A DNA stretch of 64,000 bases from Phycisphaeraceae bacterium. GTDB taxonomy: Bacteria > Planctomycetota > Phycisphaerae > Phycisphaerales > Phycisphaeraceae. Under the pieces are notes generated by a model that was not told where the DNA came from, searched no databases, and saw nothing but the letters and a program-made list of their open reading frames with translations. Below are positions 1-64,000 of this stretch, piece after piece; the stretch's first letter is position 1, and every line of letters starts with the position of its first letter. The stretch lies in assembly GCA_963674705.1 (NCBI GenBank), contig OY771506.1:1632001-1696000 (forward strand), in the 5' to 3' direction. The position numbers and the translations under genes are program-made.

Positions 1-78
1 TATTTTATATACGAGGCATGTCTTTGACCGGTCTCAGTTTCATCATAGATCAGAAGCCAACTCGTGAATCTCGGTTAT

Positions 79-765
79 TCACGCCTGGTTTTCCGCCGCC
101 TTGGCGCGGGCGCGGCGGTGGCGAACGATGTCGCCATTGGCCAGGTAGATCACGTCTTTGGCGATGTTCACCGCGTGGTCGGCGAGGCGCTCGATGTGCC
201 GGACGGTGATCTGGATGCGCATCAATTGAGGCAACATATTCACGTCTCGTCGGATGTGCTCCTCGATGATCTGGTAGGACGCGCGGTGCCTGGCGTCGAC
301 CTGGTCGTCCATCGCCCGGACCTCGGCGGCGAGTTCGGCGTCGACCTCGACCAGTGCGTCCAACGCCTTGGTCAACATCTCTTGAGCCAGGCGCGACATT
401 TCGATCATGCCAAACGGCCTGATCTCGATCGCCGGCATGCCCGACAACGCGGCCCCCTGCTCCGCCACATTCGATGCCAGGTCACCGATGCGCTCAAGAT
501 CGTTATTGATCTTCAGCACCGAAACGATGAACCGCAGGTCGTGTGCGACCGGCTGATGCAGCGCCAGCGTCGCCAGGCATTCTTCCTCGATCTCGATCTC
601 GGTCAGGTCGATCTGCATATCCTGGGTAACAACCTGTTCGGCCAGGGCAGCGTCGCGTTCATCGACAGCCTGGATCGCGCGCTGCAGCGCCTGCTCGACC
701 AGCGCGCCCTGCGCGAGGATCATGCGTTTGATTTTCTCGATCTGTTTATTCAGTAATACGGACAT
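79..765 (-). CDS. phoU: Phosphate signalling complex protein PhoU
   Basis: Two PhoU repeats (LALHQPVAHDLR, DLERIGDLASN, IERLADHAVNIA); last gene of the pst operon. Confidence 0.96.
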   Translation of the reverse strand: MSVLLNKQIEKIKRMILAQGALVEQALQRAIQAVDERDAALAEQVVTQDMQIDLTEIEIEEECLATLALHQPVAHDLRFIVSVLKINNDLERIGDLASNVAEQGAALSGMPAIEIRPFGMIEMSRLAQEMLTKALDALVEVDAELAAEVRAMDDQVDARHRASYQIIEEHIRRDVNMLPQLMRIQITVRHIERLADHAVNIAKDVIYLANGDIVRHRRARAKAAENQA

Positions 766-792
766 TCAATCTTTCCAAGCGGCAAGTGTATT

Positions 793-1674
793 TTAGCCGA
801 ATCGACCGGTGATGTAGTTTTCGGTCTGTTCGTTGTCGGGCTTCGTAAAGATCTTCTCGGTCGGACCGAACTCGACGAGGTCGCCCTGGTACATGAAGGC
901 GGAGTAATCCGAAGCGCGGGAAGCCTGCTGCATGTTGTGCGTGACAATGACAATCGTGTAGTCGTTACGCAGCTCGGACATGAGGTCTTCGATGGCGGCG
1001 GTGGAACGCGGGTCCAGCGCCGAGCAGGGCTCGTCCATCAACAGCACGCTCGGGCCCACCGCGATCGCGCGCGCGATACAAAGCCGCTGCTGCTGCCCGC
1101 CCGACAGGCTCAGCGCCGAAGTCTTGAGCCGATCTTTCACTTCATCCCACAGCGCGGCTCGCTTCAGGGAATGCTCCACAACACCCTCCAGCTCAGATCG
1201 CGACATCTTCAGGTGCAGCCTGGGCCCGAATGCGACGTTGTCGTAGATACTCTTGGGAAACGGGTTGGGCTTCTGAAAGACCATGCCCACATGCCGACGC
1301 AGCTCAACGACGTCGGTGTCTTTGGCCAGCAGGTCCTGGCCGTGCAGTTTGAGTATGCCGGTGGCGCGGGCGCTGGGGACAAGGTCATTCATGCGATTGA
1401 TCCACCGCAGGAACGTGCTCTTACCGCAGCCGCTGGGTCCGATGAACGCGGTGACGCGTTTTTCCGGGATCACCATGTTCAGGTTGAGCAAGGCGTGGAA
1501 GTCACCATACCAGGAGTTGAAGTCGGCGACCTCGATCGCTGGCCGAGCGTCATCAACGGGTATGTTTTTGCCGGCCGGTTTACCGGTCGTAACCGCGATG
1601 GCCTGATGTTCTTCGGTTTCGCTGATCTGGTTCATGTCATCAACTTCTTGGGTTGTAGAAATTGTAGCGGTCAT
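793..1674 (-). CDS. pstB: Phosphate ABC transporter ATP-binding protein
   Basis: Walker [44 protein letters not shown]-terminal YITGRFG. Confidence 0.98.
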
Positions 1675-1692
1675 GGCTGTGTCCTTCGCGAC

Positions 1693-2646
1693 TTAGCGCT
1701 GGAACTTCTGACGGATAACGACAGCGGCGGCGTTGAAGGTCAGCAGGATCGCCATGAGGACAATGATACCGCTGGCCGCGACGTGGTGGAACGCTTCCTG
1801 GGGCCGACCCGCCCAGTCGTAAATCTGAAGCGGCATGGCGGTGAAGTCGTCCATCAGGTGTTCGGGCGTAAACGTGATATAGACGATACCGGCGATAATC
1901 AGGATCGGTGCGGCTTCACCGATGGCCCGGCTCATTGCCAGGATCGTGCCGGTCATGATCCCGGGGACCGCGGAGGGCAACGTCGTGTTCCAGACCATCT
2001 GCCACTTGGTTGCGCCCAGCGCCAACGCTCCGTTACGCAGAGAATTAGGCACCGCACGCAGCGCCTCTTGCGAGGAGATAATGATGATCGGCAAGACCAC
2101 CAGCATCAGGGTCAATCCGCCGGCCAGCACACCGCGACCGAAAGGTATCCGCAGATAGTACCAGTTCTCTGTGGTTCCCAGCGTCCACCATGGATCACCG
2201 CCGGCGCCGAAAAGTTTGAACATCTCGACGAAGGCCGTCAGCCCCAAGATGCCGTACACCACGGAAGGCACACCCGCCAGGTTGGTGATGTTCAGTTGTA
2301 CGAAACCATGCAGCCTGGCGAGGATCGGGTGTTTGGGTTTGAACTCTTCGAGCAGGATAGCCGTGCCGATACCCAGCGGGACGGCAGAAATCGCACAGAC
2401 CAGGCAGATGTAGATCGTGCCGATCATCGCCGGGTAGATGCCGGCCTTGTCGGGCTTACGCGAAGGCACACCGGTCAGCAGTTGCTTGTCCAGGTGGTCC
2501 ATACCCTGAGCCAGGATCGAACCCAGCAGGATGCAGAGTGTGGAGATACAGACCGCCGCTGCGAACAGGCAGATGATGATAAAGAACCGGTCTTTGATAA
2601 CCCGTCGCAGCCGACGTCCGGATTGTGTCTCGTGGATGTCGGTCAT
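1693..2646 (-). CDS. pstA: Phosphate ABC transporter permease PstA
   Basis: NLAGVPSVVYGILG, SRAIGEAAP, EAA-type loop; operon position. Confidence 0.96.
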   Translation of the reverse strand: MTDIHETQSGRRLRRVIKDRFFIIICLFAAAVCISTLCILLGSILAQGMDHLDKQLLTGVPSRKPDKAGIYPAMIGTIYICLVCAISAVPLGIGTAILLEEFKPKHPILARLHGFVQLNITNLAGVPSVVYGILGLTAFVEMFKLFGAGGDPWWTLGTTENWYYLRIPFGRGVLAGGLTLMLVVLPIIIISSQEALRAVPNSLRNGALALGATKWQMVWNTTLPSAVPGIMTGTILAMSRAIGEAAPILIIAGIVYITFTPEHLMDDFTAMPLQIYDWAGRPQEAFHHVAASGIIVLMAILLTFNAAAVVIRQKFQR

Positions 2647-3593
2647 TCGTACACCTGCCTGAACTTGACTCGGATGCGGTGGCCGATCACCGTCAGCGCC
2701 AGGGTCATGAGGAACAGGGTCGCCGCCACCGCGTAGCTTGAGTAGTACTCGGGCCCGAAGTTGCTGGCATCGCCCAGGAAGATCTGAACCATGTACGCGG
2801 TCATAGTCTGAACTTCTTCGCGGGGATCAGCCGTCATCTTCGCGGCGTTGCCGGCGGCCAGCGACACGATCATGGTTTCACCCACGGCACGGGCGATCGC
2901 CAGAAGGAACGCGGCGATGATGCCCGACAGCGCGGCCGGTGTCACCACCTTGACCGAGACTTCAAACCGCGTGGCGCCTAGACCATAGGCCCCTTCTTTC
3001 AGACTTCGGGGCACTGCCCGAAGCGCATCCTCGGAAAGGCTCGTTACGATCGGCAGACACATCACCGCCACCGCCAGACCGGCGCTCGCGGCGTTGTAAA
3101 CATTAAAACCTTCGTGCAGCCATCGCAGGCTGGGGGTGATCACCGTCAAGGCGAAGAAGCCGAACACAACGGTCGGGATACCGGCCAGCACCTCCAGCAC
3201 AGGCTTGATCACCGCTCGCACGCCCGGCCGGGCGTATTCACTGAGCCAGATCGCTGTAATCAAACCCAACGGTAGCGCCACAACCATAGCCACGGCCGTA
3301 ACCAGGAATGTACCGCAGATCAACGGCCAGATGCCGAAGTGCTTCTCAGCGCCCAGCAGCGGATTCCACTGCGTGCCGGTGATAAAATCTACGAACGACA
3401 CTTCATCAAGGCCAAAGAAGTGGATCGTCTCTAGTCCGAGGATAATGATGATGGCAAGCGTTGTGGCGATGGAGAACACACCGCAGCCGATCAGCAAACC
3501 CATGATGCACCATTCGCGAACTCGGCGCACGGTCTTGGACTTGAGCCTACCCACCGGCAGGCTGGTTTGGGATGGTATCGTAGCGCTACTCAT
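2643..3593 (-). CDS. pstC: Phosphate ABC transporter permease PstC
   Basis: LAGIPTVVFGFF, ARAVGETMIV; 4-bp overlap with pstA. Confidence 0.96.
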   Translation of the reverse strand: MSSATIPSQTSLPVGRLKSKTVRRVREWCIMGLLIGCGVFSIATTLAIIIILGLETIHFFGLDEVSFVDFITGTQWNPLLGAEKHFGIWPLICGTFLVTAVAMVVALPLGLITAIWLSEYARPGVRAVIKPVLEVLAGIPTVVFGFFALTVITPSLRWLHEGFNVYNAASAGLAVAVMCLPIVTSLSEDALRAVPRSLKEGAYGLGATRFEVSVKVVTPAALSGIIAAFLLAIARAVGETMIVSLAAGNAAKMTADPREEVQTMTAYMVQIFLGDASNFGPEYYSSYAVAATLFLMTLALTVIGHRIRVKFRQVYE

Positions 3594-3612
3594 ATCACTC
3601 GCTTGAAGTTGG

Positions 3613-3644
3613 AAAACGTGGCGTCCCGGTTGTGGAACGCCACG
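3613..3644 (-). terminator. Stem-loop after pstS (partial terminator or mRNA stabiliser)
   Basis: Minus strand CGTGGCGTTCC-ACAACC-GGGACGCCACG followed by TTTT, in the pstS-pstC gap. Confidence 0.65.
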
Positions 3645-3687
3645 CGAGTATAAAACAAACTGTTAGTCGCGGACCAGGCGTGTCGGC

Positions 3688-4686
3688 TTATTTGTAAACC
3701 TCAGCCAACGGGCCGTGGATCTTTTCGCCGTTCTTATCAAGGAACTGGGTACCGGTCTTGCGGGCGGCATAGTTCTTCTTGGTCAGCTCGATGATCTGGC
3801 TGGGCAGGCGGACGTAGCCGACCTCTTCAGCCAGTTCCGGGCCGTTCTCAAGGTAGAAGTTGACGAAGGCATCGACCTCGGGTCGTTCGGCCGACTTGGT
3901 GTTGATATAGATGAACAACGGACGGCTGAACGGGGCGTAGGTGCCGCCTTCGATGGTGTCCTTGGCGGGCAGGACCGGGCCGTTGCCGCCGTCGATCGCG
4001 ACCGCACGCAGCTTGTCGGTGTTCTCGAAGTAGTAGGCACAGCCGAAGAAGCCGATCGCGCCCTTGTCGCCGGCGACGCCGCGGACCAGGACGTTGTCAT
4101 CTTCGGAAACGCTCATATCCGAGCGGATCGAGCCATCACTACCGGCGACGACTTCCTTGAAGTAGTCGAAGGTGCCCGAATCGGTGCCGGGGGCATAAAT
4201 CTTGATGTCGATGGCCGGGTATGCCGGGTTGACATCCTTCCATGTCTTGACGGTGGTGCCGTCAAGGAAAATCTTCTTCAGATCATCCACGGTCAGCGAC
4301 TTGATGAAGTCGTTGTCGTGATTGACGACGATGGTCAGGCCGTCATAAGCGACGGGGATTTCGATGAACTGAACGCCGTTCTCCACGGCCACGTCCAATT
4401 CTTTTTTCTTGATGGGGCGTGAGGCGTCGGAGATATCGGTTTCACCGACTGAAAAACGCTTGAAGCCGCCACCGGTGCCGGAGATGCCAACGGTCACCCG
4501 CACGTGGCGGTGTTCTGCGCCGAATTCTTCAGCAACAGCTTCGGTGATCGGGTAGACGGTGCTGGAGCCATCGATCTTGACGGCGCCCTTCAGTTCTTCT
4601 GCTTGTGCGCTGCTGTTACCAACGAACAGGCTCAAGGCGGCGGCGATTGCGGCGGCGGCGAGGATGCCGGTGCTGCGACTCAACAT
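3688..4686 (-). CDS. pstS: Phosphate-binding periplasmic protein PstS
   Basis: Signal peptide, [35 protein letters not shown]. Confidence 0.97.
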
Positions 4687-4759
4687 GGTAGGTATCTCCT
4701 GAGAGTGTTTTTGATGTCGGGCGGCAACGGTGAATGCCTGGTGAATGACATCGTTAGGT

Positions 4760-4820
4760 TGTGCAAATGCTATGAAGGGCCGATGAATGAAATGTGAGCA
4801 AACGGTTAGATTTGTGTTAA
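4760..4820 (-). promoter_or_regulatory. Pho-box-like array upstream of pstS
   Basis: Six hexamers at exact 11-bp period on the minus strand: TTAACA, CTAACC, CTCACA, TTCATC, TTCATA, TGCACA. Confidence 0.75.
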
Positions 4821-4846
4821 CATCTTAAGACTTTATTTTGCAGGCG

Positions 4847-6187
4847 TTAACAGCCTGGAAGATGGATCCGGAACGTGCTTCCACTACCCGGAACGCTGTC
4901 CACGCTAACGCGGCCGCCATGAACTTCCGCCACATGTTTAACAATCGACAGCCCCAGACCCGTGCCGCCAAGCTCCCGGCTACGCGCCTTATCCGTGCGG
5001 TAAAACCGCTCGAAAATCCGCGGCAGGTGCTTGGCTTCAATGCCCCGACCCTGATCGGTCACCGTCAGTAGCGCCTCGCCTTCTGAGACTTCGCACGTTA
5101 CCAGAACCGACGTGCCGGGATCGCTGTACTTGATCGCGTTGTCCACCAGGTTGACTACCGCCTGGGTCAATAGTTGTTCGTTCACGCGAGATTGAACCTG
5201 CCGGTCGCATTCACTTTCCACATGAATGCCTTTGGCGTCCGCTCCCGATTGACAGGTCTCCATCGCTGCGCCCACGATCACCCACAGCGGTATCGGCTTA
5301 ATATCTGACAGCGCCGATTCATTGTCCTGCTCAATCCGGGCAAGACTTAACAAGTCATCCACAATCGCAGCTAAACGATCGGCCTGTCTTGAGATCATCT
5401 CCAGGAACCGTTTGGTGTCCGGATCATCATCCGTCGCGATTTCCCGCAAGGTTTCCACCGCGGCCTTGATCGCGCTGACCGGGGTTTTCACCTCGTGCGA
5501 CACGTTGCTGACAAAATCTCTGCGGACCGATTCAAGCCGTCGCAACTGCGATACGTCGTGCAGCACCAGCACCAGGCCGATGTGCCTGTCGTCTTCATCG
5601 CGAAGGATCGCGCTTTGCAGTTGGATAACACGGGGAGTGGTCTTGCCACAACTTGTCGTTTCCGGCCGGGTGAGTGTCATTTCACCGGCGACAGAGTTAT
5701 CCTCTTTCAGAGACCTGCGTATCACATCATGCAGGTCGGCGTTCCGCACCACCTCGTAGACACTGCGGCCGATCGAACCGACCGGGTCCAGCTTCAGCAT
5801 TTCCGTCGCCGCCGGGTTCAGGCTCAGGATGTTCTGGTCGCGATCGATCGCGATCACACCCTCGACCATCGAGCCATGCACCGCCCCCAGCTCATTACGG
5901 TGGCGAATCACGCTGGAGAGCCGGTCCGCCAGTTGCGATGCCATGGTATTCAGCGATTCCGCCAGTTCCGCCAGTTGCAACGGCCCACGGATCGTGATCC
6001 GCTTGCGAAGGTCACCGGCGGCAAAGCGTTCGGCGCCCTGGCGCAATTCGCGGATCGATCGGCTTATCAACATCAGGATAAACAGCATGACTCCGGCAAA
6101 GATCGCTGCGCCGATCAATACCGCGACGGTGCCGGCGTTGCCGGTGTACTCCGCCAGGATGTAAGCCATGAGTAATGTATGCATCAT
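4847..6187 (-). CDS. phoR: Sensor histidine kinase PhoR (HAMP-PAS-HisKA-HATPase)
   Basis: RRDFVSNVSHEVKTP, NLVDNAIKY, FERFYRTDKARSRELGGTGLGLSIVKH; adjacent to pst. Confidence 0.92.
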   Translation of the reverse strand: MMHTLLMAYILAEYTGNAGTVAVLIGAAIFAGVMLFILMLISRSIRELRQGAERFAAGDLRKRITIRGPLQLAELAESLNTMASQLADRLSSVIRHRNELGAVHGSMVEGVIAIDRDQNILSLNPAATEMLKLDPVGSIGRSVYEVVRNADLHDVIRRSLKEDNSVAGEMTLTRPETTSCGKTTPRVIQLQSAILRDEDDRHIGLVLVLHDVSQLRRLESVRRDFVSNVSHEVKTPVSAIKAAVETLREIATDDDPDTKRFLEMISRQADRLAAIVDDLLSLARIEQDNESALSDIKPIPLWVIVGAAMETCQSGADAKGIHVESECDRQVQSRVNEQLLTQAVVNLVDNAIKYSDPGTSVLVTCEVSEGEALLTVTDQGRGIEAKHLPRIFERFYRTDKARSRELGGTGLGLSIVKHVAEVHGGRVSVDSVPGSGSTFRIHLPGC

Positions 6188-6247
6188 CGAATATCCGCGC
6201 AGCGGACCAAGCTAGGCAATTATAAGTGTTTGCCCGGAAAGAGGTAA

Positions 6248-6955
6248 TCAGGCATTATTTTCGCTGAATCGATACCCCACGCCGCGCACGGTCTGGACTT
6301 GCCTGCCCACCGTACCAAGTTTGCGACGAAGCGACACGACTTGAACATCCACCGAACGATCGGTGACCGCCGCGAAACCATCATGGATCGATTCAATAAT
6401 CTGCTGCCGCGTATAGACACGACCGGGACGCGACATCAGAAGTTTCAGCAGGTTGAATTCCGTGGCCGTCAGGTCCACCACCTTGCTATCAGCGGTGACC
6501 TCGTGGCGCTCGGGGTCGAGCTTCACGCCGCCCGTCTCCACCACCCCCGATCCTCCGCCTGCTTCAGCGCGACGTAAGACCGCATTAATCCGCGCCAGCA
6601 GCACCTTCGGACTGAACGGCTTGGTGATGTAATCGTCCGCGCCGGCTTCCAGGCCCTTGACGATGTCGGCCTCTTCACCCTTGGCGGTCAACATGATCAC
6701 CGGTACGTCGCTGGTCTGGTCATTACTACGCAGCGCACGACACACCGACAATCCATCGATCGTCGGCAGCATCAGGTCCAGCACGATCAGGTCCGGACGC
6801 TGTTGGCGTACCAAACGGATCGCATCCTCGCCGTTCTCTGCTGTGCGGACTGTAAAACCCTCCCGCGAAAGACTGAAACGCAGAACCTCGAGCAGGTCCT
6901 GCTCATCTTCAACAACCAGCAACGAAGGCTGACGACTCGCGGCGTTGGATTTCAT
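6248..6955 (-). CDS. phoB: OmpR/PhoB-family response regulator
   Basis: Receiver domain (VVEDE, LDLMLP, DDYITKPF) plus winged helix (TVRGVGYRF); context phoR-pst. Confidence 0.9.
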   Translation of the reverse strand: MKSNAASRQPSLLVVEDEQDLLEVLRFSLSREGFTVRTAENGEDAIRLVRQQRPDLIVLDLMLPTIDGLSVCRALRSNDQTSDVPVIMLTAKGEEADIVKGLEAGADDYITKPFSPKVLLARINAVLRRAEAGGGSGVVETGGVKLDPERHEVTADSKVVDLTATEFNLLKLLMSRPGRVYTRQQIIESIHDGFAAVTDRSVDVQVVSLRRKLGTVGRQVQTVRGVGYRFSENNA

Positions 6956-7084
6956 GGCAATCGAAGGCCTTTACGATGGTGAGGGTCCCGTTTCTTCCGC
7001 ATTTCGTTAACTCACCATTCGCTAACAATGCGGCGGAACCCCTGCTATTCCTTTAAACACTTGTGCGGTAAGGTAATGTCGGAT

Positions 7085-7132
7085 CGTGAGTACGCGGTCA
7101 GCAAATTGTTAATTAAATGTTAAGAATGTTAA
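7085..7132 (-). promoter_or_regulatory. Pho-box-like array upstream of phoB (probable autoregulation)
   Basis: Minus strand TTAACA, TTAACA, CTGACC, CTCACG at 11-bp period, plus an extra TTAACA 9 bp upstream. Confidence 0.7.
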
Positions 7133-7161
7133 GACCCTCGATTATAGACCATAAACCGCGA

Positions 7162-9402
7162 TCACGGTGCATACCTCAAGGCTCGCCCGTCCGGATATAA
7201 CGCCAGGACACTCATGCTCGGCAGGTCGTACCCGTCGATGCTGAATGACTCATCCTGAAAGTTCGCCAGGATCCGCGTGCCGTCCTCGAACGTGGTCTGC
7301 TGGACTGTCCGCCCCTCATTCAACCACTGGAAACCCGTCATCGGCTTCAATCCCAGTTCACGATGCAGCGGGCTGAAGAACGCGTAGTGCTTAAGGATGT
7401 GTTCACGGTGTTTCTTCCACTGGGCATGGTTCAGGTGGTACAACGGCGGGACGTTATATAGTTGCTCCAGCAGTGCGACCGCCGCGATCTGGTCCTCGAA
7501 CTTCAGGCTCGCGTTGCCCCAGTGATGCGTCGTCACGAGTGAATCATGGAATGCCGCCTGGTACAACGGCAGCCTATAGCGTGGATCGTAAAAGAACTTC
7601 TTGAACTTGGGCTTGAGAGGGACCTGTTTGATAAAGATGCCCGGGCCTTGAGGCGGCCAGTAGGCGCCGGTGAAGTAAGGCGAGTTCTTGTCGCGCATGT
7701 CGGCATCGCCCCATCCGATGACGGGGCTCAGCATGCCATGGGCGAAGTGGATCGCCGAGGCGGCGCAGGCGTTGCCCCCTTCGCTGCCGACGACCAGGCC
7801 GTGAACATTGCTCAGCCAGTTAAGCCGATCCAGCCGCTCGTTCAGGTCGTCCTGCTTCGTGGCGGTGTGATCCGGGCTGTAGTCATCGAAGTATTGGCCG
7901 AACGCATCACAGTCCACGAATACCGCAGTGTAGGGGACGCGCGACATGTAATCGTTCACACGCTTTTCGACGTATGGCCTCGCTGCCAACGGGCTCAGGA
8001 GGTAGCCGACCTTCTTGAATCCCGCCCTCTTCGTGCCATCCGCCTTCACAATCGGGCCGGTCTCGAATAGCTCGGGCGGGAACTGCGCGGTCTCCCACGT
8101 GTTATCCGCATCGTAATCCGGGTGCCCCACCGGCGGGTGGATGCTGTGGTACGCATCGTAAGGCCCGAACAGATAGCCCAACTCATCCGCTCTCGCCGCG
8201 ACCTGCGGCTTCGACTCGGCAGTACTCAGATCGCCCAGGCACAACACCATCCGATCAAGCCCGGCATCCTGTAAAACATCTAACATCTTTATCGAGATGC
8301 CATCCCCCCACTTCTCGTATGGCAGAACCAGCCCCTCGTAATGCTTACAGAATCCGCCCAGCACGACCACGCGCGGATCGCCGTCCGCCAGATGCTTCAT
8401 CCTCTTTTCCAGAAACGCGCTGATCTGTGTCGCCACCACACTCTTCGGATACATGCCCGGCCACTTCTCTTCAGCAAGCTGTTTCACCGACTTGCGAGCT
8501 TCATCATCAAGCGACTGCCAGATCGCGGAGCCTGATGAATCTGCCCCACCCTCCCCTTCTTCGATGAGTTTCGCAGCGAATGCTTTCCAGTCCGTCACGT
8601 CCATGTGGCTGAACACGCCATGATCCCACAGGTACGCTTGCGCCGCGCCGAGTAGACGCTCCGCATGTGGATTCGCTTCGATCTTCTCTTTAAACGAAAC
8701 AAACTCGCCGCGCTCTTCCAGGTACCGTCGATACGCCTTGGCCGGCTCGATCGGCGACGCATCACCCAACTCGACAATCACGCTGTATTCCATCGTCTTC
8801 CAGTTCGGCATGAACCTGTGCGTTACCGACACGTCCGCCATACCGCCTCTACCGGCTGTGAAGTCGACTTGATTATCAAACATGTTGCCGATGATGTACG
8901 TCAGCGTCCGATCGCCGAGATCAAACCCAACAAACGGCATCGAAAGGTCGGCCGTAGTATCAAGCGGTTCATGCTCGATCAGGTGTTGCATCCACTCGTC
9001 ATCATCGGCCGGTGCGTACACCCCCTCGAACATCGGGAGGATGTAACCCTTGACCGCTTTGTCCGTGTTAACGATCGGCCAGGTTACTTCGCCCGGCTTG
9101 GTGGACTTGAAGTGAACTGTGAGCTGCTTGCCCGCCAACTCGGCCGTGACCATCCACCCCCGCTCGGGTAAAGCAAACAACATGGACTTGGTATCCGATG
9201 TAATCACACGCGACACCCCCAGACCATCCTGCGGCGAAGAAATCTCTATCGACTGACCATCATGATCCGTCAGCACAACCCCCAGTGTTGCCGGATCGAT
9301 CTCGACCTTGTAGTCGTCTGATCGCAACACGACCTGTCCAAGCACCAACGTCGGCCCGAATACCACGAGACACAAACATATCGCGATAACTTGTCGGATC
9401 AT
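7162..9402 (-). CDS. Secreted putative glycoside hydrolase (GH129/GHL-like)
   Basis: Signal peptide from ATG 9402 (MIRQVIAICLC); LFGPYDAYHSIH, WETAQF, VFVDCDA, GSEGG, RLPLYQ motifs. The longer ORF start at 9492 lies inside a repeat. Confidence 0.65.
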   Translation of the reverse strand: MIRQVIAICLCLVVFGPTLVLGQVVLRSDDYKVEIDPATLGVVLTDHDGQSIEISSPQDGLGVSRVITSDTKSMLFALPERGWMVTAELAGKQLTVHFKSTKPGEVTWPIVNTDKAVKGYILPMFEGVYAPADDDEWMQHLIEHEPLDTTADLSMPFVGFDLGDRTLTYIIGNMFDNQVDFTAGRGGMADVSVTHRFMPNWKTMEYSVIVELGDASPIEPAKAYRRYLEERGEFVSFKEKIEANPHAERLLGAAQAYLWDHGVFSHMDVTDWKAFAAKLIEEGEGGADSSGSAIWQSLDDEARKSVKQLAEEKWPGMYPKSVVATQISAFLEKRMKHLADGDPRVVVLGGFCKHYEGLVLPYEKWGDGISIKMLDVLQDAGLDRMVLCLGDLSTAESKPQVAARADELGYLFGPYDAYHSIHPPVGHPDYDADNTWETAQFPPELFETGPIVKADGTKRAGFKKVGYLLSPLAARPYVEKRVNDYMSRVPYTAVFVDCDAFGQYFDDYSPDHTATKQDDLNERLDRLNWLSNVHGLVVGSEGGNACAASAIHFAHGMLSPVIGWGDADMRDKNSPYFTGAYWPPQGPGIFIKQVPLKPKFKKFFYDPRYRLPLYQAAFHDSLVTTHHWGNASLKFEDQIAAVALLEQLYNVPPLYHLNHAQWKKHREHILKHYAFFSPLHRELGLKPMTGFQWLNEGRTVQQTTFEDGTRILANFQDESFSIDGYDLPSMSVLALYPDGRALRYAP

Positions 9403-9423
9403 TTGATTCACTTTCAACTTAGT

Positions 9424-9556
9424 AGCCACAAAAAAACACAGAATCCACAAAAGGATCGCCCCCTCAAACACATAAGCATAACTTCCATGCACAGATTAAA
9501 CCGAGCAGGAAACCATGAACCAGCCCATTTTGTGTATTTTGTGTTTTTCCGTGGCT
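9424..9556. mobile_element. MITE-like element family A, copy 1 (about 133 bp)
   Basis: Imperfect terminal inverted repeats built of roughly 9-mers (AGCCACAAAAAAACACAGAATCCACAAAA ... TTTTGTGTATTTTGTGTTTTTCCGTGGCT); core shared with 10783-10912. Confidence 0.75.
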
Positions 9557-9585
9557 AAGAAATCAGAATTGAATGTGTGCCCGCT

Positions 9586-10200
9586 TCATCGCTCCGCCAG
9601 CGCCAGCTTCACCGCGAGCAATCCGAACGCTCCCGCGAAGCTTCTGCGTAGCCACGTCATCACGCCCGGCCGACTGATCACGTGGTCCCGCGCCGCGGAT
9701 GCACACGCGCCGTACCCGATGAACACGATCAACGTCAGCCCCATGAACACCGCTGCCAGTAAAAGCATGTGCATCGTCGGATGACTCACGCTACCGGGAA
9801 TAAACTGCGGCAAGAATGCCAGGAAAAACAGCGACAGCTTCGGGTTCAATACGTTTAGCAGGATGCCATCTCGGATGAGTTTGATCGATGTCGACCGCGT
9901 CTTCTGCTCCGGCACCTGTAGCGCCCCGCTCTGACGCAGCATCGCCCATGCCATATACAACAGGTAAATCACACCCAGATACTTCACCACCACAAATGCC
10001 ATCGCACTGGTATGCAGCAACGCCGCAAGCCCGACGATGCTCGCAATGATGTGCGGCACGATCCCAAACGTACACCCCACCGCCGCCACCACGCTCGCCC
10101 TGAATCCCTGTCCAAGCCCGATCGCCAACGTATACAACACCCCCGTCCCCGGCACGAGGACCACGATCAGCGAGGTTAGGAGGAATTCGTAGGACATCAA
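9586..10200 (-). CDS. LysE-family translocator
   Basis: VLVPGTG, KYLGVIYLLYMA, LNVLNPKLSLFFLAFLPQF. Confidence 0.93.
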   Translation of the reverse strand: MMSYEFLLTSLIVVLVPGTGVLYTLAIGLGQGFRASVVAAVGCTFGIVPHIIASIVGLAALLHTSAMAFVVVKYLGVIYLLYMAWAMLRQSGALQVPEQKTRSTSIKLIRDGILLNVLNPKLSLFFLAFLPQFIPGSVSHPTMHMLLLAAVFMGLTLIVFIGYGACASAARDHVISRPGVMTWLRRSFAGAFGLLAVKLALAER

Positions 10201-10240
10201 AGAATCACCATATTGAGACGCTTCATATTGTAGTGAAATT

Positions 10241-10300
10241 AGCCATAAAAAAGCACAGAATCCACAAAAGGGGCTGGGGTCTAGGGACTGGGGTCTGGTC
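10241..10300. repeat. Solo left arm of family A followed by GGGGTCT-like heptamers
   Basis: AGCCATAAAAAAGCACAGAATCCACAAAAG then GGGCTGGGGTCTAGGGACTGGGGTCTGG. Confidence 0.6.
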
Positions 10301-10305
10301 AGATA

Positions 10306-10695
10306 TCATGACTTGGCAGAGGTAGACCCGTCAGACGACTGGTTATGACAAAACCACCAGTAACCACGACGGGCAGATTCGATTAAATCCGTAACTGTAA
10401 TCGGTATCAGCCCTGCCCTTTCCTCGGGTGTTGTACGGCTGAAGGGTTGATTAAATAAACCAAGGATCAAAGAGAAAAAAGTGGGCGGGAGTTCCGGACC
10501 AAAATGTTGGTCTACCCGGCAATGACGCATGTCAATACTGAACTTTCGGGCAAACTCTTCAAGAATCTCATCACCATCCATTCCATCAACACCCAGATCG
10601 CCAAAGAGTGTGGATGATTCGTTGATGCGATCTATCGGAATCCCGGTAAAGTCGGAAACAAAGCTGATGACTTTCTGGGATAGTGAATCCATCAT
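10306..10695 (-). CDS. DUF1493-like protein (ACP-like fold), low GC
   Basis: LFGDLGVDGMDGDEILEEFARKFSIDM and PITVTDLIESARRGYW motifs. Confidence 0.75.
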   Translation of the reverse strand: MMDSLSQKVISFVSDFTGIPIDRINESSTLFGDLGVDGMDGDEILEEFARKFSIDMRHCRVDQHFGPELPPTFFSLILGLFNQPFSRTTPEERAGLIPITVTDLIESARRGYWWFCHNQSSDGSTSAKS

Positions 10696-10782
10696 CCAAC
10701 CAATCAGAATGAAGAAGGCTTCGCCTGCCAATTATACACGAACAATATTAACGCCAGCCATACCATATAAGAGTGCTTAATC

Positions 10783-10912
10783 GGCCACAAAAAGGCACAG
10801 AACACACAAAAGGGTGCCCCCTCAAACACATAAGCATAACTTCCATGCTCAGATAAAACTGCACAGAAACCAGGAACCAGCCCTTTTGTGTGTTTTGTGT
10901 CTTTTCGTGGCC
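10783..10912. mobile_element. MITE-like element family A, copy 2
   Basis: Same inverted arms; internal CCCCCTCAAACACATAAGCATAACTTCCATGC identical to copy 1. Confidence 0.75.
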
Positions 10913-10934
10913 AAGACTTCTTCCGAACAGTTTC

Positions 10935-12764
<1,830 letters not shown>

Positions 12765-12912
12765 GGGGTTCAGCTTATCGGTAAGTGTGTACGCAAGCCA
12801 GAGAATCTAACTATTTAAGGTAAAAATACATACAAAACTGCTTACCCATCAAGTCGTATTGTGCCTACAATATGCTCCTCGACTATAAAGCCCCGAATCG
12901 GAGATTCAAGAT

Positions 12913-13311
12913 ATGCATATGAAAGCTCATGATAAGGACCTCGGGCCGGAGATCGTGCCCGTCAAGTTTATCCTGGAAGACCCGGAACCGTTGACCGGCA
13001 ATCATGAGAAGGAGATCGACCTCAAAGCCGCGATCGGCGAGTCGATCCTCGAACTGGCGCTCGATCACGGCATCAACATCGAACACGCCTGCGGTGGCGT
13101 CTGCGCCTGCTCCACCTGCCACGTCTATATAGATAAGGGTGAAGAATGCTTCGACGAAGCCGAGGACGAAGAACTCGACCGCGTCGACGAAGCCCCCGGC
13201 GTCGAACTGAACAGCCGACTCGCCTGCCAGGCCATCGTCAAGCGCGAAGGCGAAGTCGTCGTCCGCGTCCCCGCCTGGAACCGCAACGCGGTGAAGGAAG
13301 TGCCGCATTAG
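12913..13311 (+). CDS. fdx: [2Fe-2S] ferredoxin, ISC/adrenodoxin type
   Basis: IEHACGGVCACSTCHV ... SRLACQA. Confidence 0.92.
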   Translation: MHMKAHDKDLGPEIVPVKFILEDPEPLTGNHEKEIDLKAAIGESILELALDHGINIEHACGGVCACSTCHVYIDKGEECFDEAEDEELDRVDEAPGVELNSRLACQAIVKREGEVVVRVPAWNRNAVKEVPH

Positions 13312-13347
13312 GTGAGGGTGTGGGGTTAAAATCAAAGACAAAGAACC

Positions 13348-13386
13348 AGACGTGCAACTTCACGGTTGCGCGTCTTTTTTTTATTT
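13348..13386 (+). terminator. Rho-independent terminator after fdx
   Basis: AGACGTGCAAC-TTCACG-GTTGCGCGTCT followed by a T run. Confidence 0.75.
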
Positions 13387-13500
13387 GCCAACGCCGGTCC
13401 CGAGCGCAGTGAAGGTCCGGGCGGGTTTGTAGCAGGTGAATGTAGACCAGCAGAACAGTAGACCCTTCTCACCTGTTCACCTGCACCTGCTTCAACTGCT

Positions 13501-13923
13501 CTAACTCCCGATCATCCAAAGCGCCAACACCCCGCGCAGCGACCACAACACCGTCCGCAACCAGTTACTTCTCACGAGCAACCGATGCGCAGCCGGATCA
13601 AAACCGCTTTCCAGTTTACGATGCTGCGGAACCTGCAAGAACGCTGTCGACAGCCAGAGCAACACGACCATCGCAAGACCGGCATTCGTCATCCACAAAT
13701 CAACCCCCGCCGGTGGTGCGATCAATAACCAAATCGCGGTCGCCAGTTCCACCAGCATCGGCGGACCAACGACCCACGTCGTCAGCCGTTGATGATGCTT
13801 TTCGTATTCTGTAAACCCTTCGCTGCCGACGCGCGCCATCAGCGGGTAATGTACGACCTGCACGAACCAGATCAGGCCCGTCATGTACAGCGTCGCGCCG
13901 GCGTGGATCAACAGGAGCATCAT
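13501..13923 (-). CDS. Conserved four-TM membrane protein
   Basis: MTGLIWFVQVVHYP, LQVPQHRKL, NWLRTVLW; downstream of the photolyase and SRPBCC genes. Confidence 0.75.
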   Translation of the reverse strand: MMLLLIHAGATLYMTGLIWFVQVVHYPLMARVGSEGFTEYEKHHQRLTTWVVGPPMLVELATAIWLLIAPPAGVDLWMTNAGLAMVVLLWLSTAFLQVPQHRKLESGFDPAAHRLLVRSNWLRTVLWSLRGVLALWMIGS

Positions 13924-13938
13924 GGCGTCGCGCTCCTT

Positions 13939-14412
13939 TTAAGCAAACAAGTCGGCGAGCACCTTCTGGCGGTGCGCGAAGATCGCTTTGACATCGCGCT
14001 TGACAAACAGCGCGTTGATGATGGGCCCGCCCTTCGGCCGATACTCGACGCGGTCGCCGATCAGCGTCCCATCACCATCTTCTTTGAACCAGTGCGTGTG
14101 ATACCACAGATGGTACGGGCCCTTAAGCTGCTCGTCCGCAAACCGGTGCGGCGGGTCCCACTCCGCGATGCGCGTCCGCCACCTGATCGGCAAACCCTTG
14201 ATGCGGATCTTGTAATCGATCAGCGTGCCGACCTTCATCTCGATAGGCGTGGGCGTGATGATCTGAAATCGTACGCTGCTCGGTGTGATGCGCTCGAGAT
14301 TCGATGCATCACTGAAAAACTTGAACACCTCATCGATCGGCCGATCGATACGCTGCTCCGCGAGCACGAGTGTGTTCTTGCCATGTTTCTCGAATGTGAC
14401 GTTGTTGCTCAT
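13939..14412 (-). CDS. SRPBCC-family protein
   Basis: VFKFFSDASNLERITP, FADEQLKGPYHLWYHTHWF, IFAHRQ. Confidence 0.88.
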   Translation of the reverse strand: MSNNVTFEKHGKNTLVLAEQRIDRPIDEVFKFFSDASNLERITPSSVRFQIITPTPIEMKVGTLIDYKIRIKGLPIRWRTRIAEWDPPHRFADEQLKGPYHLWYHTHWFKEDGDGTLIGDRVEYRPKGGPIINALFVKRDVKAIFAHRQKVLADLFA

Positions 14413-15881
14413 TTGCTTTTCTTGATGGTGTCCAGCGCCGCAAGCGCCTTGTTGCGCGCTTCGCTGTGGTCGACGATTGGTTTGGGATAGTCTTTACCCA
14501 GCGTGATCCCCGCTGCTTTTAGAACCTCGGCCGGGGCTTTGGCAGGTTCGTGGATGTATTTATCTTCGAGTTTGGCAAGCTCAGGCACCCACTTGCGGAC
14601 ATACGCACCATCGGGGTCGAACTTCTTGCCTTGCAGCGTCGGGTTGAACACGCGGAAGTACGGCGCAGCATCAGCGCCGCAGCCGGCCGTCCACTGCCAG
14701 CCAAGCGTGTTGCTTGCAAGGTCCGCATCGACCAGCGTATCCCAGAACCACGTCGTGCCTTCCTGCCAACTGATGAGCAGGTCTTTGACGAGAAATGATG
14801 CCACGATCATCCGCACACGATTGTGCATCCAGCCGATGTGCCACAGCTCGCGCATCCCCGCATCGACGATCGGGTAGCCGCTCAAACCTTTCTGCCAGGC
14901 TTTGAGCGATTTGGCGTTCTTCTTCCACGGGAACTTTTTGAATTCCGGGCGCAGCGGGTTGTTGGCCGTATCGGGGAAGTGATAGAGCAGGTGGTAAGCA
15001 AACTCGCGCCAGCCGACCTCGCGCAGGTACGACCACGCGTTTTTACGGTTGCCGGCATTCATCCCGGCATTGATGCGTTTCGTCACGGCATGCCATATCT
15101 GGCGAGGGCCGATCTCGCCGAAGTGCAGGTGCGGACTTAGGCGTGATGTGCCGCGCACATCAGGCCGATCGCGGTCCTCATCGTAGTTGCGTATCGCTTC
15201 ATCTAGAAATTGTTCGAGTGCTTCGGCTGCGCCTTGTTCGCCGGGCGTCCACGCTTCACGTATCCCCTTCGCCCAATCGATCTTGGGCAGCAACTCAAGG
15301 TCATCCAGCTTAAGCGACTTGGGCCACTTCTTAGGTGACGGGATATCTCCGGGGCCTGGCACTTCGCATGCTTTCTCCGGCGCGGGCCGATCCGTGCATG
15401 TTTTCCAGAACGGTGTAAACACCTTGTAAGGATCACCCGCCTTCGTCTTCACTTCCCAAGGCTCAAACAGCAGCGACAGGTTAAAACTCTTCGCTTCAAT
15501 ATCATCATCACGCAACGCCGACTTGATCCGCTTATCCCGCTCGATCGCGGCCGGTTCGTAACAGCGGTCCCAATACACCGTGTCCGCCCCGGTCTCTTCG
15601 ATCAATTCACGCAACACTTCTTCGCAAGGCCCACTGCGGATAATCAGCCTGCTGCCGAGGTCTTTTAAAGATTTACTTATTGCCGCCAATGAATGATGAA
15701 GCCACCACCGACTCGCCGCTCCAGCGGGCCAGTCGCCCTCTTCTTCGGGTGAGTAAATATAAACCGGAACGATCGCCCCGTCCCCGGACGCATTCGCTGT
15801 GCGATCACACGCCGCCACCAGCGCCGGATTATCCGCCAGCCGAAGCCCCCGCCGAAGCCAGAGCAAAGTTGTCGCCGCCAT
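14409..15881 (-). CDS. phrB: Deoxyribodipyrimidine photolyase (CPD class I/III)
   Basis: LRLADNPAL, TSRLSPHLHFGEIGP, WMHNRVRMIVASFL, LGWQWTAG, PYFRVFNP. Confidence 0.95.
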   Translation of the reverse strand: MAATTLLWLRRGLRLADNPALVAACDRTANASGDGAIVPVYIYSPEEEGDWPAGAASRWWLHHSLAAISKSLKDLGSRLIIRSGPCEEVLRELIEETGADTVYWDRCYEPAAIERDKRIKSALRDDDIEAKSFNLSLLFEPWEVKTKAGDPYKVFTPFWKTCTDRPAPEKACEVPGPGDIPSPKKWPKSLKLDDLELLPKIDWAKGIREAWTPGEQGAAEALEQFLDEAIRNYDEDRDRPDVRGTSRLSPHLHFGEIGPRQIWHAVTKRINAGMNAGNRKNAWSYLREVGWREFAYHLLYHFPDTANNPLRPEFKKFPWKKNAKSLKAWQKGLSGYPIVDAGMRELWHIGWMHNRVRMIVASFLVKDLLISWQEGTTWFWDTLVDADLASNTLGWQWTAGCGADAAPYFRVFNPTLQGKKFDPDGAYVRKWVPELAKLEDKYIHEPAKAPAEVLKAAGITLGKDYPKPIVDHSEARNKALAALDTIKKSK

Positions 15882-15908
15882 GGGTACAGGTTAGCAGGAG
15901 GATGGTGA

Positions 15909-16129
15909 AACCGCGAAGGCGCTAAGAGCGCGAAGAAGTGTAGCCGCGAATGGACGCGAATCAACGCGAATTGGGATTAGGGTTGGGGGTTGGGGATTAG
16001 GGATTAGGGAAGGGTGCGTTATTGGCCTCGTATCATTGACCAGCCACTAGCCACTAGCCACCAAATCCCATTCGCGTTTATTAGCGTTCATTCGCGGCTA
16101 ATCAATTCTTCTTCGCGCTCTTCGCGGTT
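15909..16129. mobile_element. Nested palindromic element family B, copy 1
   Basis: Outer 9-mer arms (AACCGCGAAGGCGCTAAGAGCGCGAAG / CTTCGCGCTCTTCGCGGTT), inner 10-mer arms 15941-15971 and 16070-16100, core of GGGATTA and TAGCCAC heptamers. Confidence 0.75.
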
Positions 16130-16142
16130 CCCCTGTTCTTAC

Positions 16143-17678
16143 TCACACATCAAACTTGATCCCCTGCGCCAGCGGCAGCGCGGTGGAGTAGTTGATCGTT
16201 TGCGTGCTGCGGCGCATGTAGGCTTTCCAGGCATCGGAGCCTGATTCCCGGCCGCCGCCGGTTTCTTTTTCGCCGCCGAACGCGCCGCCGATTTCCGCAC
16301 CGCTCGTGCCGATGTTGACGTTGGCGATGCCGCAGTCGCTGCCGGCTGGGCCGCAAAACAGTTCCGCCTCGCGCACGTTGTCGGTGAACACCGCGCTGGA
16401 CAAGCCTTGCGGCACATCGTTATGAATCTGCACCGCTTCATCGAAGTCGTCATAGGTGATGACGTACAGGATCGGCGCAAATGTTTCGGTCTGCACGCAC
16501 TCGGCATCCGGCGCGATCTCGACGATCGCGGGTTTGACATACACGCCGCCCGCCGGCACGCCATCCGTCACGCGCCCGCCGCCATACAACACCTTGCCGC
16601 CCTGCTGCTTCACCGCTTCAAGCGTCTTATCCATCGCCTCGGCCGCGGCTTCATCGATGAGCGGGCCGATCAGCGTGCCCTCTTCAACCGGGTTGCCGAT
16701 CTTGATCTGGTCGTACACCTTGATCAGGCGCTCAACGATCGTGTCCTTGACGGATTTATGGGCGATCAGACGACGCAGGCTGGTGCAGCGCTGCCCGCAC
16801 GTGCCCACCGCCGCGAATGTGATCGCCGGCAACGCAAGATCAAGATTCGCGCTCGGCGTCAGGATCATCGCGTTATTGCCGCCGAGTTCCAGTAGCGCCC
16901 GTCCCAGCCGAGCGCCGACCGCTTTACCGACCGCCTTACCCATCGGGATCGAACCGGTCGCGGAGACCAGGGGCAGCTTCTTCGAGTTGGAAATCACTTC
17001 TCCGGTATCGCGCAGCCCGACGACGACGCTACTTATCCCCGCAGGACATTCATCCATCTCGTCGATCACTTCATTCAAGAGATTCTGACACGCCAGCGCG
17101 CAGAACGGCGCTTTTTCCGATGGCTTCCACACCACCGCGTCGCCGCAAACCAGCGCCAGCGCCAGGTTCCACGCCCAGACCGCGACGGGGAAGTTAAACG
17201 CGCTGATCACGCCGATGGGCCCGATCGGGTGCCACTGCTCGGCGAGTCGATGCTCGAAGCGTTCGCTCGCGATCGTCAGGCCGTACAACTGCCGGCTCAG
17301 ACCCACCGCGAAGTCGCAGATGTCGATCATCTCCTGCACTTCGCCCTCGGCTTCCGCCGTGATCTTGCCGACTTCCCACGCGACCAGGGCGCCGAGCGTC
17401 TGCTTGTATTCACGCAGCTTCACGCCGAACCGACGGACCAGTTCGCCTCGCACGGGCGCGGGCACGGTGCGCCACTTCTTGAACGCCTCGGCCGCGCTGT
17501 CGATCGCCTTCTCCGCTTCGGTCGGCGTCGCGAGTGTGACCGCCCCGAGCTTGCTGCCGTCGATCGGGCTATGGATGTCGATCGCTTGGCCGCCGGCCTG
17601 CGGGTTCTTGCCGCCGTAGGCCAGGCCCGACATGGTTTCGCTCAGTCCGAGTTTGGGGAAGAAGTCTTTGGGTTGCAT
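16143..17678 (-). CDS. ALDH7/antiquitin-like aldehyde dehydrogenase (alpha-aminoadipic semialdehyde dehydrogenase type)
   Basis: GEVQEMIDICDFAVGLSRQLYG, LELGGNNA, GQRCTSLRR, GGEKETGGGRESGSDAWK. Confidence 0.92.
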   Translation of the reverse strand: MQPKDFFPKLGLSETMSGLAYGGKNPQAGGQAIDIHSPIDGSKLGAVTLATPTEAEKAIDSAAEAFKKWRTVPAPVRGELVRRFGVKLREYKQTLGALVAWEVGKITAEAEGEVQEMIDICDFAVGLSRQLYGLTIASERFEHRLAEQWHPIGPIGVISAFNFPVAVWAWNLALALVCGDAVVWKPSEKAPFCALACQNLLNEVIDEMDECPAGISSVVVGLRDTGEVISNSKKLPLVSATGSIPMGKAVGKAVGARLGRALLELGGNNAMILTPSANLDLALPAITFAAVGTCGQRCTSLRRLIAHKSVKDTIVERLIKVYDQIKIGNPVEEGTLIGPLIDEAAAEAMDKTLEAVKQQGGKVLYGGGRVTDGVPAGGVYVKPAIVEIAPDAECVQTETFAPILYVITYDDFDEAVQIHNDVPQGLSSAVFTDNVREAELFCGPAGSDCGIANVNIGTSGAEIGGAFGGEKETGGGRESGSDAWKAYMRRSTQTINYSTALPLAQGIKFDV

Positions 17679-17722
17679 GGGGTGTCTCTATGAATTCGGG
17701 GTGAATGTTCGGGTTTTTTGTT

Positions 17723-17905
17723 TAGCCGCAAATGGACGCGAATCAACGCAAATGGGGATTAGGGATTGGGGATATATACTCTGTCAGCCACCAGCCACCA
17801 GCCACCAGCCACCAGCCACCAGCCACCAGCCACCAGCCACCAGCCACCAGCCACCAGCCACCAGCCACAATCCTATTCGCGTCTATTAGCGTTCATTTGC
17901 GGCTA
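17723..17905. mobile_element. Family B element, copy 2
   Basis: TAGCCGCAAATGGACGCGAATCAACGCAAAT ... ATTCGCGTCTATTAGCGTTCATTTGCGGCTA with heptamer core. Confidence 0.75.
17785..17868 (+). repeat. Perfect tandem repeat (CAGCCAC)x12
   Basis: 84 bp equals 12 x 7, counted directly. Confidence 0.95.
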
Positions 17906-17978
17906 TATAAGCTAAATTAACAGCCCCCAACGGATGCCACCCACCCGTCGGGGCAAAGATTATAGAACAATTTGCCGC

Positions 17979-19289
17979 TCATTCATAGAGCAGGTATGGC
18001 TTGCGATCCTCGCGGAATTGCTTGCACTGCTGACGCCAGCGGGCGAACAGCCCATCCAACGGGGCGCCTTCCATCAGCAGCAGCCTCGCCTCGTTCGTGC
18101 CGGTCGCGATATCGAACGACCGATCGCGCTTGCCGTCGCCGAACATCAGCTTCGGGCCCAGGGTCTGAGCCACCTTGAAGTTGATTTCCACCAAGTTCAC
18201 CGGCCGATCCAGATCGATGTACACCTGCACCCCCTGGCAGACCTCACCCTGGAACCGGCTGTAGAACGGCTTGAACCACGCCGGCCTGAATGTCACACCC
18301 AGCGGCGCGTGATGCGAATTCATACGCAGCAGCTTGTGCTCATTCAGCCGTGTATACAAATCACGCGGATCATCCCACTGGCTGTTCAGCGCACGCGCCA
18401 GATACTCACCGTTAATCCCCGGTGCGCCGACCAGCTCGAACGGCTGCGTGTAACCCACGCCGATCGATATCGTGTTCAGCTCCCCGATGATCCCCGTCGC
18501 GACGTAGTACGCACACGTTTCGGCGTGCGGGATGTGCGGGCTCGTAATCACCCACTTCAAACCCGTGCTCTCCCAGGTCATGTAACGGTGCCAACCCTCC
18601 ATCTGCACGACCGTCAGCTTCTTGTAATCCGGTGCGTACTTGTCGCGCACCAGTAAAGCCAACTCACCCATCGTCATGCCATGCACGTAAGGCACGGGGA
18701 TGTGTGAGATGAACGACTCGAATCCTTCTTCAACCATACCGCCTTCGATCCGGTCCCCGCCCAACGGGTTAGGCCGATCCAGCACGATGAACTCGATGTC
18801 TTCCTCGGCACATGCTTCCAGGCAGGCACGCATCGTGCTCACAAACGTGTAGCTGCGCGCCCCGATATCCTGAAGATCGAACACCAGCGCGTCGAGGTTC
18901 TCAAGCATCATGTGCGTCGGCTTGCGGTTTTCCCCATACAGCGAATACGCCGGCAGTCCGGTCCGCTCATCGGTGCGGTTCTCGATCTTGTCCCCGGCAT
19001 AGACATCCCCATACACGCCGTGCTCCGGCCCGAACAGCGCCACCAGTTCCCCGTTCTTGATGCTGTTAAGCGACTGGACCGTCGGCATGAAGCGGCTGTC
19101 CACGCTCGCCGGGTGGGCCACCAGCCCGAACTTCTTGCCACGCAAAATCTCGTAATTGGATCCGCGCAGCACGTCGATACCGAGTTTGACCGGTTGATTG
19201 TTCATCTGTGCCTGTGCCACCCCACTAAGAAGAAGCATGAGTAAAAACAGCATCGAGCCCGCCAAAGCCTGTCTGATACTTAAGTGCAT
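17979..19289 (-). CDS. namZ: Exo-beta-N-acetylmuramidase NamZ family (DUF1343), secreted
   Basis: LFGPEHG, SLYG, FDLQDIGARSYTF, VLDRPNPLGG, HGMTMGELA, F...RKPYLLY. Confidence 0.88.
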   Translation of the reverse strand: MHLSIRQALAGSMLFLLMLLLSGVAQAQMNNQPVKLGIDVLRGSNYEILRGKKFGLVAHPASVDSRFMPTVQSLNSIKNGELVALFGPEHGVYGDVYAGDKIENRTDERTGLPAYSLYGENRKPTHMMLENLDALVFDLQDIGARSYTFVSTMRACLEACAEEDIEFIVLDRPNPLGGDRIEGGMVEEGFESFISHIPVPYVHGMTMGELALLVRDKYAPDYKKLTVVQMEGWHRYMTWESTGLKWVITSPHIPHAETCAYYVATGIIGELNTISIGVGYTQPFELVGAPGINGEYLARALNSQWDDPRDLYTRLNEHKLLRMNSHHAPLGVTFRPAWFKPFYSRFQGEVCQGVQVYIDLDRPVNLVEINFKVAQTLGPKLMFGDGKRDRSFDIATGTNEARLLLMEGAPLDGLFARWRQQCKQFREDRKPYLLYE

Positions 19290-19372
19290 AAATGGAGTTC
19301 CTGGTGCATTTTGATGTGCATAGCCCAACCCACAGCATACAACAGATGCCCCGCTTGCGGTATCATCTCCGC

Positions 19373-19834
19373 ATGGAAATAAACGTCGAAACCATTGATG
19401 TCCCGATTAAACGCCTGCCCGGTAACGAGGATGTTCCTTTACCAGATTACCAATCCGACCACGCCGCCGGCATGGACCTGCACGCCGCCGTCGATGGGTC
19501 GATCATGATCCCACCCGGGGAAGTACGTATGATCCACTGCGGTTTCGCGATGGCGGTGCCCGTTGGTTACGAAGCGCAGGTCCGTCCGCGCTCCGGGCTC
19601 GGCGCCAAATACGGGATAACCCTGCCAAACGCGCCCGGTACCATCGATGCCGACTATCGCGGCGAAGTGATGGTCCCGCTGATTAACCACGGCTCGCAGC
19701 CGTTTGAAGTCACGCGCAGTATGCGTATAGCACAGATGCTTATTAAACCCGTACCCCGTACACAGTGGCAGGAAGTGGATGAGTTACCACCCACCAGCCG
19801 CGGTGAAGGCGGCTTCGGACATACCGGCCATTAA
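19373..19834 (+). CDS. dut: dUTP diphosphatase
   Basis: AAGMDL, QVRPRSGL, NAPGTIDADYRGE, RGEGGFGHTG; start set at ATG 19373. Confidence 0.97.
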   Translation: MEINVETIDVPIKRLPGNEDVPLPDYQSDHAAGMDLHAAVDGSIMIPPGEVRMIHCGFAMAVPVGYEAQVRPRSGLGAKYGITLPNAPGTIDADYRGEVMVPLINHGSQPFEVTRSMRIAQMLIKPVPRTQWQEVDELPPTSRGEGGFGHTGH

Positions 19835-19863
19835 CACACGCTCACTTATAAAGGATCACGCAA

Positions 19864-20928
19864 TTGGGTATCACACTTGGCATCATCGGCGCCGGCACGA
19901 TCGGTCGCGTACACGCGCTGGCGGCAAAGCAAATGGGCATGAAAATCGGGGGCGTCGCGGACATCCTGCCGGATAAAGCCGCCAAGCTCGCCGCCGACGT
20001 CGGGGGTGTGCCGAGTTACGATCACGCCGACAAACTGTTGGCTAACGACTCGATCGACGCCGTGGTCGTCGGCGTGCCCAATATCGACCACAAGCCGCTT
20101 GCGATCGCTTCGATGAAAGCGGGCAAGGACGTGCTGCTCGAAAAGCCGATGGCGATGAACACCGCGGAATGCAAGGAGATCAACGCCGTTGTGAAAGAAA
20201 CCGGCCGTATCCTGCAGATCGGCTACGTCCAGCGCTTCTCGACCGTCGGCCAGGGCGCCAAGCAACTGATCGACACCGGCGCGCTCGGCAAGGTCTATCA
20301 CGCCAAGGCACAACTCATCCGCCGACGCGGCATCCCCGGGCTCGGTGGATGGTTCACCACCAAGGCGCAGTCCGGCGGCGGGCCGTTGATCGACATCGGC
20401 GTGCATGTCATCGACCTCTCGCTCTACCTGCTCGGCGGCAAAAAGCCTTCGCGCGTCAGCGGCAAGACCTACTCGCACTTCGGCAGCCCCATCAAGGATT
20501 ACCTCTACGAAAGCATGTGGGCCGGCCCGCCGAACTACGACGGCGTGTTCGATGTCGAAGATGAAGCGCACGCCATGATCCACTTCGAGGACGGCACATC
20601 GCTGACCGTCGACGTCGCCTGGGCGATGAACGCGCCCGAAGACAAAATCCCCGTCAACCAGATGGCGTTCTACGGCGACAAGGGCGGCATGATCTTTGAA
20701 CTCTTCGGTGACCACGTCGTCCTCGCCAACGAACTGAACAACCGCAACGCCGACAGCAAACTCTACCTGCCGCAGGTCGAAATGCACCAGGAGCAGTTGG
20801 CCGACTTCGAAAAAGCCTGCCAAACCCGCAAAGCCCCCTGCGCGACTGGCGAGCAAGGCGAACTCGTCCAATCCATCATCGACGCCATCTACACCTCCAG
20901 CAAATCCAGCAAAGAAGTCACGTTGTAG
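19864..20928 (+). CDS. Gfo/Idh/MocA-family oxidoreductase
   Basis: GIIGAGTIG, VLLEKPMA, RRRGIPGLGGWFT, SGGGPLIDIGVHVID. Confidence 0.93.
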   Translation: MGITLGIIGAGTIGRVHALAAKQMGMKIGGVADILPDKAAKLAADVGGVPSYDHADKLLANDSIDAVVVGVPNIDHKPLAIASMKAGKDVLLEKPMAMNTAECKEINAVVKETGRILQIGYVQRFSTVGQGAKQLIDTGALGKVYHAKAQLIRRRGIPGLGGWFTTKAQSGGGPLIDIGVHVIDLSLYLLGGKKPSRVSGKTYSHFGSPIKDYLYESMWAGPPNYDGVFDVEDEAHAMIHFEDGTSLTVDVAWAMNAPEDKIPVNQMAFYGDKGGMIFELFGDHVVLANELNNRNADSKLYLPQVEMHQEQLADFEKACQTRKAPCATGEQGELVQSIIDAIYTSSKSSKEVTL

Positions 20929-20962
20929 ATTCGCTACAGTAAATCACCATGCATGACTCATT

Positions 20963-20990
20963 AGCCCCACGCACAACCGTGGGGTTTTTT
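20963..20990 (+). terminator. Rho-independent terminator
   Basis: AGCCCCACG-CACAAC-CGTGGGGTT followed by TTTT. Confidence 0.75.
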
Positions 20991-21015
20991 GTGCACAAGA
21001 AGTTTGTTCTATTTA

Positions 21016-21181
21016 CCCCCCTCTCCCCTCGGGAGAGGGCCGGGGTGAGGGCCGTAACGGGATGAATGAGCTTTGTTTATTGGGTGTTTATGCTCTGACC
21101 TTGTTCGTTCAAATGAGGCTTCGCGCACAATCAATCCGGCCCTCACCCTAACCAATTCCGGGGCTCCCGCGGGGAGAGGGG
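21016..21181. repeat. Inverted pair of CCCTCTCCC-type REP elements (family R)
   Basis: 21016-21053 CCCTCTCCCCTCGGGAGAGGGCCGGGGTGAGGG and inverted variant 21136-21181 around an AT-richer spacer. Confidence 0.85.
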
Positions 21182-21243
21182 ATAAGAAAAACCCTGGGCT
21201 TCCGCCCAGGGCTAAGGGGTTTTGTCATCGAGTAGCACGCTAT

Positions 21244-23388
21244 TTATTTTTCTGAATCTTCCGATTCGTTTGATTCTTCGTCCGTGCTTTCGTTCTCGTA
21301 GCGAGTCTTCATGTTGAACAGATGCTTCTCGAGCGTGCCGGGTTTGACGGCGTTTTCGACGATCTCCGTGCTCTTGTAGATGCCTTCGCCCATCTTCTCA
21401 AGAGATTGCACATCCGTCACGATCTCGGGCGTCAGGAACAGAAGTAGTTCCGTCTTGCTCTTGGTCTCCTGCTTACGACGGAACAACGCGCCCAGGCCGG
21501 GGATGTCACCCAGCAATGGGACCTTGCTTTCGGTCAGCGTGTACTGGTCTTCCATCAATCCGCCGATCACGATGGTTTGTCCGCCTTGGATGGCGACGCG
21601 TGTCTCTGCGAAACGCTTGGCGATGACCTGCGCGTCGAGCTGCTCGGAGATCGCGACCGTTCGGCCGCTGATCGTTGACAATTCCTGCGACACGTCGAGC
21701 GTGACGCGGTTGTCCGGGTTGATCTGAGGCGTGACGTCGAGGATCAGGCCGATCTCGCGGTACTCGATCGTGTTGATCGTGTTGCCTGCGTCGGTCTCGC
21801 GCGTGTTGGTGACGAACGGGAACTCTTCACCGATCAGGATGTTCGATGGCTGATTATCCGAAGCCAGGATGTAAGGCCGAGACACGACCTCCAGCTTGCC
21901 GACCTCCTGCAACAGGCGGATGTTCAACAGGAAGTCATCGGTATCCAGCAGGACCGCCTGGAAACCGCCGCTCGCCGCGGCGACACTGAAGTCCGTCAGC
22001 AGGCTGTCGACCGATCCGCCGACGTTGTAGAGTTCACCTTCGACGCCGACATCCAGTTGGTCATCGATAGAAACTTCAGCGATCAGCACGCGGATCAACA
22101 CTTGCGGCTGTTGTGTGTCGAGTGATTCCAGGATCGCCATGATTCGATCGTGATTGCGCTCAGGGGTGAGGATCATCAGTGTGTTGGTTGCCTCATCGGC
22201 GACCGTGGTCACCTGCCCGACCAGGCTGCCGGCGAACGAATCGCTGCTGGAACTGCTGTTGTTGTTATTATTATTATTGTTGTTGCGGCTGCGCGGATCG
22301 CGCGGGCTGTTGTTGCTGCTGGAGGATGAATTTTCATCAAACAGGTCGTTGAACGCCGTCTCCAGGTCGGTCGCGAGAATGTGCTTGACGTGGTACACCA
22401 GCACGGACTCGCGCGCGGTGGTGTCGGCATCGAGCTGGTTGATCACTTCCTCGACAACCGTCATCAACTCGGGCGATGCGCTGACAACAACACTGTTGGT
22501 TCGTTCGTCGGAGGCGGCGCTGACTTCGCGGCCCTGCACTTGTGTGTTGCTGTCATCATTGCCGCCCATCCCGGGCGGGCCGAAACGGCTGAAACGCCTC
22601 TGAATCGCCCGGCCGACTGCGGAATCCGCGCTCTCCCTATCCTCAAATGTCTCTTCTAATAATTGCGCGGTGTCTTCGGCGTCCGCGTACTGCAGTTGGA
22701 AGACACGCACCTGCGTCACCGATGAGATCGACTTGTCCACCGCATTGACGATCTGAACGATACGCTTGATGTTCGCCTCCGCGTCCGTGATGATCAGCGA
22801 GTTGCTCGCTTCATTCGCCGCCACCTCGGCGACCTCGGTATTGATCAGCGGGGAAAGGTCGTCAGAAAGACTCTTGGCATCGGCGTAACGGATCGGAACG
22901 ATCTGCGTGATGATCGTATCCGTGTTGCCGATCTGGTCCGGATCGTTGCCGTAGCGAACGGGGATCGCATCGAGCTTGGCATCCTGCAAGCGGACAATAC
23001 GAAGCAACCGATCGCGACGCACGGCCGTGTAACCTTTCTCCATCAGCAGCGTGTTGATCAGGTTGATCGCTTCATCGAGCGTGATCGGCTGACGGTTGAC
23101 CACCGTGATGCGCCCATCGACCGCGGTGTCGTTGACGACGATGAGCCCGGCCTGTTCGGACAGGTACTCGAGCACGGTCTGCAGCGGCGCGTCGCTGAAG
23201 TTCATCAGCAGGCCGTTGCCGTTGATCAACGGCGTGTTGGGCGCCTGCTCTTGCTGCTCGCTGAGCGTCAGGTTCGGCGCCTGCTCGTCTGCGGCAGTGT
23301 TGCCTTCATCCTGTGCGAAACTCACAGGCGCGACGGACAACACCGTGCATACAAACAGGGTCGTGGATAGTGTAAATAGACGTCTCAT
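21244..23388 (-). CDS. gspD: Type II secretion secretin GspD
   Basis: ATG 23388 after AGGAG; N0/N1-N3 domains, QVLIRVLIAEV, IVIGGL, KVPLLGDIPGLGALFR, TELLLFLTP. Confidence 0.92.
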   Translation of the reverse strand: MRRLFTLSTTLFVCTVLSVAPVSFAQDEGNTAADEQAPNLTLSEQQEQAPNTPLINGNGLLMNFSDAPLQTVLEYLSEQAGLIVVNDTAVDGRITVVNRQPITLDEAINLINTLLMEKGYTAVRRDRLLRIVRLQDAKLDAIPVRYGNDPDQIGNTDTIITQIVPIRYADAKSLSDDLSPLINTEVAEVAANEASNSLIITDAEANIKRIVQIVNAVDKSISSVTQVRVFQLQYADAEDTAQLLEETFEDRESADSAVGRAIQRRFSRFGPPGMGGNDDSNTQVQGREVSAASDERTNSVVVSASPELMTVVEEVINQLDADTTARESVLVYHVKHILATDLETAFNDLFDENSSSSSNNSPRDPRSRNNNNNNNNNSSSSSDSFAGSLVGQVTTVADEATNTLMILTPERNHDRIMAILESLDTQQPQVLIRVLIAEVSIDDQLDVGVEGELYNVGGSVDSLLTDFSVAAASGGFQAVLLDTDDFLLNIRLLQEVGKLEVVSRPYILASDNQPSNILIGEEFPFVTNTRETDAGNTINTIEYREIGLILDVTPQINPDNRVTLDVSQELSTISGRTVAISEQLDAQVIAKRFAETRVAIQGGQTIVIGGLMEDQYTLTESKVPLLGDIPGLGALFRRKQETKSKTELLLFLTPEIVTDVQSLEKMGEGIYKSTEIVENAVKPGTLEKHLFNMKTRYENESTDEESNESEDSEK

Positions 23389-23398
23389 AGTTGTACTC

Positions 23399-24067
23399 CT
23401 ACTGGCTCTCACGCTCCCGCCGTTCGCGGAGCCGGCGAAGAATGTCGGCTGTGCTTGAACCCGTATCGCTTGACTCGTTGCTTGAAGTTGTACTGTTATC
23501 AGAGCCCCGCTCTGATGTAGAGGAACCATATCCGTCCGACGAACCGTAGTAACCCGACATGCCTGATCCGTATGATCGGCTGGCAAGCGCGCCGGTCAGG
23601 TCGTACCCGATCTGGATATTGCGCTGCTCATCACCGACCTGATACTCGACAACGTCGTGGCTGATCGCACCCAGCTTTCCGCTGGCAAAGGTTTCGTCCT
23701 CGCCTACGCGGAAGACCTCGCGCGTCTGCATGTTCTCGAAGAACGCCAACCAGCGTTCGCCTGTGTAACTGACGCCGATGAACCGGTACGCACGGTCCGG
23801 ATCCTCCGGCTCGGGCTGCGGCTCATATTGCTGCTCAGGTTGTTCCTGGCCTGCTTCACCCGGAGCCGGTTCAACACGCGGGGCGCGACGCTGGCTCGGT
23901 ACGAACAGGTTGCCGTTGATCACCTTCTCCATCGTTTCCTTGGAGACTTCCTTGGCCGTCCATGCCGAAGCATCGATCTTTTCTTCCTGCGCCGACGCCG
24001 AAGCACTCAGCATCAACAGCGAAGACAGGCAGCACATCGCGATAATCATGTTTGACTTTGTTTTCAT
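23399..24067 (-). CDS. Hypothetical exported protein in T2SS operon (GspC-like position)
   Basis: Signal peptide; NLF...FIGV...AFF...GEDETF pattern reminiscent of the GspC HR domain; coupled to neighbours. Confidence 0.55.
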   Translation of the reverse strand: MKTKSNMIIAMCCLSSLLMLSASASAQEEKIDASAWTAKEVSKETMEKVINGNLFVPSQRRAPRVEPAPGEAGQEQPEQQYEPQPEPEDPDRAYRFIGVSYTGERWLAFFENMQTREVFRVGEDETFASGKLGAISHDVVEYQVGDEQRNIQIGYDLTGALASRSYGSGMSGYYGSSDGYGSSTSERGSDNSTTSSNESSDTGSSTADILRRLRERRERESQ

Positions 24068-24597
24068 GATGCGCCCTCCTCTTCGCTCAACACCAGCGTC
24101 GACACCGTCAGCCGAAGCGTCAGGCGGTTGCTGCTGTCGTCACGCCTGGCGATGTCGCATGACAACACCGCCAACGGGATCTGCGCTTGCTGGACCTTCT
24201 GGAGGAACTTTGCGACCGAACTTAATTCGCCCGTTGCGGTCAGGCTGAAACGCACTTCCGTAAACGGCGGGCTGCTCAGGTTGCCGCCGGCGCTGAGGTT
24301 GTTCAGCGTTAATCCGGAACTTTCCGCCACCCGGCTGACCTGGCCCTGCACGTTCAATCGCGCCGATGCCGGGCTGCTCCACAACCCCGCGAGCTTACGC
24401 TCTTCCCAGCGAGAGAGGATCAGTTCACGGTTATCCACCAGCACCATGTCTTCATCAATCTGCTGCTCAAGCGTGTCCGCTTGTTCGCGCAGATCGCTCA
24501 GGTACACCTGCATCGGCGAGATCAGCAAACGGTCGGCTACGAAGAAACCAACGATCAGCGCGACCGCCCAGGCCAGTAATCGCTCGCGTTTAGACAT
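24064..24597 (-). CDS. GspM/PilO-like protein
   Basis: MSKRERLL plus TM, coiled coil, ferredoxin-like C-terminus; operon position. Confidence 0.7.
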   Translation of the reverse strand: MSKRERLLAWAVALIVGFFVADRLLISPMQVYLSDLREQADTLEQQIDEDMVLVDNRELILSRWEERKLAGLWSSPASARLNVQGQVSRVAESSGLTLNNLSAGGNLSSPPFTEVRFSLTATGELSSVAKFLQKVQQAQIPLAVLSCDIARRDDSSNRLTLRLTVSTLVLSEEEGAS

Positions 24598-25922
24598 CAG
24601 CGGCCCCCCTTTCCAGCGATATAGTTGAACACGATTTCAAATCGTACTTCGCCCCGGTCGTTCTGTGTCTGTGCCGAGTCACGAAGCGCAACGCTGCTTA
24701 AACTCTCCGACGCCTGCATCGTCCTCAAAAACTCGAGCATCTGGCTGCGCGTCTCGGCCCGGCCCTGTAGCGAACCGCTCTTATCCGCGTTCAACCGGAA
24801 CTCTGTCAGCCGTAATTCACTTCGCTGCGGCACGCATTCGGTCAGCACCTGCATGCACGAAAGCATGTCCACGCGCTTATCAAACCACGGCGCGGATTCA
24901 TCCAGCCGCGACTTCACCTCGCTGAGCATCTCAACATCCGACGCCATCCCCGCCGCCGTTGCCTGCAGCGTTGATAACCGATGCTCTCGGCTCCACCACA
25001 ACCCACCGACCGCAAGAATCAACAGAACCACCAGCGCCGCAACACCCACGCCGATCCGCTGCGTCTTGGTCAGGCCCCTGCCCGTTTCCTTCGAGGCTCG
25101 ACAACGCAGCAGGTCCAGCATGTCGTGCTGTTGTGCACGCCGCCGCATCGCATCGATCACAGATTCATCGATCACGGATGTCGAACCACCCGCTACACCG
25201 TTCAGGTACGAGGCGATGCTGTGCGGATCGATCCCCGTTGCCGGATCGGATGCCAGCACGAGTTCGCTTTGATTGCTTGATAGCTGCGGGTCGGACGCGA
25301 TGTTGGCCGTGATCGCACGCGCCGCACCGGCCGGGTCGTTATCGAGCGTATCGCACAGCGAACGCAATCCGACCGTCCTGCCGTCCCGCACCAATGCCAA
25401 CTCAGCCATCGGCGGATCGATACGCACAAGCGTCGTGTCCGCCTGCTTCTCGTTGACATATGCCTGCGCCGTCACGTGGATCGCAACCGGCGTCAGCCCT
25501 GCTTCTGCAAGCGTCTTGGTCAGGCTCTCCAGTTTCTTGCGCGTCGTCACGCCGATCAACACTTCGCTCGCCCCGCTGCTTCGGCTGATCGTATAGTCGG
25601 CAACCAGGTTGCCCGCGTCCGTCGCATAGTCCCGGCTGACGCGCATCTTTACCGCGCCTGCCGCCACGTTCGTATCGGTCGACGGCACGCTCAATCGCTG
25701 CGTCAACACCCACGATACCGGCACGCCCACCACCACGCGCCCCAGCGACAAACGGTGCGAACCCAACTGGTTTTTCAGTAACGCGCCCAACGTCGCCGCA
25801 TCCATGTCGGACCAGCGACCGGGCAGATCGATCTTGACTGGCTGCGCATCACCCGGCGCCGCGGCGACCACACGGTGCTCGTCGATCAACATCACAAGAT
25901 GCTTCTTCGCATCACGTGCCAC
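24597..25922 (-). CDS. GspL/PilM-PilN-like protein
   Basis: Cytoplasmic N-domain, single TM near residue 290, PilN-like C-domain; operon position. Confidence 0.65.
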   Translation of the reverse strand: MARDAKKHLVMLIDEHRVVAAAPGDAQPVKIDLPGRWSDMDAATLGALLKNQLGSHRLSLGRVVVGVPVSWVLTQRLSVPSTDTNVAAGAVKMRVSRDYATDAGNLVADYTISRSSGASEVLIGVTTRKKLESLTKTLAEAGLTPVAIHVTAQAYVNEKQADTTLVRIDPPMAELALVRDGRTVGLRSLCDTLDNDPAGAARAITANIASDPQLSSNQSELVLASDPATGIDPHSIASYLNGVAGGSTSVIDESVIDAMRRRAQQHDMLDLLRCRASKETGRGLTKTQRIGVGVAALVVLLILAVGGLWWSREHRLSTLQATAAGMASDVEMLSEVKSRLDESAPWFDKRVDMLSCMQVLTECVPQRSELRLTEFRLNADKSGSLQGRAETRSQMLEFLRTMQASESLSSVALRDSAQTQNDRGEVRFEIVFNYIAGKGGR

Positions 25923-27415
25923 TAATGCACCCCCGATCCGTATTGTTCAGATACTTCGTCCACCGTTGCTCCTTGACGTAAGGCAACTCTAATCTCCGGA
26001 TCGATCGGCCAACCCAGGTCCGTGATGTCCTGCAGGTACACCACACGCGGGCCCTCCACTTCTTCGCCGTTGCTCGACAACGTGTCGATCACCACGCGGT
26101 AACGCACGAACCCTCGGCCGTCCCCACTCACCGCCAGGATGTCCGCGCCAAACTGAAAACTGCGCGTCGTCAGCAGATTCGCCGCCGCGACCGCTTTCTC
26201 TTTATCTAACGCGTCGACCAGCCATAACATCGATTCCTGATCGGTGTCGCGCGCCGAAACGATCTTCTGCCCGTCGCCCTCTTCAAGCCCCGGCAACAAA
26301 TCCAGCACCTCCGCCGGCGCCGTGTTCACATTGATCAAGCCACGCTGCACGTTCTGGTTGTTCGCGGTGACTTTGTCCTGTAGCTTCGCGAACTCTTCAT
26401 CCGTCAGCTTCAGCTTGATCGCAAAGTCGAGCGCGTTCTGGAACGGCCGGCCCGTCAGGACCTGCGGCGACACCTCGTTGAACCGCTTTTCTTCAAGCTC
26501 ATCTCGCAACAACTGGAACAACTCGCCGCCCTGATTCAGGTTTGTCCGGTCCTCGCCGTCAACGGTCTTGTTCGGCTCGACGCTGTACACCGTCAGGTAC
26601 GGATACAAACCCACGTCCAGCGAGCCGTCCGCGTTATCACTCGGCGGGGTTGCCGCAGCGTCGTTCTCGTTGTCATCAAGTACGCCGTTGCGGTTTGTGT
26701 CTTCGCCGTAAAGAATCAGTTCATCCACATCACGCACCAGCAGCAACTCTTCGAGTGTCTCGAATCGGCTGTTCTTCGCTTCGTAACCGATGCGTTGCGC
26801 CAGGTAATAGTCGGACTCCGCGCCGCCGTCTCGTATCTCGTCGTCGCCATCCGCCCAGTCGGCGATCGCGTTACAGATTTCGCTGTTCAAGCCGATCAAC
26901 CCGGATAGCGCCTCGGGGGGCGTGACACTCACGTTCAGCCGCGTGTTCTCCGGCACCACGCCGTAGGTCGGCTCTTCATCCGTCGTAAAGTCCTGCGCGA
27001 TCACCCAGAACAATCCGTTGCCCAGGGGTTCTGCTTGTACTTCAAGAAAATCTATCGCCGGGTTCTCACCCGCATCGATCGAGTTCTGCAAATCCGCCTT
27101 GATCGCCTCGATCACCCCCATTGCGATCATCCGCGCCTGCACCTGTGAGACATTGTTCCCCGCAGTGACCGCTTCGGTCTGCATCTGTCGAGCAAACACC
27201 AACGCCATCGCCACCAGGAACACGATCATCGCCAACACCACCACCAGCGCCGCACCACGTTGACGCTTTATAGTGGTCAGGCGCTCTACCCCCCTCTCCC
27301 CTCGGGAGAGGGCCGGGGTGAGGGCCGAATTCCTTTTGCACGCTATCAACCAATTTATTCGGGTGCCACACATTGACTGCGCAGCAGCAATGTGTGTTGA
27401 GTCGTTCCATCGCAC
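25922..27415 (-). CDS. gspK: Minor pseudopilin GspK (start uncertain; leader contains repeats)
   Basis: QRG|AALVVVLAMIV, AIADWAD, FETLEELLLV, INVNTAPAEVL helix-hairpin-helix. Confidence 0.85.
   Translation of the reverse strand: MRWNDSTHIAAAQSMCGTRINWLIACKRNSALTPALSRGERGVERLTTIKRQRGAALVVVLAMIVFLVAMALVFARQMQTEAVTAGNNVSQVQARMIAMGVIEAIKADLQNSIDAGENPAIDFLEVQAEPLGNGLFWVIAQDFTTDEEPTYGVVPENTRLNVSVTPPEALSGLIGLNSEICNAIADWADGDDEIRDGGAESDYYLAQRIGYEAKNSRFETLEELLLVRDVDELILYGEDTNRNGVLDDNENDAAATPPSDNADGSLDVGLYPYLTVYSVEPNKTVDGEDRTNLNQGGELFQLLRDELEEKRFNEVSPQVLTGRPFQNALDFAIKLKLTDEEFAKLQDKVTANNQNVQRGLINVNTAPAEVLDLLPGLEEGDGQKIVSARDTDQESMLWLVDALDKEKAVAAANLLTTRSFQFGADILAVSGDGRGFVRYRVVIDTLSSNGEEVEGPRVVYLQDITDLGWPIDPEIRVALRQGATVDEVSEQYGSGVH
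27289..27326. repeat. Family R REP inside the gspK leader
   Basis: CCCCCCTCTCCCCTCGGGAGAGGGCCGGGGTGAGGGCC. Confidence 0.9.
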
Positions 27416-27446
27416 ACTTTGCCCTTCGGGTCAAAGTGTGGCACCC
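27361..27446. repeat. Inverted pair of GGGTGCCACAC hairpins (family D)
   Basis: GGGTGCCACACATTGACTGCGCAGCAGCAATGTGTG ... CACACTTTGCCCTTCGGGTCAAAGTGTGGCACCC; a half copy recurs at about 28706-28730. Confidence 0.75.
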
Positions 27447-27472
27447 CATGCTGGTAAGTAAAAGTGTCACGC

Positions 27473-28138
27473 TCATCTTCCCACCCCCGACAGGATACTG
27501 TCCGAGCGCGTCCCGGCCGGCATCGCGATGATCTGTGTGAACATCAGGTCATCAGAGTTTGAATACTTCGAATCCTCATCCGGATGATACAACGTGATAC
27601 GCACCGCCAGCGGCAGCGTGTTGTCCTGCTGGGTTGAGTCCCAGTCATCGACCCAGTCCGACCCGTCGCTGTATTCAACATTCCAGCCGGTCAGTCCGCG
27701 TGCAAGTATCTGCTCCTCCGGGTCCGTTGTCGCCGGTGCGAGCAGATTCGTCGTGATATAACGCACAAGCATGAACGTATCGCTATCGTCCGTATCTTCT
27801 GCCAGTTCAAGACTGACGTTGATCAAATCAGACAGCTTGCCGTCCGGCGGGAGGAAGCTGTTGGCGGTGGTAAAGCTGATCACGTCCTGCTGGCTGTCGT
27901 CTTCACCAAGGAATCCACCGGCCATTTCACCGGTCGGCGGCGGAACGGATTGCAGATCACGCCGCACCAGTTCCAGCGCCAGGCTCAACGTGCGGTCCTT
28001 GCCGATCGTGCTCGAAGCCTTGTCGCGCGTCGTCGTCGCAATCATCAGGCTCGCGTAGACCGTCGCCGCCAGGATCGCGGTGATCGCGATCGCCAGGATC
28101 AGCTCAATCAACGTAAATGCACGGTTTCGAGGCCTCAT
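27473..28138 (-). CDS. gspJ: Minor pseudopilin GspJ
   Basis: RA|FTLIELILAIAI; DWVDDWDS...LPLAVRITL. Confidence 0.85.
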   Translation of the reverse strand: MRPRNRAFTLIELILAIAITAILAATVYASLMIATTTRDKASSTIGKDRTLSLALELVRRDLQSVPPPTGEMAGGFLGEDDSQQDVISFTTANSFLPPDGKLSDLINVSLELAEDTDDSDTFMLVRYITTNLLAPATTDPEEQILARGLTGWNVEYSDGSDWVDDWDSTQQDNTLPLAVRITLYHPDEDSKYSNSDDLMFTQIIAMPAGTRSDSILSGVGR

Positions 28139-28749
28139 GTATCACTTTCGTCATGCACGGCTGTGGTCAGCGTGATCGTCTGGGGTCGGCCGCGCCGCTC
28201 CCAACTCACCGTCATCGTGAGTTTCCGCACGCTCGGGTCGAGCCATTCCTCGACCTGCAGCACCCAGGTATAACGCCCCGACTGTCCTGTTTCTTCGTCC
28301 TCAACTTCAAATTCTCCGGTGTCGTCCCCGAACTGCCAGCTCTCATCCAGCAGGATCTCGTTGATCTTGTTTTCCGCCAGCCGCGCCGCCTCCGCCCGGT
28401 CCTGTGCCAACCCGCCGATATGCGTCGCCGTATTGAGCGCCCCCATCAACACCGGCAACACGATCGCCACCAATAACAACGCCGCCAAAACTTCGAGTAA
28501 TGAGAATCCTCGTTGAGTATGCCTTCGCCTTACCCCCTCTCCCCCTGGGAGAGGGCCGGGGTGAGGGCCAACAACCTTGGAGTTACTTACTGCAATTACT
28601 TCTTCTGATACAGCAGATTCTTTTTCTGCACGATGGGTAAAGTCTGTACACCCAATCAACCCGGCCCTCACCCTAGCCCTCTCCCGAGGGGAGAGGGGAC
28701 CGGAGTTGACTGCGCAGCAGCAAAGTGTGCTTTCAAACTCACTCTTCAT
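28135..28749 (-). CDS. gspI: Minor pseudopilin GspI with an 81-aa repeat-derived leader
   Basis: QRG|FSLLEVLAALLLV; ATG 28749 lies 1 bp after the gspH stop. Confidence 0.8.
   Translation of the reverse strand: MKSEFESTLCCCAVNSGPLSPRERARVRAGLIGCTDFTHRAEKESAVSEEVIAVSNSKVVGPHPGPLPGGEGVRRRHTQRGFSLLEVLAALLLVAIVLPVLMGALNTATHIGGLAQDRAEAARLAENKINEILLDESWQFGDDTGEFEVEDEETGQSGRYTWVLQVEEWLDPSVRKLTMTVSWERRGRPQTITLTTAVHDESDT
28533..28703. repeat. Inverted pair of family R REPs inside the gspI leader
   Basis: 28533-28569 and 28661-28703. Confidence 0.9.
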
Positions 28750-28750
28750 C

Positions 28751-29296
28751 TCAGAGGCGCAGCGCATTGAGCACCTCCTGGGCCTTCAGCCCCTTCACTT
28801 CGCTCTTACCCATGATCCGGTAGCGCTCGGTCGCCGCTTCGCAGGTAATCACAACGAACCGATCATCCTGCTCGACGATCACCGTGCCCGGCGTCACCAG
28901 GCCCGTCGGCTCGAAGTAGAGCATGATCTCGTTGTAGCCGCTCTTTTCGACATCCGTATCGATCTCGATCGTGTTGTTCCACTGAACCGACTCGACACCC
29001 GTGCCGACGGTTTGTTCGTAGCCTTCATCACCGATGTGCTCGATGTACGCTTCGCGCTGCTCAAGGTTGATTACTACGCGGTACGTATTCGCTTCGTGGA
29101 TCGCGCGCGTCTGCGCCTGCTGCGTCAAGGTGAACAGTTCTACCGCAGTGTTATCCAGCGCCGCCCTCCGCGCAAAACCGCTGAGTGCGGGTGTCGCCAG
29201 TGTGGTGAGAGTGGCGATAAGCACCAGCACGAGGATCAGCTCAAGCAGAGTGAAGCCGAGAGCCGATCTGCGGGTTGTACGCGTGCGTGGGTTCAC
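28751..29296 (-). CDS. gspH: Minor pseudopilin GspH/FimT
   Basis: G|FTLLELILVLVLI, AQTRAI, FEPTG. Confidence 0.82.
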   Translation of the reverse strand: MNPRTRTTRRSALGFTLLELILVLVLIATLTTLATPALSGFARRAALDNTAVELFTLTQQAQTRAIHEANTYRVVINLEQREAYIEHIGDEGYEQTVGTGVESVQWNNTIEIDTDVEKSGYNEIMLYFEPTGLVTPGTVIVEQDDRFVVITCEAATERYRIMGKSEVKGLKAQEVLNALRL

Positions 29297-29733
29297 TTGG
29301 TTGTTGTCCAGTTGGCGATGTCGTCGTTACCCCCGGCCCGTTGATCGGGGCCGTAGGAATACAGATCGAATCCCTCTTCGTTGTGCGTGCCCGGGCATCG
29401 GTACTGCCATTCGTTACCCCACTGGTCCACCGGCACAACGTCCGATTCCAGGTATGGACCGGACCAGCCCTCGGCATCGGAAGGCTCTTCGATCAGCGCT
29501 TCCAAGCCCTGCTGCGTCGTCGGGTACGAACCGACCTGCAGTTCATACGTGCCCAGCGCGGTCTTGAAGTCGCTTAGTTGTGTCTTTGCGGCGGTGATCC
29601 GCGCTTTCTCGGATTGGCCGGCAAAGCGCACGCCGACGATCGCCGACAACACGGCAAGGATGACCAGCACCAGCAGCAGTTCGAGAATGCTGAAACCACG
29701 GCTGCGTGTTTGACGTTTGTTCTTATTCATCAT
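29293..29733 (-). CDS. gspG: Major pseudopilin GspG
   Basis: G|FSILELLLVL, YPTTQQGLEAL, WSGPYL, DQWGNEW, DLYSYGPD, DDIANW. Confidence 0.95.
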   Translation of the reverse strand: MMNKNKRQTRSRGFSILELLLVLVILAVLSAIVGVRFAGQSEKARITAAKTQLSDFKTALGTYELQVGSYPTTQQGLEALIEEPSDAEGWSGPYLESDVVPVDQWGNEWQYRCPGTHNEEGFDLYSYGPDQRAGGNDDIANWTTTK

Positions 29734-29743
29734 GATTAAACCT

Positions 29744-30958
29744 CTACTGAATCGCGTCCCAAAGATCGAACACCGGTAACAGCATACCGATCACGATCGT
29801 CCCCACGAGCGTCGCCATGACAAACAGCAACGCCGGCTCTGCCAACGACACCAGCATCCGCAGGCGACGGTCCAACTCTTGTTCATTATCTACACCCAAC
29901 CGATCGAGCTCCGCGCTTAGCTGCCCGGACTCTTCCGCCACCGCGATCACTTCCAAAACCGACGGCGGGAACAACCCCGGGCACGTCGCCAAGCCACGCG
30001 CCAAACTGTCGCCGCGCTGCACGCGGTCGATCGATTCATCCAAAGCGTCGGAAAGGATCTGGTTGCCGATCGCTTCACGCGCCACGCGCAATGACATGAT
30101 CAACGGCACACCCGCGCCGAGCAGCGTCCCCAGCATCCGGCAAAAACGCACGAGTGCGAACCTCGCCGTCACCGTGCCGACGCCCGGCACCTTGAGTATC
30201 CATTTATCCCTGAATCGTCGTCCGCCCGGCGTCGCCAGCGCACGCTTGCCGACGATTGCCAGCAAAGCCGCGATGACAAGGATGAAAGGCCCGTACTCAC
30301 GCACCGCAAGACTCACGCCCTGGATGATCCGTGTGATCAAAGGCAAATCCTGGCCGAACTGCTCAAAGATCCCCGAAAACTTCGGGATAAACCACGACAG
30401 CAAGAACGTCACCACGCCCGTCGCGACACACATCAGCACGATCGGGTAGATCATCGCGCCGGTCACCCGGCTTTTAAGGTCACGCTCGCGCGACATGAAC
30501 TCGGCGATCTGACGGAGTACGACATCCAGGAAGCCGCCCGTCTCGCCGGCACGCACCATCGCGACATGCACCGGCGCGAACACGCGGTCGTGCTTGCTCA
30601 TCGCTTCTGCGAGCGGTGTGCCGTCCGACACCTCGTCGCGCACGTTTTGCCAAAGCGACTTCGCCGCCTGTGATTTTGATTCTCTTCCCAGAATTTCAAG
30701 CGCCCTGCTTAACGGCACACCCGCCGCAAGCAAGCCGGAAAGCTGACGCAGAAACTGATGCACCTGGGCCGGACGCACACGACCGGTCGTCGCACGCTGC
30801 AAGCCTGATTGACTCGCCTCGTCCTGTTCATCGACGCTGACGGGCATCAGGCCGCGCTGCTCGATCGCCTCGGCCGCAGCCGTCGCGTTCGCCGCGTCGA
30901 TCACGCCGCTGCGCTTCTTGCCTGTGGATTCAAGTCCGGTATAAGCGAACACGGGCAT
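29744..30958 (-). CDS. gspF: Inner-membrane platform protein GspF
   Basis: LAAGVPL, MVRAGETGGFLD, AMIYP, LAEPALL. Confidence 0.94.
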   Translation of the reverse strand: MPVFAYTGLESTGKKRSGVIDAANATAAAEAIEQRGLMPVSVDEQDEASQSGLQRATTGRVRPAQVHQFLRQLSGLLAAGVPLSRALEILGRESKSQAAKSLWQNVRDEVSDGTPLAEAMSKHDRVFAPVHVAMVRAGETGGFLDVVLRQIAEFMSRERDLKSRVTGAMIYPIVLMCVATGVVTFLLSWFIPKFSGIFEQFGQDLPLITRIIQGVSLAVREYGPFILVIAALLAIVGKRALATPGGRRFRDKWILKVPGVGTVTARFALVRFCRMLGTLLGAGVPLIMSLRVAREAIGNQILSDALDESIDRVQRGDSLARGLATCPGLFPPSVLEVIAVAEESGQLSAELDRLGVDNEQELDRRLRMLVSLAEPALLFVMATLVGTIVIGMLLPVFDLWDAIQ

Positions 30959-30963
30959 CGTCG

Positions 30964-32685
30964 TCAGCCTTTACCTTTCGTGTCGCCGCCGTAGACATGT
31001 TGCTCATCCTTGGTAACACGCAAGACTTCCTGAACCGTCGTCAGGCCTTCACGCACCAGACGCCAGCCGTCTTCGCGCAGGCTCTGCATCCCTTCGATGG
31101 TCGCCACGCGTCGGACCTCGCGCCCCGAGGCCGTGCCGGTGGCTAGCGCGCGTAATTGTTCGCTCATCGGCATCATCTCGAACACGCCCCGCCGGCCCTG
31201 GTACCCCGTGCCGTTGCACTCCCGGCAACCCGTGCCGACGTACAACTCGCTGGGCAGGTTACCGTTGTACTTCTCGATCAACGCCTGCGCATCACTCTCC
31301 GCCATACGCTGCTTACAACGCGGGCAGATCAACCGCACCAAGCGCTGCGCCACCACCATCTCAAGCGAAGACGCAACCAGGTAAGGCTCGACGCCCATGT
31401 CGATCAATCGCGGGATCGCGCCCGGCGCATCGTTCGTATGCAGCGTGGAGAAAACAAGATGGCCAGTCAACGATGCCTGCACCGCGATCTCCGCCGTCTC
31501 GCGGTCGCGGATTTCACCGATCAAGACAACGTCCGGGTCGTGACGCAAAATCGACCGCAAGCCACGCGCGAACGTCAACCCGGTTTTCGTATCGACCTGG
31601 ATCTGGTTCACGCCGTCCAGGTGATACTCGATCGGGTCTTCGATCGTGACGATCTTGCGGTCGCTGGTATTGATCTGCGAAAGCCCCGCATACAGCGTCG
31701 TCGTTTTACCGCTACCGGTCGGGCCCGTGACTAACACGATGCCGTGCGGAAGCGCGAGGATTTCTTCGAATTTGCCCAGATGCATCTTGGACATGCCAAG
31801 CCCATTGAGCCCGACCAATGAGCCGTGTCGATCGAGGATACGCAGCACGACCGCTTCGCCGTGCAGCATCGGGATGATCGATACACGCACATCGACTTCA
31901 CGTCCTGAGACACGCAGCTTGATGCGCCCGTCCTGCGGCAGGCGCTTCTCTGCGATATCCAAATGGCTTAGGATCTTAAGACGCGAAACGATCGCCGGCT
32001 GGAACCGCGCCACCTCCGGCGGGATCGACGCCTCGACCAGCGTGCCGTCGATGCGGTACCGCACCTTCAGCTTGTGCTCGAACGGCTCGAAGTGTACGTC
32101 CGTCGCACGGCGTTCGATCGCTTCGATCAAAACCTGGTTTACTAACTGGATGATCGACGCGTCCTCGGCAACGTCCGCCAGGTCGATGTCGTCATCATTG
32201 GTGACAAGCTCGATCCCGTCCGCCGCCAGCAGCGACTGCACCGTCGCAGCGCCGACGCCCAGGTGGGTCGCCAGCGCCCGGCGGATGGAATCGCCGGTAG
32301 CGATGACCGGCTCGACGATACACCCTGTTGCCAGCCGCAACTCGTCCAACCCTCGACGGTCGAACACACGACTGGTAGCGATCTTCAGCCGGCCATCGCT
32401 TCGGCTAATCGGTACGAGCTGATACGTTGTCAGCAAACGCGCGGGAAGCTCAGACAGTAACGCCTTGTCCGGCGGGGTCTGCTCCAGGTCAACGAACGGC
32501 AGACCCAGCGTCTGCGCCAACGCCGGCAGCAAACGCTCTTCGGTCAACCCGTCCGCCTGAAGCACCGCCTCTTCAAGAGGTGTGCCCTCTCGCCAGGCCA
32601 AACGCGCGCGTTCCGCGGTCGGCACGTCGATCAGGCCCCCTTCGGTAAGCTGGCTTATTACATCCCGCATGTCACTGACTTTCAA
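30964..32685 (-). CDS. gspE: T2SS ATPase GspE
   Basis: ATDVHFEP, LDIAEKRLPQDGR, GPTGSGKTTTLY, TIEDPIE, LRHDPDVVLIGEIRD, two CxxC motifs. Confidence 0.95.
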   Translation of the reverse strand: MKVSDMRDVISQLTEGGLIDVPTAERARLAWREGTPLEEAVLQADGLTEERLLPALAQTLGLPFVDLEQTPPDKALLSELPARLLTTYQLVPISRSDGRLKIATSRVFDRRGLDELRLATGCIVEPVIATGDSIRRALATHLGVGAATVQSLLAADGIELVTNDDDIDLADVAEDASIIQLVNQVLIEAIERRATDVHFEPFEHKLKVRYRIDGTLVEASIPPEVARFQPAIVSRLKILSHLDIAEKRLPQDGRIKLRVSGREVDVRVSIIPMLHGEAVVLRILDRHGSLVGLNGLGMSKMHLGKFEEILALPHGIVLVTGPTGSGKTTTLYAGLSQINTSDRKIVTIEDPIEYHLDGVNQIQVDTKTGLTFARGLRSILRHDPDVVLIGEIRDRETAEIAVQASLTGHLVFSTLHTNDAPGAIPRLIDMGVEPYLVASSLEMVVAQRLVRLICPRCKQRMAESDAQALIEKYNGNLPSELYVGTGCRECNGTGYQGRRGVFEMMPMSEQLRALATGTASGREVRRVATIEGMQSLREDGWRLVREGLTTVQEVLRVTKDEQHVYGGDTKGKG

Positions 32686-32703
32686 TCAAAAAACATCCAG
32701 CGA

Positions 32704-33363
32704 TCAGTCAAGCAGCCCTTGCAGCACGAGCGTCGCTTCCTGCTTGGGCGTCATGTAGCCACGAAGCTCTTCCCGAGCCTGACGAAGCGCATCCTGCATA
32801 TTGTTACGTGCGCTGCGCAGGGCCGCGAGTTTGCTCTTGACCTCGTCGGCGCTGACATCATCCTTATCAAGTGTTTCACGCAGTGCGGTGGTCGCGTCAC
32901 TGAGCGCTTTGCCTTGCGAACTCATGCTGTCGGTGTCGCCGAACATCCCGAATCCACCCCGGCCTCCGGGTCCACGGTTGCCACGGCCGCTGAACATCGA
33001 CGACATGCCCACCGCCATCTGTTCCTGGGTCAACTGACGCACCTTCTGGATCATGGGTAACAGCGCCTCGAACTCTTCGGCACTCATCTCCAGTTCCTCA
33101 CGCGTCCGGTCGTTCATCTCCTGTTCCATCTGCTTACGGCGTTCCTCGAAACGCTCGCGCATCTGCTCGCGCTGCTCGTCGGTCATGTTTTCCCAGCCGC
33201 CCCGGCCGCCCTGCCCGCGATCTCGCTGACCCGCCTCCCGGCCGCCATCACGCTGACGCGGCCCGTCCGGCGGCGGTCCGTCCTGAGCCAATACCACCGG
33301 GCTTGCCAGCCCAAAGCTCAACATCATGGCCAATGTTACAGCAATAGATTTAAGGTCCTTCAT
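32704..33363 (-). CDS. Exported helical protein (Spy/CpxP-like LTxxQ motifs), first gene of the T2SS operon
   Basis: Signal peptide from ATG 33363; Gly/Arg-rich linkers; MTDEQRE and MTPKQEA motifs. Confidence 0.65.
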   Translation of the reverse strand: MKDLKSIAVTLAMMLSFGLASPVVLAQDGPPPDGPRQRDGGREAGQRDRGQGGRGGWENMTDEQREQMRERFEERRKQMEQEMNDRTREELEMSAEEFEALLPMIQKVRQLTQEQMAVGMSSMFSGRGNRGPGGRGGFGMFGDTDSMSSQGKALSDATTALRETLDKDDVSADEVKSKLAALRSARNNMQDALRQAREELRGYMTPKQEATLVLQGLLD

Positions 33364-33626
33364 AGCAATGGTTTCCATATAAAGTGGTGTAAGGTTGCCT
33401 GTCCCCACGAGCATAACGACCCGATCCGTCGTTTATTGCTACGCCATGTCGTATCCCGGCTATCCAGCCTGACCATTTGCCCCGCAACACGTCACCCGTG
33501 TTTCTCTTGGCACGCAGGTCCATCAACCATGGCCCCATAATGGCAGGCTTCATCCAACTCAAAGGGTTAGCCTGAAATATTTCACGCAAATTTGAGTGCA
33601 ATACAGGGAATTCCCCTGGTCGATCT

Positions 33627-33653
33627 TAAATGGCAAGCCCTCCCGGACGATAT
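33627..33653 (+). promoter_or_regulatory. Putative sigma-28 (FliA) promoter of the MCP gene
   Basis: TAAA-N15-GACGATAT versus consensus TAAA-N15-GCCGATAA. Confidence 0.55.
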
Positions 33654-33835
33654 CACAGCAGCGGGACTAATGCTTTGATGGTTCGGCAGATACATCATGG
33701 GCGGTTCATCCACACAAAAGTCAATGCGCCGATCACGCAGCTATCTGTCTGAAATAACTGAAACCAGGGCTCGAGCGCAATAAACCACAAGCATTTATAT
33801 CCCGATGTTTATTAAGGGCGTTCCAGGAGAATCTC

Positions 33836-35599
33836 ATGCTTAATCGCTTTATGTCATTGGGGTTGGGGTTGCGGATCATCGCGGTGACCTTGGTCATCCT
33901 ATTCACCGTGGTTGTCGTGAATTACACCGTGTTCGTCAGCAAGTACCAAAACTCCGCCGTCGATGCCATGGTCGAAAAGGCCGCCGCCTTCACCGCCGTC
34001 GCGGACGAAGCCAAGAACCACGTGGCCGATCTGAACAACAAACAAACGTTCGCAACCGAGAAGTTGCTCGAAAAGGTCAAGGCCGACCTCGCGGCCGGCA
34101 AGTCCTACACCGAGTCCGACGTCTTCGGGACCATCCCCGTCGTCGCCGGCTGGACCGCCGCACAGGATGCCGCAAGCCGCGAAAACATCGACTTTTACAT
34201 CTCGGCTTATGATGCCCGTAACAAGGAAAACGAACCGGATACCTCATCTTTCGAAGGCATCCTGCTCACCGACCTGAATAACCAGGTCGCCTCCGGCGGC
34301 GCTGAAACCATCCACCGCATCGATGAAGCCACCAACACCCTGCACTACATGCGTGCTATCCGCCTTGAGCAAAGCTGTATGCTCTGCCACGGCGATCCCG
34401 CCACCAGCCCCACAGGGGACGGCAAGGATATCCTCGGCTTCACGATGGAAAACTGGCGGCCCGGCAAGATGCACGGCGCTTACCACGTCGCCCTCCCGCT
34501 GGCACCGATGGATCAGCAAGTCGCTTCCTTCATCACCGGTGGGCTCATGTGGACCGTCCCGCTTGTCGTTGGCGCGATCCTCCTGTTCATCTACCTGCTG
34601 CGCACCTTCTTCAGCAAGCCTATCTCAACACTGATCTCAAGTATCACCGAGATCCAGGATCACAACGACTTGACCCAGCGCGTCGACATCAAGTCCGACG
34701 ACGAGGTCGGCAAGCTCGGTAAATGCTTCAACAGCTTCATCGAAACGCTTCACGGCGTGATCAGAGATGTGGCTACTTCAACAACTGAAGTCGCCGGCGC
34801 AGCCACTGAAATCGCTGCCAGCAGTGAACAGATCGCCAGCGGCATGCGTGAACAAAGCTCGCAGGTCGAGCAGATCAGCTCCGCGGTCGAAGAAATGTCC
34901 GCCAGCGTCGAGGAAGTCGCCCGCAAGAGCGGCATCGCATCCAACGAAGCCAACGAGTCCGGATCCATGGCAGAAGCCGGCGGCCGGACCGTGCGTGACA
35001 CCATCACCGGCATGCAATCCATCGCCGAAGCCGTCAGCGCTGGTGCACTGAGCGTCGCCGAACTTGGCAAACGCGGCGAACAGATCGGGCAGATCATCAG
35101 TGTCATCAACGACATCGCCGACCAGACCAACCTGCTCGCGCTCAACGCCGCCATCGAAGCCGCCCGCGCCGGTGAGCACGGCCGAGGCTTCGCTGTCGTC
35201 GCCGATGAAGTCCGCAAACTCGCCGACCGCACCACCACCGCGACCGAGGAGATCGCCCAGTCGATCCAGGCTATCCAGGTCGAGACAGGTGAAGCCGTCA
35301 CCAAGATGAATGCCGGCACGGAACAGGTGAACGTCGGTGTCGAGAAAGCAACCGAGGCGGGCCACAGCCTTGAACAGATCGTCAACAGCGCTCGAAGTGT
35401 TGCGGGTAACATCCAGTCCATCGCCGCCGCCGCGGAACAGCAATCCGTAGCCGCCGGCGAAGTCAGCCGCAACATCGAATCCATCTCCGCCGTCACCGCC
35501 GAAAGCACCGAAGGCGCTCAACAAGCAGCTCAGGCTGCCACCATGCTTTCACATAAGTGCGAACAACTGCGAAGCATGGTCGCCCGCTTCAAGATCTGA
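33836..35599 (+). CDS. Methyl-accepting chemotaxis protein with periplasmic c-heme (DUF3365-like) sensor
   Basis: Two TMs, CMLCH haem motif, [41 protein letters not shown]. Confidence 0.95.
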
Positions 35600-35625
35600 T
35601 CCAGCTCAAATCTTACACCAACATC

Positions 35626-35662
35626 GACGCCCCGGCTCAACAAATTGGGCCGGGGCGTTTTT
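35626..35662 (+). terminator. Rho-independent terminator after the MCP gene
   Basis: GACGCCCCGGCTCAA-CAAA-TTGGGCCGGGGCGTT followed by TTT. Confidence 0.8.
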
Positions 35663-35686
35663 CTATATCAGTACGTCTTGTGTACG

Positions 35687-35722
35687 CCCCCTTTCCCCCC
35701 GGAGAGGGCCGGGGTGAGGACC
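35687..35722. repeat. Family R REP (solo)
   Basis: CCCCCTTTCCCCCCGGAGAGGGCCGGGGTGAGGACC. Confidence 0.8.
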
Positions 35723-35748
35723 GAAGTCTTTACGTCTTCAATCAATCA

Positions 35749-36750
35749 TCAAGATCCCACATCTATCACTACACGCCCACGCACCTCCCCCTTAAGTATT
35801 TTCTCCGCAAGCTCAATCAACTCCGACATCCGCCTCACCGCCGTCATCGCGTCCAAGTGTCTCGGGTCGAACGACTCGCTCAACGTCTGCCACGCCTTTT
35901 CTCGCTTACTCATCGGCGCCATCACAGAGTCCACGCCGATCAGCGCAATGCTTCGCAAGATGTGTGGCAGCACCGTTCCCGACAGCTCCGCGCCACCGAC
36001 CAATCCGCATGCCGTCACCGCCCCGCCGTACACCGTCTGTGCTAACACGTTTGCCAGCGTCGTCGACCCCACGCAATCCACCGCCCCGCTGTAACGCTCT
36101 TTTTGTAAAGGTCGGCCCGCTTCCGACAACGCCTTCCGATCGATCACCTCACTCGCGCCCAATCCTTTTAGATAGTCGTGCGAATCCGCTTTCCCTGTCG
36201 ATGCGACCACGCGATACCCGCGCGCCGCCAGCAAACTCACCGCCACCGAACCCACTCCGCCTGATGCGCCCGTCACCAGCACCTCCCCCTTGCCCGGCTG
36301 AATCACCCCCCACGCTTCCAGTTCATTCACACACAGCGCCGCCGTATACCCCGCCGTCCCGATCGCCATCGCCTGTTCAAAGCTGAACGCCTCCGGCAAA
36401 CGCATCAACCACTCCGCCCGCAACCGTTGATACCGCGTGTAACCCCCCGACTCCGTCTCCGACAAACCAAACCCGTTGACCACCACCCGGTCCCCCGCCT
36501 TCCAATCAGCCGAATCGGACTCAACCACCGTCCCCGCAAGATCGATCCCCGCTACCAAAGGCAACCGTCGCGCGATTCTTTGTTTCCCCGTAATCGCAAG
36601 TCCGTCCTTGTAATTCAGCGTCGAATACGCTACCTCCACCAGCACGTCATACTCAGGCAAATCATCTACCGTTATCTCACGAAACGCAGGCCGAACCCCA
36701 CCCTCACCTTCTTCAAGTATCAACGCGGTAAACTTTTCATCCTTCATCAA
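35749..36750 (-). CDS. acuI: Acryloyl-CoA reductase AcuI/YhdH-family MDR oxidoreductase
   Basis: YSTLNYKDGLA, GIDLAGTV, AMAIGTAGYTAAL, VTGASGGVGS, PHILRSIALIGVDSV. Confidence 0.85.
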   Translation of the reverse strand: MMKDEKFTALILEEGEGGVRPAFREITVDDLPEYDVLVEVAYSTLNYKDGLAITGKQRIARRLPLVAGIDLAGTVVESDSADWKAGDRVVVNGFGLSETESGGYTRYQRLRAEWLMRLPEAFSFEQAMAIGTAGYTAALCVNELEAWGVIQPGKGEVLVTGASGGVGSVAVSLLAARGYRVVASTGKADSHDYLKGLGASEVIDRKALSEAGRPLQKERYSGAVDCVGSTTLANVLAQTVYGGAVTACGLVGGAELSGTVLPHILRSIALIGVDSVMAPMSKREKAWQTLSESFDPRHLDAMTAVRRMSELIELAEKILKGEVRGRVVIDVGS

Positions 36751-36768
36751 ATTACACCTCTTCTTTTA

Positions 36769-36805
36769 CCCCCTCTCCCCCCGGGAGAGGGTCGGGGTGA
36801 GGGCC
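36769..36805. repeat. Family R REP (solo)
   Basis: CCCCCTCTCCCCCCGGGAGAGGGTCGGGGTGAGGGCC. Confidence 0.85.
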
Positions 36806-36941
36806 GTAGCATATTAAACACACACATCTTCAAACCCGCTCAAGACTCTTTAACTTCCAACAATTCTAATCTTCACTCATCCCCCCGCCACCCTCGCGCA
36901 AAACAGTGACACAACCCACCCACCAACTTATCATGAACCTC

Positions 36942-38333
36942 ATGAAAACACACCGGATACTACCGCTCTGCCTGATCCTCCTAATCACCACCCCGCTTGC
37001 CGCCAAAGACGTCCCGGCGTTTCAAGCCGGCGACCGCGTCGCATTCATCGGCGACTCCATCACGCACGGCGGCAAGTACCACGCCGACATCTACCTCTTC
37101 TACGCTACACGTTTCCCCGATCAACCTTTCAACGTCTACAACTGCGGCGTAGGCAGCGACAACGCGCCCGGGACCTTCAAACGCTTCGAGTCCGACATCG
37201 CAGTCCACCACCCGAACGTCGCCACCATCATGCTCGGCATGAACGATTCATGGTCCTCATGCTTTTCTGAAGGTGAACCCACGCCCGAAATGCTCGAAAC
37301 CCGAAAGCGATGCCACAGCACCTACGAGCAAGGCATGGCAAACCTCGCCGATGCGCTCACCGATGCGGGGTGCCAAATCATCCTCATCAAACCCTCCATC
37401 TATGATCAGACCGCGCAGCTCGAAAGAAAAAACTACCCCGGCAAGAACGACATGATCGTCGAGTTCGGCCAATACCTCGAAACCCTCGCCACCCAACACA
37501 ACGCATCCATCGTCGACTTCACCACCCCCATGCTCGAAGTCAACGCCAAGATGCAGGCCCAGGACCCGACCGCCACCATCGTCGGCGGCGACCGCGTCCA
37601 CCCCGGAACCGCCGGCCACTTCCTCATGGCCTACGCTTTCCTCAAAGCGCAAAACATGCCTGCCATCGTCTCCTCGATCGAACTCGACGCCGCCAATCAA
37701 ACCACAGGCAAACTTGAGAACTGCGCTATTAACGATGATCTAAAATTCTCCGACGACACCATCCAATTCACCTGCACCGAAAACGCGCTGCCTTACCCAC
37801 TCACCGATGCGCAGACCAAAGCCCTGCAATGGGTCCCCTTCCAGACCGAACTCAATCAGCAAATATTCAAAGTTACTTCACTAAAGCCCGGCAAATACCA
37901 ACTCACCATCGACGACACCCCCGTCGGCGTCTACTCCGCCGATGAACTCGCCCAAGGCATCAACCTTTCAGATAACAGCGCCACCCCACAATACAAACAC
38001 GCCCAGCGCGTCGCCGACGCACTCAACGACATGCTCACCGTCACAGGCCAACTCCGCTCCATCGCCTACATGCGCTACATGGTCATTGATAAACAAGACC
38101 CACCCATCCAGGAATCAGACCACGCCGCCGTCAAGCAGGCGCTCGACGCCTACGTCGCCAAAGCCGAAGGCAAACCCTGGTACGACTACTACCAAAGACA
38201 AGCCAATCGCTACCTCGAACTGTCCCCAAAGGAAGATGAACTCAAAACAAACGAACAATCCCTCATGGACCACATCTGGCAAATCAATAAACCAGTATCT
38301 CACCACTGGCAACTCAAACGCGTAAGCAATTGA
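36942..38333 (+). CDS. Secreted SGNH/GDSL hydrolase
   Basis: Signal peptide; FIGDSITH, MLGMND, DRVHP. Confidence 0.88.
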   Translation: MKTHRILPLCLILLITTPLAAKDVPAFQAGDRVAFIGDSITHGGKYHADIYLFYATRFPDQPFNVYNCGVGSDNAPGTFKRFESDIAVHHPNVATIMLGMNDSWSSCFSEGEPTPEMLETRKRCHSTYEQGMANLADALTDAGCQIILIKPSIYDQTAQLERKNYPGKNDMIVEFGQYLETLATQHNASIVDFTTPMLEVNAKMQAQDPTATIVGGDRVHPGTAGHFLMAYAFLKAQNMPAIVSSIELDAANQTTGKLENCAINDDLKFSDDTIQFTCTENALPYPLTDAQTKALQWVPFQTELNQQIFKVTSLKPGKYQLTIDDTPVGVYSADELAQGINLSDNSATPQYKHAQRVADALNDMLTVTGQLRSIAYMRYMVIDKQDPPIQESDHAAVKQALDAYVAKAEGKPWYDYYQRQANRYLELSPKEDELKTNEQSLMDHIWQINKPVSHHWQLKRVSN

Positions 38334-38346
38334 CAGAATTCTTACT

Positions 38347-38508
38347 CCCTCTCCCCTTGGGAGAGGGCCGGGGTGAGGGCCGTTGCGAAATAATCATACG
38401 TTGTTTCAAACACGATCAAGATCTCTTTACGCCATCAGCAATCGAAGTCTTCATGCACAATCAACCCGGCCCTCACCCTAGCCCTCTCCCGCGGGGAGAG
38501 GGGACCGG
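38347..38508. repeat. Inverted pair of family R REPs
   Basis: 38347-38381 and 38466-38508. Confidence 0.88.
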
Positions 38509-38580
38509 GAAAAACAGTTTCTTCTTGTTCAGTTAAGATAAACGTATCGATGTATGAAGATATAGTCATGTTGGTGTACC

Positions 38581-39888
38581 GTGACAGATATTGACTCATT
38601 AACAACACCACGAACCGCCCTCAACTGGCCCGGCAAACAAGCCGCTCGCGAGCTCGTCACTACGCCCGCTGCCGGCGATCTACTCCCCTGCCCCGATCAA
38701 TCCATCAATCCGGATAACACTGACAACCTCTTCATCGAAGGCGATAACCTCGACGCGCTTAAACATCTCGCTAAGACACACGCGCAGCGGATCAAGATGA
38801 TCTACATCGATCCGCCTTACAACACGGGTAAGCGGTTCATCTATCACGACCGCAACCACGCAGCTTCCGGGGGGGAATCCGGGAGCGAGACCGGGGGCGA
38901 AACAAATGGGGATACGCATGCCGGCTGGCTTAACATGATGTATCCGCGTCTGCTGCTGGCTAGGCCGCTGCTCAAAGATGAAGGCGTGATCTTCATTTCG
39001 ATCGATGACAACGAACTGCCACGCCTTCGGCTTCTTTGCGATGAGGTCTTTGGCGAGGACAACTTCGTCGCGGTTTTTACATGGCAGACCAAACGAGCGG
39101 CGCGTGGCGTGCCGCCGACGAATCTGTTGATGGTCAATCATGAATACGTCGTCTGCTACGCGATCGACAAGACCAAGGTTCGCTTCCGCGGGCTGGATCG
39201 TGATGAGAAAGACTTTGCGAACCCGGATAACGATGCGCGCGGGCCCTGGCGGTCCGAAAGTATGAAGGCGACCGGCAAGCAGGACAACACGTTTACGATT
39301 AAAGACCCCGCGACAGGCAACACGTTTACCGCGAACTGGGCGTTTGCGGAGGCGACGCTCAATCAGATGATCGCGGACAACAAGGTGCTCTTCCCTTCAA
39401 CGCCTGCCGGCACGCCTCGGCAGAAGAAGTTCATCAATACGTATCGCAACCCGACCAAGGCGGCGATCACCTCGCTTGGCTGGCATTCAACCGAAAACGC
39501 AACCAAACAACTCATGAACCTCTTCGAAGGCCAAAAGGTCTTCGATTTTCCTAAACCGCAAAGCCTGCTTCGCTTCTTCTGTCAGCAAACGCTAGCCGAG
39601 GACGACATCGCGCTCGACTATTTTGCCGGTTCGGGCAGTCTCGCGCAGGCGGTCATTGAGTTGAACGAAGCCGATCGAGGTGATCGGCGGTTCATCCTCG
39701 TGCAGCGAGCTGAGCCTTGCGATCACAAGTTTTCGACCTCGCAATCGACGATCGAAACCATCGCGGAGGTTTGCAGGCAGCGCATCGCGCGCGTGATCGA
39801 GAAAGTCAAACGCGACCGCGATGATCCGGCGCACGATTCCGTCGCGGACATGCCCGCGCTGGGGTTCAAAGCGATGCGGATCGGATGA
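38581..39888 (+). CDS. Type III Mod-like N6-adenine DNA methyltransferase (no adjacent Res)
   Basis: NLFIEGDNLDAL, IYIDPPYNTG, WLNMMYPRL, IFISIDDNE, FDFPKP, DYFAGSGS. Confidence 0.9.
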   Translation: MTDIDSLTTPRTALNWPGKQAARELVTTPAAGDLLPCPDQSINPDNTDNLFIEGDNLDALKHLAKTHAQRIKMIYIDPPYNTGKRFIYHDRNHAASGGESGSETGGETNGDTHAGWLNMMYPRLLLARPLLKDEGVIFISIDDNELPRLRLLCDEVFGEDNFVAVFTWQTKRAARGVPPTNLLMVNHEYVVCYAIDKTKVRFRGLDRDEKDFANPDNDARGPWRSESMKATGKQDNTFTIKDPATGNTFTANWAFAEATLNQMIADNKVLFPSTPAGTPRQKKFINTYRNPTKAAITSLGWHSTENATKQLMNLFEGQKVFDFPKPQSLLRFFCQQTLAEDDIALDYFAGSGSLAQAVIELNEADRGDRRFILVQRAEPCDHKFSTSQSTIETIAEVCRQRIARVIEKVKRDRDDPAHDSVADMPALGFKAMRIG

Positions 39889-40196
39889 CGGCGTTCGTGC
39901 GCACGGGCCTCAATCACGACAGGACCGTGCGCTCAATCGGTGGTGGATAACGGGTCTGCCACTACCCTCTAATTTGCCTTCACGCACAACTGCGGTTAGC
40001 ACCCACACCTCACCTATCGCACAGCCTCCAACTCCGAGACCCAAAACCCAATTACATTGTCTTGACCCATCACGACACCATCTGAACCGCCACGATCTCA
40101 CAGATCAACGGTCGAATGTGCCACATCCTTCTCGAACCATGCCGATCCTCACCACCACTCGCACCACTCGGCCACCCAACCCTCTCAATAAAGATC

Positions 40197-40213
40197 GTAT
40201 TTAGCCTAAATAC
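40197..40213. other. 17-bp palindrome at the strand-composition switch
   Basis: GTATTTAG-C-CTAAATAC, flanked by inverted CCACCCAAC (40172-40180) and GTTGGGTGG (40251-40259). Confidence 0.6.
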
Positions 40214-40317
40214 TAAGTTCCTGGGTGACACGCAGAAGCGGGTGGATTGTGTTGGGTGGGGTGGGCGGCGGATTCGATGTCTGGTAGATGATGCGTAAAC
40301 GAATGTGTGGCAAATGG

Positions 40318-40833
40318 TTAGCTGCCAAGCACCAGGGACAGGACATGCTGTTTCATGGCAGGCACCTGCTCGGCGACTTCGGCGCTGAGTTGGTCGGCTT
40401 CGTCGAAGCGGTCGGTGCTGATGCTGACGATGTAGGCTTCGGGTGCTCGGCCGAAGAGTTGTTTGGCCATGGCGAGCAGGCGCGGCAGCGTCCAGTGATG
40501 GGTCAGGCCCGTCTCGGTATCGCTGGGCGAGCTGTTGTTATCGTCGTATGCCTCTGGCTGAGCGCGAGTTACGCTGACGATGCCGACCGGTTCGCCGTCG
40601 GGCACACGCGCATCTATTAAAACAGCACGCCTTGCTTGTGAAAGCTCCAAGGCGTGCTCGGGTAATAGCTGATGGGTGATGACGAAACGGTATTGGTTGT
40701 CCGGCAAGGCTTTAGCGTCAAGCTCGGTCTCTGCCTGCTCGGCGACGATCGGTCCAACACCGTCGTCGCCCCGCATCGGGTTGCCACAGGCGATCACCAG
40801 CGTGTCGACCGACACGTCAGGCGTCTCAGCCAC
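40318..40833 (-). CDS. hoxW: Hydrogenase maturation protease
   Basis: [32 protein letters not shown] start overlapping the end of hoxH. Confidence 0.88.
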
Positions 40834-42253
40834 GCGTAACCTCGTCGAGTTTCGCGCCGGACCGATCCACAAGTTCAATGTGCATCGGCATTTGCCCCAC
40901 CGCGTGGGTCGAGCAGCTCAGGCACGGGTCGTAGGTTCGGATGACCGCTTCGACGCGGTTGAGCATGCCTTCGGTCAGGTTCTTGCCGTCCACAAACGCC
41001 TCGGCGACCTGCTTGATGCCGCGGTTCATGGCGATGTTGTTGTGGCCGGTGGCGATGATCAGGTTCGCCCACTTCATCTGGCCGGTGGTCCGATCGATCT
41101 TGTAGTGGTGGATCAGCGTGCCGCGCGGGGCTTCGGAGATGCCGACGCCCTCGGAGCGGTTGGGCCTTGCGTGGGCTCGGACGTGGTCGCTGAGGATGTC
41201 CTTATCCTTGAGGAATCTTTCTATACGTTCAACGCCTGTAAGGATTTCCAGCAATCGTGCCCAGTGGAAGTGGAAGCTGCTCTGGGCGGGATAGCCCGCG
41301 ACCTTGCGGAAGTCTTCCAGTTCCGCATCGGCCTTGGGTGTGCCGAAGCCGGAGCAGATGTTCACACGCGCCAGCGGGCCGACGCGGTAGATGCCCTGCG
41401 GGTAGCCCATCGGCTTGTAGTACGGGAACTTCAAGTAGGTGTAGTCAGCCACGGCTTCACCGATGTACTCGTGATACTCACGGTGCGTGATGCTGTCGTG
41501 CATCACTTTGCCGCGCGAGTCGGTCATGCGTAGCTTGCCGTCGTAGTGTTCCCACTGGCCTTCGGGGGTCACTAAACCCATGAACAGCGTCTCAAAGTTC
41601 GCGAACGCTTCGATTTCCTTTTCAAAATCGCCTAGACAACCCTTGAACCAGTCGAGCGTACGCAGGACGATCTCTTTGGTTTCCGGGATCATGGCAGCGA
41701 TCTTGTCGCGGCGTTCTTCGTTCAGTGGTTCGTTGACGCCGCCGGGCACGGTCCACGCGGGGTGGATGCGTTTCTTGCCGAGGATCTCGATGATCTGTTG
41801 GCCGAACGAACGCAAGCGGATGCCGTCACGCGCACGTTCCGGATGATCCTGGATCAGGCCGAAGACGTTGCGCTTCGCGGGGTCGGAGTCCATACCGAGC
41901 AGGATGTCGGGGCTGGAGAGGTGGAAGAAGCTGAGCGCGTGCGACTGGATGAACTGTGCGAGGTTCATGATGCGTCGCAGCTTCACGCCGACGGGCGGGA
42001 CTTCCACGGCGAGCAGGTCGTCGCATGCTTTGCTGGAAGCCATGAGGTGGCTGACCGGGCAGATACCGCAGATGCGAGCCATGACGGCGGGCATTTCGGT
42101 AAGGGGTCGGCCTTCGATGAACTTCTCGAAGCCGCGGAACTGCGTGACGTGGAACATCGCATCATCGATCCCGCCGTCGTCGTTGAGAACAAGCGTGATC
42201 TTGGCGTGGCCTTCGATACGGGTTACGGGATCGATGGTAATGGTTTTAGGCAT
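40826..42253 (-). CDS. hoxH: Group 3d NiFe hydrogenase large subunit
   Basis: [37 protein letters not shown] plus cleavable tail. Confidence 0.96.
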
Positions 42254-42318
42254 CGTCGTATCTGCCGAATGTAGGGTTCAAAAGTTAGGCGTTTTCGCCT
42301 GTAAATTTCACTAAATAG

Positions 42319-42867
42319 TTAGCGGCCGAATCTTGTCAGCGCGTTGATGTCGGGTTCGCGGCCTTCGAGCAGGTCGACGAGGACCTGGAAGATCGCATCG
42401 GCCGGCGGCGGGCAACCGGGCAGGTAGATGTCGACGTCGATGACCTCGTGGATGGGCTTTGCCTTGGGCAATAGCGGCGGGAGGTAGCTGGCCGGTGGCT
42501 TGCGATCTTTGGGTGTCGAGGCGTTTTCGACGTACGCACGTTCGAGCAGGACGGCCGGCTTGAACGGGTTACGCATCGCCGGGACGTTGCCCGTCACCGC
42601 GCAGTCACCGAGCGAGATCACGAGCTTGCTGCGCTGCCGGATGATCTGTGCTTTGTGCAGGTCTTCTTCGCTGGAGACGGCGCCCTCGACGAGGGTGACA
42701 TCCACATCGTGCGGGAAGTCTTTGGGGTCGACGATAGGCGAGTGGACGATGTCCACGAGTCCGGCGAGGGCGATCAACCGCTCGTCGATATCCAGGAAAG
42801 ACATATGGCAACCCGAGCAGCCATCGAGCCAGACGGTTGCGACTTTGGGTTTGGCTTTGTCAGACAT
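42319..42867 (-). CDS. hoxY: Hydrogenase small subunit
   Basis: WLDGCSGCHMSFLD, GDCAVTGNVP, LPGCPP. Confidence 0.95.
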   Translation of the reverse strand: MSDKAKPKVATVWLDGCSGCHMSFLDIDERLIALAGLVDIVHSPIVDPKDFPHDVDVTLVEGAVSSEEDLHKAQIIRQRSKLVISLGDCAVTGNVPAMRNPFKPAVLLERAYVENASTPKDRKPPASYLPPLLPKAKPIHEVIDVDIYLPGCPPPADAIFQVLVDLLEGREPDINALTRFGR

Positions 42868-43598
42868 TAATCATCCTCCCGCATGAGGGACAGGTAAGGC
42901 AGGAACTTACGGCGTTTGGCCATTTCACCGGCGCTGGTGCCCTTCTCGGTCAGCGCGCCGGTCGGGCAGACGTGCACACACTTGCTGCAACTGGTACAGG
43001 TGTCGCTGTTGCCCCATGGCATGTTCAGATCGTTGACGACCATGCAGTCGATGCCTCGACCCATGATGTCCTTGGTGTGAGCGCCTTCGATTTCGTCGCA
43101 GACCCGCACGCAGCGCGAGCAGAGGATGCAGCGGTTGTGATCGAGGCGGAACTGGCTGTGCGAGCTGTCGACGGTGAGGCTCGGGTAGCGGTACGGCACG
43201 TGGACGTGCGTGACACCGAGCTTGGTCGCCATGGATTGCAGGTCGCAGTTGCCGTTGGAGACGCAGACGCTGCAGACGTGGTTGCGTTCGGCGAACATCA
43301 ACTCAAGGATGGTCTTGCGATACGCTTCCAATCGCGGCGAGTGCGTGAGCACTTCCATCTGCTGGTAGCAGGCGGTGGTGCATGCCGGCATGAGTCTGCC
43401 TTGGGGCAGGACCTCAACGAGGCAGAGGCGGCAGCCGCCCCAGGCGCTGAGGCCTTCCATGTAGCAGAGCGCGGGGATTTCGATGCCGTTTTCCTTCGCG
43501 ACCTGCAACACCGTCTGGTCCGCCTGCGCGGTGACGTCGGTGTCATTGATCTTGATCGTGAAGGTTTCGGGATGGTGGACGACGCTTTTTGGACTCAT
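42867..43598 (-). CDS. hoxU: Diaphorase Fe-S subunit
   Basis: [44 protein letters not shown]. Confidence 0.94.
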
Positions 43599-45247
43599 GA
43601 CTTCACCTCCGCGGCTTTCGTGGCCGCCGCGCCCTTGCCGTTACCCGACGGGGAAACCAGCCGTTCGGTGTATTCGTGTTCGAAGTATCGGAGTGTGCTG
43701 AGCACGGGGTTCGGCGCGGTCTGGCCCAGGCCGCATAGGCTGGTGTGCTTGACCACGTCGCACAGTTCCTTAAGCAGGTCGAGGTCTTTTTGTGTGGCCT
43801 CGCCCTTGTAGATCTTGTCGAGCAGTTCGTACATCTGCCAGGTGCCGACGCGGCAGGGAACGCACTTGCCGCAGGATTCACTCATGCAGAATTCCATGAA
43901 GAACTTGGCGACGTCGACCATGTTGGACGTTTCGTCCATGACGATCATGCCGCCGGAGCCCATGATGGAGCCGACCTCGGCGAGTGATTCGTAGTCGACG
44001 TTCATGTCGAGGAACTGGTCGGGGATGCAGCCGCCGGAGGGTCCGCCGGTCTGTACGGCCTTGAGCTTGCGGCCGTCGGACACGCCGCCACCGATGTCGA
44101 AGATGATGTCGCGTAGTCTCATGCCCATGGGGACTTCGATCAGGCCGGTGTTGTTGATGCTGCCGGCGAGAGCGAAGACCTTGGTGCCCTTGCTCTTTTC
44201 GGTGCCGATGGAGGCGTACCATTCGCCGCCCTCGCGAACGATGGCGGGGATGTTGGAGAGTGTTTCGACGTTGTTGATACAGGTGGGCTTGCCGAACAGG
44301 CCGACGTTCGCCGGGTAAGGCGGACGCGGTCGTGGCTGGCCGCGTTTACCTTCGATCGAAGCGATCAGCGCGGTTTCTTCGCCGCAGACGAAGGCGCCTG
44401 CACCGAGGCGGATTTCGATATCGAAGTTGAACGGTGTGCCGCAGATGCCTCGGCCGAGTACGCCGGCGCGGGCCGCCTGCTTGATCGCGAGCTTCAGGCG
44501 TTTGATGGCGAGCGGGTATTCGGCTCGTACGTAGATGTAGCCCTGGTCTGCGCCGACGGCGTAGGCACAGATGGCCATGCCTTCGAGCAGACGGTGTGGG
44601 TCGCTTTCCAAGACGGCACGGTCCATGAACGCGCCGGGGTCGCCTTCGTCAGCGTTACAGATGACGTACTTCTGCTCGCTGCTGTTCTTGGCGACGTTGG
44701 ACCACTTCAGGCCGGTCGGGTAACCGCCGCCGCCACGGCCACGCAGCCCGCTGGTCTTCACCTCTTCGCGGACGTCGTGAGGCGTCATCTCGGTCAGGGC
44801 ATGTGCCAGGGCGCTGTAGCCGCCGACCGCGATGTAGTCTTCGATGCGTTCCGGGTCGATCCGGCCGGAGTTCTCGAGGACGACGCGTTTCTGCTTGGTG
44901 AAGAACGGGACGTCGGTCGGGCAGACGAGGCGGTCGACGGGCTTGCCGCCGACGCTCTTAGCGATGTCCTTCGCGTCATCGGGTGTGACGTTCTGGTACA
45001 TGGTTTCCTTACCGTCTACATCGACGGAAACAAGCGGGCCGGCGGAGCAGAGGCCCATGCAGCCGACGCACTTGACCTTGCAGTCTTCCTTGCCTTCGGC
45101 CTTGAGGGACTCTTCGAGTTTCTCGACGACCTGGTCGGCCTGCGAGGAGAGGCAGCTTGCTGCCATGCAGACGCGGACGGTCTTCTTGTTTTGTTTCGCG
45201 GCGGCCGCTTCTTTGTCGGCCAAGGCTTTGAGTTCATCAGGAGTCAT
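43595..45247 (-). CDS. hoxF: Diaphorase flavoprotein subunit
   Basis: [51 protein letters not shown]. Confidence 0.94.
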
Positions 45248-45747
45248 TTGGCCACCAACCCTTCGATCTTGCTCATCATGTTTTCAGGTGTCACCTTGCC
45301 GGAGACCTCACCGTCGAAGACGACGGCCGGCGCCAGGCCGCACGCACCGACGCAGCGGGCACACATGAGTGAGACCTCGCCGTCTTCGGTGGTTTCGCCG
45401 GGCTTGATCCCCAACTTCTGTTCCATCGCGTCGATGAGCTTGGGCGCGCCCTTGATGTAGCAGGCGGTTCCCTGGCAGACGACGCAAGTGTGCTTACCCT
45501 TGGGCTTGAGTGTGAAGAAGTGGTAGAAGGTGGCGACGCCGTAGGCTGCACTTAACGGGACGCGTAGGCGTTGGGCGACGAACCGCAGGGCGGTGTCGTC
45601 GATGTAGCCGAAGGCCTCCTGTACGGTGTGCAGTGTTTCGATCAGCGCATGTCGATTGAGCCCGTTGCGGCGTGCGGTGCCGTCAACGATGCGCCAGCGT
45701 TTGTCATCGCTGGGTAGATCGACCTTGGGTTTTGGGATCGCTGCCAT
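45244..45747 (-). CDS. hoxE: Diaphorase [2Fe-2S] subunit
   Basis: [30 protein letters not shown]. Confidence 0.93.
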
Positions 45748-46275
45748 GATCAGCTCTCGTATAAACGGTCATAGACAAAAATCGCCCCCCGATGGGGCAA
45801 CCGCGTCTCGACGTATTGGTATAGGTCGAGTGCGCGGGACAGTTAACGTTATCGGACGGATAAGGTGCGTCGCGAAGCGTCCGCAACGGGCGCGGGTATA
45901 CGGGTGTTGGGATTCGCGAACGGCAGGCATTATCACGGGCCCTTCGACAAACAACTCCAGTGGGTCAAGAATAGAAGATAGCGGGCTCCGAAGAGTTTGT
46001 AAACACGACGTCGGCTGAATGTACGGCGGGTTTTAGGCGGCAGCAAGTATCCACAAATAATGTATTTATGAATTTGAGAATCAGTTGCAAAAACAAGGAT
46101 GAGATTGGCTTTTGATCGTTGTTTTGAAGTGCGTGCGGGGCAGGATTTATATAGATATGGGCGGGAATTTGTGGGCGGGGTGTGGGGATTTGGGGGTTGG
46201 GGTGTCTGATGGGGAAGACTGTGGGTTGATTTATATGTGAACGGGGATAAAGGACCGCAAGTGTGAGTGTATTAC

Positions 46276-46307
46276 ACGACTGCCCGCGTTGCGTTGTGAT
46301 GTGGCTA
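46276..46307. repeat. Degenerate family C hairpin
   Basis: ACGACTGCCCGCGTTGCGTTGTGATGTGGCTA. Confidence 0.6.
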
Positions 46308-46631
46308 TCACGAGAAAGCGATACGGGCGATTAGGAGAAGGACCAGCAAGGTCAGGTATATGGCTGACAAGGTGTTCAGGATCAGCCCCGCGAGGCCATG
46401 TGTGATGTTTCCTTTGCTTGTCAGGCAATGGATGCTCTTTGTGTATCCGAAAACAATAAAGCCCATAAAACCGAGCAACTGGATCAGGTCAAAGATCAGG
46501 AATATGGATCGGGAAGTGTCGGCGCTGGATATCTGGGATGCAAGGGCGCCGAGCAGCAACAGGTACAGGCATCCTGCTAAGGGTGCATGCCAAGCGAGAT
46601 GGGGGCTGTCGATGGAACGTGATGGGTCCAT
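46308..46631 (-). CDS. Hypothetical three-TM membrane protein
   Basis: ATG start, three hydrophobic segments, fills the gap between two repeats. Confidence 0.55.
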   Translation of the reverse strand: MDPSRSIDSPHLAWHAPLAGCLYLLLLGALASQISSADTSRSIFLIFDLIQLLGFMGFIVFGYTKSIHCLTSKGNITHGLAGLILNTLSAIYLTLLVLLLIARIAFS

Positions 46632-46716
46632 TGTGTCATTCTATATGTTACCTAGGCCAAGCACGGCTAAGACTTGTTGATTCTATCAACATCAGAAGTC
46701 TTCAAGCACAAGCCAC

Positions 46717-46817
46717 CCGGCCCTCACCCTAACCCTCTGCCGCCCCCGGAATAGGGAGAGGGGACCGGAAGTGGACGCGTTTGAAACGACTGCCCGCGTT
46801 GCGTCGCAACGCGGCTA
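46717..46817. repeat. Composite family R REP plus family C hairpin
   Basis: CCGGCCCTCACCCTAACCCTC...GGGAGAGGGGACCGG then ACGACTGCCCGCGTTGCGTCGCAACGCGGCTA. Confidence 0.85.
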
Positions 46818-46898
46818 TTAAGGAGTTGGTTACATCCGGTCTTCATAAGCGTATATCGCTATCATGAAGATGGTTGTCGAGTATTTCTGGAGCCGGGT

Positions 46899-47345
46899 AT
46901 GTCATTTAAAACCAAAGTGAAACGGTGTGTCGTCGGCATGGTCGCGGTGATGATGTTGTTGGGTGCGGGGTGTGATGGGCGTTCTGCTTCATCAACCCAA
47001 TCGACTAACACGGCATCGCTCAAGACGAAGCACGTGGTGGACCTGACGCCTGAAGCGGCGCGTGAATTTAAGAAGCAGCTTTCATCGAGCGGCCTGTCGG
47101 AAGGGGCCTATCTGCGCGTTGCGGTCCATAAGTCGGGGGATGATACATGCGCGTTTACCTATGCACTTGATATCACTGAGGACGTTGATCCGGATCATGA
47201 CTGGTACAGCGAATCAGAAGGGGTGCGCATTCTCGTTGATGCTGCCAGCGAGCCTTACCTGAACGGTGCGACGATTGACTATCTTGTGTCGGAAGAGGGG
47301 AAGGGTTTTTCGTTTGATAATCCGAACGCGGAGAAGGCTGAGTAG
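46899..47345 (+). CDS. HesB/IscA-like protein with lipoprotein signal, lacking C-terminal CxC
   Basis: LGAG-C lipobox; VDLTPEAA, YLRVAV, GVRILVD, YLNGATIDY, GFSFDNPNA. Confidence 0.8.
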   Translation: MSFKTKVKRCVVGMVAVMMLLGAGCDGRSASSTQSTNTASLKTKHVVDLTPEAAREFKKQLSSSGLSEGAYLRVAVHKSGDDTCAFTYALDITEDVDPDHDWYSESEGVRILVDAASEPYLNGATIDYLVSEEGKGFSFDNPNAEKAE

Positions 47346-47410
47346 CGGTGGGCGGAGGGGGTAATTGGATTCATTCGGCGTTCATTATCAAGTTCGTGCA
47401 CACAATCCAT

Positions 47411-47501
47411 CCGGCCCTCACCCTAACCCTCTCCCGTGGGGAGAGGGGACCGGAATTGTTCGTATTGTAAACGACTGCCCGCATTGCGTCGCAACGCGGC
47501 T
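47411..47501. repeat. Composite family R REP plus family C hairpin
   Basis: Same composite as 46717-46817. Confidence 0.85.
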
Positions 47502-47583
47502 GGAATCGAAAAAGTTACATCCGGTCTTCATAAGCGCATATCGCTAACATGAAGATGGTTGTTGAGGTTTTCTGGAGCCGGGT

Positions 47584-48030
47584 ATGTCATTTAGTAACAA
47601 GGTAAAACAGTGCGTCGTAGGGATGGTTTCGCGTATGAAGTTGTTGTTTGCGGGGCGGGGTGGGCGTTCTGCTTCATCAAATCAATCGGTTAACTCGGTG
47701 TCGCTTAGGTCGAAGCACATGGTGGATCTGACGCCGAGAGCAGCGTGTGAGTTTAAGAGGCTGATTTCATCGTGTGGCTTGTCGGGAGACATTTATCTGC
47801 GGATTGTGGTCGATAAGACAATGAGTAATACGGGTGAATACTCTTATGCACTTGATATTACCAACTACGTTTATCCGGATAATGACTGGTACTGCGAATC
47901 AGAGGGTGTACGTATCGTGGTCGATTCTGTCAGTGAGTTGCGCCTGAACGGTGCGATGATAGATTATGTGGTCATGGATGGAAGGCCCGGATTCCTGTTT
48001 GATAATCCGAATGCGAAGGCGGTTGAGTAG
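47584..48030 (+). CDS. Tandem paralogue of the HesB/IscA-like protein (lipobox lost)
   Basis: Same length (148 aa), colinear, shared 5' and 3' flanks. Confidence 0.75.
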   Translation: MSFSNKVKQCVVGMVSRMKLLFAGRGGRSASSNQSVNSVSLRSKHMVDLTPRAACEFKRLISSCGLSGDIYLRIVVDKTMSNTGEYSYALDITNYVYPDNDWYCESEGVRIVVDSVSELRLNGAMIDYVVMDGRPGFLFDNPNAKAVE

Positions 48031-48095
48031 CGGTGGGCAGAGGGGGTAGTTGGATTCATTCAGCGTTCATTATCAAGTTCGTACTCACAATCAAT

Positions 48096-48197
48096 CCGGC
48101 CCTCACCCTAACCCTACTCCGGGGGCTCCCGCGGGGAGAGGGGACTGGAGTTGTTCGCGTTTGAAACGACTGCCCGCGTTGCGTCGCAACGCGGCTA
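48096..48197. repeat. Composite family R REP plus family C hairpin
   Basis: Third copy of the composite. Confidence 0.85.
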
Positions 48198-48233
48198 TTA
48201 AAAACCAGTTGTTATTGACACAAAATTTGTTCA

Positions 48234-49124
48234 TCAGGAAGCGGTGATCTGGTTGATCAGGTACCGCCCCACTTTGTGGTTGTATGTAAGCAGATCGTCG
48301 AGCAGTTCCATGGGGATGCGTCTTATGGCTTGATGGACTTCAAATGCGAACGGCCCGCGGAATTGGATTTCTTTTAAGGCTGAGCAGACGGCGTTCCAGT
48401 CGACGGCTGGGGAGGTGATGCTGAAGGGTAGGACGTGGTCGTCGCGGTCGGGGCCGGACTTGGTTTCCTGGATGTGGATGGCTTTGAGGCGGTGGCCGAG
48501 GGTGGTGATACCCTGGTATTGGTTTTGGTTGTTGATGTGGGCGTGGCCGGTGTCCCAGCAGGCGCCGATGAGGGGGTGGTTGATCTGGTCGATCAGGGCG
48601 CACTGTTCATCGGGGGCGGCGGCGATGTAGTGGGGGCTGTTTTTGTTCTGGGCGTAGTAGTCGAAGATGTTTTCGATGGCGACACCGACGTTGTACTTTT
48701 CGCAAGTCTCGATGAGCGAGCGGAAGAAGTCGGTATTGGTTTTGAACATGTGGGCGCGGTGTTCGGGGCCGCCGTCGCCGGGGCAGACGTCGGGGTGGAG
48801 GACCATCCAGGGGATGCCGAGGCGGCCGCAGACTTTCAGGGCGTGGTGGCAGCCCTGGCGGGATTGCTGGGCGTCAGAGTCGGTGTTGAACATCTCGAAG
48901 AACGGGCCGTGTGCCTGGACCCATTCGAGGCCGGCGTCTTTGGCCCATTGGTTGCGCTGGTCGGCCCAGGCGAAGGCGGCGGCATCGTCGGACCAATCGA
49001 CATCATCGACGAACTTGTAGAACGGCAGGTCGATGCCATCGAAGCCGGCGCGGGCGAGTGCGGCGAAAAGCTGGGGCTCGGTGACGTTGTCGGGGCGGAT
49101 GTTGGTGCTGGTGGCGATCTTCAT
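48234..49124 (-). CDS. Sugar phosphate isomerase/epimerase (xylose isomerase-like TIM barrel)
   Basis: AGFDGIDL, VAIEN, CWDTGHAH, IHIQE, DDHVLPF, FAFEV. Confidence 0.85.
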   Translation of the reverse strand: MKIATSTNIRPDNVTEPQLFAALARAGFDGIDLPFYKFVDDVDWSDDAAAFAWADQRNQWAKDAGLEWVQAHGPFFEMFNTDSDAQQSRQGCHHALKVCGRLGIPWMVLHPDVCPGDGGPEHRAHMFKTNTDFFRSLIETCEKYNVGVAIENIFDYYAQNKNSPHYIAAAPDEQCALIDQINHPLIGACWDTGHAHINNQNQYQGITTLGHRLKAIHIQETKSGPDRDDHVLPFSITSPAVDWNAVCSALKEIQFRGPFAFEVHQAIRRIPMELLDDLLTYNHKVGRYLINQITAS

Positions 49125-49144
49125 GGGGACTCACTTATTGGGAT

Positions 49145-49368
49145 TAGCCGCGAATGAACGTAGCAGGATTTTTAGCCGCAAATGAACGCTAATGGACGCG
49201 AATGAAGGGGGTGTGGTTGGTGGTTAGTAGTTGGTCATCAAATCATCGAACCTGGTTCCTCAGCTTGAAGTTTTCCAATCCCCAATCCCTAACCCCCAAA
49301 TCTTAATTCGCGTTGATTGGCGTTCATTTGCGGCTAAACATCTTCGCGGCCTTCGCGCCTTCGCGGTT
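49145..49368. mobile_element. Family B element, copy 3 (opposite orientation)
   Basis: Inner arms 49173-49203 and about 49306-49336, heptamer cores reverse-complementary to copies 1-2, outer arm CTTCGCGGCCTTCGCGCCTTCGCGGTT. Confidence 0.75.
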
Positions 49369-49510
49369 GGCTGGTTTTCCACAGATTATCGGCCTTTGTA
49401 GCGGGGGAGGGGTTTTGTCGCAAAGCGGGGCGGGATGCCGATAAAAGTTAACCGTTGCGCGGTGAGTCTGCGCGACGTAAGACCGTGTTGAATCAAGGAC
49501 TAGGAACATC

Positions 49511-52249
49511 ATGGCGAAGAAGTCACGCAAGAAGCAAGAGGACCCGAAGGCGTTGTATCTGGCGATCCTGTGGGCGGTGGTCGCGGGGCTGTGGCTGCTG
49601 GTGGCGGCGTCGCTGGCGAGTTATGACGCGGCGGACCCGCCGGCGCATGCGTACGGCGTGCCGAATGAGACGATCCACAACTGGGTGGGCAATGTCGGTG
49701 CGTTGATCTCGCACAAGCTATACCTGATGGCTGGGCCCGGTGTGTGGGTGATGCTGCTGGGTATCGGCGTGATGCTGGTGATGACGGGGATGGGCAAGCA
49801 GATCACGCAGCTATCGATCCGTCTGATCGGGCTGGTTGTGATGTCGGTGAGTATCAGCGCGCTGGTGAGTGTTGCGGTGCCGACGGTGGTGCATGGGTAT
49901 AGCGGCGCGCCGCAGGGGCCGGGCGGGTTGCTTGCGCAGTTGATTGATGATCAGTTGACGATGCGATTTGCTGTGCCGGGGACGGTGATGATCCTGGTGG
50001 TGTGCTTCTGGGTGGGTGCGGTGCTTGCGGCGGACCAGTGGGTGCTTGCGGCGCCGAAGGCGCTGGGCGGTGCGATCCTGAAGCTGACGCATGTGCAGTT
50101 GCCGAACGTTCGCATGCCGCAGTTGGCCGGGCGATTCCCGACGATGACATTGCCTTGGGGACGCGGCACGGCTGAAGCGGATCGTGACAGCAAGAAGAGC
50201 GGCAAGAGCAAGCGTTCGCACAAGAGCAAGGAACTGGTGATCAACGAAGACACCGGCGGGCTGGGCGCGACCGAATCGTTCGGCCTGGAAGAAGAGCCGG
50301 AGCTTTACGAAGAGGACGAGTACGAAGAAGAGGAATACGAAGAGGAAGAGCCGGAGGAAGAAGAAGCGGCTGAGGAGGAAGTTGAAGAAGAGGTTGCCGA
50401 CGCGGGCAAGGCGAAGAAGAAGCAGTTCACGACGGAGCAGTTGCGTGCGAAGATGCAGCAGTTGCCGATCAACTTCGCGCCGAAGATGGAAGCGAAGGCC
50501 CCGCCGCCGCGCGAGGTGGACTTGTCGGGTTATGAGTTCCCGGCGATGGATATCCTCATCGAGCCGGAATCGAACTTCACCGAAGAGATGGAGCAGATCG
50601 TCCGCGACCAGGCGTTACAGCTTGAGTCGGCGCTGCAGCAGTATCGGATCGAGGGGAACGTTGTGGGTATCGATTCCGGGCCGGTGATCACGCTGTTTGA
50701 AGTCAGGCTCGCGCCGGGCACGAAGGTGTCGCGCTTGAGCGCGGTGAACAGCGACCTGGCCCGCGCGCTGAAAGCACAGAACATCCGCATCGTGCCGAAC
50801 ATGGCAGGCAAGGACACGGTCGGTATTGAAGTGCCGAACATGAAGAAGGAGCGCGTGCGGCTGAAAGAGCTGATGGGTAATTCGGCTTCGGATTGCCAGA
50901 AGATGAAGCTGCCGATGTTCCTGGGTAAGGATGCCAGCGGTAACCTGCTGATCCAGGACCTGTCGACCATGCCGCACATGTTGATCGCCGGCACGACGGG
51001 CTCGGGCAAGAGCGTGTGCATGAACTCGATCATCATGAGCTTCCTGTTCACGAAGAAGCCGGACGAGTTGAAGCTGGTGCTGGTCGATCCGAAGATGGTC
51101 GAGATGGCGATGTTCAAGAACATCCCGCACCTGATGTGCCCGGTGGTGACGGAGATGAGCAAGGCCGCGGCCATCCTCGAATGGGCCGTGACAAAGATGG
51201 ATGAACGTTACGAACTGCTCGCCGAAGCAGGCGTGCGAGACATCGGCAGCTACAACGAGCTTGGCTGGGAAGAGCTGAAAGAGCGCATGGAGCCGGAGAC
51301 GGAAGAGGAAGAGGCGCGCATCCCGAAGAAGCTGCCTTACATGGTGTTCGTGATCGACGAACTGGCCGACCTGATGATGACCAACAAGGAGATCGAAACC
51401 TCGATCGTGCGTATCGCGCAGAAAGCGCGTGCGGTAGGCATCCACATGATCCTGGCGACGCAGCGTCCGCAGGCGAACGTGGTGACGGGTTTGATCAAGT
51501 CGAACATGCCTTGCCGAATCGCGTTCAAGGTGGCGTCCGGTATGGACTCGCGCATCGTGCTCGACCAGAAGGGTGGCGAGCTGTTGCTGGGCCACGGCGA
51601 CATGCTGTTCCTCTCGCCGCGCTCGAGCAAACTCACACGTGCCCAAGGCACACTCGTCGACGATTCGGAAATCCGCAAGACGGTCAAGTTCCTCAAGACG
51701 ATCTCGCAGCAGAACTTCGAGCCTTCGCTGGTGCAGATCAAGACAGCCGGTGCTATGGGCGGCGAAGCGGATGTGACCGAGCGCGACCCGCTGTTCAACC
51801 AGGCGGTCGACATCGTGATCGAAACGCAGCGTGGCAGCGTGTCGCTGCTTCAGCGTCGATTGACGATCGGATATTCGCGTGCATCACGGCTGATCGAGCA
51901 GATCGCAGCCGCGGGTTTGATCGGCGAATACAAGGGGTCGCAGGCGCGTGAGGTGACGATCACGGCCGAGGAATGGGAAGCGATCAAGGCGCAGGCCGAA
52001 GCCGACGCTGCGGGCCTGCGTCCGCCGGTTGATGAAGAAGAGATTGATGAAGACGCCGACGAAGAAGCCTACGAAGAGAATTCGTACGACGAGGAAGAAG
52101 ACGAATACGAAGATGAAGAGGCCGACGAAGAAGAGGAAGAGGACGAAGAAGACGGCGAATATGAATACGAGGATGAGGATGGCGAAGAGGAAGACGAAGA
52201 AGAGTACGAGTACGAAGATGAAGAGGAAGATGAAGAAGATGAGAATTGA
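49511..52249 (+). CDS. ftsK: DNA translocase FtsK
   Basis: Four TMs, PHMLIAGTTGSGKSV, LVDPKMVE, RIAQKARAVGIH, gamma domain GSVSLLQRRLTIGYSRASRLIE. Confidence 0.97.
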   Translation: MAKKSRKKQEDPKALYLAILWAVVAGLWLLVAASLASYDAADPPAHAYGVPNETIHNWVGNVGALISHKLYLMAGPGVWVMLLGIGVMLVMTGMGKQITQLSIRLIGLVVMSVSISALVSVAVPTVVHGYSGAPQGPGGLLAQLIDDQLTMRFAVPGTVMILVVCFWVGAVLAADQWVLAAPKALGGAILKLTHVQLPNVRMPQLAGRFPTMTLPWGRGTAEADRDSKKSGKSKRSHKSKELVINEDTGGLGATESFGLEEEPELYEEDEYEEEEYEEEEPEEEEAAEEEVEEEVADAGKAKKKQFTTEQLRAKMQQLPINFAPKMEAKAPPPREVDLSGYEFPAMDILIEPESNFTEEMEQIVRDQALQLESALQQYRIEGNVVGIDSGPVITLFEVRLAPGTKVSRLSAVNSDLARALKAQNIRIVPNMAGKDTVGIEVPNMKKERVRLKELMGNSASDCQKMKLPMFLGKDASGNLLIQDLSTMPHMLIAGTTGSGKSVCMNSIIMSFLFTKKPDELKLVLVDPKMVEMAMFKNIPHLMCPVVTEMSKAAAILEWAVTKMDERYELLAEAGVRDIGSYNELGWEELKERMEPETEEEEARIPKKLPYMVFVIDELADLMMTNKEIETSIVRIAQKARAVGIHMILATQRPQANVVTGLIKSNMPCRIAFKVASGMDSRIVLDQKGGELLLGHGDMLFLSPRSSKLTRAQGTLVDDSEIRKTVKFLKTISQQNFEPSLVQIKTAGAMGGEADVTERDPLFNQAVDIVIETQRGSVSLLQRRLTIGYSRASRLIEQIAAAGLIGEYKGSQAREVTITAEEWEAIKAQAEADAAGLRPPVDEEEIDEDADEEAYEENSYDEEEDEYEDEEADEEEEEDEEDGEYEYEDEDGEEEDEEEYEYEDEEEDEEDEN

Positions 52250-52367
52250 TCCTTTTTGTATTTAAGTACGGCACAATTTGCCACGACGTAGTCAAGGTGT
52301 GGCGCCCAGCGCCCAGCGGATGACAAGGAAGTAACGATCGTTAATCTGATTTGTTGAGCCGAACCCT

Positions 52368-52856
52368 ATGACGAGCAAACATCACCCCACGACGACGCCG
52401 GGTTTCTGGTACGACACGAAGCAGCGTGACGCGATGCTGGTGGATGTGTTGGGGGCGTTACTCCGGTTGGGCCCGTTGGATGATGATTACATCGCGCGGT
52501 TCTGCCTGACGCCGCAGGATTTGTTCGCGCTGATGCCGGAGGATATCAAGGCCGCCAACGCCAAGGCGATGACCGATGCGCTCATCAACTATTTAGAAGG
52601 GCCGATGAGTATCAACAGCTTCGCCAAGAGCCTGGCAGCGTGGCGTGAAAGCGCCCGGATGGCGCGGGGTTCACTGGAATGGTCGAAGCTGCCGCCGGTG
52701 ACACAGCGCCTGGCTAAGTGCTACGCCTCGGAGATCACCGCCCATGCGCTGGAGCAGGGTTGGGTGGTCGAATCCGACAACCCCAACGCGCGGGGCTGGC
52801 GTCTGACGGAACAGGGGATGGCGGCGCTGGAGCGGTTGAAGAAAGAGCTGCGGTGA
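52368..52856 (+). CDS. Hypothetical protein, possible C-terminal winged helix
   Basis: ATG start; ALEQGWV...WRLTEQG pattern. Confidence 0.6.
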   Translation: MTSKHHPTTTPGFWYDTKQRDAMLVDVLGALLRLGPLDDDYIARFCLTPQDLFALMPEDIKAANAKAMTDALINYLEGPMSINSFAKSLAAWRESARMARGSLEWSKLPPVTQRLAKCYASEITAHALEQGWVVESDNPNARGWRLTEQGMAALERLKKELR

Positions 52857-52888
52857 AGTGCTGCTCCGCTTCCAGAAGTAAAGTCATT

Positions 52889-52919
52889 AGCCACAGATGA
52901 ACACGGATGAACACAGATG
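52889..52919. repeat. Solo 10-mer repeat arm
   Basis: AGCCACAGATGAACACGGATGAACACAGAT. Confidence 0.65.
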
Positions 52920-53058
52920 CTGATTCAAGCATCGGGTTATGTCGCATTGACTTGTTGTATAGCCGCGGGTTTTCAGGGGCCCGACCAGGATGGTCGGGCT
53001 ATATGAGGGGGGCTATACTGTGGGGGTTGAAATTCACTTCAGAATAAGGAGCGCCGTC

Positions 53059-53760
53059 ATGCGTTCACAGAGATTGATGACCGTTGTCTTATTGGTTGCG
53101 ATCGGATTCATGTGTGCTGCGCCAGATTCAGTGCAAAGCTCGGAACCGCAGCAGAAAGATAAGGATACGGTGATCGCGGAGCTGACCGAGCGTGTCGCGG
53201 AGTTGGAGCGGCGGCTGGATGAGTTGGAGGCCAAGGCGCTGCCGTTGATCGAAGAAGCGGCGGCGAAGCAGCGGGTGGATAACGCGAGGTCGAAAGCACG
53301 GGCTCGCATGCGGCGGGATCGCGGCAAGTACAGCCCCGAGGTGTTAGGCAAAGTCGAAGAACTCTATCAGACCGCCAACCGTCACTGGCAATCCCCCGAA
53401 GCGAAAAAAGCGTTACAGGAATTGATCGAGGAGTATCCGGACCTGAACCGTACGGGCTGTGCGACGATGTATCTTGCACAGATGACGCAGGGTGAAGAAC
53501 GGGCTGAATACCTGATGCAGGCGATGGCCGACTTTGCGGATTGCTACTACGGCGACGGCGTGAACGTCGGCGCGTACGCAACGTATCACCTGGCGTGCGA
53601 CCACTGGCAGGCGGGTAATTACGATGACGCCAAACCATTGATCGAGAAGATCAAGACCGACTATCCGGACGCGATCGATCACCGCGGACGGGCACTGGTG
53701 GATGAGTTACGAGAGATGGGGATGAAAGCGAAGTCGGAGCCGGAGCAGGTGGTTCCATAA
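53059..53760 (+). CDS. Exported coiled-coil/TPR-like protein
   Basis: AGGAG RBS, signal peptide, coiled coil, LIEEYP and IKTDYP helical repeats. Confidence 0.7.
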   Translation: MRSQRLMTVVLLVAIGFMCAAPDSVQSSEPQQKDKDTVIAELTERVAELERRLDELEAKALPLIEEAAAKQRVDNARSKARARMRRDRGKYSPEVLGKVEELYQTANRHWQSPEAKKALQELIEEYPDLNRTGCATMYLAQMTQGEERAEYLMQAMADFADCYYGDGVNVGAYATYHLACDHWQAGNYDDAKPLIEKIKTDYPDAIDHRGRALVDELREMGMKAKSEPEQVVP

Positions 53761-53766
53761 GAAGAG

Positions 53767-54140
53767 TTCACCGCAAAGGACGCAGAGGACGCAGAGAAAG
53801 CAAGTTCTTGACTCCCTCTCCCCTCGGGAGAGGGCCGGGGTGAGGGCAGTTGCGCATGAAATAATAAGTGCTTCAAGCGCGAACGAAGCCGTTAATCTCG
53901 TAATAAAAACAAATCTTTACACACAATCCATCCGGACCTCACCCTAACGGGCGATGTGACAAGAGCTGTACGCGAGTGGAACAACTGCCCGCGTTGCGTC
54001 GCAACGCGGCTAACAAAGATAGAAGTGCATTCGATCGCGTGTGTCCCACCACATCCCAAGGCAGAATTAATCCGGCCCTCACCCTAACCCTCTCCCGAGG
54101 GGAGAGGGGACCGGAGAAACTCGATCTTCTCTGCGGTGAA
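53767..54140. mobile_element. Nested composite of repeats
   Basis: Outer arms TTCACCGCAAAGGACGCAGAG / CTCTGCGGTGAA enclose R copies (53814-53847, partial 53932-53948, 54072-54114) and a C hairpin (53981-54014). Confidence 0.72.
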
Positions 54141-54142
54141 AC

Positions 54143-55867
54143 CTACACCGGCAGTTTTTCGAGTTCTTCGCCGATGGCGGCCATGAGCGGTTCGAGGGTT
54201 GCCTGGGTGAAGTCGAACTTGAGGCCGGCGGTTTCGAAGAGGGTGGGCAGCGGGCGTTTGCCGCCGAGGCGCAGGGCGCTGCGGTAATCTTCGAGCGCCT
54301 TGACGGGGTCGTTGCGGTAGTTGAGCCAGAGTTGTAATGCGCCGAGCTGCGCGATGCCGTACTCGATGTAGTAGAACGGCACGTGATAGAGGTGCAGTTG
54401 CTTCTGCCACATCGCGGCGCGTTGTTCATCAAGGCCGGACCAGTCGACTTCTTTGCGCTTAAAGCGGTTGAGGATGTCAAGCCACGCCTTGGTGCGCTCG
54501 TCGCGGGTCTGGTCGGGGTGGGTGTAGATCCAGTGCTGGAACTGATCGATCGTCGCGATCCACGGGAGGATGTTGATGATGCCTTCGAGCAGGCCGCGGA
54601 ATGCGCGGTCGCGGTCGGCCTGGTCGGGATAGAACACATTGAAGTGATCGGCGCCGATCAATTCCATCGACATGCTCGCGACTTCGCAGAATTCCATTGG
54701 CGCGTGACGCATGAAGATCAGCGGTTCTTCGGCGGCTGCCCAGATGAAGTGGAAGGCATGCCCTGCTTCGTGCAACATCGTGCGGACATCGTTATCAAGC
54801 CCGGCGGCGTTCATGAAGATGAACGGTTCCTTGCTTTCCTGCAAGGAACTCTGGAAGCCGCCGGCACGTTTACCCTTGCGGCTTTCAAGGTCGAGGTTGC
54901 GGCCCATCTTCAAAGTAGCGAAGTCGCTGCCGAGGCCCGGGTTCACACGGCTGAACACTTCGCGCGACTTATCAACGAGGTCCTGCGGCTGATCTTTGTC
55001 GAACGGTTTAAGCGGCGAGCGGTTCTTGACGTCGACCGCGAGGTCCCAGGGACGCAGCACATCGACACCCAGCGACGCCTTACGCTGCGCATCCATCTTG
55101 TCGATCAGGGGCAGGCAGACTTTTTCGACGGCCTCGGCGAACTGGTGGCAGTGCTCGGGCGTGTAGTCGAAGCGGTCCATCGCCTTCCACATGTAGGCGC
55201 GGTAGTCGGACATGTCGGCGTTTGTGGCCATCTGCTTGCGCAGGTCGAGCATCTTGTCGAAGATCGTGTCAAACTTTTCGCGGTCTTGCAGGCGGCGGTC
55301 GGCGCTTAGCCGCCAGGCTTGTTCGCGCGTTTCACGGTCGGGCTCTTCGAGATAGCGCGACAGTTGCTGGAGCGTGAGGGTTTGGCCGTCGAAGTCGACG
55401 GTCATCGCGCCGACGGTCTTGTCGTATTCCTGGTTGAGCTTGGCGACTTCGGTCTGAAGCGGGACGTTCTGGTCGCGGTAGAGTTCGACGGATGACTTCC
55501 ATTCACGGACGAGGATGCCGAAGCGGTCGTTATCCAGCTCGGTATGGGCCGGGGAAGCAAGCAGCTTCTTCTGCATCTCGAAGAAGATCGGCTTGAGCTT
55601 TGGTGCGATGTTCTCGATGTAGTGCAGGAAGGCTTTTTCGATTTCCGGGTCGTCGGTGTGGCAGGCGGCGTCGATGTTCTTGCGCGAGCCGTACTCAGCA
55701 ACGATGGCCGAGAGTTCGGAGAAGTCGGCAAGCCATTGTCGGAGTTGCTCAAGCGAATCGGTCGGGCGTTCGAGCAGCGATTTGTAGAGCGGCTCGAGCT
55801 GATTCCAATCGGACGGATCGAGGTCGGCGGGGGCAAAGGTGCGTTCGGCAACGGCTTGGTCGGTCAT
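54143..55867 (-). CDS. M3-family oligoendopeptidase
   Basis: HEAGHAFH, EFCEVASMSME, KGKRAGGF, PFYYIEYGIAQ. Confidence 0.93.
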   Translation of the reverse strand: MTDQAVAERTFAPADLDPSDWNQLEPLYKSLLERPTDSLEQLRQWLADFSELSAIVAEYGSRKNIDAACHTDDPEIEKAFLHYIENIAPKLKPIFFEMQKKLLASPAHTELDNDRFGILVREWKSSVELYRDQNVPLQTEVAKLNQEYDKTVGAMTVDFDGQTLTLQQLSRYLEEPDRETREQAWRLSADRRLQDREKFDTIFDKMLDLRKQMATNADMSDYRAYMWKAMDRFDYTPEHCHQFAEAVEKVCLPLIDKMDAQRKASLGVDVLRPWDLAVDVKNRSPLKPFDKDQPQDLVDKSREVFSRVNPGLGSDFATLKMGRNLDLESRKGKRAGGFQSSLQESKEPFIFMNAAGLDNDVRTMLHEAGHAFHFIWAAAEEPLIFMRHAPMEFCEVASMSMELIGADHFNVFYPDQADRDRAFRGLLEGIINILPWIATIDQFQHWIYTHPDQTRDERTKAWLDILNRFKRKEVDWSGLDEQRAAMWQKQLHLYHVPFYYIEYGIAQLGALQLWLNYRNDPVKALEDYRSALRLGGKRPLPTLFETAGLKFDFTQATLEPLMAAIGEELEKLPV

Positions 55868-55984
55868 GATGTCTCTCTATCTCTGGTGTGTTGATTCGTG
55901 TCTTAAGAATGTAGCAGGATAGCGGATATTAGGCGGGAATGAGAGGTGTAGACAAATTTGTCACCGATGAACACAGTCTGAGAG

Positions 55985-56116
55985 GAATGTCGAATGCACG
56001 AATGCCGAATGACGAATCAATGCCGAAATTCAAATGACCAATAGCATGGTCGGGTATTGAACATTCGTCATTTGGACATTATTTCGACATTCGTGGATTC
56101 GTCATTCGTGCATTTC
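55985..56116. repeat. Inverted AATGACG-type heptamer element (family E)
   Basis: GAATGTCGAATGCACGAATGCCGAATGACGAAT ... CATTCGTGGATTCGTCATTCGTGCATTTC. Confidence 0.72.
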
Positions 56117-56124
56117 ATTTGAAT

Positions 56125-56164
56125 CCGGCCCTCACCCCGGCCCTCTCCCGGGGGGAGAGGGGGT
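56125..56164. repeat. Family R REP (solo)
   Basis: CCGGCCCTCACCCCGGCCCTCTCCCGGGGGGAGAGGGGGT. Confidence 0.88.
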
Positions 56165-56176
56165 AATGATTCAGGT

Positions 56177-57445
56177 TCAGTTTTTGGCGTGGATTCGGAC
56201 GAAGCTGAGGGTGCCGGGGCCGTAGCCGCCTTCGTCGCCGGTGATGGCGATGAGGTCTTCGTCGTGATGAACGAGGATCAATCCTTCGGGGCGGTCGCCG
56301 ATCTTGAATTTGTCGATGAGTCTGGGCTGTGTTGGATCGGCGAGGTCGAGTGCGTAGAAGTAGTCGCCGCGCTCGGTGGTGCCGACGGCGATGGTGCGGC
56401 CGGCGAAGTGGGCGAGTTTGACGGCTTCGGGGTCGCGCCGTGATTCAGGCTCGGAAGGTTTGACGAGCGAACGGACATCGACGCGCGACATGGGTGTGGC
56501 ATCGGTGCTGAGGTCGTTCGGATCGAGCCAGTGGAAGCTGACGCTGTGGCCTTGCATGTAGCCGTACTTGGACAGCTTGCCTTCCTCGGCGGCGGCGACG
56601 AGGCAACCGGTTTTACCTTCGGGATTCTGGACGTTGTCGAGGATGGATACGCCGTCGGGCTCCGCGCCGGCGGTGAGGTAGATCGGTTTGCCGAAGGTGG
56701 GGACGCCTGTTTGCAGATCGAGCGTGAGCAGGAGGTTGTTTTCCTGGCAACTGATGACAGCGAAGCGCGACTGTGGATCGAACGCGACGAACTCGGGCTC
56801 GACTTCGCTTTCAGGCATGCCCAGCAGTTTCTTCAAACCCGGCACGGCATGTGCGGGCAACTCACCATCGCGCGCGAAACGATCGGGCGAGAGGTTGCTG
56901 ATATCGATGACCCAGACTTCACCGGGCGCGTCGGGGTGACGTTCTGCTTCGCAGGCGACGATGGCGTATTTACCATCAGGCGAGATGGCGATGCTGTCGG
57001 GGTGTGGGCCGACGGGTTGTTTGAGGATCATACGGCCTAGCGTTTTTTCGCGCAGGTCGAAGCCGAAGACGGTGCCGCCGTCGCCGGGCAGCCGGCCGAG
57101 GACGGTGACCAGCGCGATGGGTTGTGTGGGATGCACCGCAACACTTGTCGGCTCGCGCACGACCGCGATGCCCTCGGCGACGTTGGGCGTTTCATCATCA
57201 AAGTCGATCGCGGTGAGGATCGGCGGATCGAACGAAGTGACTTTGAAGACGTCGAGTGTTTTCCAGTGCGAGTCGGTGGAAAGCAGTAGTTGTTCGCAGG
57301 CGCAGTAGTCAACGATCTCACAGACGAAACCGGGCACGTCGATGGTGTCGAGGTGTGTCAGCTCTATCTGCGGTTGGGTTGATTGCGCGGGGCAGGTGTT
57401 CGCCAGGCAGGCAAGCAGTAGTGTGGTGATGAAGCGGTAAGGCAA
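56177..57445 (-). CDS. Secreted beta-propeller, choice-of-anchor I / atypical alkaline phosphatase-like
   Basis: Signal peptide; PTSVAV, PDSIAISPDGKYAIVACE, EPEFVAF...QENN, EPDG, DPEAV, RPEGL repeats. Confidence 0.6.
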   Translation of the reverse strand: MPYRFITTLLLACLANTCPAQSTQPQIELTHLDTIDVPGFVCEIVDYCACEQLLLSTDSHWKTLDVFKVTSFDPPILTAIDFDDETPNVAEGIAVVREPTSVAVHPTQPIALVTVLGRLPGDGGTVFGFDLREKTLGRMILKQPVGPHPDSIAISPDGKYAIVACEAERHPDAPGEVWVIDISNLSPDRFARDGELPAHAVPGLKKLLGMPESEVEPEFVAFDPQSRFAVISCQENNLLLTLDLQTGVPTFGKPIYLTAGAEPDGVSILDNVQNPEGKTGCLVAAAEEGKLSKYGYMQGHSVSFHWLDPNDLSTDATPMSRVDVRSLVKPSEPESRRDPEAVKLAHFAGRTIAVGTTERGDYFYALDLADPTQPRLIDKFKIGDRPEGLILVHHDEDLIAITGDEGGYGPGTLSFVRIHAKN

Positions 57446-57456
57446 GCGTTGCGTCC

Positions 57457-58305
57457 TTAATCACGAGCGGGACCGAGTGGGTTCCAGATGAGGGTTTCGG
57501 TGTTCCAGTCGCCGTCGGCCTGGTTGGGTTCGCGTGTGCCTTGTTTGTTCGTGGTGGCGACTTCGTAGTCGACGTGTTCGCCGTGGCCATCGGCGAAGAG
57601 GTAGTGCCCGCCGTTGCGGTGGCGTGCGGCGACGCGTTTCCAGTTGGCCTTGGCGCGGTTCAGGCCGTTGTTGTTTTTGAAGAACGGGTCAGCCGTATCG
57701 ACTTCGGTTTCGATGGTGCGTTTTTCGAGCATGTAAACGGTGCGTGTGGTGTTGCGGACCTGGCTCTCGTTGATGCGGGGCCAAGTGGTGGGATCACTTG
57801 CGCTGAGGCTGACGCCTCTTTGCAGGGCTTCGAGTTCGAGTTGCTCGGCGAGGCGCGAGTTGGGGACGTAGCAGAAGAATGAAGTTTGCCGGACGGGGTG
57901 GCCTGTTGGATATCCGCCGAACTCAAGCACCTGGTCGGGCACTTCGGCGCTGTCATCGACGAAGATGCCGCCGTCGCCGGGCAGTGGGGTTTTGTCCATG
58001 TCGATGTAGGCTTCGCTGCCGACGTACGGGGGCAGCGCGTTGGCCCACCATTCATCATCGTCGAGGTTGTATCGGATCTGGTCGACACCGTCGCGGGCGA
58101 CGACGCCGTTGTGATCGGTGGTAAACGCGGAGGAGGCGACACCCCACTGGCGGACGTTGGAAAGGCTGACAATGCCTTGCGCGGTGCGTCGAGCGGCGCC
58201 GAGCGCGGGCAGGAGGATGCCGACAAGCAGCGCGATGATGGAGATAACAACAAGTAGTTCGATGAGTGTGAATGCGTGTTTGATGTGTTGTTTGCGAACG
58301 TCCAT
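57457..58305 (-). CDS. Prepilin-type N-terminal cleavage protein with H-X9-DG motif (DUF1559-like)
   Basis: A|FTLIELLVVISIIALLVGILLPALGAAR and RHRNGGHYLFADGH. Confidence 0.9.
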   Translation of the reverse strand: MDVRKQHIKHAFTLIELLVVISIIALLVGILLPALGAARRTAQGIVSLSNVRQWGVASSAFTTDHNGVVARDGVDQIRYNLDDDEWWANALPPYVGSEAYIDMDKTPLPGDGGIFVDDSAEVPDQVLEFGGYPTGHPVRQTSFFCYVPNSRLAEQLELEALQRGVSLSASDPTTWPRINESQVRNTTRTVYMLEKRTIETEVDTADPFFKNNNGLNRAKANWKRVAARHRNGGHYLFADGHGEHVDYEVATTNKQGTREPNQADGDWNTETLIWNPLGPARD

Positions 58306-58342
58306 GTATGGGCCCTGTGTAGGGTTTTGGTTTTTAAAGAGA

Positions 58343-58375
58343 AGACGGCGGGGCCTGATCAAAGCTCCGCCGTCT
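58343..58375 (-). terminator. Stem-loop after the PEP-CTERM gene
   Basis: AGACGGCGGGGC-CTGATCAAA-GCTCCGCCGTCT. Confidence 0.6.
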
Positions 58376-58407
58376 CCCCTATGTGTATATACAACCGCGG
58401 GGATTAC

Positions 58408-59094
58408 TTACCCACGGCGGATGAGAGCCACGAAGCCACCGAGGCCGAGCAGCGCGAGTGTCGCCGGTTCGGGAACAGCGGTGCCGGGCGAAGCGAATTC
58501 GTAGACGCCTTCGCTGTTGGTTTCGGAGGAAGCGTAGATACCGAACTGGCCGTCGTAGGCCGCGCCGCCGACGAAGCCGCCGGGGGTGTAGTTGGCGGAA
58601 TCCCAATCTTCACCACCGGCCCAGACGCCGGCGTGTTCATCGCTGATCAGGTCGAGCGGATCGGTGGCGTCGCCGTCGCCGTAGAACAGTTGCAGAGCGA
58701 TGGCGTCAGCGGCGTCGAAGAGGGTGATGCCGTCACCTTTACCGAGGCCCGCGCCGGCGTGGAAGCCGACCTGGACACCGGTGAGGCCGCCCCAGAAGGC
58801 GCGGAAAGCAGTGTCATCGACATCATTGAGGATGATGACGGATTCGCCGGGCGCGATGCTGGTCACACCGGTGATGGCGACAGCATCGAGGATCTCGGCG
58901 GACTCATCATCGAACTTCCAGCCGGTGACATCGGCGGCGGTGTCGCCGAAGTTGGTGACTTCGAACCAGTCTTCGGTCACGGCAGACTTGCTGGTGACTT
59001 CGGTGATGACGAGGTTCGGAGCGGCGGTGGCGATGTTCGCGGCGAACATCGAGGCAAACGCGGCGGAGGCGATCATGGCGTTAATGGTCTTCAT
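58408..59094 (-). CDS. Lamin-tail-domain PEP-CTERM protein
   Basis: Signal peptide, LVITEV...DWFEVTN...DVTGWKFDD, ASPG, VPEPATLALLGLGGFVALIRR. Confidence 0.88.
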   Translation of the reverse strand: MKTINAMIASAAFASMFAANIATAAPNLVITEVTSKSAVTEDWFEVTNFGDTAADVTGWKFDDESAEILDAVAITGVTSIAPGESVIILNDVDDTAFRAFWGGLTGVQVGFHAGAGLGKGDGITLFDAADAIALQLFYGDGDATDPLDLISDEHAGVWAGGEDWDSANYTPGGFVGGAAYDGQFGIYASSETNSEGVYEFASPGTAVPEPATLALLGLGGFVALIRRG

Positions 59095-59166
59095 GGCACT
59101 TTCTCCCAGGTAGGATTGCTTGAAAAAGCTCGGCAACTTTTGTGACCGGGCGGTGAGTAAACGGTG

Positions 59167-60222
59167 TTATTTACGGCGGACCAACGCGGTCGCGCCGAGC
59201 GTGAGCAGGGTCAGAGCAGCAGCTGGTTCGGGCACGGCGACGGTCGGGGGCGAGCCGGCGTTCCAGTTGCTGAGCACGATGTCCAGGTCGTCGAGGCCGA
59301 CGAAGCCATCAGGCGATGTACCGGCGGGGCCGGCGATGTCGGCGGTAGTGTCGCTGCTGTTCCAGTTGTTCAGGATGATGTCGAGGTCGGAGAGTCCGAC
59401 GAAGCCGTCACCGTCCAGATCGCCGGTGATGGTGAACCAGCTACGGATGGCGGAGAAGTCCTGGAGGAAGGACTGGTCATCCCAGTCGTTGGGTGCGCCG
59501 AAGGTGCTGTTGTCGGCATCGTCATAGTCGCTGACGGTGGCGGCGCTTGAAGGATTGAGTTCGAGGCGGCCGACTTCCTGGCTGTTGATACCGCCACCGA
59601 GCCAGCCGAAGACGGCCTCGCCGATCGGGCCGGAGATGGTGTTGCCCTGGTCGTCCTTGATGGTGCCGGCCCAATCGTCGTTATCTGTTTTGAAAGCGCC
59701 GGTGGTGAAGAGGCTGGTGTCGCTGAGCCAGGCGTTGATCCACCAGTCGCCGTTACCGGGGTCGTAGCTGAAGTCGGTATCAACGTTGAACGGTGTTCCG
59801 ACGGCGTCGGCGATGTAGTTGAAGTCATTGTCCTGAAGGTTGGCGACTTCGGGGACCAGGTCATCGACGGTTTCGATGATGGTGATGATGGTGCCGGCGC
59901 GGAGGTTGGACCAACGGGCATCATTAGAGAAGGTCAGCGTGCCGGCATCAGGATCGGAGTTGGTGTATTCGAGCGTCCAGCCACGGATATCCAGGTGATC
60001 GACGGTGACGACGAGTTCGACCCAGTTGCCGCCGTTGCCCTGGATGCGGCCGAAGTAGCTGTCGTAGCCTTCCCAGGGTTTAAGTGAATCGTATTCGAGG
60101 AACTTGGCCTCCCCGACGGCGTTGTATTCATTGATGACCAGTTCCCCGGCCGCGAGCGCATGCGAGGCGCTGAAAAGTCCGCCCAGCAGAACCGCGCTGT
60201 AACCTATACCACGAAGATTCAT
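59167..60222 (-). CDS. Lamin-tail-like plus dockerin-like PEP-CTERM protein
   Basis: LVINEYN, NWVELVV, LDIRGWTL, paired DGFVGLxDLDI.L.NWN, VPEPAAALTLL...RRK. Confidence 0.85.
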   Translation of the reverse strand: MNLRGIGYSAVLLGGLFSASHALAAGELVINEYNAVGEAKFLEYDSLKPWEGYDSYFGRIQGNGGNWVELVVTVDHLDIRGWTLEYTNSDPDAGTLTFSNDARWSNLRAGTIITIIETVDDLVPEVANLQDNDFNYIADAVGTPFNVDTDFSYDPGNGDWWINAWLSDTSLFTTGAFKTDNDDWAGTIKDDQGNTISGPIGEAVFGWLGGGINSQEVGRLELNPSSAATVSDYDDADNSTFGAPNDWDDQSFLQDFSAIRSWFTITGDLDGDGFVGLSDLDIILNNWNSSDTTADIAGPAGTSPDGFVGLDDLDIVLSNWNAGSPPTVAVPEPAAALTLLTLGATALVRRK

Positions 60223-60639
60223 GTTGTGTCCTTTCTGTGCCGGGTGGATGTACGAACAGCCTGCCGGTCACCTCCTGTTGATTGAGGCGGCATTCTGGCG
60301 AAGCTTTGTTAACTGCGATTGAGTGCGGCGCTAGGAAAGGGTTAATAAAGTCAGCGTGGCGGTTGCGTATCTTTAGAGCACGCTTCCATATAGGAAAGTT
60401 TTTTTGTTGATCTTTCATGGATGGCCGGTTAACATCACCGGCTGATGACAACCACCCTCTGAAACAGTCTGGTCGAAGCACGTACGCATATGCGTGTGTT
60501 GCTGCGCGCCGAAGTATCCACGGCGACGATCGTCCAGACTGACACCCGGCCATACGGATAAACCCCAGTCGATTGTTTTTTCGTCGGCGCGCTTGTGTTG
60601 TACGCGGAGCGTACGGGCGCCCGATCGGGTGAGTTATAT

Positions 60640-61005
60640 ATGTCACGAAGAGGTAAACAGTATTCGGAAGGTTTCCGATGCATCCGTTGTGGATTTGATG
60701 TGCGCAGCGAGTCACGCGGGACGCGCCATCGCAACCACTGTCCTTATTGTTTGTGGTCACGGCACGTGGATCACGCGCCGGGCGATCGCGCGTGTGGGTG
60801 CCGGTCGGCGATGGAGCCGATCGGGATCGATGTGCGTATGGATGGCGAGTGGGCGTTGATCCATCGCTGCACGGGTTGCGGGGCGATCCGCATCAACCGG
60901 ATTGCGGGCGACGATCAGGAGCTGGCGTTGTTACAGTTGGCGCTTCGGCCGCTGGCGAACCCGCCGTTCCCATTGGATGGTTTGCCGGTGATGGGTCGGT
61001 CTTGA
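60640..61005 (+). CDS. RNHCP domain protein
   Basis: FRCIRCG, RNHCPYCLWSRHVD, GDRACGC, IHRCTGCG. Confidence 0.93.
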   Translation: MSRRGKQYSEGFRCIRCGFDVRSESRGTRHRNHCPYCLWSRHVDHAPGDRACGCRSAMEPIGIDVRMDGEWALIHRCTGCGAIRINRIAGDDQELALLQLALRPLANPPFPLDGLPVMGRS

Positions 61006-61013
61006 CCATGCGC

Positions 61014-61433
61014 CTACTTCTCCTCGGGCTGTCTGCTTCTAAGCCATTGCAGCGCATCGTCTGTGTTTTTGAAGGCCTGCGCGGTCGCCACTCCGTGCTT
61101 GGTCAAGAACATGGTGGCGAACTTGGCGGTTTCCAGGACCTCTTTGTCATGAGAAACCCACGCGATGTGGTGCCGGGGCGTGTATCCGTTATCGGAGAAG
61201 ACCTGCTTGAGTTGAGCGTTATGCGTGATAGACATGGGTACCGTCGCGATGCTCTCGCCGAGGATGTTGTAGCAGTTGTGCTCCTTGCAAGCCTTGGCGG
61301 CATCGTGAAAAACCTTACGGAAGCGTTCCAGGGATGCTTCGTTGGCGACGAGTTTGATGTAGATGTAGTCCGCACGTTTTTCAATGATGTAGTCCGCGTC
61401 CATTGGAGGCAACTCTCTTGTAGGCAAAGGCAT
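61014..61433 (-). CDS. Hypothetical STAS/SEC14 (SpoIIAA-like) protein
   Basis: Alpha/beta pattern ending FKNTDDALQWL; paralogous to the next gene. Confidence 0.65.
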   Translation of the reverse strand: MPLPTRELPPMDADYIIEKRADYIYIKLVANEASLERFRKVFHDAAKACKEHNCYNILGESIATVPMSITHNAQLKQVFSDNGYTPRHHIAWVSHDKEVLETAKFATMFLTKHGVATAQAFKNTDDALQWLRSRQPEEK

Positions 61434-61654
61434 TTGTATGTGTTTTGGATGTTGGGAGGCGACTGGTGGAGCACCCGTCGTGCGGATGTCATCGCGTCAC
61501 ATTAAAAGAACTGTAGCAATCTTATTAAAAAAGTCAATTTGGTATTATGATGTTGATCGACGGCATGGTGGTGAGTGATTGCAGACACAGGCCTGCCGGG
61601 ATTCTTGTTCGTCACTACACGTGGAACGATTACGTAACGTGTAGTGAATACGGA

Positions 61655-62047
61655 TTACTGATCTACCGGTTGGTGTTGTCCCAGAAGCCAGTCACATGCC
61701 TCGTCCATCGTGTCGAAGAGGAAGCCGGTGACCAGACCTCGGTTCTTCAAGACCATTTCTACAAACCTGGCCTGATCGGCGACCGGTTTTGCGTGCGTGA
61801 CCCAGGCGAGGCGGTGGCGGGGTGTGATGCCGACTTCCCGGAAGATTTCGGCGTGCTCGAAAGCTTCGGTCGTGGACATGGGTTTGGTCGCGAAGCTTTC
61901 TCCGAGGATGTTGTAGCAGTTATGCTCTTGGCAAGCCTGTGCGATAGCGCCAAAGAACCGGCGGGAGAACTCGGCGGATGCCTGCTCGGCCTCGATCCTG
62001 ACATAAATGTAATTGTCACGTTTTTCGATCGTGAAGCCTTCTGCCAT
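61655..62047 (-). CDS. Paralogous STAS/SEC14-like protein
   Basis: Shares IEKR..YIY, AC.EHNCYNILGES, TPRH..AWV and F....A..WL with 61014-61433. Confidence 0.65.
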   Translation of the reverse strand: MAEGFTIEKRDNYIYVRIEAEQASAEFSRRFFGAIAQACQEHNCYNILGESFATKPMSTTEAFEHAEIFREVGITPRHRLAWVTHAKPVADQARFVEMVLKNRGLVTGFLFDTMDEACDWLLGQHQPVDQ

Positions 62048-62584
62048 CGGATACCTTCCGAGTGTTGTGCGGGAACTGACAAAAACGATCCGTCCGTCGT
62101 TGCGACCTCTTTATCAGGCGGATTGGAAAACTGCCTTGTTATGTCAAACAATCCTTGGATATCGAGGTACGCTTGAAACAGGATAGCAAAATTTAAGCAA
62201 ATTGTTAAGATCGATACGATCGCAGATTTATAAATGCGCAAGTCATTTCGCGCATGGTAATCCACGCGCGGTAAACATCAAGTAAAAATACCTTCAAGAT
62301 TGTTATGCTTGCTGACAGGGTTAGACCGAAAAGCGTAAGCCTGTCTGAAATGGTTCTATTCACAAAGCATAACGCTTCAAATTAACAGACATCATTTCAT
62401 AAGTGAATCGCACTTAGGGCTGCGGTCTTATGCAAAAGCGATCTTTAAATGGTATCTGTTCTGATAAAGCCGATAAGAAGTGTATAATTTCATCGTTTCC
62501 AACATGCCCGCTTTTTTGAGAAACAGTAAGGTCAGGTGTTGGGCTATTCCTTTACAGGTGTTCGTAAACAGGAAGGATTTGCGG

Positions 62585-64000
62585 ATGAGCAAGTCGCATG
62601 GGTGCTGGTCCAGGCGGATTCACATTTTTCTAACAGCTCTACTGATTGCAGGATGTCAGCCGATGACAGAAGTCGATAAACAAAACCCCACCGAGCAGCC
62701 GATGCAAACGGGTAAGTTCGAGCCGACGTGGGATTCACTTACCCAGTACGAAACACCCGGATGGTTCCGTGACGCGAAGTTCGGCATCTGGGCGCACTGG
62801 GGACCGCAGTGCGAGCCGGAAAGCAGCGACTGGTACGCAAGGCACATGTACAGCCAGGGACACTGGCAGTACAACCGGCACGTCGAGCGGTACGGCCACC
62901 CGTCGAAGTTCGGTTTCAAGGATGTGATCCACGAATGGAAGGCGGAGAACTGGAACCCGGATGAACTGGTCGGGCTCTACAAGCGGGCCGGGGCACAGTA
63001 CTTCTTTGCGATGGCGAACCATCATGACAACCTTGATATGTGGGACAGCACGTATCAGCCCTGGAACTCCGTCGCTGTCGGGCCGAAGCGCAACATCATC
63101 GGCGAATGGGCGGAGGCTGCGAAGAAGCACGGGCTGCGGTTCGGCATCAGCGTGCACGCGGCGCATGCGTGGAGCTGGTACGAGACGGCACAGGGCGCTG
63201 ATCGCGAGGGGCCGCTCGCCGGTGTGCCTTACGATGGCAAACTCACCAAGGCTGACGGCAAAGGCACATGGTGGGAAGGGCTCGACCCGCAGGACCTTTA
63301 CGAACAGGACCATACGCCAAGCCCCGACTTCCAGAACCTGGGCAAGATCCACGGGCGTTGGGAATGGGGCGGCGGCGCGAGTAAGCCCGATGAAGCATAC
63401 TGTCAGAAGTTCTACAACCGCACCGCAGACTTGATCAACAAGTATCACCCCGACCTGATCTACTTCGACGATACCGCCCTGCCGTTGTGGCCTGTCAGTG
63501 ATGTCGGGCTCAAGATTGCAGCGCATTATTACAACAGCAACATGCTCCGTCATGACGGCAAGCTCGAAGCGGTGCTCTTCGGTAAGGTGCTTGATGAGCA
63601 GCAGCAACAGTGCATGACCTGGGACATCGAACGCGGCACGAGCCCGCGCATCGAGCCTTTGGCTTTCCAGAGTGATACCTGCCTGGGGAGCTGGCACTAC
63701 GACCGCGGTATCTATGAACGCGGCGATTACAAGTCCGCGACGCTTGTCATCCACATGCTCGCTGACATCGTCAGCAAGAACGGCAACCTGCTGCTTAGCG
63801 TGCCGGTGCGCGGTGACGGCACGATCGATGAAAAAGAACGCGCGATCGTCGAAGCGATCGGCGACTGGATGCAAGTCAACAGCGAAGCGATCTTCGCGAC
63901 GCGGCCGTGGAAAGTCTTAGGCGAGGGCCCGGCGATCGCAGACGCCCCACCGATCGAAGCGCAGGGATTCAACGAAGGCAAAGGCAAGCCGTTTACCTCG
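62585..64000 (+). CDS. Alpha-L-fucosidase GH29 lipoprotein (runs off the window end; absent from the ORF track)
   Basis: Translated by hand: MSKS...LIAG-C lipobox, FEPTWDSL, WFRDAKFGIWAHWGPQ, ANHHD, PDLIYFDD, DIVSKNGNLLL. Confidence 0.92.
   Translation, partial: MSKSHGCWSRRIHIFLTALLIAGCQPMTEVDKQNPTEQPMQTGKFEPTWDSLTQYETPGWFRDAKFGIWAHWGPQCEPESSDWYARHMYSQGHWQYNRHVERYGHPSKFGFKDVIHEWKAENWNPDELVGLYKRAGAQYFFAMANHHDNLDMWDSTYQPWNSVAVGPKRNIIGEWAEAAKKHGLRFGISVHAAHAWSWYETAQGADREGPLAGVPYDGKLTKADGKGTWWEGLDPQDLYEQDHTPSPDFQNLGKIHGRWEWGGGASKPDEAYCQKFYNRTADLINKYHPDLIYFDDTALPLWPVSDVGLKIAAHYYNSNMLRHDGKLEAVLFGKVLDEQQQQCMTWDIERGTSPRIEPLAFQSDTCLGSWHYDRGIYERGDYKSATLVIHMLADIVSKNGNLLLSVPVRGDGTIDEKERAIVEAIGDWMQVNSEAIFATRPWKVLGEGPAIADAPPIEAQGFNEGKGKPFTS

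What the first reader, a model, noticed from the sequence alone, without database searches (positions are those of the whole stretch)
39889..40317. Sharp C-rich to G-rich strand switch centred on a palindrome in a 430-bp gap between convergent genes: candidate origin or unknown polarity site
Seen: the plus strand is C-rich left of about 40.2 kb and G-rich right of it, whatever the gene orientation. Hand counts: 36421-36480 (minus gene) C25/G10; 37501-37560 (plus gene) C25/G11; 40141-40190 C26/G5; 40221-40270 G27/C7; 48481-48540 (minus gene) G26/C7; 49561-49620 (plus gene) G32/C14. The flip falls within about 30 bp, on GTATTTAG-C-CTAAATAC (40197-40213), with inverted CCACCCAAC/GTTGGGTGG around it. 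By eye the skew is strongest near the site and fades toward 1-7 kb. Established: a C-to-G switch is the polarity of a replication origin, and most genes to the left point away from it. However, there is no dnaA, dnaN or parAB here and only one near-DnaA box in the gap (GGTGGATAA, 39942-39950). Inference: a dnaA-unlinked oriC, or one of several loading sites that impose a local mutational gradient.
Basis: partly seen in the sequence, partly recalled or inferred. Interest (0 to 1): 0.85.

Follow-up and report, generated by a model that had tools for sequence, protein, structure and literature searches.

The report
Forty-plus origin-like sites in a bacterium
The DNA strand bias flips here, and at about 40 other evenly spaced places on this bacterial chromosome, at copies of one short conserved DNA element, which likely are start points for DNA copying, although bacteria normally use only one.

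Summary
The C-to-G switch is real (cumulative minimum at 40,221), but it is not unique and the palindrome does not mark it. The closed 5.54-Mb chromosome has 49 such switches about 113 kb apart. Between switches the skew falls roughly linearly (an N shape). It holds at silent sites of genes on both strands. The marker is a ~105-bp element at 39,897-40,002: two TGCGC boxes 30 bp apart, a DnaA-box-like site and a promoter-like pair. 36 of 39 copies lie within 4 kb of a switch (about 3 expected by chance), and spacing is far more even than random. A sister genome has 38 copies, and a related element marks weaker switches in a third genome. The palindrome has five copies; only this one sits at a switch. 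The chromosome still has one parS-to-dif axis of KOPS-like octamers, 120 kb away, which rules out this site as the sole oriC and rules out inversions. Best reading (0.55): dozens of DnaA-assisted replication origins, a eukaryote-like pattern I did not find reported for a bacterium. Against it: no AT-rich unwinding tract, gene orientation follows the single axis, and profile shape cannot exclude a non-replicative process.

The parts
39897..40002 (+). Whole switch-marking element (~105 bp); one of 39 strong and 4 weak copies in the chromosome
   Evidence: blastn of the gap against the genome; PWM and HMM scans; 36 of 39 copies within 4 kb of a skew minimum, P about 3e-38
39897..39904 (+). Box A, GTGCGCAC (first TGCGC box)
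   Evidence: GCGC invariant in 39 of 39 aligned copies
39913..39932 (+). Core ATCACGACAGG-N-GTGCGC (second TGCGC box, 30 bp after the first); the part shared with the longer element of other same-genus genomes
   Evidence: core pattern 15, 15 and 6 hits in G000, G009 and G010 against controls of 1, 0 and 1
39940..39951 (-). DnaA-box-like site (TTATCCACC read on the minus strand); DnaA binding inferred
   Evidence: 27 of 39 copies TTATCCACC, 6 TTTTCCACC, 1 TTATCCACA, 5 other. The third-position A/T variation matches the W of the recalled DnaA-box consensus TTWTNCACA
39974..40002 (+). Promoter-like pair TTGCCT-17 nt-TAGCAC (function untested; not a sigma-70 consensus match)
   Evidence: TTG-N20-TA spacing in 24 of 39 copies against 0.9% background; sigma-70 scan found 0
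40191..40219 (.).
   Evidence: 5 copies in G000 and 5 in G004; only this copy is at a switch; neighbours are unrelated genes
40001..40320 (.). Local C-rich then G-rich tracts that place the raw cumulative minimum at 40,221
   Evidence: 250-bp skew -0.40 then +0.30
4850..39896 (.). Left arm of the skew domain (plus strand C-rich, fading to the switch-back point near 4.85 kb)
40003..64000 (.). Right arm (plus strand G-rich); continues beyond the window to about genome 1,731.6 kb
38581..39888 (+). Flanking N6/N4 DNA methylase gene with no 4-fold skew (+0.02); not a general feature of the sites
   Evidence: Pfam PF01555; flanks of 29 other copies are functionally unrelated
40318..40833 (-). Flanking hydrogenase maturation protease, last gene of a NiFe-hydrogenase operon
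   Evidence: TIGR00072; PF00374 next door

Best explanation
This site is one of about 45 copies of a conserved non-coding element at which strand bias flips from C-rich to G-rich, and these elements likely act as bidirectional replication origins, so the chromosome would be copied from dozens of start points rather than one. Shown: the element, its co-location with the switches, even spacing, the N-shaped G+T-rich outward-strand bias at silent and intergenic sites, conservation in a sister genome, and a single separate parS-KOPS-dif axis. Inferred: DnaA1 binds the box. A second protein binds the paired TGCGC boxes; it is unknown, and the divergent DnaA2 is one untested candidate. With no AT-rich tract, opening would come from that complex or from transcription at the promoter-like pair, with actual start points scattered over about 5 kb each side. 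Forks would run outward and meet the neighbour's forks at variable places, giving the linear decline. Segregation would still use the one parS-to-dif axis.
For: Polarity and spectrum are those of replication starts. The outward strand is G- and T-rich: 4-fold GC skew peaks at +0.43 and TA skew at +0.18, 5-7.5 kb out, equally in genes on either strand and also between genes. 43 of 43 elements show an upward jump, mean +0.25, against 0.00 +/- 0.08 at control positions (4 of the 43 are weak copies accepted partly for their position). Both sides are equal whichever way the element points (0.131 vs 0.120). Spacing CV is 0.41 for the 39 strong copies, minimum 63 kb, 0 of 20,000 random sets as even; G004 CV 0.64, P 0.002. 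A line from one element to the next fits better than a single-exponential additive decay in 32 of 48 gaps, P 0.015. G009 shows plateau-and-switch behaviour across two 205-kb gaps. The whole-chromosome skew term is only 0.02-0.03 against 0.42 for the elements. There is no jump at the dnaA1 gap, dnaA2 or parS, and no 500-bp window holds more than 3 DnaA boxes. The box varies where DnaA boxes vary. Silent divergence G000/G004 is not raised near elements (0.11-0.14 within 15 kb, 0.18 at 40-70 kb; 3 elements only), so the process tilts mutation rather than adding it. In G016 the arm right of parB is G-rich (+0.18) with 68% of coding on that strand, so G-rich most likely means leading strand in this family. 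Human skew N-domains were shown by Okazaki-fragment sequencing to be fork-direction gradients (PMC4729899, passages).
Against: No direct replication data. Gene orientation does not follow the elements: 1,214 operons point outward and 1,233 inward. Where local and global directions conflict, operons over 4 kb follow the parS-dif axis 52 to 29, P 0.014, and the S10-spc ribosomal protein cluster points toward its nearest element. No AT-rich tract (median best 60-bp AT 0.62 vs 0.63 in other gaps); trio-like repeats follow the box in only 2 of 39 copies. A free-form additive kernel fits as well as the N shape (cross-validated SS 19,534 vs 19,468, P 0.49), and my simple stochastic-origin simulation fitted worse (20,837) than additive decay (20,070). 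8 of 49 switches have no clear element. G009 spacing is not significantly even (P 0.13). The pattern is absent from 400-kb samples of 2 of 5 relatives, G013 and G067, although G013 has two DnaA genes like G000. No dedicated initiator was found.
Confidence: 0.55

Rival explanations
1. The elements are entry sites for a bidirectional process other than chromosome initiation (helicase or translocase loading, repair or recombination synthesis, abortive bubbles, transfer-associated synthesis). It exposes the outward strand for up to about 70 kb, on top of ordinary single-origin replication that itself leaves little skew.
For: An additive kernel fits as well as the N shape. The global term shifts both flanks by about +/-0.03, as if added. 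One parS pole, one dif, 94% polarised GGTGGGGG and axis-following operons all look like a normal two-replichore chromosome. The skew has a short-range bump at 5-7.5 kb. REP-like repeats cluster within 10 kb (13 of 16, 2.8 expected) and 3 of 5 RAYT-like transposase hits lie within 5 kb, suggesting local single-stranded DNA.
Against: I know of no such process that leaves a heritable +/-0.4 silent-site skew over most of a chromosome (own knowledge). Silent divergence is not raised near elements. It would need ordinary replication to leave about 20-fold less skew, with no jump at dnaA or parS. The G009 plateaus extend about 120 kb.
Confidence: 0.3
2. The elements are promoters (possibly DnaA-regulated) and the skew is transcription-associated.
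For: A TTG-17-TA pair in 24 of 39 copies, downstream of a DnaA-like box.
Against: The promoter-like pair is one-directional but the skew is equal on both sides. It is the same for genes on either strand and reaches 50-70 kb. Flanking genes are unrelated and 13 of 43 copies lie between convergent genes.
Confidence: 0.06
3. Polarity is reversed: the elements are fork barriers and initiation is dispersed between them, with a C-rich leading strand.
For: Random initiation between fixed barriers also gives an N shape (inference). Genes within 1 kb lean inward (33-43% outward).
Against: The weak global term is G-rich on the parS-to-dif strand (+0.019), G016 is G-rich on its gene-rich arm, and there is no genome-wide inward operon bias.
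Confidence: 0.05
4. This site is the single oriC, with the palindrome as its core, or the pattern is due to inversions or misassembly.
For: The site lies 120 kb from the parS pole, and gene-strand bias turns near 1.7 Mb.
Against: 48 other switches of the same kind. 4 of 5 palindromes have no switch. G004 is colinear across 400 kb and nearly identical across the gap. KOPS-like polarity is intact on one axis, which dozens of inversions would scramble. Every element jump has the same sign.
Confidence: 0.04

Closest known systems
Mammalian skew N-domains (PMC4729899, passages)
   Same: Upward skew jumps with linear decline between them, read as fixed initiation and variable termination
   Different: Here in a bacterium; domains about 115 kb rather than 0.5-3 Mb; each jump carries a defined ~105-bp sequence element; fork direction not measured
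Bacterial oriC and the DnaA basal unwinding system (PMC8287927, passages)
   Same: C-to-G switch polarity; a DnaA-box-like site
   Different: About 45 copies; a single box; no trios or AT-rich tract; not linked to dnaA, dnaN or parAB
Archaeal multi-origin chromosomes, and bacteria proposed from skew alone to have several origins (Wigglesworthia, Wolbachia, Synechocystis, Mycoplasma pulmonis; PMC3269012, passages)
   Same: Several polarity changes on one prokaryotic chromosome
   Different: An order of magnitude more sites than the two or three described for archaea; regular spacing; a shared cis-element at the switches; no adjacent initiator gene found
Iteron plasmid and chromid origins; R-loop-primed origins such as ColE1 and oriK (recalled)
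   Same: One DnaA box beside sites for a second protein; a promoter-like module that could prime
   Different: No iteron array, AT-rich tract or Rep gene found; an RNase H-fold gene is present
parS and dif/KOPS
   Same: Multi-copy or polar chromosome landmarks
   Different: parS-like sites (2, beside parB) and a dif-like site exist elsewhere in this genome and differ from both the element and the palindrome

Membership tests
Bacterial oriC | C-to-G skew switch | tested here: met
Bacterial oriC | Unique per chromosome | tested here: not met
   49 switches, 39 strong elements
Bacterial oriC | Cluster of DnaA boxes | tested here: not met
   one box per element; at most 3 per 500 bp anywhere
Bacterial oriC | DnaA-trios within 16 bp of a box, or an AT-rich unwinding tract | tested here: not met
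   2 of 39; AT content as in other gaps (definition from PMC8287927 passages)
Bacterial oriC | Genes co-oriented away from the site | tested here: not met
   1,214 outward, 1,233 inward operons
Bacterial oriC | DnaA binding, helicase loading, autonomous replication | not testable with these tools
   needs binding assays and a minichromosome
Replication N-domain borders | Upward jump with linear decline to the next jump, independent of gene strand | tested here: met
Replication N-domain borders | Decline set by the neighbour (competition) rather than by a fixed range | tested here: inconclusive
   beats exponential decay (P 0.015) but not a free additive kernel (P 0.49)
Replication N-domain borders | Measured fork-direction or copy-number peak | not testable with these tools
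   only assembled contigs were available
parS | 16-bp parS palindrome near parB | tested here: not met
   parS-like sites at 1,793,864 and 1,794,055 differ from the element; query consensus recalled
dif (for the 29-bp palindrome) | Single 11+6+11 site at the KOPS convergence point | tested here: not met
   a different, single dif-like site lies at 4,279,315 beside the KOPS-like switch; likeness to dif is recalled
Transcription-factor regulon | Upstream of functionally related genes | tested here: not met
   56 flanking proteins from 29 loci are unrelated
Structured RNA or hairpin element | Covarying stem; Rfam match | tested here: not met
   1 of 19 stem positions above shuffles (P 0.011, uncorrected), the invariant boxes uninformative; 0 Rfam hits in 12 loci

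The most novel reading that the evidence does not exclude
A free-living bacterium has moved from one oriC to about 45 evenly spaced, sequence-defined, DnaA-box-containing origins that fire stochastically, as in eukaryotes, while keeping one parS-KOPS-dif segregation axis. Same-genus relatives show an intermediate state in which a related element, attached to a multicopy structured RNA-like tail, acts alongside the main origin, so the origins may have been spread by a mobile element.
Probability: 0.5. Interest if true: 0.97.

Novelty: categorically new. Interest (0 to 1): 0.88.

Why it matters
Single-origin chromosomes are described as the norm in bacteria (PMC6116050, passages). Proposals of multi-origin bacteria have rested on irregular skew plots whose author called them unresolved (PMC3269012, passages). 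Here the switches are regular, strong at neutral sites and tied to a defined cis-element with 43 mapped positions. That makes the question directly testable by read depth, Okazaki sequencing or binding assays. If true, it is a natural model for how many origins arise and coexist with FtsK/Xer segregation, and it would mislead skew-based assembly checks and peak-to-trough growth estimates for this lineage. If the sites are not origins, an undescribed chromosome-wide strand-asymmetric process exists.

Tried and rejected
Palindrome as marker: rejected. Gene-orientation or codon artefact: rejected. Assembly join: G004 has the same gap. In 3 of 4 laid runs contigs end at 40,217 and restart at 40,191, so none bridges the palindrome; this fits a repeated word shared with the copy at 4,013 kb. 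Contig depth in those runs peaked on the element-bearing contig in 2 of 3 well-covered runs and 5 kb to the right in the third. Depth per contig is no copy number, so I give it no weight. No RNA holder listed. Offset of the switch versus local transcription (rho -0.23, P 0.14) or element orientation (P 0.42): nothing. A 230-370-bp repeat at two G016 jumps proved to be a local family confined to 1.15-1.25 Mb, not a genome-wide marker; no G016 marker was found. Loss of RNase HI as cause: not supported; 8 of 10 other same-genus genomes have a weak-scoring RNase H hit and G013 has none yet lacks the pattern. No extra DnaB, and nothing I recognised by eye as an initiator among 260 Walker-A matches; Rep-type proteins were not searched. 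tRNA inward bias (57 of 78) vanished when arrays were merged (28 of 48). Octamers polarised around elements beyond base skew were dominated by palindromic repeats. Two further families' genomes (G035, G095) were not examined, so the range outside this family is open. Literature searches with no matching report (listings only); subscription journals are largely not covered. Scan notes: nothing for this genome or sequence.

Full report
Observation. The window is positions 1,632,001-1,696,000 of a single 5,539,117-bp contig. The switch holds at 4-fold-degenerate sites in genes on both strands. It is not sharp at neutral sites: the methylase gene ending at 39,888 has skew +0.02, and the 30-bp flip comes from local tracts in the gap.

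The switch is one of many. After subtracting the codon-position effect (own gene caller, 4,204 genes), the chromosome has 49 skew minima with mean spacing 113 kb, and spectral power peaks at periods of 90-170 kb. Averaged around minima, 4-fold skew is about -0.37 at 5-10 kb left and +0.36 to +0.41 right, for plus- and minus-strand genes alike, with about half of coding on each strand. All abrupt changes are upward; the return is gradual.

The palindrome is not the marker. It has 5 copies inside a 29-bp quasi-palindrome, with 5 in sister genome G004. The other four copies lie 10-36 kb from an element and show no jump. Their neighbours are unrelated genes. It is not the chromosomal dif, because a different dif-like site sits at 4,279,315. 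What binds it is unknown.

The marker is an element at 39,897-40,002. Searching the gap against the genome, without using skew, returned dozens of copies of its first 60 bases. A PWM gives 39 copies and no other positive score (the copies trained the matrix). 36 of 39 lie within 4 kb of a minimum, where about 3 are expected (P 3e-38). An HMM adds 4 weak copies at four more minima. All 43 show an upward jump, mean +0.25, against 0.00 +/- 0.08 for controls. Of the 49 minima, 40 have an element within 5 kb, one at 8 kb, and 8 none that is clear. Spacing is far more even than random (CV 0.41, minimum 63 kb, 0 of 20,000). Orientation is mixed and does not affect the skew. The anatomy is GTGCGCA, then ATCACGACAGG and a second GTGCGC 30 bp after the first, then GTGGTGGATAAC, then ATTTGC and a TAG-containing block 17 nt further. 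Read on the other strand the third module is TTATCCACC in 27 and TTTTCCACC in 6 of 39 copies, varying at the position that is W in the DnaA-box consensus (recalled). Fixed spacers with free sequence and no stem covariation point to protein-binding DNA, although this copy can fold as a hairpin (z -2.35). There is no AT-rich tract and no trio array. Flanking genes are unrelated.

Profile. Outward-strand 4-fold GC skew is 0.08 within 0.5 kb, 0.43 at 5-7.5 kb, 0.21 at 20-30 kb and 0.00 at 60-80 kb; TA skew and intergenic skew follow it. For model fits I used 48 sites: the 43, three weak partial matches, and two placed by skew alone. I left out 367 of 2,769 bins with low GC or few sites. A straight line between neighbours fitted best among simple models (SS 19,446; additive exponential 20,070; stochastic-origin simulation 20,837) and beat the exponential in 32 of 48 gaps. 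It did not beat a free additive kernel (P 0.49). Shape alone therefore does not prove competition between neighbours.

One segregation axis remains. parB with two parS-like sites lies at 1.793-1.794 Mb. GGTGGGGG is polarised in 245 of 260 copies, and it and related octamers switch near 1.79-1.85 Mb and at 4.278 Mb, beside the dif-like site. dnaA1 is at 1.10 Mb, dnaA2 at 1.41 Mb and dnaN at 0.40 Mb. None of dnaA1, dnaA2 or parS shows a skew jump. The skew term on this axis is 0.019 against 0.42 for the elements. This excludes inversions as the cause and excludes the window's site as the single oriC. It is also the strongest caution: 55.7% of coding follows the axis, long operons follow it over the elements 52 to 29, and there is no outward gene bias.

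Relatives. The exact pattern was found in 2 of 41 genomes: G000 (34 hits) and G004 (38 hits, control 0). In 400 kb of G004, 3 of 3 elements sit at minima and a fourth, weak minimum has none. The region is colinear at 93% identity and silent divergence is not raised near elements. Other same-genus genomes carry a related element: two GCGCAC boxes 113 bp apart sharing the core, followed by a ~300-nt multicopy tail. In G009, 15 of 17 copies not used for discovery show an upward jump, mean +0.08 against 0.00 +/- 0.05 (P 0.002). Its 4-fold skew runs as plateaus of about +0.1 and -0.35 that switch about 125 kb into two 205-kb gaps. The core is clearly above control only in this genus among 81 genomes. 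G016, another genus, shows upward jumps on a positive baseline with no marker found. G013 and G067 show no such pattern in 400 kb.

Mechanism. Bidirectional, symmetric, G+T-rich outward bias at neutral sites, covering nearly the whole chromosome with almost nothing left for a single origin, is most simply the trace of replication forks leaving each element (inference; 0.55). DnaA1 keeps the usual recognition helix (RDHTTVMH), while DnaA2 has PNHSTIIT and could read a different site; this is untested, and 33 of 41 genomes searched have two or more DnaA C-terminal matches. REP-like repeats and RAYT-like genes cluster within 10 kb of the elements, which fits single-stranded DNA there but does not separate origins from other entry sites (0.30).

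Comparison. The pattern works like human skew N-domains, which Okazaki sequencing confirmed as fork-direction gradients (PMC4729899, passages). It fails membership in canonical oriC on uniqueness, box clusters and trios (PMC8287927, passages). Multi-origin bacteria have been proposed from skew plots with explicit caveats (PMC3269012, passages), and single origins are called the norm (PMC6116050, passages). dif prediction failed for the one planctomycete tested in PMC3025954 (passages). Passages of 10.1101/808410 mention multiple origins only for archaea. Eight searches (listings only) showed no report of this pattern; no supplements were read.

Verdict. The feature is real and much larger than flagged, and its marker is 300 bp left of the palindrome. 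Interest 0.88.

Noticed in passing
G009 loci L169-L185; G003 L118, L133, L142; G008 L119; G010 L125: A ~300-nt multicopy tail after the GCGCAC core with compensatory changes (21 of 66 predicted pairs) and a further long-range GGACCGGG/CCCGGTCC complement that covaries in 4 of 15 rows. No Rfam hit; absent from G000. Candidate new structured RNA or non-autonomous mobile element.
   Followed up: partly
window 40191-40219; G000 1,392,014, 1,444,651, 2,498,925, 4,013,002: 29-bp 11+7+11 quasi-palindrome, 5 copies conserved in G004; G009 has 8 copies of a related 17-mer at 3 mismatches. Binding protein unknown.
   Followed up: partly
G000 4,279,315-4,279,341: Single dif-like site at the KOPS-like convergence point; GGTGGGGG looks like the lineage's KOPS.
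   Followed up: partly
G000 0.40, 1.10, 1.41 and 1.79 Mb: dnaN, dnaA1, dnaA2 and parB/parS are scattered over 1.4 Mb instead of forming an origin cluster; a 1.3-kb gap with an AT-rich stretch follows dnaA1 without a skew jump.
   Followed up: partly
G000 2,284,689-2,286,503: DnaB is split by a long in-frame insertion (840-aa frame, against 507 in G004), likely an intein.
   Followed up: no
G000 4,145,279-4,145,653: The genus has only a weak-scoring RNase H-fold gene (E about 1e-9), whereas other families of the order have canonical RNase HI.
   Followed up: no
G000 622-628 kb: Two tRNA arrays of 10 and 20 genes.
   Followed up: no
G016 1,153-1,255 kb (L148-L162): A 230-370-bp intergenic repeat with inverted ends, about ten copies confined to 100 kb.
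   Followed up: partly
window 49511-52249: FtsK gene with long acidic tracts 10 kb from the element; no link shown.
   Followed up: no
window 46899-48030: Two tandem similar 148-aa ORFs; the first is an Fe-S biosynthesis (PF01521) protein.
   Followed up: no
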